From Klebsormidium nitens (taxonomy: Eukaryota; Plantae; Klebsormidiophyceae), in the NCBI GenBank assembly GCA_000708835.1, contig DF237294.1:36362-100361 (forward strand): 64,000 bases of DNA. Reading direction: 5' to 3'. The notes under the pieces were generated by a model. That model was not told the DNA's origin, did not search any database, and saw only the letters and a program-made list of their open reading frames with translations. Position numbers and translations under genes: made by a program. This document shows, in pieces, positions 1-64,000 of this stretch (positions within the stretch are counted from its first letter, which is position 1; every line of letters begins with the position of its first letter).

Positions 1-24
1 CCCTGCGTCCACTCTTCTGCGCAG

Positions 25-3000
25 TGCACTAGTCCGTTGTGTACGGCCGTCGTCACCTCGTGAGCGCGTCACCAGCGGCCCTGTTGTCCCCCAGTCGTGA
101 ACGCGGAAGCGCCTCTGCCTGCTGTCCTCGTTGCCCTGCCCGTCGTTCTGACGCGGGTGTCACGCGGCGCGCTGCGTGCGTGCAGGTACATCCCGCTCAA
201 CACCAAGAACGCGGACGGCACCAACGCCACCACCGCGGGCAGCTCCATCGTCTACGAGGTCGACTACGACGAGTACGGCGGCTGGTGAGCAAAGCACCGC
301 TGCGCCGCTGCCACACTCGCGCTTGGCCACGTACGGATCTGCTTGCCCTAGGCTAAACCGGATCGAAGTTCAGACTTACAGTTCGACATCCTGCTCAATG
401 CCCCCGCGCGTCGTCGGCCACCAAGTATGCAACTTTGTCTTATTTTGCGTTCACCTCACGTGCAGGGGCTACCCTGTCTACGGCTTCTTCAGCGCTCGTG
501 AGTGCTGCCCCCGCTTCTTTGCCCACAGCGCGTCACTGTCACCTGTTTCGCTGCCGGCCCCGCCCACGCACCCCGCCTAACCCGGCCCCCTTGTCGGCCA
601 GCTGGGTCCCATCTCTGCTTGTTTCTCTCGATATGCCACTTTCGATACTCTCTGCTCGAGCGACTCGGTACCGTTCTGATCCTGACTCGCTCCTGTCTCC
701 CCGTGTGCAGCCATCATCCCCCCCGACAACGGCACTAACACGGCAGGAGGTCCGTCGCCCCTACCCCCCCTCGTGTTCTCCCCGCCGTTGTCTTCGCTGC
801 CTGTCTCGCATCCCGTCCTGCTGCCGGCCTTCGTCCTCGGATGAGCTTCACTGGCACGACGGCTCCCGGCAGGCTCTGCGTCATGCGCCATTTGCCAGCT
901 GTCACCGGTTGATTTGTCCTTGCCCTGCTCCTTCCGTCGGCTCCCCGTCTTCCTGCTGATCCGTCTCTGTGCCGCTGCTTGTGGCAGCCATCACGCCGCA
1001 CAAGGTCAACTACGGCATCAAGACGAGCGCCGACTCGACCGGCTTCGACCCGGTGACGTACCCGCCCGGCTTCCAGTCCACGCTCAACAGCAGCACCGAC
1101 CTGCAGTACATGAACGCCTCCTTCCAGTACCGCATCCCTCTCAGACCCTTCCTCGGCACCATTGGTGAGCGCGCGCGTCACCGCTTGCACACTGCGGCCA
1201 CGGCAAGTGTCGTGCCCGGGGTCGGGCCGCAGCTCGGAATGAGAACGGCCATAAATCAGAGATTTACACTTAGGTCAGAATTGTCGGAACGAGGCAGCCA
1301 AGTTCGAGGTTGCCCGGTCCGCCTCCCTGACCGCTGCGCGCGTGGCCGTGTGCAGGCGTGACCCCGTCCAACGCGGCCAACTACATCAACGGCGCGCCCA
1401 ATGGTGAGCTGCCCCACCCCGACGTGCTGCCGTACGGCGGCTACCCGGTACACGTTGCCCCGCACACAGTCGCGTCTTCAAAGGTCGTCAGATGCAGTTG
1501 AGAAAATGCAACCGAGCTGGGGTGTCTTGGCTGCGATCGACTCGGTCATCATTCCGGCCTGGCAGGTGTTTTAAGTCACCGCCATTGCTGCTGTGCAGGC
1601 ACGCTGGGCGCGGCTACCACCGCGCCATCCCGCTTCGGTGGCAACATGGTGAGAAGCGACGCGACACAAAGCTAGAGCGCGCTGCTTCGAGCCGGCGCAT
1701 ACAAGCACAAACTGGACCACCCGCTTTTGCCCTTTCTGAAAACCTCGGTCTGAAGGTCTCTGGTGCAAGCTGCTACCGATGTCTGTTGCATCCTGTTGTA
1801 TCGGGCGTTCCTCTCACGCTGGCTTACTCCGTTGCGTGCCAGGACAACTGGCGCGTCGGCGCGGGGTCCACGCTGTACGTGCGCGTGGAGGTGCCCGGTG
1901 AGGAGACACGCCGCCGCACACACCGCGCTGCCAGCATCAAATTCAAAGGCACTGCAGATTTTCAGCTGCTGCGTTCCTTTCGAGCCTGCTTTACTATTGT
2001 TGAAACAATCTGCAACATGCTGAAGCTTTTCTTCTCTTCTTCTGCAGGTGCCAACTTCTTCTTCGGTGGTAAGTCCTCAACACGTCCTTCGGTTACGTCG
2101 CCCTTGCTTCGAAATTTTCAACGCTCTGCAGACAGTCCGGTAACATCGTGCGCGCTTCCGCTTCGCCTCGTCCGTGGCCGTTGCGCCAGGTCGACGCTCA
2201 GCTGTTGCACTTCTTGCTCTGCATCCGTCCTGCCTCCAGCGTCGTCGTGTCCTCCCGTAGTCGCTCACGCCTCGCTTGCTTGCCGTGCCCGCAGACTGCC
2301 ACACGGCGCAGGGCGACTCGGAGATCTCGGGGACGGCCATCGAGACGTCGCTGACGGCGGTGTACCGCCTCACCACGCTGCCCGCCGCCACGCTGCCGGC
2401 CGCCCTGCAGAACTTGAGGTGCGCCCGCGCGGCACGCCCGCCCAGTGCCACAGCTTTTGCCAGTTTCTGGTCCTTGATTTCACCCGTTCGCAAGAGTAGG
2501 CACTGCACGATCTTCTTTGAGCTGACTTGAGTTAAGGCCCTATTTTCCGGCACTTTGTTTGGTTCCGTTACTGACGCTGGTGTGTTGATTTTGCAGCTTC
2601 CCCATCCTGGAGACCGCCGATGCGATCGACATTCAGGGCTTTGCGGTGAGCCCAACGCCGGTGACAAACTGGACCCCAGTTGAAAAGATCTCGGCGCAAG
2701 TGCTTCTTGGATGTCGTATTCTACTCTTGTTTCGCCAGCCATTTCTGCGATTTCTGAGGCCCCCTAAGTAACTTACCAGTCCGTCTACCGCGTGCGCCTG
2801 CTGCCTCACCCCGCCTCCCCCCTCCTGCTTGCCCCGCAGTTAAACAACTATCTGGACGAGCTGCCGGTGCCGTCCCAGATCGCGACGGCGGGCGGCCGCA
2901 GCGTTGACGCGGCGCTGGCGCACGCGTACCAGAACGTGCGCGACTTCCTCGTCAAGGGATTCGCCATGCAGGTCAGCGCCGCCCGCCGCCCGCCCAACCC

Positions 3001-3805
3001 ACCACAGCGCGCCGCTGCAGCGCACCTGAGCCGGGCTTTGTTTCGTGGCCACGGCCCCGTTTTGTGAGAGAAGCGTCGTTGCTGTTGCAAACCTCAGACG
3101 AGGTTCCTCTCACGCCCGAGGCTGATGTCGCCGCTGTGCGTGTGCAGGAGCGCGAGGCGCTGTCACTCATCAGCACCGGGGTGGACTTCGGCGTCACCCA
3201 GGTAAGCACGCCGGGGCCAGAGTGGGCCTTGGCAGCGACACCTGGAGGTTTCGAGATGCTTGGGAGCCTTTCCTTCTAGCTCTAATTCTGCTTCAATTGT
3301 CAAAGAGCATTTAGGAAAGCATTGTTGATCACTGGGGCCTACTCTCGGCTGACGGGGTCGTCGGCGCCGCAGGTGGTGGACAGCAACTTCGGCGTGCACG
3401 CCAACCTGCGCAAGTCCATCTTCAGCGCCAAGCCCGCCACCACGCCCGCCGGCCTCTTCACCGGGCCCGCCTCCCGCAAGCTCAAGGGACAGGTAAGTGT
3501 CCCGCGCCGCGATTGTCCTCCAAATTTGTTCGCAAGAGTGATAGAACTCAGCTCCGACGCCGCGATTGTGCGTCGTGCTGGCACCCCCGCACTTCCTTTT
3601 ATTCTTTCCCCCGATCTTGTGCTGTGCTCCTGCCCGAGTGTTGTGCTCGCTTCGCTGTGATTCTGCCGTGCCTGGCGGGCTGCCGTCCTTGTGGCGGGCC
3701 TGGTGTGCCTGACGCGGGGGGCTGACTCTCGTGCAGGGCGGCGAGGTGGAGGAGGAGGCCATGGACCTGCTCAGCCTCCTGAAGCGGTTCGAGGCCAAAA
3801 AGTAG
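25..3805 (+). CDS. Acetamidase/formamidase family protein (PF03069-like), multi-exon, 5' end lies outside the window
   Basis: Exons joined in phase at GT-AG sites: 25-59, 186-284, 466-497, 711-749, 988-1164, 1356-1403, 1599-1648, 1843-1897, 2048-2068, 2295-2418, 2597-2645, 2840-2971, 3148-3201, 3373-3492, 3737-3805. Translation contains family motifs RPFLGTIGV, FGGNMDNWRVGAGSTLY, GDCHTAQGDSEISGTAIE and DFGVTQVVDSNFGVH; stop TAG at 3803-3805. Confidence 0.9.
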
Positions 3806-4731
3806 AGCGGACGAAGCCCGGGGAGGGTCCGCCGCGCTGCCTTGCAAGACGAAGAACTGGGCGTGGTGTAGACAAGAATTTCGGAGGTGCATTTTTTGAA
3901 AAACCGTGTTGGTGTACGTAATTCTAAGTAAGGGTTAAGTTGCTAGTCCTGGGTATGCCGTTGCGTGTTTTCCTGCATGGGGATTTCTGACGAGAATTCT
4001 GGATGACGTACTCCTACGGTCACTCCGAAGGTTCGCTCCGGCATCCATCAATGCAGGCACCCAAGACGTAGGTTTAGATAGTTTGCGTCTCAAGCGTTGC
4101 GTCGTGCGTCCAACTTTCTGGCCACCCGATTGTGCAGTCCCACACACACATTTTAAGAGTTTCGGAGGGCCGAAAGTGACGTCTTTTGTTGAAACGATCA
4201 TAGATCTTGAAACTTGCTGCAGAAGACCTTGCTAAAACTCATTTATTGAGGTATGGCCTTTCCCCAATTCCGAAACCTTTACAAACACGCGTTGTGTCAG
4301 CCACTCGCGGTCTAAGAAATATGGAGGGCACGGGGCGTATGTTTGTGAATGCAAGCGCAATACGTATATACATCCTTGACCCGTGCAGGCATATCCTGTA
4401 CTTAGTTCACCGGTCAATGAGACATGATTGAAAACACGTGCAATTCAAGTTGCGCGACCTCAGCATGTGAAGATATACGTCTTCTGCTTTGGATCTTGCA
4501 TATTGTATCGCAGAAGCTACATGAAGTTCATTTCCGACTGAAGAGTACGCGATGTGGTGAAATACTGGTGAGGTGTTGATGTAGCTGGGAGCTAGTACTA
4601 CGGAGTTACTCGATTGATTGCATATAAATGGGAGCCGTTTCAGCCGCAGCTTTCAAATCATAAGGAATTACACCTCCTGTCTGACCATATGCCGCATCTA
4701 GAAAGCGTTTTTATCAACGTAAAACTGGGTT

Positions 4732-4927
4732 TGAACAGTCTGGCACACCGGGCTGATCAGCTGCAGCACCGGGACTAGCACACCGACAAACGAAAGGGGA
4801 ATCCTCGCCCCTTCCGCAGCGGATGGCCGGGTTCGAGAATCGAACACACGACCTTTCGGTCCAACCCCTTTTAGTGTGCTAGGTTAAGCACGACGCTCAA
4901 CCAACTGAGCTAGCCCGAGGAGGCACA
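4732..4927 (-). mobile_element. tRNA-derived SINE (~196 bp) with perfect 16-bp target-site duplication
   Basis: AACGTAAAACTGGGTT occurs at both 4716-4731 and 4928-4943, directly flanking a segment whose minus-strand 5' part carries Pol III A box TAGCTCAGTTGG and B box GTTCGATTC, followed by ~90 nt of non-tRNA body. Confidence 0.8.
4824..4919 (-). pseudogene. tRNA-Ile(AAT)-like head of the SINE (non-functional tRNA derivative)
   Basis: Minus strand reads CTCGGGCTAGCTCAGTTGGTTGAGCGTCGTGCTTAAC-[~23 nt insert]-CCGAAAGGTCGTGTGTTCGATTCTCGAACCCGGCCA, resembling eukaryotic tRNA-Ile(AAT). The D stem pairs, but the acceptor, anticodon and T stems pair poorly. Confidence 0.65.
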
Positions 4928-5324
4928 AACGTAAAACTGGGTTGACTTTGATCCCTAACAGAGCCAGCCTGCTTGGCAGTATATAAATCTTCTGAAAAGT
5001 GTCCATGGCCGGAATGACCGACTGCATTTCGATCGCCGACAATGTATCAGCTTCGTTTGGTACAATTGGGCCGGGCGGACTGGCTGAGCGCTCCCGCAGT
5101 TGCGGTATGGGCACATGATACTGGAGTACTGTCAGATGCACACTGTGTCTGTTCAAAGTTGGCCTTGCTCAAGTTTGGCCGTATCGACGACAACGTCCTC
5201 GAGGTACCCTTTCGCCGTTTCACCTGTTCAGAATCCGTCAGCAGACCACTTGAGTCTGGCGCTGCCGTAGTGTCTGTCGTTCCAGCTGAGCCCAGCGCTT
5301 CGAGGGGCTTTGCCTCCCCCGGCC

Positions 5325-8300
5325 TCATGGCCATCGATTGGAGTGCGACACCATCATCTGTATCCGCTTGGTTTCCGCGAACCTGTCCGCCCCCTTCTCC
5401 CCTTTCTTGGGCGACCCGCTCGCCGCCGGCTTGCCCTCGTCGCCGGCCTTTCCCCGCCCACCCGCCCGCCCGAGCACGGCCGCCTTGTGCGGGCTGTTGC
5501 TGTCGTACAGCCGGGCATACCCGCCGCCGCCGCTGCCCGCCCCCGGCGACCCCTCCTCGCCGCCCTCGTCGGCGGCCGCCTTCCGGCCCCGCCCGCCCGC
5601 GGCCTTCTCCTGCGACCCCAGCTCCGGCTGCGCCTTGCTGCTCCGGGGCGAAATGGCCGGCAGCTTCACCGTGCCCGCGCCACCAGTTTGGAGCGAGCCG
5701 GGGGGCGCCTTCCGCCCGGGCGGATGAGCAGAGCCTGCAACGGCGTCGCAAGTGTCGTAAACACGCAGACTCCAATCGCTCCTCTTGACAATATTCCCCT
5801 CCTTTTGGCATGCCTTGCAACGCTCGTTCACACCGGGGAGCTTACACGACCTCGGTCAATGACTTAGGGCTCACATCCCAGGTTCGACCGCTTTCCCGGC
5901 CCTTTCGCAAGTTATCGAGCATTTACAAAGCTAGCAATAGTCCGCTTGATCCGTGCCTCTCCTGCTGGTCTCTTTGTTTCTCACCTCCCGCCCCGGCCGG
6001 TCCTGCGTGCGTCCTGCCCCCCGGTGGCGCTGCCCCGTTGGGCGCGGGGTTGCTGCTCTGCGGCGGCGGCGCTGTGCGGTAGGCGGCCTGGTCGGTCATG
6101 CGCAGGTTGTGGCTGCGCTGCAGGGAGTAGTCGATGGCGCCGCGCAGCTCCATGTCGATCTCGCGCCCGATGTACAGCTTCTCCACCAGCGCGTCCATCT
6201 TCTCCTTGGTCATGTCCAGCTCGCGCTTGCGGTCCAGCACCTCGTTCTTCGCCTCGCGGATGGACGTCGCGGCCGCCTCCGCCTGCCCGCGCCACTTCTC
6301 CATCTCCACGTGCATCGTGCGCGTGCGGCTCTCCAGCTCCACGCGCAGCCGCTCGATCTCCGCGCCCATCTTCAGCATCTGCACCGCCGCCACGCCGCGC
6401 GTCAGGGAGCCGCCCAGGAGACGGCCACGCGACCACAAACTGCGAGGTCTCGCAACGGATCGCAACGGCTATTGTGACCTTCCCCTCTTCAGGATAAGGG
6501 TGTCGGTAAACCTGTTGACCAAACATGCTTCGACGAAAAGAAGACCTGCTACAAAGGTGGCCTGGGAGCAAAGTGGACTTGCGGTTCAGCCGAGTCCTTC
6601 TACAGACCAGCGCTGGCTCTGACATCGACTCAGAGCGTGCAGCCGTGTGGCACGGTGCTTGAGCAATGCCGCAGCGCTGACCACGGCATGGTGCTCCGCT
6701 TCGGCCTTAAGGCGAGCGAGCTGCTCCGCGTTCTTGGCGGCCTCCTCGGCCTTGTTCACGGCGGACGCCAGCCGCTTGTTCTCCGCCGCCAGGCCCGCCA
6801 GCTGCTTCTCCGCGTACTCCTTCTCCGCCGCCAGCTCCGCGCGCTCCGCCTCCAGGGCCGCCACGCTCTCCTGCACGCCACTCACGCGGACCGCGGCCTC
6901 CTCGGCGCTGCACGCACGACGATGCGGAACAAAGCTAAGGACGGATCTATCAATCTACCTCAAGACCATTTGAGTGACCTACCGTTTCCCCATGAACAAG
7001 AGTCGTGTTTCCGAAGTTTGGGCTGGGGCTTTCAACCCACAGCCAAAGATCTGCTTCATATGTACAGATCGGAACGTGGACACGTATGGCGTTGCGCTAC
7101 ATAAGTAGAAAAGAGCACCCGGCACAACTGGGCCAGCCAGCTGCCAGTGCACCCCATGCCGGGGTGGGCGAGGCTCACTGTACGAGGCGCTGATTCTTCT
7201 GCTCCAGGCGCTCCCACTTGTCCGCATAGTCCTGCATCGCGCGCCGTGCCTCGTCGAGGCCCTCCTCGGCCATGCGGCGCGCGGCCTGGCTCTCCTTGAA
7301 GTGCTTCTCAATGAGTACCATCATGTCCTCCAGCTCGAGCCGCGTCGCAGCCTCGGTCTCCGCCTGGCAAGCAAGCAGCGGGCGAGATGAGTTGGAAATT
7401 GGTGTGGAGGAGAGCTGATTCCGAGTGCGAANNNNNNNNNNNNNNNNNNNNNNNNNNNNNNNNNNNNNNNNNNNNNNNNNNNNNNNNNNNNNNNNNNNNN
7501 NNNNNNNNNNNNNNNNNNNNNNNNNNNNNNNNNNNNNNNNNNNNNNNNNNNNNNNNNNNNNNNNNNNNNNNNNNNNNNNNNNNNNNNNNNNNNNNNNNNN
7601 NNNNNNNNNNNNNNNNNNNNNNNNNNNNNNNNNNNNNNNNNNNNNNNNNNNNNNNNNNNNNNNNNNNNNNNNNNNNNNNNNNNNNNNNNNNNNNNNNNNN
7701 NNNNNNNNNNNNNNNNNNNNNNNNNNNNNNNNNNNNNNNNNNNNNNNNNNNNNNNNNNNNNNNNNNNNNNNNNNNNNNNNNNNNNNNNNNNNNNNNNNNN
7801 NNNNNNNNNNNNNNNNNNNNNNNNNNNNNNNNNNNNNNNNNNNNNNNNNNNNNNNNNNNNNNNNNNNNNNNNNNNNNNNNNNNNNNNNNNNNNNNNNNNN
7901 NNNNNNNNNNNNNNNNNNNNNNNNNNNNNNNNNNNNNNNNNNNNNNNNNNNNNNNNNNNNNNNNNNNNNNNNNNNAAGATAATTGTCGAGGAGCATCCTC
8001 GAACACGCCTGGTACGTCACCGAGTCAATGAAAAAGTGAAGAACAAGCTGTCGGAAGGACAAAACAGGGACTGCGAAGAACGATGCGAACTATCAGTTGC
8101 TGCAATGTGTCCAATTTGTATCTCTCAAAGCTTTTGATAAGACGAAGACGTTCCAAGAATTAGTAAGCCATGGAGGCTCAATCACAAGATGAGCTCTCGT
8201 CATAATGGACAGCGACAACAGACTTTTTCGGCTCTGCTTCCGAACTTCGTTGCTTAGTTTCTCACTTTATCCTTGTCGTCATTCAGTCTCACTGTTTGAG

Positions 8301-9468
8301 CTGGGGTTAACATCTATAGAACCAGTGGTAACTTTAGTCCTGCTTGTGTGGAGCAGCACAATCAACCTCACTTTGGGCGGACGTCTTTTGCCCAGTGTAC
8401 TTCCACACTGTTACGCGTTTTTGAAGAGTCGCACTCAATCTGCTGATTCTCTTCAGTATTCAAAGACCAAGTTCGTATCAAGATATCAAAGGGTAAAGTC
8501 GCTGTTCAATCTTGAACATGATCATTTTGACACGTCTCCCTCGTCGCCCACTGGCTGAGAGTCTACCTCGGCTACCAGAAACGACAACCAAAAGGAGCCC
8601 AACAGCCAGACAACTCAATGCTTGCCACACAAGCCCTCGTCCAGCCCAGAGATACGTTGGGTTCGCGCACCTGCTCCTGTGCCTCCTGCAGCTGTTTCCT
8701 CAGCCCCTCCAGCTGCGCCTCTGCCTCCTCGCGCTTGCGCCGCTCCTCCTCCAGCAGCTCTTCCACGCTCTTGGGGGCACCCGCCACCTCATCGCCCATT
8801 CCTGTGTCGCTTCCGCTCTCTGCCATGCTGCTTGAGGTCTGCTCTGCCCCCTCCTCCGCTTGTGGTGTTCCTTCCTCCGCTTCCCCCGCCGCTGGCTGCT
8901 GGCCTGCTTGGAGGCGCTGCTCCAGGAAGGGCAGGCTGCCCTCCTCGGGGAGGTGGCTCAGGGCCGCCTCCAGTGGGATGGACCCCGCATCCGCCGCCTC
9001 AGCCACCAGGTCCGGCGGCAGCGCCTCCTCATCCACGCCCTTCTGCTCTCCATCAGAAGATGTGGTTTCGTTGACAGCATTCCTGGATCCATCTGTAGCC
9101 CACATGACTCCACCCAAGTTTTCCTTGTCGATGGGAACGTCTCCCGGTTCTGCAGCCAGCTCCCCCTCTTTGGCCCCCTTCTCGCCCACAATCTCCTCCT
9201 CCATGGGTAACCCCGCGTTGGCTGCGTCAGCGGGCATGCCTTTCTCTTCACCACCCAGCTCAGGCGCTGCTGTGTCCACTGCATCCGTCCCAGGCGTTGT
9301 GGCAATGTCAGGTGAGAGAAGGTCAGCCTGTCCTGAGGTGGCTTCCGCAGCGTCAGGGAGAGCAATCTGATCAGCCCCGACATTCTCTTCACTTGCTTCC
9401 ACAAGTGCGGGCCCAGGGACCGAAGCTTCACCACTCTCCAGATCCTGCTCTGCAGAGGGCCCCTCCAT
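5325..9468 (-). CDS. Uncharacterised protein with acidic low-complexity N-terminus and long coiled-coil region; multi-exon, interrupted by an assembly gap
   Basis: First exon 9468-8671 (MEGPSAEQDLE...EELLEEERRKREEAEAQLEGLRKQLQEAQEQ). Further heptad-rich exons at 7363-7179, ~6907-6640 and ~6385-5985 (MGAEIERLRVELESRTRTMHVEMEKWRGQ...). Last exon ~5734-5325 ends RFAETKRIQMMVSHSNRWP*. Splice phases consistent where checked. Confidence 0.7.
7432..7975. other. Assembly gap (N run)
   Basis: Continuous N bases inside the coiled-coil gene. Confidence 1.
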
Positions 9469-10181
9469 CTTGTCAGCTCGTTAGATTGCTTCGTGCGGCC
9501 TCTGGTGATGTTCCTTGTTGCAGCCGAAGTTGCTTTGGAGAAGTCCAGCTTCTTGGCCAGGCTGCAGTTCTGAGCCTAGGTGCTGCTGACGGGCTCACAT
9601 TCCTACCTCCTGACGTTGAAAAGAGTATTACAGGTGCTGTGATGCTGATGCAGCTGTAGGTAGGTATACGGTTTAGCTAGAGAGTGGAAGTGGAAATGAA
9701 GCTTTGTACTTGAGCCTCAGAGTCATGGGCTAGCTACTTCACTTTTCGCAAGTCTACAATGCAAAAGAACCAGCATGTATCCTATTAGGTAGTTTAGGAC
9801 TATAGCATCATGTGCGACGTCCTAATCGTACGAAGATGTGGAGCGCGCGCGGAGTTGTGAGGAGCCCCTACAAATCGTCCGATGATAATAACTAACGGCG
9901 GAGATGGTCTGATGCGATCCAGTATAAGCAAGGCCTGGCAGCAAGAGTACTCGGTGCACGCATAGACTCCTGGTATTCGACTTCTGTCCGAGTATTGGCG
10001 CTTCCTGATTGTCTGCCATGACACCTCAATTGAGCGCAGTTGTTTGAAGCGCATGGAGATTCCAATGCTGTGCCTGTTGACTGGAAGGAGACAGCACGCC
10101 ATGGCCTCTGCGTAAGGAACGTGCGTGGAGCCTGAGCAGCTCCTTCAAGCTTTTCAAGAATCTGCTTGGCAGCCTAGCACA

Positions 10182-11729
10182 ATGGAAGGCAAGAGAGAAG
10201 CTGAGCAAGTGAGCGTCTTTGTATCGAAATACAAGGAAAAAGCCGCTCTCAACCAGTACTGGTACTCGCCAAAGACAATTGAGGTCATTGTGAAGGTGAG
10301 GTCAGTAGCGTCCAAGAACCAGTGCAGTCTTTCGAGAAATCACAGATTGAGCTCCGTAACAGCTTGCTTGGAGCTTTGGCAGCGGTACTAGAAAGTGGTA
10401 TCCCCTTCAATTGCAAAAGTTCGTGTAGGATCTTTCAAGGTGCTCTCTCGGTCCTCGAGCTGTCAGTGCGCTGCCTGCAACTGATACAACAGGTCTCACT
10501 ATAGTCCAAACATGATGCGTATGCACTTTTCTCAAACTGAGAGAGTCGATGGATCCGCAGACGCTGCACCATGCAACCAACCGGTGTTGTGCTTGTTCCT
10601 TCGTGGGCGATGAGTGCCTTTTCAATGACCTGTATTTTCTCCTGACCATTTTGCAGGAGGTAGAGCTGGTGGCCAAGAAGGTGGCTTTCCTATCCACTCC
10701 AAGCATCTATTTCTCGCTAAGCGATGCTGCCATCAAGAAGGAGAGCTATGTCTTTGATGTAAGGGATCCTGTCTGGCTAGAATTCAGGGAGTGGTGTGAC
10801 TTTGCCATGAGGTGCCATGTACCAGGAAGTATGCTTTCCTTGAAACTGTATTCAACCTCCAACAGAGCACGTTCGTTGTATTGCTTTCAGGTATAGCTAC
10901 TGGTGAAGCTATGAGACAAATGACTAGGATGTGAGATCGGACGATGGTGCCCGTTCCTGCTCCAGAAGGATACAAAAGGGGTATCGTGCAAACGGCCGTA
11001 CAATCAAACCAATACTGAATTCAAGTTTCGGGTAAAAAGCAGACTTGCAAATTCAGTTGGAGGCATCCTTCAAAAGCTGGTACAAATTTGTCCTCGAGAT
11101 CAGTTTTCTCCGGCTTCAGCCTGACATCGTGGTCATCTGCTCGCTGCAGCTGGATACCCAGTTTGCATGTGGGAGTAATTTCGTGCAGTACGACTTCAAC
11201 AAACCCACGGATATTCCCACGTCCCTGTGGCACAGCTTCGATTGCGTTGTCATTGATCCTCCGTTCATCACAGCCGACGTCTGGAAGAAGTATGGGGCAA
11301 CGGTAACAGCACTGCTCAGACCTCAAGGTATGATCACCCCACTGATTATATTTGTCCTGACTGTTCGTCAAAACTTGCTACTTCACTGAGGGTTCTTTTT
11401 CTTCAAAGGGTTCTTCTGCTGCAAGAAACACTGGATGCAAGCCAGGATCACGACTGCCGTGTGCATCTACCTACGCTTTCCTGACCTTGAAGAACTGTGT
11501 TCGAGCCCCGTACAACAAGCAAATCTGTTCAGGCACGTGAATGTCGAATTTTGCAGGCAAGATCATTCTGACAAGCACGCACGAGAATGCCGAGCTTCTG
11601 CACTCGCTTTTCGCAGTGACGCCCCAGTTGTTCTCCCCCTCCGTCCCCCACTTGGTTTACCAATACCGTCTGTATTGCAACTATCCCTCTACGTTCTTTT
11701 CTGAGCCTAATCCTGAGATTGGGGACTAG
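10182..11729 (+). CDS. N6-adenine-MTase-like domain (PF10237) protein, EEF1AKMT1/N6AMT2-family SAM methyltransferase
   Basis: Exons 10182-10295, 10657-10758, 11150-11327, 11557-11729. Motifs LNQYWYS, VAFLSTPSIY, YDFNKP, VVIDPPF and GKIILT. Start codon uncertain. Confidence 0.85.
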
Positions 11730-13046
11730 CTCATGAATAACCCGTATGTAGAAGTGGAATCTGTCAGCGGATTGTTTCCACATTCATGATCCTGCTTCAG
11801 CGTGCAGTGCAGTAGAATCACATGAGAGGGTAGAAAATGTTTATAGCTGGAAGGTCTAGCTTACGAGCTGAAGGCAGAGCAGTGACATGCCGAAAAATCC
11901 AGAATCAACCTAGAGTTAAGCTGATTGATCTGCTCCACGATCTTGCAATGTGCTGATCGACCTTGAGTTTTGCTAGGAATCTAGACGGTCACACTTCAAG
12001 GATCACAAAGATACATGTGCAGTCTACTCTGCATTTAATCATCCAATTTCGACCAGATCCAACATGCTGTGCAATTCGCTGCCAGGAGCGATCACGTGAG
12101 GAATGCTACGCATAGGTCGCACAATTATACTAGCTAATCATGAACCCTATCGCGATGGTCTCTTTTCACACGCCGTAGCCAGTGCGGCCATAGGCTTCTC
12201 ATGGCATACAATCGATACAATCGATCCGACATTGTTATTTCAAGTTTAGATATTGAGATCGATGGCCGGACTGAGATTGGGTCTCATACACAAAGTTGCA
12301 CGATCAGACAAATGCAGCGTGCTGCGGCAGGCTCGGCTGCGCACGCATGCCTGTCACTTGCATGCATATGTGTATACCTAAATTTGTGCACTGTACATAG
12401 CCGGCTGTGGCTACAAGTCATTACTGCGCGTCCGGACGGTACCTGGATGAAGGTGCTTAGTTGAGGTCCGACGAGCAAGCGCGCCGTTGCATGAGCCAAC
12501 ATGTACATGATCAATGTAAGTGCCATGAAGCTACTTAAGAAGATGGCGGCATATGGGTCGATCGTGTTCCTGAGAGCTTGGGAGCGGTGCTCAGAGTCTA
12601 GTTTACGACGTGCATCTATCCGGGAGCACCCAATTGGCGAGATTGATTGGACACAACGTCTACCTTCACGTGTTTGAGAACAAGAACCCGTACAGTTACC
12701 GTAGCAAGACTTGTGACCACCTTGTCAGACTGCCCAAATAATGCATGAAGCTTTAGCCGTATAGAAGCCTCGTGGTTGTTCAAGGCCAATACTTTCGATT
12801 GAGGATACTTCTGCGGACTGGGCTAATTCTTCCGGATCTCTGAGGCATGATCTCAAGAACCAGTCAACACGTTCACGGTGCCTCAACCGATTCATTCTTA
12901 ACAACTGCTTTTCCAGTTAATCGAGCTTAATTACCTGCAAAATCTCGGAAACTCTCCGCAGCGCAGAGGCTGGGTCACCTCCAAAGTTCGACCTCATTGT
13001 CATCGTGGCCTCATGAGCCGATTAATGCATGAGCTATTCGTATTTG

Positions 13047-16000
13047 TCAAAGCCTTTCACCAAATGCACCTAACCAAGAATTTTGGTGCATGCTTGCCCC
13101 ACTCTCCTCACCCCTGCCGGGCGTCATTGTTGTTTCCAGCCTCGGCCTGGCCACACTTTGCGGACTGGGCCCGAGCATGAGGAGCTGCTTGCCGTGCACG
13201 CGCCACACCGAGTCGGCGAGCGCCCTGCTGGAGCGTACTACTCTCCTCTGTAGGAACTCTCCCAAGCTCTCCTCCCGCGCCGGTTCCACCTGGACGATCT
13301 GGAGCCCCCGTGCTGTGAACGTCCCGGAGAAGGCCACCGGAAGCTCGCCTTCTGTGCCCAAGCACGAGGCGTCTTCTCTTGGACCACTAGGATCCGCCCC
13401 AGCAAAACACAATTTGGAGCCCGCCCTGCTATTACCCTCTGCTTCGAAGTCGTGCCCAATCGAATCCCTTTGTTCACGAGCATTCCATCCGGGATAGCAG
13501 CCCTGGACGGTTGTCGACACGAGGGGACTGCCAGAGAGGCCCAGGGCGTGCAGGCGGTGGCGCAGCCGGGCCTCCTTGCTGGCGAGCTCGGAGACGCGCT
13601 CCGAAGCACAACGGGCGGCCGTGAGCCACCACTGGTCGCCCTGCCAGCCAGGATGAGCAGCGTTCTGAAGCAGGACGAGGTTGACTTTAATGACTGCTCG
13701 GGGAGTTGCTCTAGGAGAATCATAAGAAGTACAGTGAACACATCTGGACAGCAATCAGTCTCGACTACTTTCAATACTACTCGGAAAGATCATGTACAAA
13801 GCCTACATTCGTCTTCCCAGCTTACGATGATGCAGCAGAGAGAACGACGGTTGGATGTTGTACCAGCAACGAGAAGATGCTGTTGCTCTTGCCCCGCCAA
13901 CGTCCTTCTTGCAACAGGGTTCCTTCCAATCTGTGCAACGACCCATACCCAATACTTACAGATGGCTGAACAGCGTTGGAAACTGGCAAAAACAGTATTG
14001 ACGACGTAACGCTCTTCTGCGCCAGGGGGAGATTGGTGGACGCGCCTCACCTGGTGGGCCCAGAGGTCCGAGACGGAAGCCAAGGATGGATCACATGCGT
14101 CCAAAGGGTCAAGGACATCAGTCCGTGAGTCTCTTGAGCTCACTCGGCGCTTCTTCTTTAGGGCAAGCTGCAACCCAAAACCCGAAATTGTCAGCAACGG
14201 TGCCAAACAACTCGATTATTTTTCCGAATCAGAGGATGTACGTGTCGCAGTTGGCAAAAGCACAAGCTGACAATATGGATTGGCCCTTGCATAAAGGGCC
14301 AGCGGCAAGGAGTGACATCAGAAAGAAGGTTGCTAACTAATATCCAATGTTGTGCAGACGAATACAACCTCAGGTTAAAAGCCCAGTGATGCTCTTTCAG
14401 ACCTCAAAACGGTGACAGATCCAATAGCAAGCGGGCCTCACCTGGGTTGTGCCCTGGCTGACCATGTTTGCGTCCAGCTCCCTCAGAGGCTCCCGTTCCC
14501 GCTGTGCTGCCCCAAGTGTCTCAGTAAAGAGAGGGAGAGTGCGCCCATCTGGAGGGACCATTGCAGCGATAGGCGCAGGCGGGAGAGGCTCCGCACTGGA
14601 GGCCTGCCACCCTGTGACGGGGATGAAGCGGGCAGGGAAGTCCACTCGGGGCTGATTGGGAAAAAGAAGGTCGTCTATTGTGGGGAGGCGTGCCCGGTGA
14701 ATTCTAAGGTCTGGCTCAGAAGTGGGCAGGGGCTCAAGCGAAGCCCCCTCGGGGGCAGCTGGCTCTAGCCAGGCCTGCAGGCCCAGAGGTGGCGGGGGGT
14801 GCTGCTCAAGGGGCGCAGCTGCCTCTAAAGGGTCTGACAGCCGGCGCAGGGCATGCTGCTGAGTGAGGCTGCGCACCAGCTGGTCAAACTCAGTGGGATA
14901 CAGCAACTCGTCAAAGCCACCGAAGGGGCTGCCACCGAAGTCTCCAAATGGAAAGAGAGGCCCAGCTGGCAGGGCGTCAAGGGCCGCATCGTGGAGCGGA
15001 GGGCTGGGAGAGAGGTCAGGCTCTTCAGCTGCTGCTTGCGCTGTGGCCCTGGGTGGTATGCGCGCCCGTTCAATGTCAGAGACAGGTGAAGGACCTCCCA
15101 ACAGGAGCCCCCCCCGGCCTCCAGAATGTTGTGGGGGCAGCCGCACTGCAGGTCGCAGCTTGTGTCCTCTATCAGCCAGCTGTTGCGGTCTCTCCATGAT
15201 CAGAGGCTGTCTGCTAGCCTGGAGAGGATCAGCCATCAGTCAAGCACTGCCAAGGAGGCACTGCATGATTGCGCCCAAAGAGCTGACGAAGTTTGGAACG
15301 ATTCCTGCTTCCTAACGATCCACTTTACAGCAACAGAGATACTGTCTTTCTACCTGGTGGAAAGAGGGAAGAGTGCAGCCTATGTAGAAGCGACTAAGAT
15401 CCCAAGTCAGAGGGCCCTGGAGAACGCGACACAGGGCAGTATTACTGCCCAGCCACTCACCTCAAGGGGCTTGCCCATTTGTGAAGGTGGGCCGTCCAAA
15501 CCAGCCTCACTGGCAGAACGCTTGAGCCGTTGTGGTGCCAGGTTCTCTTTGCTCCCAGTCGGTGCTCCCCTGCCAACGGCTTGGGCAGCAGTGAGGGCAT
15601 GTCTGGCTGCAGCGGCCATCTGAGTGGCTTGCATGTCTACGACCTGCATACATAGCCAAGTTTTTTTGTTTCAGCGTTCCACAACCTTGGCAGTCTCTAA
15701 GCTTAACCTCTTGATGAGGATGATCGAGCTTCTGTTATGCATGCCCGTGATGCTGAGCAGTCTATCACCAAACCTCTGGGCAATGCTGATCCAATATTGG
15801 GAATTGCACGGACACGTTGAATGGTCTACTCACTGTACTCACTCTTACCAGGGCAACTTTCCTCAATCCTGGTGCCCAAAGCGATAAGAAGACCAGCAAT
15901 CTGCCCGAGATTTGCAGGACCAGATTGCCTTTTGCTATACATGTTCCGTTTAAGGAGCATTGCGCTTGAAACCTGCCCCCAGCCGTTTCCTAAGAGGACG

Positions 16001-16260
16001 CAGATCAGACAGACGTCAATTGTCACCTTAGATCCTGTGAAGCTCCTCTGAAGCACCGATTGAAGAATGTTTGTGCCCACCTCGGCACGTCTTGATGCAG
16101 CCTTCTTCGGATACTTGGCAAGCGGGCGCTGTGCCTCAAGTATTCTGAGCGTTCTCAAGTTTTCAGAGTGTCCAAACGCTGCAGTGATGGCCAGGAAGCG
16201 GACCCGATTGGGGACCTTCCGAGGATTGTTCTTACTGCCCTTCTTTAACGTCCATCTTTT
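13047..16260 (-). CDS. Uncharacterised multi-exon protein (orphan); 5' boundary uncertain
   Basis: In-phase exons with canonical splice sites: ~15644-15462 (VVDMQATQMAAAARH...), a long Pro-rich exon ~15240-14440, ~14167-14051 (LALKKKRRVSSRDSR...DLWAHQ) and ~13666-13047 (NAAHPGWQGDQWWLTAARC...). Upstream exon-like segments reach ~16255. No recognisable domain. Confidence 0.5.
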
Positions 16261-16989
16261 AAGGTAGATACGACGTGGATACGACTAGCGACAGGAAAAC
16301 AAGGAGCACTGAGGAAGAATTCTAATTGTGGATCAGTTGCAAGATACGAAGTGGGGACGAGGGGATCGTCCAAGCGGCGCGAACTTGGCAACACTCCTGA
16401 GGCTGCCGCTACATATCGGTAACCTTCCGCTCGGCTCTCCTGCGCTCAGAAACAAAGTCAGACTGTAGACACCACACTCTACGGTATTCAGACCGTATTC
16501 TCATTCCCAACCAAGTCGGGCGACGGGACCTAGCATGCCACTGAGATGAATTCAAAATTCTAGCTAGTACTGGCGCCAAAACGGACGGCTTTGCTCAACA
16601 AACCGATCACGTGCTTGTATCGTACGCCATGAGTACCTAGCTCTTGCAATTTAAACCTCGCATCCAGCCAGGAATCAACCCGGATTCGCACGGCCGGCCG
16701 CGAGGACCGGGCCGCGGGACGCGCCTCGCGGCTGTAGGCAGTCTCTATATAGGTTATATAGGTAACCATAACTATAATACCGTGGGTACTCTCGTCGTCC
16801 GAGTCTTCACTCCTTGTCTCAACGACAAAACCGGGCGCCGCTGTGCTAACTACCGTTTACTTTCCGAGAGTTTAAGCAGTCGAAGCCGCGTCCTCAATGC
16901 TCATAGGCTCATTGCTCCTCATCGCTTCGTGCTTGGGGCAGGACGACACCTTTACGAATATCATTACCTACTGCGACGCCGGATCGTCA

Positions 16990-18625
16990 ATGAATGCTGC
17001 GGCAGAAAATTGCAGGCGATCGCCACCTAAGAGCAACAAAATATACTTGCAAAAGGACTACTGGGACAAGCGCTTTCAGGAGGAAGCAGAGTATGATTGG
17101 TTCAAAGGGTATGAAGAATTCCAAGAGCTTATGCACCAGCATGTAAAGCGCGAAGAGAAAATCTTGATTGTGGGCTGTGGAAATTCTGGTATGACAGAAG
17201 CAATGTACAGGGACAGATATTGCAACATTGTCAGTACGGACATCTCCGAGGTCGTTGTTGAGAGGATGCAGCAAAAAGCCGCCAGCAACGGGTGTGAAGG
17301 TGAGAAACAAAATTGTGAGTCCAGCCTGCCTTAGCAAAGATGTTGTGAGCCCTTTCTAGGTGGGCACTCAAATATCACACTCCAAGTTTTGTCGCTGCTC
17401 GCGGTGCCTACTTTGAGCACCTGGATATGATGGCAAAAGGCGCTCTGATCAGTGGGTGGTGCACCACCACCTGAAGGGCCCCTCCAAAAAATGAGGATGA
17501 CAGCCACTTTCCCAAGTGCTAGCTGGCCGATGGCGCTGCGTGTCTCACCGGCGCTGTTTGGGTGGCAGGCATCAGGTGGCAGGTAGCGGACATGCTAAAT
17601 CTTCCTTTCACCGACGGCCAGTTCGATGTGGTTATCGAGAAGGGGGCAATGGACGTTTTGTTCGTTGACAGTGATTCCCATTGGGACCCGTCAGAGCCGG
17701 TGGTGGCCCGCGTGCGCGCCATGTTGACGTCCGTGCACCGAGTCCTGGCCCCACATGGCCTCTTTGTCTCCATCACCTTTGGACAGGTGAGGAACGCGCC
17801 CGTGGGTGCTGCTCTGCAGCCGCCCAGCCTTGGTTGGCCCATGGCGCTGGCAGGTCCTGAAACCACTTCTCTTCCTAAGCAGAACTCGAAAACATGGTCC
17901 GTGGAATCAGGCCATAAGCACTTATACATGATGGCTTCCCTGCATGTTCATTTTTGTTTAAATGAAAGTTCCTCGCAGAAAGCCATCCCTGGATCTCCAT
18001 CTTTTTTACCTTGCAAAAGACTCTCAGACTTGCTCTGCAGCCACACTTTCGGAGAAGGCTGTTTGAGAGCCCCGCCTACTCATGGGTGACTGCATACTCG
18101 ACGTTTGGGGAAACATTTCATTACTTCTTCTACACGTTACGGAAGGTGCGGCTCTGCCCTCATAAGCCTTCGCTCCAACATAGAATAGAAGAGAGTGTGC
18201 GAGTGGATGCAAGTACTCGGTCGAAGTCTCAAGGTGTTGCGCCAAGGGCAACACAGTTATGGATCTTGCGACTCGTAAGTCTCATTCTTGAATGACACGC
18301 ACACGTGCAAGGAGGTGCCCACTTTGCTACATTCTTGCTGCGGTGTGCTCACTTGCCGGTATTCAGTTGCAAAGGCTTAGGTTTGTGATGCAAGAGGAGT
18401 CTGTGTCGTTTGCATTTAGTAGAGCAATCCCCGTCCCTGTCCTTGCAAATCGGCCCATTGACACTCGACCCACCCCCTTCAATGCAGGGGACCCAGAAAG
18501 CAGGAACAACCGAAGGAGATTGTGAACCAAAACAAAGTTTTGAACCAAAGCTTGACATGATGCATGAGACTATGGACGACCCGGATTCACTTATGCTCAT
18601 ACAAGTCGATGATGAGGGAGATTAA
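16990..18625 (+). CDS. EEF1AKMT4: EEF1AKMT4/METTL13-N-like class I SAM methyltransferase
   Basis: Exons 16990-17299, 17569-17786, 18041-18145, 18488-18625. Motifs YWDKRF..E.EYDWF, ILIVGCGNS, FDVVIEKGAMDVL, SITFGQPHFRR and FHYFFY. Confidence 0.85.
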
Positions 18626-19517
18626 AAAGTCTGAGCCCACGCGCTATGCGGGCGCCCACGAGCCGATTTGCGTCAGATTTAAGGTAACCGCTGAAAAGCT
18701 TGTGTCAAATCAGAGTTGAGGCACACATACAATGGTCAATGGTGAAGCCTGGCATGTAATTAGTCGTGACTCACGTGCTGATATAGTATGGATTTCCCGA
18801 AGTAATATTCTACCGGCTGATAATTCAAACCGAGGCCGTCGAGGCGGATGCCCATGCCAGTGCGTTTGTCGGTTGCATTCGTGCAGATCCGCACTCAGTG
18901 CTGTGCGAAGGCAAGGATTTTGAGTCCAACTTATCAGCTCGTTAATGTATCTGACATACATCATGGAAGGCTGCAACTTAAAGCTTACTTTATAACAATT
19001 GTCAATTATGGCCGCTATACTGTCACTAGGCGCGGCCAATATAATACTTGCAGCTAAATGGCCCCGCGCGCGACGGGCCTTAAGCCGGCATATATAGCAG
19101 TCCAGATGTTTTCGACAGCTGATCATTAGCCCGGTGTGAGGCTAGCGTGATGGTCGTGACAGGGTCGTGACCGGCCAATTTCAGCTCCTTGTTCTGATTC
19201 GAAGCATTTCAAAAAAATCCCGGATAAATGAATTAGCATCGCCCTATGGCCCTGGCACAATCGAGGTGGCCTGGACTCATTGGGTCGCTGGCCGGCCGTT
19301 CCGGACCTGAGATGACATGCACGTTTCCCGACCTGACCCGGCGACTGGACACCCTAGCTGCATAGTCCCTACTATGTTTCTCTCAGGCGTGCTTGCTACT
19401 TTTACAAAGCGGTTCTAGCATACATCATTTACAGCGCTGCCATAAACACGCTCGTTTTCGCCCCTGTCTGCAAAGACCCTCATTTAGGAGTCAGTCTCGC
19501 CCCGCTGCGACCATTTT

Positions 19518-22500
19518 CTAGGACCCACTACGGGCAGTCCCCATTGGCGCATCAGCCGGCCTCCCCCGGTTTTTGAGCTTGCTCAGGTCGAGTACCTGGC
19601 GGGGGTCGCCGAACTGCGACCGGTTGCCCAGCGTCTGGCCCAGCTCCTGCAGGTACTGCCCGTACTGCATCTGCTCCGCCTCCCACCGCTTCAGCACGGA
19701 CGGCACCTCGGAGGGGGCCACCGACGCCATGGCCTCTCCCAGCCCCAGCGCATTGGCACTGCGACACGGACAGAGGGTCAAGGAAGCTATTTTGGGTCAA
19801 GGAAATTACTTTGGACTAAGTCAAAACCTTCAAAAACGCCTTCAGACTGCTGCACCTTGGGCAAATCTGCCGGTTAGAATGACCGCCCTTGAGATCGGGC
19901 CTGGCTATCAGGTCCGAAAGAAACCGTACATGGAAGTCAATCGTGTGTGTTCCTTGCATAAGATGGAGGCGCAATAATCTTGTCAAGTAGACTACAGATT
20001 GCCCCGCACGCATCTTTGTGTAATGGACACGGCTGCACGGTGGAGCACGCGCGCACAGGCCATGCTCCAGACGCGACTCACAAAGCTTGGTCCGCCGAGG
20101 CTGCAGTGTGGGGCCGCGGAATGAAAGCTGCCTCTCCGATAAGTGCAACGCGGCCGTGCGCCATGGCTGGTACCGCGAGATCATTGATGGTCTGCACGAA
20201 CGGCTGCCGCGTCAGGGCCACCAGCTGCGCAAACTGGGGTGGCAAATGTGCTCGCGCGCGCTCCTTCTGCTGCTCCCACACCTGGGGCCGCAGCCTGTCG
20301 CCGGGGAGCGCGTCCGCGTGGCGCTGCCCGCCCGCATCCGTCAGCACGGGCGCCAGCTCGGCGTCGGTTGGGTAGTTCCAATACCTGCGCAGCCACGTGG
20401 GCGGAAGGCTGGAAACGAGGAAGCCCTTTCCTGGTCAACCCACTAAAGGAGGCGAAGCTACGCGGCCTACCTGCACCTTCAAACTGATTGCCCGGCCAGA
20501 CTGCCTCTGTTGTATACACACGGATTCCTTGCAGTTCAATTCCGTTCGATTCAGGATTCTGCATATCATGGGCGAGAAAACCCAGGACTCTCGAATTGAC
20601 TGGATGGACGGCTTTGAGATCAAAAGAGAAGCAGACGACATAACCGCCTCCCTCGAGCACAGTCCTGGAGTCGGGCAGATGATAGATCGTTCATGGGTCA
20701 ACAGACCTGGCCAGGCCTGCACAACTTGAGCAGGGCACGCTCCGCTCACCAGACCCAGTTCATGTCGCGCTCTCCCGGCGCGAGGCTGCCCCCCGGCCCC
20801 GGGATAAGGTAGCTCAGGATCTGCGTGCCAGGCCCGTGGAAGAACGTGAAGCGGCCCATAAGCGTGGCCGCCACGTTGGCAGGCAGCTCCCGCTCGGGCA
20901 CCACCTGGACACAGCCGCCGCACGCGGAGGTCAGGCCGGCCGCCACAGCCATGAGGTATAATTCCTAGTCTAAATGGGCGGAGAACGCGGGACCATAAGG
21001 GCGGCGAGTTCCAGTGGGCTCGCCAGGGGCATCAAATCCAGTAATCATTAAATCTGCTTCCTCCGAGATGCCACTTGTCTGGATTTTCGCTCATTGAGCT
21101 GCCTTTACAAGCTTGATCATATCTTACAAGATGCGACGTTCTATTTTTGGAACCGACGGAAGACGTCTTTTGTTGCACGGACCTCGAACATGATCGAAAC
21201 ATGACAACAGCAGACATGTGAGCATTTTTTATTTTCTATCGATCCATCGAAAACGGCTTAGAGTGCGTGTCAGCCACAGGGTGTCGACTCTTCTGCAGAA
21301 TGTTCCTTTGAAGAAAGAAGCGGCACAGATTCACACAGAAAAGCCAACGGGTGCCAGCTTTCGTAGAAATTCACTTGCTGAAAAGATCGCAGCGCCTTAG
21401 GAAAAAAGGGAATTGAAAGAAAGAGCAAGGAGAAAGTCACATCAAACTTGAGGGCCGACCATCCCCAGTCACAACCACGACTGTTAAATTCTCTTGGCAA
21501 GAATCTACAGCAGAGGTCTCGAGCACTTCACTACCTACCCAGAGTATCACGAGACAACGTCCACTCTCATCTTTACTGACATGACAGCAATAATGAGCCC
21601 AAAGAAATAAGACGGTCCAATCATCCGAAGTGCAAGCTCACGGGTCTGAAACCAGAAAGATGGCTGCCCCCTGCTTCGCCGTTTTTAGAAGGAGACCAGC
21701 ACTGTGTTGACTCCTCCATGAATCGAACTAGATCTCCTGCCTCCTAGCCAGCGCGTGCGCTCACCCCTCTCCACGCAACATAACCCGCGTAGCGCTTCTC
21801 CACGTCTGGCAGCAGCTGGTGGCGCACCACAGAGCGTGGACCGTCCGCGGCCACAAACAGGTCAGCCGGCACGCTCGCCCCACCTTCTAATTGCACCTCG
21901 ACCTGGTTTTTGTCCTCAGAGAATCCGGAGACAGGGCTGCCGCTGTGGTACCTGGCTGGGAAGGAGGGGGCAACCTTGATGAGGCTGGCAAGGTGGACCA
22001 AGCCTTGCGAAAGCAAGAGTCTTCACGGTTGAAATGAGGCCTCTTTGTAGGGAGAATTTTGGAACTGCTACACTGCTTGGATACTTCCGGAAAATAGTAA
22101 TTGAGAAGAAGAGTTCGGTCATTCATGTATCACAGCTAAAACAAGGACCTGAGTAAGGACTCACTTATGGTTTGCAGAGAACAGAGTCATTAGAGGTCCA
22201 TGACGTGGAAAAGTGAACCATTGGAGGCGCGTACCTGTCGACGGGAAAGGCGTCCTTGAGTGCCTTGTAGAGCACGGACCAGGAGGTCATGCGTTGCGTG
22301 TAGTCCTCCTTGCGCGTGACACCCCCCTCGCGGTCCAGGTACTGCCGCCGCTCACAGCGCACACTCATGGCGTCCGGGGGCGCCAGGTCCATGACACGGA
22401 AGAAGTCGAGCACGTGTCGCTGGAGCACGATGCCTGCAAGGAGGCAGAGAAGCAGGAGCAACAGCGTCAGTGGACTGGAAGTGAGACTGGCTCTACTTGA

Positions 22501-23172
22501 ACGTTTGAGTAGGTGGCGGGTTGTACATGGGAGACAGCCTGGTACCCTGGCAGAGCCCAGCGTGTAAGGAAGTTCACAAACATCCAGAAGGGGCTCCTGG
22601 CAAGCTACCCTATTGGAGCAGACAGAGAGAATCTAGAAACGAAGGCTGGGCGAGGCCAGGGCATGCGGAGCATCAAAGCGCATGCATTCGTGGTGGCTTG
22701 CATGGCTTCGCAACAGCGGTGGTTGGTTTCATAGAACTGTGATCTAAGATCTCATACGTGCACTACAAATGAATTTGTGCCCCTAAACAGTGACTGGTGG
22801 CCTGAAAGCTGGCTGGCCCGCTCGAAAGGCCAATGCAAACACAATTTGCTGATTCCTACGTTTTGGCGCCACTTGTCAGCGTTGCTGCCCTACTCAGCCT
22901 CAGGACCAGCAATGGTGCCAGCTCGCTGCCGATGCCCTGGCAATTCCGAAGGCTGCGGCCACTGGGTGATATATACCACTGCATCACTAAACACGCGAGG
23001 CCGGTGCAGGAGGCTGACCTGCCCCCCGGTGGCTGCGGTCCTGCGTGGGAGAGCGCTCATACAGCTGCACGTTGTGGCCCGCGCGCAGCAGCAAGAGAGC
23101 CGCCGACAGGCCCGCCAGGCTGCCCCCCCCAACCACCACGTCCAGGGAGCTGGCGGCTGCATGCCGCGCCAT
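19518..23172 (-). CDS. FAD-dependent monooxygenase, 2,6-dihydroxypyridine 3-monooxygenase-like (group A flavoprotein)
   Basis: Rossmann motif VVVGGGSLAGLSAA, YERS...RGAGIV, TSWSVLYKAL, VAADGPRS, YAGYVAWRGVVPE, NWVW and GRVALIGEAAFIPRPHTAAS. At least six exons with canonical splice sites; stop at 19518. Confidence 0.88.
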
Positions 23173-23275
23173 GCAGGGGTTGGAAGGAGCTACTGGTACG
23201 GGGCTTGGATAGGTGTGGTGAAGGTGGTCTTCAAGCGCCACCTTCCCACTTCGTGGTGCACAGCGCTGGCGAGCG

Positions 23276-23319
23276 CTGGCTGGCTACCTGGCTGGCTACC
23301 TGGCTGGCTGGCTGGCTGG
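23276..23319. repeat. Interrupted (CTGG)n microsatellite in a divergent intergenic region
   Basis: ctggctggctacctggctggctacctggctggctggctggctgg. Confidence 0.85.
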
Positions 23320-23910
23320 TAATTGAAGCTCCAATTTCAAAGCTCTCAAGTGCACTGCTTTGCCACAATGCTGGCACTGTGGAAGATTCATGCAAAAAGT
23401 CAGACAGGCACGGTGCATCAAATTCAATGCCATCATGCAAGCTCGAATACATGTCCTCTTTTGACACAAGACGAGTGTTGCTGCAGCCTCGACTGCAGAA
23501 TCGAAGTCCAACACCTGGTCGACTCTCCAGCATCTGAGCCGCCTTCTCGACAGTTGCCGGAAGCATATGTATGTCTGTGTCAAGCCAGATTTGTTGGAAT
23601 TTGCAATAATAATCAAATGCCAATGCCAATTGTCAAGCAATGGTGGCAATGACTGCATTGTATCGATGACAATGTGGCACTAAAGCGGAAACTCTGTGTG
23701 CTTGTCCTTGAAGTTGTCGACGGTGTGGGCAGCCTGCTGAAGCAGATTGGTCTGACGCGGTAGGAGAAGGTGTGCACTGGCGAGGTGGTAGGTACGATGA
23801 AGGCCGCGGGGATCCCGGCCAAGAGCACGTTCTCCTTTCGCGCTGATGTGGGCAGGCAGCAGGAGATCTCACAAGTGATGAGTCCTTTCACAGCCATTCT
23901 AGAGATTCGT

Positions 23911-26867
23911 ATGCTGAAGATCAGTCGTTCCCTGCTTAATATAGCAACACCACACATGTCTCAGGCGCATGCCCTTAGAACAGTTTTCTCCCAAACGATA
24001 AGAGCAAGAGCCGCAGTGAGTAACGCGGCAACGCAGAGAGAGCGGTCCACACACAGATTGAGTGGTACCGATGCCGATGTTGGCTCCACAATCATTGAGG
24101 ACGCCTCACGACAGCAGTCGAGTAAGCTGGCCCCTCTTACGTTCTCCGGGGATTGCGTCCATCTTGCCTAACTTGTGACCCTTTTTATGAGCGGTTGTCG
24201 GGAATATCATCGCTCAACTAGATGTGCACCTGTATCACAACGATGTTCTACTGTGCTCTCCAAAGTCCGTCAAGAGTTCTCCTCTGGCCTGTCTCAGCTG
24301 ACACTTTCCCTGCAGCGCCGAGGGTGGTTCTCAAGGGCGGCAAGTCCCGGCTCTTTAAGGCGGGCGCACCCCATGTGTACGGTGGCGCTGTCGATTCGGT
24401 GGTGGGCCGTCCCCCCCCGGCAGCTGGCGATGTGGTGGTGGTGACAGACGGACAGAAGCGAGCGTTTGGCTGGGGAGTCTACAACCCCGCGTCCATGTTT
24501 CGGGTCCGCCTGATGCAGACAGACTTGGACGTAGACAGGTGGGCTGGCTTCCATTGGCAGAGGATGCCTGGCCGGCGCTGGGGGGAGACTGGGGTGGCAA
24601 GCGACAGGAGACCACCCCTTTGCGTTTCGGCTCACCTTCAGTCCATGTGGTGGCTTGCCCTTCCTGCTGTTCCTGTGATGAGAGCACGTGCCTCGTACAA
24701 TGAATGTGACTGCGCTCTACTCCGAGCGAGAGCCTCTTTACATGACCCCTGCTTCATCCCCCCCATGGTCTGCTCCTTCTTACAGGGAGCCCGGCTGCCT
24801 GCTGGACCTGCCGGCCCTCATCCGCGCGCGTGTGCAGCAGGCGGTGGCCCTGCGCCGCACGCTGGGCCTGCCCTCAGCGCAGACCAGCGTGTATCGCCTG
24901 ATCAACAGCGAGGGGGACAGGTGCGGCCTCCAAGCAGCCTCGTGCCACCAAGGGACGACTTGGGGGCAACAGCTGCAGGACGCAATTGCACTGACGCCTT
25001 TTTCCTTGTGCTGAGATGAGTCCATCGATTGCTTCAGCGAATTCGCGAGCTTGTGGTGTCCCCCACCCCTGCGGTGTGCTGACGGGCTGGGCCTGGCTGC
25101 AGGGCAGGCTGTCCGGCCTGATTGCGGACGTTCTGGGTGACCACGTGGTGGTCCTCTCCTGCGCGGCCTGGGTGGAGCGGCATGCCCCCGTCGTGCGCGC
25201 CGCCATCCAGGAGGCCACCGGCCTGCGCAGCATCGTGTGGCGGCCCTCGCTGGACATCCTGCGCGAGGAAGGCCTGGAACTGCCCGCGGGCGGAACACCT
25301 ACGCAGGAGCCCAGCACCCCCGCAGATGGAGCCGTTCAGGTGCGTCTGGCGTGTGGCTCGCTGTGCTGGCTGTTCGCGAGAGCCCCTGTGCGAGTGTGCT
25401 TGGATGCATGGCAATCCAAACACCGCATACAGAGCTTGCCGCGGCGAGGCTTGCGCTGACGACGCAGGCAACCAGGGTTCTGTCCAGATGCCACAATGGG
25501 TTCGGTTTGCGGGTGGTGCAGGTGGTGGAGAACGGCGTCCACTTCCGCGCCGCGCTGCATGGTCAAAAGACTGGCTTCTATGCGGACCAGCGCGACAACC
25601 GTGCGTACCTGAGGACGATAGCAGGGGGAAAGACGGTGCTCGACCTGTGTTCCTACAGCGGGGGGTTTGCAATCAACGCAGCGCTGGGGGGAGCAACGCA
25701 CGTCACAGGTAACTCTACTGGCAACACGATATGGCCTGACATCAAGGCCATTATTAGCTGGATACTGTCTATGCGATTGAACGAAAAGGAAACGGTCTGG
25801 ACTGGGGTTTGACTCAAACCCAATATGTACGCGTTCAAGAGAGATGTTCGATCGAGTGTATTGCCGCGAGCGGTGACAGTCAACGTTTATCATTCGTGAA
25901 TCAATATGTAGAGATCCAGTGGATCGGTCACTCTGCCGATCCAGTCTGTCGTTTGCTGCCAATTGGAGGCCCGCTCCTTGTTCTCCTGCCCGCCTGCGCT
26001 CCAAGCCCGCCCGTCGAAGCCCGCTTTCCTCCGCTGTGTGCAGCGGTGGACTCGTCGGCGTCTGCGCTCGTGCTGGCGGAGGCCAACGCTGCATTCAACG
26101 GGGTGCTCCCCTCGTCCATCACGCTCGTCAAAGACGACGTGGCGGCCTTCATGGCGGCCGCGCTGGCGGCGGGGCGGCAGTGGGACCTGGTGGTGCTGGA
26201 CCCGCCCAAGCTGGCCCCCAGCAAGAAGGTGCTCGACCGCGCGGCCGCCAAGTACCGCCGCCTCAACGCGCTGGCCATGCAGCTGACGGCGGCGGGGGGC
26301 CTGCTCATGACGTGCTCCTGCTCGGGGGCCATGACGCAGAGCGGCGCCTTCCCCACCGTCCTCCAGGTGACTGCCCCCGCGCGCCACACACGCCGTACGC
26401 ATGGGCAGTCACATCAGAAGCTGATCACTTTCATCTGAGCAGCCATGAGAGGAGTTTTCTCAACTGGCGCTGGCAGCGGATCCCAGGAAAGGGCAATGTC
26501 TGCCGCAGAGTCGAAGCCCGTTCTTATTGACCCCTGCAAATGATGGGGAACTTTCGTGACCGAGTATTGCCAAAACTCACATTGCTTTGAGCTCAGGAGG
26601 GAAGCCAGTCTTACATGCACTCCCGATCCGGGATGGCTCAAACTGTGCTACGCCGCACGGGCGGGCACCCTTTCCCTGTTCCGGAGCTGTTTCGGAGCAT
26701 ACCAATATGCTTGCTTACGATCCGAACCGCTTGTGCAGGATGCCAGCACTCTGGCCCGTCGACCAATTCGAATACTGCGGCACTCAGGGGCCGGCCCCGA
26801 CCATACTCTTATTCCCGGATATCCGGAAGGGGCCTACCTCACGAACATGCTGCTGCACGTACACTGA
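23911..26867 (+). CDS. rlmI: RlmI-like (23S rRNA m5C1962-type) methyltransferase with PUA-like domain and probable organellar transit peptide
   Basis: Exon 1 ([37 protein letters not shown]...) splices in phase at 24121/24316. Motifs [64 protein letters not shown] and PDH...YPEGAYL; stop at 26865-26867. Confidence 0.9.
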
Positions 26868-27581
26868 ACGGTCGGAGGGCATCTCGATGTACTGCGAAAT
26901 TGACCAGGTCGCGGCTGTTCAAATGCCAGAGAAGGTTGCGCTAACGCTTGATGAGCCAGTCGGCACGCTAGACTTCGTTGGTACCAATCGTTTACGATGC
27001 CATTCGGGTAGACGCCGCAACTTTAGTTTTCCCTTTTTTGACCATATGGCGGAGCCATTAGGAAGGTGGCTGCTGATCAGATTGGTTGGTTGCATGCCGA
27101 AAGGGAACTTAGTACGGAAAGGGAACCCGCTCTTACATTCTAGCCTGATACATGATTCAGCAACCAAGCAAATTTTTAAGACATTTGCTCGCTTTATATT
27201 AGTTGAGAGTCAACGTCAAGAGAACGTACAAGATTAGCTTATCTAGTAGACTGGGCTTTGCAGTTCGCATCCGGACAGGAACTTTGTGACTTGAAGTTAG
27301 TCACTGCCCTTAAAGATGATTAGGCTTTGGTTCAGTTTAGCCAGCACTCCAAAGAACCTTCATATCTATATTGAGAAGAGTTACATGCACTTGCCAAAAA
27401 GTCCGTTGAAGTACAGCCCGCGGACCTAGGCCTGATGCGGATTCTCTTGTTAGAATTTGCTTCCTCAATTGGTCGCGGTCATCAGTGTGCAATTGTCGAA
27501 GTCAAAGTCATCTAGCTGGTGCCCATGTTTAATGCGTAGTATATACTTCCATGTATATATGATGATTCAGCATGCATGGCA

Positions 27582-28351
27582 CACAAGCTACCTATGGTGG
27601 GTCTCGACGGTATCGACCGCGCGACGGTCGGGTCTCAAATTTGTATGACCGGTGTCACGCGTCGCGACACATTTTGTACGCAGTACTAACGATCGTACTC
27701 GGCCGTACTAGAGAATCGGGTCCGAATTCATGAATCGAGCTTTTCCTGACACGTCGATCAAACGGGCAATTACGTACTACCCGGAGGTACGGTACCGTCG
27801 CGCGAGACTCGAGTCTGCGCGGCCGACAAATTTAAATTTCATGGTCTTGGTCGGAACTTCCGACTTGTACCGTGCACGAGTACCGCGGTACCCAGACTGA
27901 AAGAAGAGTGCAGAGATTTGATATAGGAGTGTAAGAGAAGGCGCTCTTCAAAATCCAACAATGGCGGCCAACTTTGCGCCTCCTATGCTGCTATTTGAGA
28001 TTTGTCCTGAACAAAACATGATGTTGGAGCTTCAAAGGACAGCTAATGACGGTCCCCCAACATTTTTTTTAGCTTGTCAAAGGTTTCTGCATGTTGCATA
28101 AGCCGCATCTTAGTGTGGCATTTTCATGCTCCCGTCAAAGTGTAAAATAATACACTTGTTTACAACTTCATGACACTCACTTACGGCCGAGCAAAAATTC
28201 CTGAGTACTCGAACCGTACATGTTTCGGAAGTCCGACTCAGCGTAACGTGAACCGCCGGTATCACTGACAGAATTTGATACCGGGTCCCACAATTTCGTT
28301 GCGGTTCGAGTCGGAGTCGACTCGGCCGGAACCCACCGTAGGTAGCTTGTG
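27582..28351. mobile_element. Non-autonomous TIR DNA element (770 bp), CAC...GTG termini, possible 2-bp TSD (CA)
   Basis: Left end CACAAGCTACCTATGGTGGGT (27582-27602) is the reverse complement of ACCCACCGTAGGTAGCTTGTG (28331-28351) with one mismatch. Degenerate inverted similarity continues inward. CA lies immediately on both sides. No transposase ORF. Confidence 0.75.
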
Positions 28352-28896
28352 CATGCGCGGCCATGCCGCCGCAGAAGATCCTTAATCCAAGCGCATATGT
28401 ACTTAATCCATGGCCATATTGGGGCCGCAACCGCCCGCACTGCGCAAGTGGCTGGGCAATTATATGTTGGGCGGCCTCGGAGCTCTAGGACGTCAATGTA
28501 CGTACGTCCTCATAAGGCGAGTTGTCAGGCGCTGGCATAGGCAGCAGTTCCCGCACGCGTATATTTCCATGCAGCTCGATCTAGAGCTAGGTACGATGGT
28601 CGCCTAAATTGGCAGATTGATAACTGCATGATTCGAGATTAAAATCTAAATATCCCCAGAAGTTATCACAACTATCATGACGTAGCTTCGGACCAGGCTA
28701 ATCGAGATGAGGTGAAGAGCAAGCAAGTAATGTGCGCCTCATACATCCCATCCTAACCAGCCAACAAAAGCAACTGTTAGCCTAGGTCGAAAAGCGCTTG
28801 CCCCAGGAAGTCAATGTAGTCAATCAAGCCGGCCAATGCGTGTTTTGTACTGGACAGTAGATCAACAGTACAATCTCCCCAAATAATGGTTGATGC

Positions 28897-31800
28897 TCAC
28901 GAAGCATTCTGCCAGCTCGATCTCGCAAACGGTGACTTTCCAAAACAGCTACTCAAGGCAGCCGCTGCTGCCTTGTTAGCCTGCGACAAATCTGCTGCGC
29001 GTTTGCCTGGTTGTGCCTGACTCTTCTGAAGCTTGCTCCGGCCGTCGCTTCTGGGCTTTGCTCTTGCTTTCCTTTTTGGCGCCCGTTCCTCTGCCTGGTC
29101 CTGCTCATCTGGAGCTCGGACTTGGGCGTCCCCGTCGCTCGAAGGGGAGGCACCCCGCGACGTTGGCGGGGCGGGGGTGGTGGACTCGGGGCCACCTTCC
29201 TGGGCGGACAGCAGTTCCTCCTGCATCCCACCACCCAGCTCAGCGCACGGCCTCAGCTTAGACAAACCCATAATGCCGACCAGATCGTCCGCAAACATCT
29301 CTGAAGCCTTTTTGCAAACGAAGCAAGCTCGTTCAATCAAATCTAAAGCTTGCAAAGATGCAGCCCATACGCAGGGTGAAACGCGCACATCATAATAATG
29401 ACAATAATCACGGCAGCCAAGCTCCCCTGATGCTGCAGCACTTGCCTGCGTCAACTGTCCCGGCAGAGAGGGGAACAGCGCCATGAACGGCTTGCTGGCC
29501 AGTGCAGCTGCCCCTGTGCCCGCGGCCTCTTGTGTACGCGGCTGCTCGCTGAGCACGGCCTTGCTCAGCTGGAACTGGGAGCCCGCACCGGTGGACGGCG
29601 ACCGGCGACGCGGCCGAGAGCCCTCTGCGCTTGGTCCCTGAGCCGCACCCTCGCCACACGGTTGCCCTCCGGGAGCAGTGCTCTCGGCTCCCTTGGCTCG
29701 TGCCGTCCCTGAACTCGGGCGGGGCTGCGGGCTGCTGGGACGGACGTTGCAGCCGCCTGGCTCAGCTTCTGCATCCTCCACCCCAGTCTCACTGCTTGTT
29801 GCCCTCTTCCCCTTAGCTGGAGACACCAGGTCCCCGGAGCTCCTGGACCGCCCCAGGCCGCTGCTGCTAGCCCGCCGGGCGGACCCTTGCCGGCCCAGGC
29901 TCTTGCTCACCTCGCGCGTGGCGGGCAGGAACCCGTCGTTGCTGCTCTCAAGTGACCGCAGCAGCAACGAGTCCCCAAACGGGATCTCGAGCGAAGCCGG
30001 CGCGCGCAGGAGGAAATCATCCTGGCTAGGCNNNNNNNNNNNNNNNNNNNNNNNNNNNNNNNNNNNNNNNNNNNNNNNNNNNNNNNNNNNNNNNNNNNNN
30101 NNNNNNNNNNNNNNNNNNNNNNNNNNNNNNNNNNNNNNNNNNNNNNNNNNNNNNNNNNNNNNNNNNNNNNNNNNNNNNNNNNNNNNNNNNNNNNNNNNNN
30201 NNNNNNNNNNNNNNNNNNNNNNNNNNNNNNNNNNNNNNNNNNNNNNNNNNNNNNNNNNNNNNNNNNNNNNNNNNNNNNNNNNNNNNNNNNNNNNNNNNNN
30301 NNNNNNNNNNNNNNNNNNNNNNNNNNNNNNNNNNNNNNNNNNNNNNNNNNNNNNNNNNNNNNNNNNNNNNNNNNNNNNNNNNNNNNNNNNNNNNNNNNNN
30401 NNNNNNNNNNNNNNNNNNNNNNNNNNNNNNNNNNNNNNNNNNNNNNNNNNNNNNNNNNNNNNNNNNNNNNNNNNNNNNNNNNNNNNNNNNNNNNNNNNNN
30501 NNNNNNNNNNNNNNGGCAGGAGCGCGGAAAGGAGCACGGGAGCCGGACTCCGGGCTCCAGAGTGGGGGAGAGAAGGGCGGGCTCCCCAAGCCCAGGCTGG
30601 AACGCGAGCGGTGGCCGTCCAAAAACGGGCTGCTGGCGGGCCCCCGGGAACCGTCGGCATTTAGGAACCCGCTGATGCTGAAGCCCTCCACGTCGTCCAG
30701 CCACCCGTTTCCTCCCACGGGCATGCCGGCGTGCTCTCCGCCCCCTCTGCCCCCAAACATCGCCTGGTCCAGGCTGTCTCCAAACGCAGCCCCGTCGTTG
30801 GCCCCAGGACCCCTGCCCAGTGGAGCACTGTTGGAGACCGGCATGTAGCGCGGCGGTGGCGGCTCCCAGCCTCGACCCAGCGCCTCGACTGACGCATCGG
30901 CCGCCCAGGAGAAGGCCCGCTGCGAACCGGCATCTGCGGCAGCAGGGCCGCGAAGGGGGCTGGCCGACTGAAGGTGCGGGGAGACTGTGCGGTACGTGCG
31001 GTGTGGCAGCTGCTCGGCGGCGCCACAGGGGGGCCAGGCTCCTCGAGAAACGGTGGAGGCATACTGGGCCGCGTTGAGGCCAGGTGGGCGCAAAGGGCTG
31101 TGGGGCAGGCCCGGGTGGCCCTGCCAGGGGCCGGGCCCCGGCTGCTGAGGCACTGCCTGGTCGAAGGGCGGCCCCTGGGAGTGGGCCTGTGCAGTTACGG
31201 GCAGTGGGCAGTTCGGTGGGAGCAGGCGGTACTTGAGCCGGAAAATCTCCGGCTTGCCAACCAGAGCAAAAACTTCCGCAGCTGCCACCGACTTGTCCGT
31301 CACTCCCCAGCTGAGCGCGGAGAGGGCCTCTCCCCGGTCGATGTTGGGGATGAGGCGCAGAGTACAGCCGGCCAGGCTAGACGCAGGGGGCGCAGACTGC
31401 AGGTCGAGGGGCTGGTCGAGGTTCCATTTGGAGACCAGGTGCTGAGCGATGGAGGCCAGCGACTTCTTGCTCTTGAGGGTGAGCTCGATGAAGGGGACGA
31501 AGCCGGCCTGCAACCACAGAGTGCGGGTTCCTCTTAGGCTCCTTATCAGAGCAGCCATGAGCCCAGGGAAGTACAAACACGACAGCACTTACGAAAACAA
31601 GAATGGGATATGGAGTGGCACGTCTTTGAGTGCAGGACTGAGTGCGAGTGCTAGCTGCACAGCAGTAATGGACCAAGCGATGCCACGCCAGCAGGCGCTG
31701 ACGGCTCAGAAGAGCAGAACGGTTTTCAAAGCGGCAGCATAGACATTTGCCAGAACCAGGAGCGGGGAGCTGGTTCCCACCTTTTTGACGCGCTCCTCTG

Positions 31801-34800
31801 TCTCAGCATCAAAGGGAAAGAGCTGCAGGGTGAGCTTCCCTGCTGGCTGCCCCTCGTCCTTGCCCGCTGCGTTCCCTTGGCCGCGCACGGCCCTGGCATC
31901 CCCCCCGGCCGCGTGGACCCCCACCACGTGCCCCTCTGCTGGCAAGCCCCCAGTGCCAGGTGGCCCCCTGCCCTTCTCCGCCGCCATTTCTCTCTGTCCG
32001 GCCTCCAGCTTCTCCAGGTGCGCCGCTGCTGCAGCCAGACCGTCCAACGAAGATGCCTTGCTGGCCTGCTCGCCCCCACCATTCTCCACAGCGGCCTTCC
32101 GAGGCCGTCCGGGTCCCCTGCTGGAGGCTAGGCTTGCCTCTGAGACGCTGCCCACATCATTGATCACCTCCCCCGCTCCCTTCCCCCGGCCCTTCGGTCG
32201 CTTGGCTGAGCTGTCGCTCTTTCCTGCTTTATCCTTGACATCAGCCCGGCCCCGCTTGGTGCCTGGCTTTGGTCCGACTGCCTTCTTTCCCCCAGCCGTC
32301 TGCTGCCGCCCCGCCCCATCTCCTTTCTGCTGATAAGAAGACTTTGCCTTCGGGATTCCCTTCCCCGGCAGCCCCTTCTTCTTGCCCATCAAGGCCTGCC
32401 CTGCCGCTGGTGCCGCCCGCGCCTTGCCTCCTGCCCTTGCAACTTTCCCCCCAGTGTCCTTCAACTTCGATTGTTGTGCGCCAGTCTTGCTACCAAACGC
32501 CTCTGCTTCATTCTTCTTGCCAGTGCCAAGATGAGCAGCCGAATTGTTGGGGAAAGGACCTGTTTGTGCTTTGCTGCTGTCGGGTTTGCCGCTTGGCATT
32601 ACTTCCGGGATAGAGCTTCCGCTGCCAGAGGCCGGAGGTCCTGGCTGCCCCGACGCAGACCGAGGGTCGGAGCCAGGGAGCGGGCCACTGGAGGCCTCAG
32701 CCTGAGGTGCCGCCGCGGCCCCTGCTGCTGGCTGCACGGGATTGGCCGCCTGCTTCTTGCGCGCCTTCGACTTCCGGTGCAGGTCGGCGGTGATGGCCTT
32801 CTCGAAGGCTGTCTGGAACTGCTTGTGCTTACGCGGCTTGCGGTGCAGGTCGGTGATGTCGCCCTTGACGTCGGCGCGCACCTGCCACCAGCGCAGCATG
32901 GCCGTGTTGACCACCAGCGGGTTGGAGATGTCCAGGACCATGCCCGGCTGCAGCAGCTTGTTCATCCGCTTGATGCACCGGTAGTAGTAGTGCCGCACCT
33001 GCACCCACGCACACGCACCGTCATTGTGGAAGTTCCGTGAGACAGGAACGACTGCCTTGTTTGCCTCCGCTTGCAACTGTCACTTCCAATGAAGCAAACG
33101 GGGGTAATCAAGAACTGGCGAATGCTTAACAGATTCCAAGAAGTGTACAGGCTATCTTCTGAGAGCGCTCTTGTTTGGGCGCTCTTGTTTCGAAATGAAG
33201 CTCCTACTGACATGCCCCGTCAAGTCAAAAATATGACCTGTGAACAGAAAAGAACGATGGCCAGGTTCGTGCACCTCCAAGAACAAAAAGGTTGTCCAAA
33301 CACGTTTTCAACCTACTAGGTCCAACATTCCAGCACCGATAGTAGGAAGCATATCATTTCACCAGCCTTCAGGTGGGGGACATCATAAAAAGTACAGTGC
33401 ACCTACCTGCTCCTTGTCTTTGCTCTTTACTTTAGCTTGGATCTTCTCAAAGTTCTGCAACAAAACACCAAGTGAGCCAATAGGAAACAAGACGCGAAGC
33501 TTGAGAGACAACACAGGCACAAAGAGAGTCAACGGAGATGCAACTGAACAAATCGTCACGAATATGAGAAGTTGGAATGCATGCTGCAGTTGACGCAATG
33601 AGCAAGTCAAGACACCAGCCTCACCTTGCCGCACTGCCGCAGAGAACTGAAAAAGGCCTCCTCTTCCTCATGCGTCCAGTATGCTGCTTTCTTGGTCTTT
33701 TCAACTGTTAAGAGAAAAGCGAAGATGACATTTGCCGAAGATCAATCACGTACCACATAGGTGCAGGAAACACTTGGATGTGGGCAAAGGACAAGAGTCC
33801 CGATTGAACACCTAGACCTCATGGCCAGGTCTCAGAAGGCAGCTGCAGCTCCTGATCAATATGTGCCTTCAAGCAGCAGAGTGGTTGCGGGTCTCACTTA
33901 TAACATGTCTAGCCGCAGGGGTTTCCGTTCTGATAGGCAGTACATAGGAGGGGAGCATAATCGGTTCTGGAGAGAAAGTCTCCTCTACTAGAACACAAGC
34001 AATCAAACAACGCTTTTGCTTTCACCAACACCTGCCGAAAGTAGAAGCCGCACATCAGCAAGATCGGAGCTAACCTGCAGTATCTCCAGACCCAGCCTTG
34101 ACGAAATCCTTTTCTTTCTCTGCACCTACTGCTTCTTTCCCAGTCGGCGCTTGTTTCACTGCATCACTCCTGTCCCCACTCAGAAGGACGCCCTCGATCG
34201 CCATCTGCTTTTTCCCCTCATCCTCTTCCGCCTGCTTCTCAAGCCTGCCCTCTGCCGCAACAGGATGCGCCTCATCCTGGGGAGCAGTCACAGCGCTCTT
34301 GCTTGTCTTGGGCGCACTCTTGCTGTCCTTGCGTCCCCGCTCCTTACTCTCCCTGCTGTCTTGGTCAAATGTCTGGCTCTGCTCCCTGGCCGCATTCTCC
34401 AACTCCCTCCTCTCCTTCTCACTTACTCTAGCACTGCTACGACAAGGACGTACAGGGATGGTATCGGGCAGTACACCAGGCTTAGGCTTTGACAACTGAC
34501 AGCCCTCGTCTGACTGGCTCCCAGCTCCCAGATGATTGCATTTGGCTTGCCCAGCAGACTCTGGCAAGGACCCGGACGGAATTGCATGCGCCTGAGCTTC
34601 TCTGGATTGGAAAATTTGTTCAGGCTGCAAATCTATGATTGAGTTAGAAGCGTCTGTGGGAACACGAGCAGTGCCAATGCTTCCGTCGCTGACAAACAAT
34701 TCCACCCCTCGCAGAACCTGTGCCGTTCTACTCTCCTCAGGCGCGTCCAGCCCCGCCCCTGCTCCTCCAGCTTCGCTGCCAATATTGGGAAGGCCACCAG

Positions 34801-34861
34801 GGTTTGAAGCTACAGCAGCCCCACACTCAACTTCTGCTGCTGCAACGAAACATCCCGCCAT
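28897..34861 (-). CDS. TKI1: TSL-kinase-interacting protein 1 / CRAMP1-like SANT-domain protein; contains an assembly gap
   Basis: SANT motif WTHEEEEAFFSSLRQCGKNFEKIQAKVKSKDKEQVRHYYYRCIKRMNKLL...AMLRWW and second block KLTLQLFPFD...FIELTLKSKKSLASIAQHLVSKW match plant TKI1. Likely ATG at 34861; stop at 28897. Confidence 0.9.
30032..30514. other. Assembly gap (N run)
   Basis: Continuous N bases inside the TKI1 gene. Confidence 1.
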
Positions 34862-35784
34862 CCTGTCTAGGCCCAGATACAGGCTGGGAGACTGCGGAGC
34901 GCCATACTTTCAAAAAGCACATGCGTCGCTGATTACTTTGTGTTCCTGTCAATGATTTGGATCCACCAGGAACTCAGGAAGAAGGACACTTGCTAAATCG
35001 CAATGACCGAGGCCAACTTGGACGGAGACAAACTGGCCTCAAGAAAGCATAAATTTCACGAAGTGAACATTTGCTGTTGGTGCACAGCTACAAGGTCCTT
35101 CCCACTGTGGCCCTGTCCTCCTTGGACTCTCATGAGATCAGAGATGTGCCCCAGACTGGGGCGGCCATGGGGCGCATGGTTGGACTCGGAGGCTTGGGCC
35201 TGCTATCTAGAGTCTGACTCTCGTAGCTGGTCTGAGCAGGTCTGAGCTGGAGCCTCCGGCTGGCCCAGCGAAAATTTGAGTTTTGGCGCACTCAGCTTGG
35301 ACCCGCGCAGACGGTGCCATTTTGCCAAGGCCAGCTGGAAAGACTGGGCGGGACGACATCCCGGGGGCAGGGCTGACTTGAGACTAAGGAGTAGCAGAGC
35401 GACCCAGCCTCGGTACAGCCGGGAGACTTTCCCGAGCTGATGGAACAAGATTCTCAAGCAAGAATCAAAGCAAGGTCCTGACCCGGTGCCCTTCCTCTTT
35501 CTACTCGAGGTCTGCAGGGGGGCCGTTTGGCGAGGTGAGGGCGCCCGTCTTTCCGTCGGTATCATCTGATTGAAAGCTTGCAGCGTGAAGGAGCTCTGTT
35601 GCTGCCCTGTCTCGTCACATGTCCGTGAGCGTCAACACCAAGCCTGGTGGAGTTTGCCTGACCATTACCACAACAGTCCCACTATTTGCCAGGATTGCTC
35701 TGTGGCTGAGGTGTCGACTCGTTGGCATGTGATTCTGCTTTAGCTCCTGCCATGTATGAGGAGGTGTGCGGGGTCTCTGATTGA

Positions 35785-37878
<2,094 letters not shown>

Positions 37879-39378
37879 TTGCTCTGCCAAAGAGACGCAA
37901 ACCATCAATGCGTGGTCGCTCAACCCCCACGTCTTGTATTATCCTGGTTTTGTTGAGCGAATCAATGGGAGTTTTCTTTTGTTCAACATGATCATTCTCT
38001 ATGAATTTCCTAACTTCCCTCCCTGGGGCACACCGTTTCCATATTAGCTCCTGCCAAGCATTGGCGGCTTGATGTGCTACTGAGCTCCTTGAGGCGAACG
38101 AATGAGTCCCTGCGTGGGATTGAGCATCGCTCAAAAGTTGGCCTCAGGTTGCCTCCGCCATGCAGTGCAGCATGGCGATGGCAATGTTGTGGATGACGAT
38201 GATCAATTCAACCGATTGTGTGATCTCAGATATTGTGTCGCAAAATTGTCGGACACAACAAAACCATGTGGTAATATATAACTAATAGCTATATGCATGA
38301 AAAGGAGATCCTGGCCCCGTAATGGTTCATAATTACCGGTGAAGCCTGAGGTGCGTGCACCAGACTAATAAGTCTGACATGGCATGGATTTTGCTAACCA
38401 TGCATGAGCATCAATACTCGACGTTTACCAAGTTTCTCTTACGTACCGCCCAACTCAGTGCGTCAATGTACGTGTGGAGGGCCCCTCAGCTGCACCATGC
38501 ACTGCTAACTCAATTGCGAATGTGGAGTTCTGGACGCGGACGGCCGGCCTCAGATCAGAGCTAGATGACGTCGATCCTGCAATTCTGAGCTTGAGTATCC
38601 TCTTGTGTCGATCTTTGTCAATCTGGCCAGCTAGCTAGCTTCAATGATGCAGTCGAGGTCACAATATCCAGCTAGCTGCAATGATGTTCGTTGCGTAGTA
38701 CACCCCGGGCAAGCTAATAGGCCGGTATGGTGCACTGCCTCTATGAAGTATATAGCTACATGTACGTACCGTGCAATATAGCGCTCATGATTGCTCGTGT
38801 AAAATGATGCCCAGATATATGATGCAACGATGGAATGAACTACTCAATTATCACGGACTCATCACAGTGCTCGACTGAGACCTCAGGAAGAGAGCCGCAG
38901 TGCGATTTGGACTTCTGCCATGTTGGCGACGCCCAACATCCTAACCCTTAAGAGGGAAGAAAGCGAGTCTTCTGTGAGCGGACGTACCTAGGCCATCAGC
39001 CAATTTTGATCAACTAACCTGCGGTCTGAGGGCGCTAACAATCTTGCAGCGTATCTTGCCAACCCGCCCTGACCCCCTGTAAAGTGCTCCAGTAACACCA
39101 GGTTCATCATATTCTCGTTTTATCCCTGTGTGTGTACTTCGACGGAAGCACTGGTACGGGAGCTCTTGGCCAATAATTTAAACGAGAAGCAGTTCAATGA
39201 AATATACTGTGCTACCTACTCTGGACGTGACACGTCGGCCCCTGGCCGGATTGGCAGAGCCACTGCGCGTTTTGTCCAGAGTGTTCCAATCACCTTTACC
39301 TTTGAACCAAAGAACCGATGGGCTGACGGCTCACGAGGTGCTCATCCGTCACTCCCCGCCGCGCGGCCCTGGCTGCGG

Positions 39379-42300
39379 TCAGAAGCTGGTGACGACGCCC
39401 AGGCCACTCGTGTTGCCCGGCCGCGAGAAGATGATCTACAGGAGTAGGCACAAGGTCAGAGAGCAAAGTCCGAGCGGCAGAGGCAGAGAAGTAGGGGGGC
39501 CCGGCGCGCATAGGCCGGGGCCGCTGCCCTCGCCCCGCAAAAATGGGGAGCAGCACAGCACTCAGAGCACACGTGTGAAGCGGAGCAGCTAGGCATTGAA
39601 CCGCAGCTTCCTTGCTGGAGCGGCGAGCTGCTTTGGGCTGGCTGGCCCGTGGCGTACCTGGAGGTCGCCGATGGTCCGGGTCTGGAAGCCGGCTGCGCAG
39701 TATGCAAAGTAGTAGTCCCACGTGCGGACGAACTTGGGGCCGAACCCCATCGCCTCGATCTCGCTGCAGCAAACAGGACGGATGCCGTTACAACCGCGGT
39801 GATAGGCGGAGGCGGCCAAGCGGAGGGGCACGGCCTGGCCTGGGCGGGCAACTCGAGGCACCCACCCCAGAACGAGGACGCGCTGCGCAAACGATTGATG
39901 ACCTGGCGAGGCCCCAGCAGTGGCAAGAACGCCCGAGGCGATGCACAGCCACGTGATCACTTCATCAGCCTCAAGCCCTTGCGCGCACCTCTGCTTTTCG
40001 TGGAAGGTGTCCCTCCAGCGCAGCAGCGTCGGCACGTAGTGCACCCCGATGTTCTCCACGCCCTCCACACTGCAAGCACACCACACACGCCCACCACATC
40101 ACCGCCCCTCCGTAGCACCGTTACCCGCAGTTTTTCACGAGCAGCGGCTGGGCCACCGACAAAAGCGGGCCTCGCACGGGCAGCTCTAAAGCGGCAGCCA
40201 AAGTATCACGGGTGCTCGTTGAGGGCACCCAAGAAGCTCCGGCCTCTTCGGAGTTTCAGCTTTCAAAGGGATCAGAAGTCGGGGACTTGTCCCATCGGCC
40301 CCGCGGCAGCTCACCAGAGGTTGGAGTGGGTGGTCATGGCCTGCATCAGTGCTGTGAGGGAGGGGCAGCAGGCGCCGGGGAAGATGTACTCCTTGATGAA
40401 GTCGGAGCTGCAGCGGTACTCCTCATACCGCTCCTCCGGCGTCGTGATCACCTGGCACAAGTGGGAGTGCAGTCAGACGGAAAAGAGCCGCAGACGTGGC
40501 CAGGACAAAGAGTGGACGAGAATGGAAGAAAACAGCACGGACCGAAGCGCTTGTGATACAAAGTCTGCCCTTTCTTCAGTTCAAACCTCTGGCGCATCTG
40601 ATGTCAGGGAGGACCGTTACACCCTGGGTCTTCCGGAACTTTCAACTGGATCCGACGGGCCCCAGCAAGAGCAAGTTTCTTGTCCGTTCCATAGTACCAG
40701 CATCCTTTCTACTTCCATTCTTCTGCGCTCCTGGACCTGAACCAAAAAGCAAACAATAGATCCTCCTATAACCAATCCGGGTCACGTCCACTTATCGAGC
40801 CCTCCGTATTGATTGCTTCTGTGCTGAACATTGATTTCGGCTCCCTGTTTGGTGTCCGAGCCATCGGGCAGGCGCCCTCTCCTGCACACAGGGCCACCGC
40901 GGGCAGTGGTGGGGCTTGGCGGGCTTACCTGCACGACCATGATGCCGTCGGGCGCGAGCAGGCGGTCGCAGTGGTGGAAGAAGTCGGGGTAGAACTCGTG
41001 GCCCACCGCCTCCAGCATCTCACTGCACACCACACAAGGGCGGACGTCAGCGCCACGTGCCAGCACGCCCGCAGATCAGGGAGCTCGTCCGTGCCACAAG
41101 ATGTCTTCAAAAGAGGGGCAAGCATGGCGCATTCGGCAAGGCGGAAGCGACTTGACGTCGTCGATGACGAACTCTGATACAGCACTCGGCTCATCCGCCA
41201 AGCAAGACAGTCGACCTCGTCGTACTGTGCTCTGCTGCTGCTGACGCTGCTCAAGCAGTGCGCGCCGGGGCTGCTGCTCACCAGGAGACGATGCGGTCGA
41301 AGGTGCCGATGCCGGGCAGCGCGCGGTAGTCGCAGAGCATGAACGAGATCTTGGCCTGCAGCCCCGCGGCCTTGACGCGCGCAGTGGCCAGCTGCAGCTG
41401 CTGCTCGCTCAGCGTGATGCCCGTCACGTGGCACCCCGTGCGGCGCACCAGCTCCATCGACATGCTGCCCCACCCGAACCCGATCTCCAACACGTGGTGC
41501 GACGACGTGATGCGCGCCTGCACCGGACCAGTGAAGCAACGTTAACTGCCGCACCGTTGATAGTCGTCCGAGGCCAATCTTAGCGTGTCGAACACACACC
41601 ATGTAAAAAGCAACAATGTAACTTTGTCGACACGACATCGAAGTCGGTGCCTTCGGTCTGCGGTCTGACCCTCCTGCACACACGCATTATTGCAATCCCA
41701 TCAAAGCGGCTGCTTACACTCACGCAAAGTCACAATCCGAGCTGCCACGCTACTCAGAAGCTAGGAAGTAGGATGCCAGTGCTGCTTGAGAAGGGCTTAG
41801 CCGTGCTGCGTGGCCCGGCAGGGTGGCCCACCTTGTCGATCATTGCGTGCAGCTTGCGCAGCTGGGCGTCCTTGAGCGGCTCGTGCGGGGACGCGAAGAT
41901 GGCGCACGAGTACGTCATCGTCTCGTCCAAGAACAGCGAGAAGAGCGCGTTGCTCTGCAGCCAAGCGGGCCGGTGCTTAGGGGAACATGCGACGAAGTCA
42001 ACGCGGCCAACAGAAGCCGGAACTTGGAAAGCGGATGTCACCAACGGCTCAAAAGTGCGATAGGATTCAAAGACGCTTGCTGAAGCAGCAGCGTTTACGC
42101 AACGCCTTTCTGCTCATCCGCGGTTCCCGACTTGCCGAGGCCCAGCCTACTCGGGCAGGGTCAACCACGCCCGCGGCTCACCAGGTCGTAGTGGTCTGCA
42201 ATGTTGCGGCGCGCGTTGGAGAGCGTGTTCTTGCGGGTCAGGTGGCGCACGTACGACGCCCCGGACCCCACCGCCGCCGTCAGCAGCGCGGGGCTCCACC

Positions 42301-45300
42301 ACCCCCTGCACCGCCGCACTGAGAGTGCTCAGCCGCACAATGCAGACGACAAGAGCTGCTCGATTGGCCGCAAGATTGTCTTTGCTTGTGCAGGCACAAG
42401 CTACAAGGCGGGGCCCAGACACGAAAGATGAGAGGCGGCGATGCTGAAGCGGGAGGCTCCTTCGAAACAATGAAAATAGCAGACGGCATCGTTTCAGTGA
42501 GATCTGGCTGTAATGAGTTGCTGGGCGCCTCACCTCTTCTTGGCGCGCACCTGGCCGGGGCGGCGCGTGCGGTCGCGGTTGACAACGAGCAGCATGAGGA
42601 AGTCCATGACGTCCGGGAGGCACGTGAAGTCGCCGTCCACGTACGCGTCCGCAATGCCCAGGTCCGCGCGCGTGGCCACTTTCCAGTAAAAGGCCGGCGC
42701 GTGGATGCGCAGACCAACCACAAAGTGGCGGCCATCGCGCGCCTGCTTTGCGCTGATGTCTCCCGCTGCCTGCCCGAAGCTGTACACGGAGCCGCCGTCC
42801 TCGAACAGCCTGCGGGGCACACAAAGGGACGCCGCCTCAACAAGCCGTGCACGCAAGGTGAGACATTTTCGTGCAGACTTTTACAAGCAAAACTCTCGGC
42901 AGCACCACGAGGAGGCCGCAGAACAGACATATATAGAGCTCCTGCTTACTGTTGCACTTCTCATCGAGTTGCAAGACGTTCAGCCCGTCTGAAGAAGCCC
43001 TCAAGACGACCGATCAGTGAAAACCCAGTCGCCAGCCGCGCCGCGTGCCTCACCGCAGCGCTCCCAGGTGCACGAACTGGCGGAGGAAGGCCAGCACGGC
43101 GGCCTTGGCCACGGACTCGGCCCAGGAGGGCGCCATCTGGCGCGGGTACGGCAGCGGGGCGAACGGGACGCCCAGCAGGCTCTTGGCAGCGACCAGGCCC
43201 GACTTGAAGCCGTCCTCGTGGAAGCCGTACCCCTGCACGCAAGCACGCAGCGCTCGTGGGAGATGGAGCAATGAAAGGACGTCCTTCATGTCCTTTCTCA
43301 GGCACATCCCGCCTTTATCGCATACTTTGCTCGCTGAGGGGGCCAGTTCAGAAAGTCGCATTAGAGCAGCTTCCAAGCAAGGGTCACATGGCTGCAGCAG
43401 ACTCTTTCAACCATCCGTCTCTTTTGCGGCTCCTGGCTGCCGCTGGCCTCACCTGGTAGGCCCCGCAGAACCAGATGCGGTCCTGACCCTGGACGGAGGG
43501 TAGAGCCCGGGAAGCGGCTGCCGCGGCAGGGCTGGGGACGGGGTGGCTGGTGGTCCACTGAGAGACGATGTGGGCCGGGGGGGTCTGCGGGTTGAGGGTC
43601 ACCAAGATGGGGGCGCCCGTGTCGCCCAGGTTCTGCGCGAGTCGATGCTCAGCGAGTGTTAGCGTGTCCACAGCATGCTTGCAGGTGTTGGCTCAAGTCA
43701 AATCCCAGAAACGCCAGCACAGTGGTAGCATCAGCTCTTAACAATGATGCCACTGTGCACAGGAACGTGAGCAGAGTCACGGAATTTGAAGAGATTAGGT
43801 GTACGGGGCGAGGTTCCGGGTTTGCAGGGGCTCAGGTATGGCCAGTATTCTTTGGTATGTGCCGCAGGGCTGACCTGCAGCTTGTTGAGCCAGTAGGTGA
43901 CAGAGACTTTCCCGGCGGGGCTGCCCAGGAAGTTCCAGGCACTCCAGGCGGCGGGGTTGCGGGGCATGTACGCAGGGTCGCGGTGCAAATAGATGTCACT
44001 GCGCGCACAGCAACAGAATGTCACGACCCAGGAACAAGCATGAGCAGCCCTATGAGGCGCGTTAAACCTGTGCCAGATCTGGATTTCAGAAAGCTTTGGG
44101 GGTGGTCATAGCTTGAGCCACAGAGACCTGCCGACAGAGATGGCCTGAAGTTGCGCCCACCTCTGGCTGTACGTGTGTGCCCCCAGGATGTGCTGCTCCG
44201 CCGAACTGGCGGACTTGCCCAGCAGCGTGAGAGCGTCCGGTGCGTGCACCGCCATCACCACGCGGTCAAATGTCGCGGTTGCGCCGGCCGCATCAGTGAT
44301 CACCACTCCTGCAGGGAAGCACCCACCACTTACATGAAACTCACTTCTGTACTTGAGGAAGGTTTCTGGAAGTGGGGCCTGAATACCCCTGGACATGCGG
44401 GTATGTGGATCTGGACCTCACGAAGATCGGAAGGGCGGGATTGTCTACTCAAGTTCTGGTGTCGGTCAGCAGGTCTGATTGTCACACCATTCGTACATGG
44501 CAGGACGCCATGCTGGCCAACCGCCTCTCCAGCCCTGCTTACCTGATGTAGTGCGCTCCACGCTTGTGACGGGCGTGCTTAACCTGATCTCCGACCCCGC
44601 AGCCTGTAGCTTGGCCACAATCTTGGCCACATAGGTCTGGGAGCGGTTGGTGACCGTCAGCCAGGGAGGGCGCCCAAAGATCTGGGAGAGGAAGGAGGCA
44701 TGCCTGTCAGGGAGCATCAATGGTCAGAGCTGTCTGAACTGCAGGCCACTGTGTTGAGAAGCAGACGGGATGACGAGAGAGCCTGCCGTGTCCACAAGAG
44801 TGTGCCCGGCCCGCTTGCCTGCAGCATGTGGTGGTTGCGCAGGAAGCTGAGGATGGCGCTCGCGGAGCAGCCCAGCACGCCCTCCGCGCCGCACGACCAA
44901 ATGGCCGCGCACACGGGCACCAGATAGCAGTCGCGGAACTTGGCGGAGTAGCGCCGCGCGGCCAGGAAGGCGCCCAGCGTCTCATTGGGGTCCAGCGCGG
45001 GGTCGGCGGCCTCGAGGCGGGCGAGGTAGGCCAGGACGTCGGTGTGGAAGAGCAGCATCTCGCGCAGCATGAGGATGAAGTGCGGGTTGGCCAGGTTGCG
45101 CTTCTGCGCAAAGAGGCCCGCCAGCCCGGTGCTGGCCCACTCGCAGCCCTTGCCGCCGTCCAGGCTCACCGCAAACGACATGTCCGACACCTCCGTCTCC
45201 ACCCCAGCCTCCTCGAACCAGCGCACCAGGTTCGGATACGTCACGCTGCACAAGACAAACAGGGCGCGCATCACCCAGTCTGCACCTTGAGCAGAACCAC

Positions 45301-45689
45301 CGGCGTCTGGCCAAGCCCGCATCAGCTGCTGCAGCCCGTGCTTCCATCAACAGGGCAGCCACTGTGCTGCAAGCCCAAGGTGGTGGTACTTCGACCCGTG
45401 GGCAAACAGAATGCAGTAGCCCGATCACAGTCTGGCTCCGGCTTGCCCCAGATCGCGATGGTGCTTGGACTCTGGCTACCCCACGGCAATGAGGTGGCAC
45501 TCACCGGTTGAACACCATGAAGCCCACATCGACGGCGTGGCCATCCACCGTCTGCGTCCAGGCGTGCCCCCCGACATGGGAGTCCTTCTCATAGAGAACC
45601 ACTCTGTGCCCCGCATCCACCAGAGCCCACGCTGCGGCCAGGCCCGCCACCCCACTGCCAACCACCGCGATCCGCTGCTGGGCTGACAT
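39379..45689 (-). CDS. Two-domain cyclopropane-fatty-acyl-phospholipid synthase: N-terminal FAD-dependent oxidoreductase (amine-oxidase-like) fused to C-terminal Cfa-type SAM methyltransferase
   Basis: About 15 exons join in phase with no internal stop. N-domain: [62 protein letters not shown]-domain: [78 protein letters not shown]. Stop at 39379-39381. Confidence 0.93.
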
Positions 45690-46832
45690 TATGCTTATGC
45701 GTAATGGGACCGAGATCAGCAAGCTCTACTAACAGAGTGGCATCACACAGGCGCAATGTGACTGCCACCGAATGAGCGCCCACCACCACTGCAAGATCGG
45801 CTCGGCTCAGGGCACGCCGATGAACAGGATCGACCCCGCTTGGACTTGAACAGTAGTGCTGATCACAGTATCAGACCGGGACGCACATGAAAGCAGACTG
45901 ATACCTTCTCTCAAGGCAATGCAGCACAATGGAGTGATGTGCAGACAGTTCTGGCTATGGTGCGTCACCAGGTTCAATTTTCAAAGCCCTGCACAACACT
46001 TTAAACTGTGAACAGTGAACTGTGTAACTTGTCAGTGTTTATGTCAATGATGAGATCCAAGCCAGAGATCCTTTCCAAGCGGAACTGCCACCCAAACAAT
46101 TGGAGGCAAACAATCATTGGATTCGTCGTGGATCACGTGGTCAATCGACGGTCATCGACGGAGCGCAGAGATTCATCAGTTGATGCATCATGAGTATTTG
46201 ATGACGTTTTCTCGCAGATACGTGACGTTGCCCGCCGCTTCTGCGATGGTGCTGAAGGGGATATTTGGCAGGGGGGGAGGCGTGACGAAGCAATGGCGGC
46301 GCCCGCCACATGATGAGAGGTACCGTAGTTGGTACCGTATTGCGTGCCTCAAGGGAGGCAGGCAGCTTCTGAATCTGAGCTACCTAAATTGATTGGCCCG
46401 CCAACAACAGCACCTCCCTCTTCAAGTTCAAGCTGAAATGGGCAATGGGTCTCTGAGAATTCTGATGGGCAGAATGGAAGCCGTGACGTTGATCTGAGTC
46501 TCTCCTTCTGTACAGGCAAAGGCAGACGGACCAGGGTACAGCAGGATAAAACTTGCAAGTGCGGCATCAGACCTTGAAGGAATGGCCAGCTTCTTGTTTG
46601 CCAGCTCCTAATCAAGCAGCTTATGAGCAGATCTGTGCAAAGCTTGTATTAAACCAGGGCACAGTCCAGTGCCTTTCCAGATTCTGCGGCGTCCTCCTCT
46701 ATACAGGCCTGCGGGGCCGGTATTTTCGAGGATCTCCTTCTGGTCACACCCCTTGACCCCAATGCCGTTGTGAAAGCGCTGGAGCAGGTGCCTGCTGCAG
46801 CAGGGGATGCGTCCCGTGCGCTGGCCTCAGCA

Positions 46833-49800
46833 ATGGCAACAGTCCGGCAAACGGCGCTGCATACTGTTGCGCCCCCGGATGCGGAGAGCAAGCTGCTTGG
46901 CGGCGAGGCGGGGACAATGCACGAGGGATCATGGCAGGAGGGGGCAGCTCCAGCTGGGTCAAAGAGTGCTTGGGTTGAATCAGGGCGGGAGAGGGCTGCC
47001 TGCGACTGCTGTGCGAACAGCCTTCCTGCCGCAGTGGCAGACAGGCGGCCGGGGGGGAGCCATCCTGCCGAATCTCCTTCAATAGAAGGCGGGATGGCTC
47101 CAAGCAGCACAGAACCTGCTGCAATACGGATCAAGCCGGCCAATGGCTGGGATCAGATTGTGAGCCGCCGAGCGGTGCCCTGCGATTCCGCTAAGGATCA
47201 GCGGTGGACATTTGGCGATGGGACGGTGTCGTTGTGGGAGCTGGTGGCGGGGGTCAACTTCCAGGTGTATGCGGGCATCCACGTGTGGGCGCTGGTGGCG
47301 GTGCTCCAGTGGCGCAGCTGGCGCCTCGTGGGCCTGTGCGCCGCGGTGTACGTCCTCAAGATGTTTGGCATCACCGGCGGCTTCCACCGCCTGCTCTCGC
47401 ACAGGTCAGCACGATCCAGCCGTCTGGAATACCGGAAGGTGCACTAGCTCCAAGGCTGCCTGTGTGACTGCTCCTATTCCACAAGGTGACACCTTTACCA
47501 GTGTATAGGTCTGCTGACCGCCTGATTTGAGGACATGTGCAGATCAGCATCAGGCTCAGGCCCGCAGAGTCCTGAGCGCGCAACTTTGGAACTTACTTGG
47601 TGCTAGAGGTCCGCAGCCAGTAGCCCATGCCGCAGGGCCCCATTCTGGAGTTTTCAACACAGCCACCCTTTGTGTCTTACTTGGGGCGCTGGTGAACAAA
47701 GCTGGGGAACAATCCAGAGTCTCCCATTCACGCCAGTTATGGGCCTGCTCGATGACAGTTCTAGAAGCTGTCTTTGCAATGAGCTCTTGGCAATCGATGC
47801 ACTTTCTTCAGCTAAGTCCGTGCGATCATAACCCAGAATCTGTCACTTCATAGGTGTATTGTGCGGGCAGCCTATACTTCTGCCAGCCGTGAGGTTGAAT
47901 CCAAACTCCACAAAGATTCATGCCTGCTGCAACTGCCCAAGCGCCGGCCCTCAGAGTCTTACTGGGCCTGACTGCCGTACTGGTGGGTGTGTCTCCGTTG
48001 CAGGTCCTACAAGACCTCGCGCACTTTCCAGTTTGCGATGGCCTGGCTAGGGTGCTGTGCATTCCAGAAGGGCCCCCTCTGGTGGTGCTCCCACCACCGC
48101 CACCATCACAGGTAAGCCCCATCTCCCCGCCGCTGCACTGCCAAGCAAACTGAGCTGGTGCGTATGCACCCCACCATCGCACTTGCTTGGGGCAGGCAAT
48201 TGGCGCAGATGCGGCAGCGTCAACGGCTGAGGCTGCAGCATGTCACTTATCACGACTTGCAAATGAGCCGCAAGGTGCCCTCATTGAGCAAACCAGTCGC
48301 GCAGTGGGCCGATGCGAGAAGTTGTTTGGGTAAGAGTGCTCTTGAATGGCGCCCATGCTTAGCCTATTTTTGTGCAGGACTGCGGACACTCCGGCTGACG
48401 CTCACAGCCCCGTCCAGTTCGGCTTCTGGTGGTCCCACGTCGGCTGGTGAGCAGCCCATGACTGTGCCCTCCTCCGCAGCATATGGCCCTGACTACCGGC
48501 CACAGCCATGTGTGGATGGCCAAATAGACGTCTCAAGGCCACCATTTTGGCCTCCAAGGTGGCAATTGTCAGTCTGGCATGTCTGGCCTGGGTTTGAACC
48601 CGGTCCAGAGCTGAAGAGCAGGACGTCTGGTGGTAGTACTGTGAGCGAGCGACTCAAGCTATCCCCAGTTGGCGTCTCCCCCTCTGCAGGTTGCGGCTGC
48701 CCTGACCTGGCCCTTTCCCTTGGCCCGCAGGTTCCTGTGCAGCACTGCCAGCATGGACGCACGCCTGGAAGCTGTGCCCGACCTGGTGCGCCGCGCGGAG
48801 CTGCGCTGGCTGGACAAGTGAGGCCCCACCCGCAGCGCTTGCGGGGAACAGAATGGCTGCTGGGGGCAGCGCAACTGAGGAAGGCAGCACATGACAGCGT
48901 TCACTTGCCAGCGTTAAACTCGGGTCATAGTGCCTACTTCCACCGTCCTTGTGTCCCTATGAAGCACGATTGTCCCACTTTGGTTGCTTTGGACCGGCGG
49001 CCTTCCGACTTTGGCATGTCCCCGAGAGAACAACCTGCCATGAGCGAATGAAAGCCGGCACGAGTTGCTCCTAGCTCTTCTCCCTGCGTTGCTCCACTCT
49101 CCCCGCCCGTCCTGTGCATCACGCACGTTTTGCCCGGCAGGTACCACTACATCCCCCCCTTCCTGCTGGCGGTGGCTCTGTATGCGGCCGGCGGGTGGCC
49201 GTACGTGGGCTGGGGCTTCATGCTGAGCAACGTCCTGTGCTGGCACGCCACGTAAGCAAGCCGCACTCGCTGGTGGGGCCTGACCCTCAAACGAGGAAAA
49301 TCTGCTTGTGTGCATCAGGCACAGAGCTGCCCCTCTTCAGTGCATATCGTCGCAGGATTCGGTGACGGGCTGCTCTTGGCAGGAGCGAGCACTGCGCCTA
49401 TGGACACCTCTGTCCGTAGGTGCAGCTGCGGGTGTGGATTCTTTCTGGCGTGCCTCCAATGCGTGCACCAGAGGCCGCTTCGGCAGACCGTAATGAGGAA
49501 GACGATCCCTGCCGAATAATTCCTAGCCTGCGCCCGAAAACGTGCTGAGTGAAGCCGCACTGGCCGCATGGCAATCCGGATGCCCGGGAGGTTCGTCATT
49601 GCCGTAGGGACTGACACATTGAGTGTCGGTGTCAAACAGAGCGCCGAACAGTGGTCAGGCGGGCATGGCCTCCTGGTGTGGCGCGGCGTGATCATGACGC
49701 GCGTGCCTGGTGCAGGTACTGCATCAACAGCCTGGCGCACCTGGTGGGCCGGCGGCGGTACTCGTGCGAGTTCCAGACGCACTGCGACGCGCGCAACAAC

Positions 49801-50456
49801 GCGTGGCTGGCGCTGGCCACCCTGGGGGAGGGCTGGCACAACAACCACCACTGCTACATGCGCTCCGCCAAGCACGGCTTCTACCCTCACGAGATCGACG
49901 TCACGTACGCACTTCTGCGCGGCCTCGCCGCGCTGCGCCTCGTGTGGGACCTCGAGCTGCCGCCCATGCACCAAGTGAGCGCGCGCGCACCCCAATGTGC
50001 TCGTGCGGTGGTCGGACCGAATCCCAAACCGCAGGAAGTGGGCAACGCTGGTAGTGTCTGCGTGAGCCATTGGGACACCCCTTCTCTTGCTCCGTTTGTA
50101 GATCGTCCTCGACCTTAGTGAGCGACAATGCCAAGCAGGCAAACTCATCCTTGTGCAGGGCGCAACTTAAACGCCTGTGGGAAGGCGAGTCGCAAGATCG
50201 GGGCGCTGTGGAGTGAGAGATGTTCAGTCGTGCAAGAAAGTGTTCGTGCTCCGGCAACATCACTGAAACTTGTGGGGAGGCCGTTGAATACCCTGGTCAC
50301 ATTTGGGTATTAGTTGACAGGGTAGTTGGGGCGCAGAACCGTGTTGATTGGCTCCGTTTTGTGGTGCAGCTGGAGGCGCGGCGGCTGGGGCGGGACCTGT
50401 ACGAGTGCCGCTGCGACCAGGTCGGGGAGGACCTCCGACAGGTCGAGCAGGAGTGA
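46833..50456 (+). CDS. Membrane-bound Delta-9-type (acyl-CoA/acyl-lipid) fatty acid desaturase-like protein; start uncertain (open frame extends to a splice acceptor at 46681)
   Basis: Exons ..47404, 48004-48111, 48378-48446, 48731-48817, 49141-49251, 49716-49974 and 50370-50456. Three His boxes HRLLSH, HRHHH and HNNHH; also HSP...GFWWSHVGW, INSLAH and GEGWHNNHH. Confidence 0.92.
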
Positions 50457-53400
50457 CGCAATCACGCGCGGCGGGACAGCTCCCGAACAGGCGGACGACC
50501 CGGGTTGAACATCGTCTTCCGATTCGTAGGCAAGCTGGCTGCGAGAAGCATGCGGGCTCAGAAGATGCGTTGCAAACGGCATGCACGCCCGGGTCAAGCG
50601 GGGTCCCAAAGGCCCTGGCGACGAGCCTGGGTAAAATCTAGACACTGCACCTTGCACATATGAAATCATTCTTTTTAATCAGGTACTTTGAATTGATACG
50701 AGGAACAGGTTTGTGATTAAGATTTTCCAGACCTTCGAAGTCAAAAGAGCCCTTTCATGGAGTATTTATTTGGTGTAAAAAGTGGACACTCGACAGTCGA
50801 CAGAACAACTTACTTAAAATTTGTCTTTCAGCCTTCTGCAAAGCAAGCTTTAGCAGAGACTTAGGTGTCGATTACAACGATCTCGTAGACATTTGTTGCC
50901 AGAAGGACTCGGGAGCTCGCTGCGTGTTTGCGGGCCTGGGCGAATGCGTACAAGCTCTTACCATTAAGCACTCACCGGGTCCCGGAGCACTTTCGTTGGA
51001 AAGCTTTTCTGATGACAGGTCACCATGGTCCAAGTTAGCGGCAAAGGCGGACCACTGCCGTCGCGAGCGCGGTATCTGGATAGGCTGTCGTCGGACCCGG
51101 GAACTCAGCGAACATGCATCATGAGTACGCACATGAGAAAGACCAGGCCGCCTATACACTCAAGAAGTTCAACCAGGTTCAACTAATCAGCATGGTTTTA
51201 TGTTGAATCAATGGGCGACATTTGGTGATAATGACACTGGCAACCCGGCAATACCGCGATACGCCAGGTTGCCTTCATTGATCATCACGATCCTCATGTA
51301 TACTAGATTGAGTACATGTGTTGAATATGATGCCTTTTCAAATTAGTCAAAGCGCCGCGCGCAAAAGGTTCATGGGCGATCAATTTATCGTAGACTTTAC
51401 ACCTCGAGTTATCTTTGACTAATTATCTAAGAATTTGACATCTACAATTATAACGGCATGATACCCCCATTGCACAATTTCGGAACATGTGGCATGGCCG
51501 GCGTCCAACCACGTGCGGAATGGATCGAAAAAGAGATTTATGAGCGCACGTCAAGAACTAATCTTGTGAGTACTAAATTCAGCATTTCATGTACAGCTCG
51601 ACTTGATTTAGTTCTCATGCAAAGCTTGTTTTGAGTATATTGCGCGGGGGACCAGTGCATCATTGAAAAGGTTGCACCGAGGATCGAATAGTACTAGGCA
51701 GTGGGGGAAGCCTGAGATATGGCGCGGGGCCCGCGATCAAACTTTCAAACCATCCTTCGTGCACTAAGCATTCGAACCATTGCACGACATAGATGTACTG
51801 TGGAAGACTTGCATACCGGACTATTTCAGACTCACTGAGCGGCCGTAGCGACGCGACGGCTGTCGCAAAGCCGGGAGCCAATTCAACGGAACCGTCGCCA
51901 TATGAATGCACGCCACGGATCTGACGCTGGTGCTCCCCGCCGATCATGCGCTATGCTCAAGCTGAGCTAGGTGAGCGAGGCTCACCATCGGGGCTACGCG
52001 TCAACTGGAGTTCGTGACTATCAGACTATTCCGAGAAGAATGCCAACCGATCGAACCCATAGCCCGATATGCAGCGTTTAGGAGGATGTTGTTGCAACAA
52101 AACGGCGGACGTCCTCGTGCGTGCACCCCGGCGTGCACGCCCGCCCGAAATGTCCGCTCAGTTCACCAGCACGCTGGGCACATGGGGGGCGCTGCTGATT
52201 GACGCGCACACTCGCACAGGTTTGGCTGCCAGGGCTCTCGGAATATTTCGAAGCGAAGCGCTCCATTGTGGGGACTTCGGAGACTCTAGCAGTCACGGGT
52301 CGCTTCCTGGTCGCTTCGCTTCTCAGAGAAAATGCGAGGAAGGATATCACGCAGCCTTACTGGGACGGTTGATTGAATTCTGGGGTGATCACTGTTCGAG
52401 GCTTGTGGCAACGGTAGCTGTGAACGAATGACGCACCGACGTTGTGCTCGTGAAAGCCAGTGTACCGCCAGTGTCTTCCACCGCCTGCGGATCACGGCCA
52501 GGCGGTTATATCATAGCGCCGTTTGAAATGACGGTGAATCGGGACAAGTGCCGTTGCATCGTTGCAGGGAAGCGTATAAACCAGTGCGAAACGATCTGAA
52601 AGTCGGAGCTTGATTCTGCCCTTGGAAGTTGTTACTTCGATCTGGTGGAGCGCCGCCAGTTGAACTTGTAAACTTGTTGTGGAACGACGACCGCTTTGTG
52701 CAGTCCGAATATGTGACCGAGAAAAGACCCTTCTGCACTGTGTTGGATTTACTCAAGGGCGGTGGAGGAAGGGCTTTGCCCGGGGGCCTGCATCCCGCTG
52801 GACTGCGTTTTGCGCATTGTGGACGCGGACCAACGGTCAGATGGCAACATGTAAGCTGGAGCGGCGGTAGGGCTCCTGCCAGAATAGTACTTGTGGACTG
52901 AGAGTCACTTTCTCGAGGCAAACAAGGAAGAAGCTGTAGAGGTAACGCGCAGGAAGGCGTACTCTGTGATCTGGCCCAGGCATGCCGACACGCCGACGAG
53001 GCATCCCCGCCGCATAGCAGGTCGACCACCCGCGTCAGCATAGTGGCCCCACAGTGGACCGGGGCCACCCCACCCCTCTCCACCAGCGGGGCCAGCGTGC
53101 CGCTGCAACCGACTTTGGGGCGAAGTCTTGGCGAAGTCAGCAGCACTGTGCTGGGACCGGAACCGGGGGCCCCCCGTTGCGGCCCCCCACCCCGAAGGGA
53201 CGCCCGTGCTGGCGTGTCTGAGTGCTGCCCTTATGACAATGTCCGGCACTTCGAACGTAATTAGATAACTAGCTGGCATTGGATCAATTATCCAAGTAAT
53301 CTTGACCTGAAAGTAGAAAAGGCTGATTGGATGATTGGAGCACGATTGAAGCTTTGGAGTCCTTGAGTGTTCAAGGAGTAGGAGCATCAGGAGCACTTCG

Positions 53401-54154
53401 ATGGGATCCACACTAGCGAAGTACACATGTACACGTGTGGAAGGACGAAGCGAGGAGGGCCATACTTCAAGTTGTGGCGCACCCCGTCAAGTCACGGGAT
53501 GTCACGATATTGAGCAGTGCTTGCAGCCGCCGTTTAACGTCCCGGGGGAGCGGATCAGGGCATGGCGGCGTGCAAGCCGCCGACCAGCACGTACTAGTGC
53601 AGGTGACAGGGCCACTAAGCAGGGGGTAAGTGGGTTGTCATTCCCTGAGGGCCGGCAAACTGAGATCACTTCGGTAGTTCTAGTACTTAACACACCAGCC
53701 TCAGAAGAGCAGACGCATTGCCAGATCGAGATCTCCCAGAAAGACTCAAGCTGAATCAGAGTCGAACTTGAATGCCAGTGCAATGCCCCAGGGTGCATGC
53801 CGGAGAAGATTTCCATGCTCGAGGGACGCTCGAGTTCAACTTATGGACGTAGTACTCGGAACACTGCACCCACGCTGTCACGCTGCAGTGCATAATATAT
53901 CTGAGTCAAAGCCGTCCGAACTTTTAGGCTGCAAGACGTGCCAACGTGCGTGTGTACTGAGATTGGGGTGAGTAAGTGTGAGAGTACAAGGAGGCAATGC
54001 AGCCTCAATGCAGAAATGATGCAGTGGGGATGCAGTGCGGTCCGGCGGCCCGGCGCCCTCAGTGCGGACCCGCGCGGCCGCGCTGCACACATTTGGCAGG
54101 CGGCCGCGACTGGCTGATCGAACTGTGATCGACAGCCTGGCTCCTTATGATGAC

Positions 54155-54335
54155 GGCACAGTTTAGGAATAGTAAGCCGTAGGAATAGTATGTAAGCTCA
54201 AACCAAACACTAAAAATCTAACCTATGAAAACAACCCGCTCCGCAGCCGTACCCACCCTAACCCCCAAACTAACCCTACCCGTCCCAGGCTGGTGAGCTT
54301 ACTATTCCTAAAGCTTACTATTCCTAAACTGTGTC
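54155..54335. mobile_element. MITE-like element (~181 bp) with ~40-45-bp inverted arms, flanked by a 14-16-bp direct repeat
   Basis: Perfect 21-bp TIR CACAGTTTAGGAATAGTAAGC (54157-54177) / GCTTACTATTCCTAAACTGTG (54313-54333), with an AGGAATAGTA subterminal repeat on both arms. Flanks are GGCTCCTTATGATGAC (54139-54154) and GGCTCCTTATGCTGAG (54336-54351). Confidence 0.8.
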
Positions 54336-54801
54336 GGCTCCTTATGCTGAGCTCCGCGCGCCGAGCGCGTTATTACATTTACATTTATTGTTTGCATGGA
54401 TGACAGCCTTATCCGCTGACGACATGCTGACCACAATGCGTGCCCCCACAAAGGTACACTTGGCATACCTATCCGGCCGCAATTATGCCAGGTAGGACCT
54501 AGCAAGAGGACTCAGGAGTACACAGCTTGGAGGAGAGCCTGAATGGCGCGCCGGAGGTGATGATCCATCGTCAGTGCAGCTCGCTGCGGCCCACATGGGC
54601 GCATCCGATGGCCGCATGGTCACCCCTGCGGCAGAGGCCGGGGAGCTTGTGAGGAAGCCAGTGCGGGCAGTGGCTCGAGAAAGTCGGGATACCGTTACGT
54701 TTCTGTGCACCAAGTAAGACTACCCTATCAGTGTATCAGTCAGCTGGAGCCTGAACTTTTTGGGCCGTTGTCAAAGTTGCCTTTGTTTGCAGTCGGCCCC
54801 C

Positions 54802-57800
54802 ATGGCGCCGCCGTCGCTCTTGTTATGCTCCTTGTCCCTTTGCTTCCTCCTGCTGTGCCCGACCGTGAGCGGGGCCACCTCACCAGCGTGCAATGTGTCG
54901 CTGCCGTGCAGTGACATCTTCTGCGGGCAGGGCGGCTTTTTGCAGGCAGCCAATGCGGCCAACATCTATGCGGACCCCAAGAGCATCGTGGACCTGCCGC
55001 TGAAGAACGCATCTGATGCGACAATTGCCGCTTTCCAGCAGCTGCAAGCCCAGAATGGCGGCAACGCATCTGCAGGTGCGAATGTCACGACCGTCTGTAT
55101 TGCAGTTTGCATCTGTGATCCGTGTCATCGTCGTCATGCGTAGGAGCTGTCGTACGTTGATCCTGCGGGTGTTTGTTAGTAGTTGCTGGGGGACGTCTTT
55201 TTGCCGAGCCTTAAGTGAGGTACCATGTTGCTGAAACGGGAGGCATACAGAATGTACTCTGGCCATGCTTCCAGACTCTAGGGCTATCGTGACGTTCACG
55301 AATACGCCCCCCAATCTGGTTAATTCCAGTATGTTGCTGGAAGCATTCTTGGTGTCGCAATCAGCGTCGGTTCACTTCAGAAAGCACTGGGAACGTTTTG
55401 CAGACCTCGTCAGAGGGCCCCTGTCCAGCACAAGTTCTCTTCTATGGGGGGGCTGGGTACTTATTTCTCCTTTTGGATGTTTGAAGAGTTCGAGTAACTT
55501 CGACAGATTGGCAACGTGACCTTTCCTTTGGTTGTTGCTTCTTTTACTCAAGGTCTTCTTTGAACGCAAGCACTGGTCCTATGCAGAAAGGAGAAGACGC
55601 CCAAGATAACAACGAAAGCAGCCGCATGAATTTTCTCCGAGCATTTCAGAGGATGCGAATTGACCTGTACATATTGTAGGAGGGTTGGGGATCATTGGAC
55701 AGGCGCTTTAGTTGTTGCAATAGACCATGCCTCGGGGCTAGCTCGTGGGCTAGCTTAGCGAGGTACATAGCTGTCCAAAAGTTGACCAGGAAAAGAAACT
55801 CAAGAGATGCAGTAGTGGTGAGGGTGTGTGGAGTGAAGCAGAAACGTGTATGCATGCGTCCAAGAGAACTTCAAGCTAGGCTGGACAAATGGTTGCCAAA
55901 AGCCAGCTGGACTCCTAGACTCCTAGACTGCCAGCTCGCTAGGTTACTCTAAAACCTGGCCCTTGTTCTCAGTTCTTCATCAGCGAAAAACATATTACCA
56001 CCCTCTACCAGGTGTGTGTACGTTTTAGGAATCTCCGATGCTTCTGTCACTGGTTGATTGGTATTGTGAGCTGCAAATGTTATCACACCAAGCAGGTAAT
56101 GTTGTCCAATCTCTCTTACCGGTTCATACGGCATGTCTCACCAACCTCAAGCTGGTCACACTTGGGCTGTCAAGTGCAAGAGGCTGTGGCCTCAGCGTAG
56201 ATTGTGCACTTCCAGCATCCAATTCTCCATTTCAATCTAGCTCTCCCCCTTGCCAGGTCAACTCCAGGCCTTCATCAGCCAGTACTTCGACCAGCCCGGG
56301 AGCGACCTCGTTGCGTACTCCCCCCCTGACTTCACCCCTGTTCCGTCTGGCTTCCTGCCCACCCTTGCCTCCGATGCTGCGAATGGCAGCTGGCGCAACT
56401 GGTCGCTGGCAGTGCACCAGATTTGGCCGCAGCTGACACGCACGGAGGCCGCCAATGTCTCCCAGCAGCCGGAGCAGCACTCTCTGCTGGCACTGCCGCA
56501 GCCGTTTGTGATTGCGGGGGACCGCTTCCGGGAGCAGTACTACTGGGACTCCTACTGGATCATCAGGTGGGGGCCAGGGCAGGGGCATGCCTTGACCCGA
56601 TACTTGTGCCTTTTCTTTATGCCGTGTGTCTTAAGGTCAATTGGAGACGTTAAAATTGTTGAACCAATAGGTGTCTACCTGCGCCTGCTCGGTTGAGCCC
56701 CGCTTTTAGACAGACATAAGGACAGTCACGTCACCTCCGAGGAAGCTGGCCGCCTTTGTCAGGCTTCCTTGTCACCTTGGACCTCCTTTGGTGCCTCTGC
56801 TGTGCCTCTGGATTTCGTTTTGACCTGCATGAAGTGAGGCCCCTCTGCTGCCCTGCCTGTGCAGGGGCCTGCTGATCAGCAACATGAACGTCACCGCCAG
56901 CAGCGAGATGGCCAACCTGCTGGCCCTGCTGCAGCGCTACGGCCATGTCCCCAATGGCGCGCGCTCCTACTACATCAACCGCTCCCAGCCACCCCTCCTC
57001 AGTCAAATGTGGGCACTGCCGCCCTTACAACAGGATTTGGTCCATCCATGCACAGCACGCACTTCCCTGAACGAATTGTCAATTGCAATTACTACAGTGT
57101 GTGGGGGCATGCACTTGATCATGGTTGTCAGTGCTCCTTCCCTCCTGCATGTACAGACTTGCCCCTGCAACCCCTGAGTCTGGCCCTGATTGGCTGGTGC
57201 AGGGTGCGGTCCGTGTACGAAGCGACCCAGAACACGTCCCTGCTCCAGTATGCAGTCCCCCTGCTGGTGCAGGAGCACACCTACTGGACAACAGGTACCA
57301 TGCATAGCCGCTGCCGTTGGCCTTTTGTCATCAATCCGAATCAAAGCGCAGTCCTGTCATGCTGGCTGGAATCTGATGTCTGGGGCAGGCAACTTTTGGC
57401 GCCCCTTTTGGCCCTGACTGCCTTGCTTCCTTGGCTGGTGCGTGCAGCCCCCAAGCAGGTGACGGTGGTGGCGCCCAGCGGGCAGCTCTACAACCTCTCC
57501 CGCTACTATGCCGAGTGGGATCGCCCGCGCCCAGAGTCCTTCGCACAGGTGAGGGCGTTGTTCCTTTAAAATGGGGTCTGGACAGTCATGGTGATTGTCG
57601 AACAGGATTGTAGTTTCGAATGTCCGCATAATCCACCTTGAAGATGACAACTCACCAGACAGGGGGAGAACCTACCCTTGGAGACATTCTCGATGAGCTT
57701 GGCTGTGTTGTCCATGTCGAGGGCCTTTGAGTAGCCTCGTCTTGTTCGTCGTTGCAGGACAGCAACACGAGTGCGGGCCTGGACCCCGTGGCTGCCAGCC

Positions 57801-59769
57801 AGCTATACCGCGAGCTGGCGTCAGGGGCGGAGTCAGGGCAGGACTTCTCATCCCGCTGGTTTGCGTAAGCACAGTACTCATCACGTTCTATCCTGTTCAT
57901 CTACGAAGTAACAGCAGTTTCGGTCAGCAGGCAGCTGAAGTACTGACTTTTCTTCCCTTCTTATTGGTTTCGTCTTTCTGGCGTTCCCTTTGCCACCTCG
58001 TATGCTGCAGATCTCAGGATTGCGGTCTGTTAAAGGAGTTTCGCCTTTAATCTGCAAACGCTTGTATCACCCTTCACCCCATCTGGCCCGGCCCTGTGCC
58101 ACCCTGTCTCACCCCGTACCCGCTCCCCCTGCAGCGACGGCCAAACGCTGCGCACGATCCGCACCACGAGTATCATCCCCGCGGACCTGAACGCGTTCCT
58201 GCTGCTCATGGAGCGCAACATCGCCGTCTTTGCCAACGTCACCGGCAACTCCTCCCTTGCTGCGCAGTTCACGGATTTCGCCGCCGTGCGTCAGGCCGCC
58301 ATCGACGCTGTTTTGTGGAGCCCTACCCGGGGTTGCTGGACCGACTTCGTGCTCGACGCCAACGCGTCTGCCGCCAACGGGTCCTCCTGCCCGGCTGTCT
58401 ACACGGGCGCGCAGCGCAATGGCTCCGTGTACGCCGCCGACTACGTCCCGCTCTGGGCGGGCGCCTTGCCGGCAGGTGTGCCCCGATGCTCGAAACGCTG
58501 GTTCAAACGTTCGAGCCAGCGCTCCGAGAGTTGAACTCTGTTCCGGCTGAAGGTCCTGACCAAATTAATTGCTTGAGTGTAGAGTGGCCAGGCTTGTCGG
58601 CAGAAGCAGATTGCAATGCACCCCTCCCGCTCTGTGCTGGCTATGGCAGAAAAGACGCCGATGTAGTCCTTATGTTTCCTGCCGCTGAACCGAGCGGGTG
58701 ACGGCATGCGCAGGTGACGCGCGGCTGGCGCAGTTGGTGGCGTCCCTCAACGGCTCGGGCCTGATCCTGCCGGGCGGCATCACCACCTCCCTCAACAACA
58801 CGGGCGAGCAGTGGTGAGTACGGCGGGCAGCCGCAACCACGCACCGCGCAGGCTGCCCTCGCCCTTCTTCCGTGGCGGTTGGCAAGAGCGCAAACGTTCT
58901 GATGGTCTCGTCTGTGCCGTCGTCTCCGGCATGTCGATCGTAGCATCCCGCGTTCCCGTGGCCCCAGGCCCGCTCTTCCCATGCCATGCCCGTTGGTCAA
59001 AGAGCATGCTTTCCTGGGTGGCCGCGCCTGACCCCCCTTCTGTCGCAGGGACTACCCGAACGCGTGGCCGCCGCTGAACCACATGATCATCGAGGGCCTC
59101 GCGACGGCCGGAGGTGACGGCGCGGCAGCGGCCCTCGCGGCCGACCTGGCGCAGCGCTACCTGCGCAACGCATTCCGCACCTTCTACGCCACAGGCGGGC
59201 TCATGAGCGAGAAGCTGGACGCCGCGCAGCCGGGCACGCCCGGGGGGGGCGGCGAATACAGGCCGCAGGTGAGCTCACCCTGCACGCTTTTGACGCGCAG
59301 ACCCGTGAGGTGGCCTTGTCATGCCCCGGAAGCGGGGGCTGACTGCGACTATAAGGCCGAGGGTAGTTGAACAGGCGTGGCCGGCTCCGACAACTCCGAT
59401 GCAGCCCGGAGTGCGTCCCCTACTAGAAACTTGATCGAGCAGCAAAAGGTCGGTTCTGTGGCATGCAATCCTTGTTCCTCTACATGCCTGAGTGAGCGGA
59501 CTGGTCCGGGTTGCACGGTGGTCGTTCATACGGAGCAGCCTTGTTGCGAGGTTTCTCTTTCATGTGGCCCTGCGGCTCCTTGTGTTCAGGTCGGCTTTGG
59601 TTGGAGCAACGGGGTCGCCCTGGACCTGCTCAACCGCTATGGAGCACTGCTGGGGGCCCCGCCAGCCGACGGCACCGCCAGCAATGGGACACTTACCGGC
59701 ACCACCGGCGGGACTGCCAACGGGACTGCCAACGGGACTGCCAACGGCACGTCGTTCACCAATCCTTAG
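54802..59769 (+). CDS. Secreted alpha,alpha-trehalase (GH37)
   Basis: Signal peptide [25 protein letters not shown]. Motifs [55 protein letters not shown] and [15 protein letters not shown]. Exons join in phase; stop TAG at 59767-59769. Confidence 0.93.
59710..59745 (+). repeat. Coding tandem repeat, 3 x 12 bp (GGGACTGCCAAC), encoding (GTAN)3 in the trehalase C-terminal tail
   Basis: Three exact copies read directly from the sequence. Confidence 0.9.
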
Positions 59770-61577
59770 AAGAAGGGCACCTGCGGTTGCGAGTTGAAGG
59801 CCCCTTCTGACTCAAGATGGTGGGTTGAAGAAGTTGTGAGAAGTTGCAGTGCCGTGTAGTAGCTGTCTTATGTAAGAGCCTGCCGCATTTTGCATGACGA
59901 GGCGGCAATACTTTTGTGGGGAAGTATGGGTAACAATAGGTCCCGTATCGAGGACTTCAGATCCTAGGCGTTGATGCGAGTAGTAGGTCTTAGACGGAAG
60001 TGTCTACGTATTTAAGCGTCAAACTTAAGAGTCAAACTTTAGGTTGCCATATCTGAGGAGCTTAGACACAGGGAAGCATAGTTTGAGGTAGTGCTTGCAG
60101 GTCGCATGCAAAGGCAGTGATTGCTATAACATGAGACGATGATGGCTAGGTCTAGGGGACTTGCTGCTTGCGGAACCATGGCAGGTATGCTTGTGTTGCT
60201 TGCACTGTCTTTGGAGAGGAGTAAGTTTAGAGGACGGCGTAATAGGCTTGAGAATACGAAGTGTAGTTTTAGGATACTTGAGGTCACTCGCATAGCTAAG
60301 TTGTTGGCGGCAGCCTGCATATATGCGGCCACAGCCGGGCCGGCTTTGTATGTGCTATATTTTCACAATCAATCCAGGAACTGTCAGTCCGCAAAATCTG
60401 ACCATCCTCGAAGATTCGCGTGTTGGCCTTGGTTTTAGCAACCAAAAAGTGATGCCGAGTCAAGTGAAAAGCGAATTGTCACGCATGCCTTGACGGTTTT
60501 CGTTGCCGACCATTCGAGTTTCAAATTACGGAAAGTCTTAACCATTTTAACAACGCCCGGCAAGAAATGGCTGGCGGCTGCCCCGGGCCCACGCCCCCAT
60601 CATGCATGCAGCAGTCTGAGCAAAGTAAAGTCGGACTAGGTCACTCTAGTGCCGCACAACATCTTTACTGTCACTCCTCGCTACTATGCCTCCCTCACTG
60701 ACAAAATATCGGATATTGTTATGGAGGCCTCGCACATGGCAAAGTACGTGCTAAGTTTGAATTGCGTCGCGGCGCGAGCCGATTGATGGTGAACGATTGT
60801 TGGATTGTAGCCTGGCCGCGCCCCTGCAAACCGACCGAGATGCTCAATCGATGGAGCGCAACAATACTGTGACAGCACAAACGAGAAGCCTCATTTGCTA
60901 TTCGGCTCTCATCGACAACTTTCTGAGCTGCTGCACATGGAGTGCGATGCGAGGAGCTGATTGAATGGGCAACCAAAGTAGGTAGTTGAAGGTCTCAATG
61001 TATATTTATGGCTGCGGAAATGAGCTCCTGTCAACACTAATAATATACAAGCTCGTTCGCTGACATCGCCTGCATGACATGGCGAATGATCTGCATCTGC
61101 GGGCCGCGGCTATGGGGGACCCCGGGCCGGTAGTACCGGTATTTGGCTGCCGGGCGGCCTCCGACTCCCGCCGAGTCCGCAACCAGGCGCTGCATGCCAA
61201 TGCCCGGGCCCGCCGCCCCTCGACCGCCGACTTGATTGACCGTACTCCGCCCCGCTTGCATGAATCCAGGAAACCTGCGAGAGAACAAATACGGTACGCG
61301 GTAACGCGGGTATCATACCTACCTAGTGTGCACTGTGCACAAATATAAATTCGTTCGGGGCGGCCGGCCTGTTGTCACTCGTGGCCCGCCCCGAACCGAC
61401 TAAAATTAGATCAATCACTCAAATTTCAATACCTATATAATCACCGGTACGTGCGGTCCCACTTCCGACGTCGAGGCGGCCGGGCGGCCTGCCGGGGGTG
61501 CGTGGGCCGTGGCCCCGCGCAGGACTCATTCCACCGGTAGTACCTACCTATAAGCTATAGGTTATAAAGTACCGCAT

Positions 61578-62199
61578 NNNNNNNNNNNNNNNNNNNNNNN
61601 NNNNNNNNNNNNNNNNNNNNNNNNNNNNNNNNNNNNNNNNNNNNNNNNNNNNNNNNNNNNNNNNNNNNNNNNNNNNNNNNNNNNNNNNNNNNNNNNNNNN
61701 NNNNNNNNNNNNNNNNNNNNNNNNNNNNNNNNNNNNNNNNNNNNNNNNNNNNNNNNNNNNNNNNNNNNNNNNNNNNNNNNNNNNNNNNNNNNNNNNNNNN
61801 NNNNNNNNNNNNNNNNNNNNNNNNNNNNNNNNNNNNNNNNNNNNNNNNNNNNNNNNNNNNNNNNNNNNNNNNNNNNNNNNNNNNNNNNNNNNNNNNNNNN
61901 NNNNNNNNNNNNNNNNNNNNNNNNNNNNNNNNNNNNNNNNNNNNNNNNNNNNNNNNNNNNNNNNNNNNNNNNNNNNNNNNNNNNNNNNNNNNNNNNNNNN
62001 NNNNNNNNNNNNNNNNNNNNNNNNNNNNNNNNNNNNNNNNNNNNNNNNNNNNNNNNNNNNNNNNNNNNNNNNNNNNNNNNNNNNNNNNNNNNNNNNNNNN
62101 NNNNNNNNNNNNNNNNNNNNNNNNNNNNNNNNNNNNNNNNNNNNNNNNNNNNNNNNNNNNNNNNNNNNNNNNNNNNNNNNNNNNNNNNNNNNNNNNNNN
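61578..62199. other. Assembly gap (N run)
   Basis: Continuous N bases; both flanks are repeat-like. Confidence 1.
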
Positions 62200-62286
62200 T
62201 ATGGAGCCTCTTACATGCTGGCACGGCCATCAGCTGCCGCGCAGCAGCATGACGGCTCAACCTTACGACACAAACGTGATGGCGCC

Positions 62287-62425
62287 CGGCAGCCATAGGC
62301 ACTGCCGGCATCATGCGGCAGGCGTTGCGGCAAACACAGCGCCGAACGGCAGGGGTCGGCAGGGGGTCGGCAGTTAACGGCATGAGTGCGGCACTGGAGA
62401 TGCCTGGTCGGCATGAGTGCGGCAC
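62287..62425 (+). repeat. CGGCA-rich short-repeat block beside the gap
   Basis: Eleven same-strand CGGCA pentamers in ~140 bp, including the 17-bp direct repeat CGGCATGAGTGCGGCAC at 62378-62394 and 62409-62425. Confidence 0.7.
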
Positions 62426-64000
62426 CTGGTCGGTTCATTGGAAATTTTGCGATGAAACTCAAGACGTCAAAGGGTCACATGCTAGCAAAACATTCATAAC
62501 AACTTCAATCTGAAGGTCGTTCAATTCTTTGTGTCCAGGAGCGAATTGTGTAATTGTGAATCGAGTCCTGCTTTGGTTCCTCATTGCTTTACCGTTTGTG
62601 AATCATTCTAGGTTGCAGAATGGGTTCTGACTATCGACGAAGCCGAAGCGGGCGAGAAATCGTCCTTTCGTAAGCGGAGACAGCCCTCGTAGGATATGTG
62701 AAAACAGCGGCGTTCAAAATAATCTCGTCGACTGGAACTCAATTATTCAAGTTGGCTTTCTGACCGAATGCTTTTCTCTTCACTTCGAAATTGGATGGAA
62801 GTTTTATGTTCGCCGAGTCTAGACCCTAGACTCTACCCTAGACTCCGGGCTGGGGACTGTACATGAAGAGATTGAGAATGAGCAGCTAGCATTGGCAACT
62901 CACCCTCAGATCAAGCAAGCGCACTCAGTTGCATCAAGAAGTCAGGAAGTTGCTTCAACTATCTAAGATTGATTCCGATCCACAACGGGTATTTGCTCCC
63001 TGCTTACGATCCTATGGAAGCTAGTAGCGATGAAAATGACGTCCCTAATCTGTAGGTTCGTTTTGTGCAGGCGTCCGCTGACAGTGCACTTCTTGAACGA
63101 AGAGCACCAGGCCATGGTCGAAGCGTGCGAGCCAAGGCTGCCCGCAAACGTGATCCAAGTGGTCGGGCCTTGGACTGGGTTTCCATAACGAGGGTTGGTT
63201 GAGAAGTAGGAAAACTAAATCTTCCATTGTTGTAAAGCGGTTCCTTTCTCTGTTCCACACAAGGGTTCTCTGCTAGTCTTGAACAAGGCTCGGTAATCTG
63301 GGACTATTCAAGTTTCGACCACTGCGATGAAATGGACTGCTGAAGATTGTTTATTTTGGGTACTGAAAGCGGAATGATCTTAATTGCTTGTAGCCAGCTG
63401 TTTTGTTTACTGGATTATTAGTACGATGCAATTCGTAGATGAGGCTTGAGATGTGATGGCGCCGAGGCGCTGCCGCATCGACAAGGTACCGCATGACATG
63501 CTTGCTATATGGGCCGAATTCAGTGCGATAGTGGAAAAGTTATAGCGTCTTGAACGGCTTCAACATGGAACGGTCCCACTCGTTTTGAAGTTTTTGTATG
63601 CGTCGCCGAATGGGTCCTACAAGGCCCGATATCATGTTTCACTATCAGAGCTGTACGGTGCAGTCGCCGCAGTCTGTCAATGATGTCAATTGACTGGTGC
63701 AAGAGTTTCTCCGCCACTTTACGCGTGCATTGGCCCAGCCACGCGGGGGCCACGCGGTGACATCATGTGCAATACTAGCATATATTCTGACTTGTTATGT
63801 ACATGCCACAATGCGCGATCGCGACTTGTCTATGATTGAACGTGGATTGAACCTTTCAGTCCGGACACTCCACCGAATTGTGCATACTATTACATATGTG
63901 ACGGTTGGACAGGGTCACACGCTGCCTGTCTACTTCACATGTGCGGAAACCATGCGAAGCTTCTCAGCACGCCTTGGGATCACCTCGTGCAAGAGCGCCT

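Follow-up and report, generated by a model that had tools for sequence, protein, structure and literature searches.

A head-to-head gene pair in Klebsormidium nitens, a FAD oxidase–CMAS fusion and a Delta9-type membrane desaturase, as a possible algal counterpart of a bacterial lipid operon

The window analyzed here, a 64-kb stretch of Klebsormidium nitens contig DF237294.1 (assembly GCA_000708835.1), contains a fusion gene and a desaturase gene that lie head-to-head and are transcribed outwards from a common spacer, with 1143 bp from ATG to ATG. Window positions 36833–60456 are 100% identical to that contig. GenBank models place an 871-residue Amino_oxidase+CMAS protein at 39379–45689 on the minus strand and a 430-residue FA_desaturase protein at 46833–50456 on the plus strand; the limits of both models coincide exactly with those of the original prediction, which was made from the sequence alone. 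The three activities assigned there (FAD oxidoreductase, Cfa-type methylase, and desaturase) likewise hold, as Pfam and NCBIfam profiles matched individual exon pieces (NAD_binding_8/Amino_oxidase, CMAS, and FA_desaturase). Both genes are spliced and transcribed in RNA assemblies from four studies. The features discussed below are the following:

39379–45689, minus strand: fusion gene, 871 residues, ~15–16 exons (GenBank model and Pfam; the 3′ end at 39379 is that of the annotation)
41282–41517, minus strand: fusion exon with the SAM-binding motif VLEIGFGWG of the CMAS domain (Pfam CMAS 4.8e-17; NCBIfam CPFASynBruc/CfaB)
44681–44819, minus strand: GC-AG intron of the fusion gene, intron bases 44682–44818 (predicted, then seen in RNA contigs)
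45505–45689, minus strand: fusion exon 1, with the start codon at 45689 and the FAD-binding motif (RNA junction 45505|45245)
45690–46832, no strand: spacer between the start codons, 1143 bp, with both 5′ UTRs inside (RNA contig ends, four runs)
46202–46491, plus strand: three TGACGTT motifs (46202, 46223, 46484), two of them within the 9-mer GTGACGTTG (motif count)
46833–50456, plus strand: membrane desaturase of the Delta9 type (SCD/OLE1-like, Pfam FA_desaturase), 430 residues, seven exons (GenBank model, hand-built CDS, RNA)
47385–47404, plus strand: His box 1 (HRLLSH) at the end of desaturase exon 1 (sequence)
48004–48111, plus strand: desaturase exon 2, with FQF..QKGPLWW and His box 2 (HHRHHH) (sequence, RNA contigs)
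49716–49974, plus strand: desaturase exon 6, with His box 3 (GEGWHNNHH) (sequence, profile matches)

The fusion protein consists of an N-terminal FAD amine-oxidase-type domain resembling UfaD and a C-terminal SAM-dependent CMAS/Cfa domain, both in a single GenBank product of 871 residues. Exon 1 alone matches NAD_binding_8 (2.7e-16) and Amino_oxidase (1.3e-14). Each half is colinear with bacterial proteins over ~420 residues, the FAD half with bacterial FAD proteins at 37–40% identity and the CMAS half with operon-encoded Cfa proteins at 36–37%, while the fusion as a whole is colinear with those of Cyanidium and Guillardia (38–39% identity over ~890–960 residues). The transcript can be followed in 3.4-kb RNA contigs from the 5′ UTR across exons 1–5 and for another ~2.1 kb, and RNA contigs confirm the junctions 45505|45245, 44819|44681, 44543|44308, and 44161|43998; the GC-AG intron, whose ends read CT..GC on the plus strand, is spliced in the contigs of all four runs. 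A hand model of 894 residues with exon 4 starting at 44365 was rejected, as the RNA gives 44308. The predicted combination of a FAD domain and a CMAS domain with its SAM motif in one transcript corresponds to the architecture of plant-type cyclopropane synthases, and homologues of the two domains are encoded by the FAD and Cfa genes in FAD-DUF1365-Cfa modules.

The desaturase CDS was rebuilt by hand as 46833–47404, 48004–48111, 48378–48446, 48731–48817, 49141–49251, 49716–49974, and 50370–50456. All introns are GT-AG, and introns 1–4 are seen in spliced RNA contigs from four studies. A loose RNA contig end at 49254 reads into exon 6. The full-length protein carries PF00487 and an N-terminal extension of ~130 residues, and its last exon matches the SCD1 chains 4ymk and 4zyo, SCD1 structures being recovered at 1e-6 from one exon. 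The signature FQF..GPLWW..HHRHHH..HSP..GFWWSH.GW named in the original prediction was found, as was GEGWHNNHH. The three His boxes (HRLLSH, HRHHH, HNNHH) stand in Delta9-type spacing and are invariant across an alignment of 17 sequences; together with GEGWHNNHH they form the likeness to SCD1 (4ymk), the DesA family, ADS/FAD5, and CMJ201C.

Judged by RNA contig ends, which only approximate transcript ends, the fusion mRNA begins at ~45939–45994 and the desaturase mRNA at 46244–46335, so that the two 5′ ends lie ~250–400 bp apart on opposite strands. The segment at ~45995–46243, uncovered by the main mRNA contigs, is taken as a putative shared bidirectional promoter. Because this gap measures at most ~0.4 kb, the co-regulation originally proposed for the pair is plausible. 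The 9-mer GTGACGTTG occurs three times in 64 kb against 0.42 expected, with two of the three copies inside the spacer, and TGACGTT is also present in the corresponding spacers of two further Klebsormidium-lineage genomes (L091 and L090); the enrichment is weak since the pattern was chosen after looking. No core-promoter block common to the three Klebsormidium-lineage spacers was found, only the last ~114 bp before the desaturase ATG being alignable with the L090 spacer. Nor does the window contain a match to CAACGTTG, the electrophile response element of Chlamydomonas.

The suspicion that this is no ordinary ADS was supported by pairwise identities: 34–41% to the single ADS-like comparator (P0007) versus 45–55% to bacterial desaturases and 50–67% within an algal clade. 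Neither land plants nor chlorophyte members of this clade appear among the top database matches. Assignment to the Pseudomonas DesA family (NF049918) was rejected, as the K. nitens protein scores 60.5 bits against a cut-off of 400 bits, which the bacterial operon desaturases also miss (70–82 bits). The eukaryotic desaturase clade is monophyletic (100/97) with a branching that follows the species tree, and is not placed within the operon-linked bacterial subfamily in a tree whose backbone lacks resolution. As judged from this tree, the clade, which unites streptophyte and red algae, is old and vertically inherited, and the desaturase is no recent transfer from bacteria. Red-algal relatives are annotated as ordinary ER acyl-lipid Delta9 desaturases (PMC4928187), and we infer that these enzymes (CMJ201C) are linked to the K. 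nitens clade.

Bacterial clusters joining such a desaturase to FAD and cfa genes, as mentioned in the original prediction, do exist. Of the 80 best bacterial loci, spread over at least eight phyla, 12 have the desaturase on the same strand as, and 0–142 bp from, a FAD, Cfa, DUF1295, or lipocalin gene; given the copy number of Cfa genes, fewer than one locus in 80 is expected by chance. The nearest bacterial desaturases are operon neighbors of FAD/Cfa cluster genes. Pfam gives the order DUF6134–lipocalin–desaturase–Amino_oxidase–DUF1365–CMAS for L025; L054 lacks the lipocalin but is otherwise arranged almost alike, and in seven of the eight FAD-carrying loci the desaturase is followed by the FAD gene at a gap of ~30–140 bp (L081 is reversed). 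Apparent bacterial desaturase-FAD and desaturase-Cfa fusions were discarded, as the 782-residue ORF of L054 and the 833-residue stop-free stretch of L028 proved to be genes in different frames. A DUF1365 + FA_desaturase protein of 962 residues (P0436) was also rejected as a Rosetta-stone fusion and attributed to misassembly of the same operon because its contig (L087) has many broken genes.

The published representative is the Stenotrophomonas smlt2375-2367 operon, which encodes two Cfa proteins and a lipocalin besides a desaturase and a FAD oxidoreductase; all of these genes are up 165–700-fold in a chrR mutant in a sigmaEc-dependent manner (PMC11832516). The resemblance to the algal locus lies in a membrane desaturase (acyl-CoA-type in the bacterium), a FAD oxidoreductase, and Cfa methyltransferase functions occurring together, in Stenotrophomonas as one co-regulated unit; equivalent clusters were found at L025, L030, L039, L049, L054, L055, L059, and L081. 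The bacterial unit is co-linear with four to nine genes, including DUF1365, DUF1295, DUF2878, DUF6134, and lipocalin genes, whereas the algal locus comprises two divergently oriented genes, one of them uniting FAD and Cfa, and lacks the other partners within 64 kb: two DUF1365 protein queries found no match in the window by tblastn, and neither a DUF1295 nor a lipocalin gene occurs there. Direct adjacency of the desaturase to FAD and Cfa genes is nevertheless present in the alga, though in divergent orientation. That the algal pair matches the bacterial operon is a post hoc observation.

Several characterized systems contain parts of this set. The furan fatty acids of Rhodobacter and Rhodopseudomonas arise through UfaM, UfaD, and UfaO (PMC7380195), in a pathway that belongs to the singlet-oxygen response and uses a Cfa-family SAM methylase and a FAD protein, the families of the two fusion halves, a likeness drawn at the family level. 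It differs from the algal pair in having no membrane desaturase in its characterized form and in requiring UfaO (DUF1365), which is absent from the K. nitens window. In plants, the cyclopropane synthases Sterculia foetida CPS and cotton GhCPS1-3 carry a FAD oxidase domain of ~400 residues fused to Cfa, and GhCPS3 and the Arabidopsis homologues yielded no cyclopropane acids (PMC3132707). The algal fusion is alike in architecture, from which orthology would follow by inference; no adjoining partner desaturase has been described for the plant CPS genes. The green-lineage counterpart of the bacterial module is the Chlamydomonas SAK1 regulon, in which singlet oxygen acts via SAK1 to induce CFA1, CFA2, and the genes for DUF1365 and DUF1295 proteins (PMC4067076). 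These genes are stress co-induced but dispersed, and no Delta9-type desaturase is among the induced genes listed. Other eukaryotes keep module members physically joined, as in the FAD-DUF1365-CMAS triple fusions P0278 and P0388 (Durusdinium) and in Cyanidium caldarium (L088), where a FAD-CMAS fusion, 38% identical to that of K. nitens over ~940 residues, also adjoins a module member; there the neighbor is a DUF1365 gene, 27 bp away and tail-to-tail, instead of the desaturase.

Our preferred reading, held at roughly even odds, is that the two K. nitens genes form a co-regulated, functionally coupled lipid-modification module, a eukaryotic counterpart of the sigmaE/ChrR-type operon. A two-gene module is credible, if unproven, because the shared promoter region is short and the same families adjoin in the bacterial operon. 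In such a module, the desaturase would either introduce a cis double bond by Delta9-type chemistry into saturated, lipid-bound acyl chains or tailor a modified chain; the CMAS domain would then add a SAM-derived carbon across the olefin to give a cyclopropane or a methyl-branched/methylene product, which the flavin domain may oxidize, as UfaD does. Should the genome encode a DUF1365 protein outside the window, a furan fatty acid could be the end product. The likely setting would be photo-oxidative (singlet-oxygen) stress. Speaking against the module are the position of the eukaryotic clade relative to the operon-linked desaturases, the lack of DUF1365, DUF1295, and lipocalin genes in the window, the annotation of red-algal relatives as ordinary Delta9 enzymes, and the literature searched, in which no report of unusual fatty acids for Klebsormidium was found.

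Somewhat unlikely, yet to be taken seriously, is a chance adjacency in a compact genome, by which an ordinary ER acyl-lipid Delta9 desaturase would have come to lie beside a plant-type cyclopropane synthase homologue working in an unrelated context. The conservation of the pair speaks to both readings. Two other genomes of the Klebsormidium lineage keep it head-to-head, L091 with a desaturase 91% identical to that of K. nitens and L090 with one at 73%, and in the latter the downstream trehalase block is inverted with the pair intact; this is weak evidence for coupling because the general synteny, trehalase block included, is conserved in these relatives too. Adjacency is absent at the examined loci of Closterium (L002), a second Closterium-like assembly (L092), Porphyridium (L003), and a red-alga-like metagenome organism (L004–L006), so that the synteny expected in relatives holds for the Klebsormidium lineage and fails in the two Closterium-type genomes and the red algae, as chance adjacency would have it. 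The same reading is favored by the age and species-tree-like descent of the desaturase clade, by the treatment of the red-algal ER enzyme as housekeeping (PMC4928187), and by the divergent pairing of neighboring genes, which is common here and was conceded from the start. Against it, the same family pairing recurs in bacterial operons of many phyla and is co-induced in Stenotrophomonas, and module members are joined by fusion or adjacency in other eukaryotes. The odds that a neighbor of the fusion gene would belong to an operon-partner family are ~0.1–0.5%, an estimate based on a K. nitens gene number that we assume to be ~16,000.

The other alternatives concern what the desaturase does and where the pair came from. 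The original prediction raised a dedicated cyclopropane-to-cyclopropene (dihydrosterculate-type) enzyme acting on the CMAS product, which we consider improbable. Removal of hydrogens at C9/C10 of a 9,10-cyclopropane ring would be Delta9-type chemistry, the plant cyclopropane desaturase has not yet been identified, cyclopropenes bind Delta9 desaturases tightly (PMC3132707), and the gene adjoining the fusion is not ADS-like. However, the desaturase has no sequence feature that points to ring desaturation, the same clade occurs in red algae and Zygnematophyceae away from cyclopropane-synthase-type genes, the operon bacteria are known for furan or methyl products rather than cyclopropenes (PMC7380195), and cyclopropenes would inhibit Delta9-type enzymes (PMC3132707).

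It is very improbable that the two genes descend together from a bacterial operon that entered the lineage by horizontal or endosymbiotic transfer and have stayed side by side ever since. The same families do adjoin in bacteria, and an AU test neither establishes nor rules out grouping the eukaryotic clade with the operon-rich bacterial clade (p 0.76, for a clade named only after the tree had been seen), the constrained tree lying 22 lnL units above the quick free tree. Yet the algal genes are divergent where operons are co-linear, and adjacency is missing from the Closterium-type and red-algal loci listed above. Since the eukaryotic clade is monophyletic and tracks the species tree, any transfer would have preceded the diversification of Archaeplastida, and a retained adjacency would require many losses. 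This vertical descent, together with the separation of the pair in Closterium-type and red-algal genomes, gives no support to the earlier suggestion that the pathway may have been kept from bacteria. Finally, a flavin domain serving as the electron-transfer partner (reductase) of the di-iron desaturase is scarcely credible: we know of no amine-oxidase/phytoene-desaturase-type flavoprotein recognized as a donor to membrane di-iron desaturases, and UfaD, the characterized member, is a fatty-acyl desaturase acting on the methylated product (PMC7380195), while in its favor are the desaturase-then-FAD order of the bacterial loci and the lack of an assigned role for the oxidase domain of the plant cyclopropane synthase (PMC3132707).

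Returning to the co-regulated module, a more specific version is speculative and rather doubtful: a mini-cluster that arose within the Klebsormidium lineage under one stress-responsive bidirectional promoter, with a desaturase dedicated to the UfaD/UfaM-like fusion, either forming its specific olefin substrate or desaturating its product further, and furan, cyclopropene, or methyl-branched acids as the output. If true, it would provide the first genetic handle on algal furan fatty acid synthesis and on the role of the flavin domain in plant CPS. If the two genes are unrelated neighbors, a clean annotation of both and a separate algal clade of Delta9-type desaturases remain. The pair bears on the role of the flavin domain, the cyclopropane-to-cyclopropene enzyme, and the furan fatty acid genes of algae and plants, and also on the role of the desaturase in the bacterial sigmaE/ChrR lipid operon, a question so far unaddressed. 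As K. nitens is a culturable streptophyte alga, this two-gene locus offers a small, directly testable mirror of the bacterial stress operon.

A gene for a fusion protein (FAD amine oxidase plus CMAS/Cfa) lies head-to-head with a desaturase gene in the window. Positions 36833-60456 are 100% identical to the K. nitens DF237294.1 locus (assembly GCA_000708835.1), on which the window runs from 36362 up to the last contig position, 100361, and both genes are already annotated there in GenBank, with limits identical to those of the original prediction.

The gene pair as annotated in GenBank (window coordinates)
39379-45689, minus strand: fusion gene; 871-aa product with Amino_oxidase, NAD_binding_8 and CMAS
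46833-50456, plus strand: desaturase gene; 430-aa FA_desaturase product, named stearoyl-CoA desaturase

Domain scans with Pfam and NCBIfam on exon-sized ORFs placed a NAD_binding_8/Amino_oxidase match at the 5' end of the fusion gene, a CMAS/Cfa match in its 3' half and an FA_desaturase match in the last large exon of the desaturase gene. The desaturase CDS was rebuilt using frame-keeping GT-AG junctions, with the 3' end set by the annotated protein; its seven exons encode 430 aa with the His boxes HRLLSH, HHRHHH and HNNHH, and the desaturase signature originally predicted is found in it. For the fusion gene, an approximate 15-exon model was obtained. Elsewhere in the window, no Pfam family matches three long ORFs that overlap or adjoin one another (587, 520 and 456 aa; 28897-33076, minus strand), and an ORF at 24222-25019 carries a PUA-like domain.

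Spliced forms of both genes were present in contigs of four runs from four different studies, and these runs therefore contain RNA. The contigs confirm desaturase introns 1-4 and four fusion-gene introns, including one GC-AG intron (44819|44681), and place the start of fusion-gene exon 4 at 44308. Splicing of the GC-AG intron (window 44682-44818, minus strand) is seen in RNA contigs of four studies. Low-depth unspliced contigs accompany the spliced forms of desaturase introns 1 and 4 (window 47378-48030 and 48790-49170) and could represent retained introns or pre-mRNA. The ATG-to-ATG spacer of the pair is 1143 bp. Fusion-gene contigs stop at 45939-45994 and desaturase contigs start at 46244-46335, so the transcription units are only ~250-400 bp apart, contig ends being approximate transcript ends only. 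The desaturase mRNA apparently has a 5' leader of ~500-590 nt with several upstream ATGs (window 46244-46832); a stop at 46767-46769 closes the reading frame, so that the protein cannot begin further upstream in it, and the annotated start is at 46833. The spacer common to both genes holds a cluster of TGACGTT (bZIP/CRE-like) motifs, with three on the plus strand in window 46202-46491, two of which are GTGACGTTG (3 in 64 kb versus 0.42 expected; pattern picked post hoc). The same post hoc pattern occurs in the spacers of two Klebsormidium-lineage relatives, at 6615 and 6655 in L091 (a Logan assembly) and at 6347 in L090 (a metagenome contig).

Both relatives carry the head-to-head pair, and their desaturases group with that of K. 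nitens at 100/99; the L091 desaturase is 91% identical and the L090 desaturase 73%, being about half as far away in the tree as that of Spirogloea. The synteny looked for under the original prediction extends to L090 and L091. The genes are not adjacent at the loci in Closterium (L002), a second assembly with a Closterium-like desaturase (L092), Porphyridium (L003) and a red-alga-like metagenome organism (L004-L006). A downstream trehalase-like block is also syntenic (window 54400-60300, L090 12249-16763, L091 14702-19989). This block is inverted in L090 relative to the window with the pair intact, placing an inversion breakpoint just past the pair; since general synteny is still visible at the L090 distance, conservation of the pair gives modest support only.

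The last-exon peptide of the desaturase, searched with HMMER against 1.84 billion representatives, returned six close matches followed by a long tail at ~45-65% identity. A word-indexed search that took the homologue from Spirogloea as query identified Spirogloea, Klebsormidium, Closterium, Chlorokybus, Mesostigma and a transcriptome entry as close relatives, with the red algae Porphyridium and Galdieria following after the streptophyte algae and neither land plants nor chlorophytes among its best matches. With an identity of 34-41% to one ADS-like plant protein, the enzyme is not an ordinary ADS. Against the Pseudomonas DesA family it scores 60 bits, the cut-off being 400. Trees with 91 and with 20 sequences unite the desaturases of eukaryotes in one clade (support 100/97), in which the red algae are followed by Mesostigma and Chlorokybus, then Klebsormidium, then Zygnematophyceae-type sequences. 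This order matches the species tree; the gene has been inherited vertically in eukaryotes and was not transferred recently. Judged by sequence, the desaturase is best described as a member of a distinct algal clade within the Delta9-type membrane desaturases.

For the bacterial relatives, the 80 best loci, with flanks of up to 10 kb, came from scanning one genome per species with a desaturase alignment and were searched by tblastn with the exon peptides of the alga and then with the proteins of one bacterial locus. Thirteen carry genes of a module comprising FAD oxidoreductase (UfaD-like), DUF1365 (UfaO-like), Cfa/UfaM-like methylase, DUF1295 and lipocalin genes. At 12 of these the desaturase has its closest module gene 0-142 bp away and on its own strand (FAD gene in six, Cfa in three, lipocalin in two, DUF1295 in one). 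The linked loci span Pseudomonadota, Planctomycetota, Gemmatimonadota, Acidobacteriota, Vulcanimicrobiota, Chloroflexota and Verrucomicrobiota, and 11 of the 13 share a single branch, of 22 members, in the tree of desaturases. The Methylophilaceae locus L025 has the Pfam order CMAS, DUF2878, DUF1295, DUF6134, lipocalin, FA_desaturase, Amino_oxidase, DUF1365, CMAS, and at the Casimicrobiaceae locus L054 the core is almost the same but lacks the lipocalin. In Stenotrophomonas maltophilia, smlt2375-2367 comprises nine genes, including an acyl-CoA desaturase, an FAD oxidoreductase, two Cfa synthases and a lipocalin, and is up 165-700-fold in a chrR mutant and back down without sigmaEc (PMC11832516). 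Desaturase/FAD/DUF1365/cfa clusters, which the first reading had described for proteobacteria, are therefore real, and in bacteria the desaturase and the module are under common regulation. The same operon occurs in a metagenome contig (L087; ENA ERZ25039516 contig_3400) with many genes split or merged; its 962-aa "desaturase + DUF1365" product was rejected, as it looks like an indel artefact of long-read assembly.

The fusion model is colinear with the operon proteins, sharing 37-40% identity with the FAD protein and 36-37% with the Cfa, each over ~420 aa, versus only 24% with the shorter second CMAS gene. Its SAM motif (window 41490-41517, minus strand) has Phe (VLEIGFGWG) where many Cfa enzymes have Cys (I/LxxGCGWG). 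The residue that we take to be His266 of E. coli Cfa is apparently Gln in the fusion (VVQVI). FAD-CMAS fusions were also found in Guillardia and Cyanidium, and single proteins combine Amino_oxidase, DUF1365 and CMAS in P0278 (eukprot g8346.t1, 1176 aa, with a second C-terminal methyltransferase domain), P0388 (Durusdinium, 1085 aa) and P0389 (1149 aa). Bacterial DUF1365-CMAS (~658 aa) and FAD-DUF1365 (~670 aa) fusions are numerous. In Cyanidium caldarium (L088 10001-14343; JANCYW010000005.1) a 999-aa FAD-CMAS fusion lies tail-to-tail with a 438-aa DUF1365 gene, 27 bp apart, a second eukaryotic case of adjoining module genes. Eukaryotes repeatedly hold the module together by fusion or adjacency. 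In Rhodobacter and Rhodopseudomonas its members UfaM, UfaD and UfaO synthesise methylated furan fatty acids (PMC7380195), and in Chlamydomonas singlet oxygen acts via SAK1 to induce CFA1, CFA2 and one gene each for DUF1365 and DUF1295 proteins (PMC4067076).

That the two genes adjoin by chance is a serious possibility, though less likely than not. Several points count against coupling: no synteny was seen outside the Klebsormidium lineage at the loci examined, no DUF1365 gene lies near the pair, the operon match was noticed post hoc, and the desaturase clade may be nothing more than the ER acyl-lipid Delta9 desaturase known from red algae (PMC4928187). The enzyme converting cyclopropane to cyclopropene is not identified in plants (PMC3132707); the proposal that the desaturase fills this role seems very unlikely. 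We consider a retained bacterial operon, the "kept" pathway of the original prediction, decidedly improbable: divergent orientation, absence of adjacency at the red-alga/Closterium-type loci and the species-like desaturase tree favour assembly in the Klebsormidium lineage, or chance. Free trees leave the place of the eukaryotic clade among bacteria unsettled; a tree grouping it by constraint with the operon-rich branch was not rejected (AU p 0.76) and scored above the quick free tree, a result that shows nothing by itself because that group was chosen after tree inspection. Plant cyclopropane synthases carry an oxidase domain without assigned function (PMC3132707), and a flavin domain acting as reductase for the desaturase is scarcely credible.

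The bacterial operon and the plant FAD-oxidase/Cfa fusion are both already published (PMC11832516, PMC3132707); we found no report in the literature of the divergent Klebsormidium pair, its conservation in relatives or its match to a desaturase-containing operon. Whether the desaturase and the fusion gene are functionally coupled appears to us evenly balanced. Coupling is suggested because the pairing of these families recurs in bacterial operons and its co-induction has been seen by experiment, the two genes share a very short promoter region, the pair is conserved within the Klebsormidium lineage, and the module tends to stay fused or adjoining in eukaryotes.
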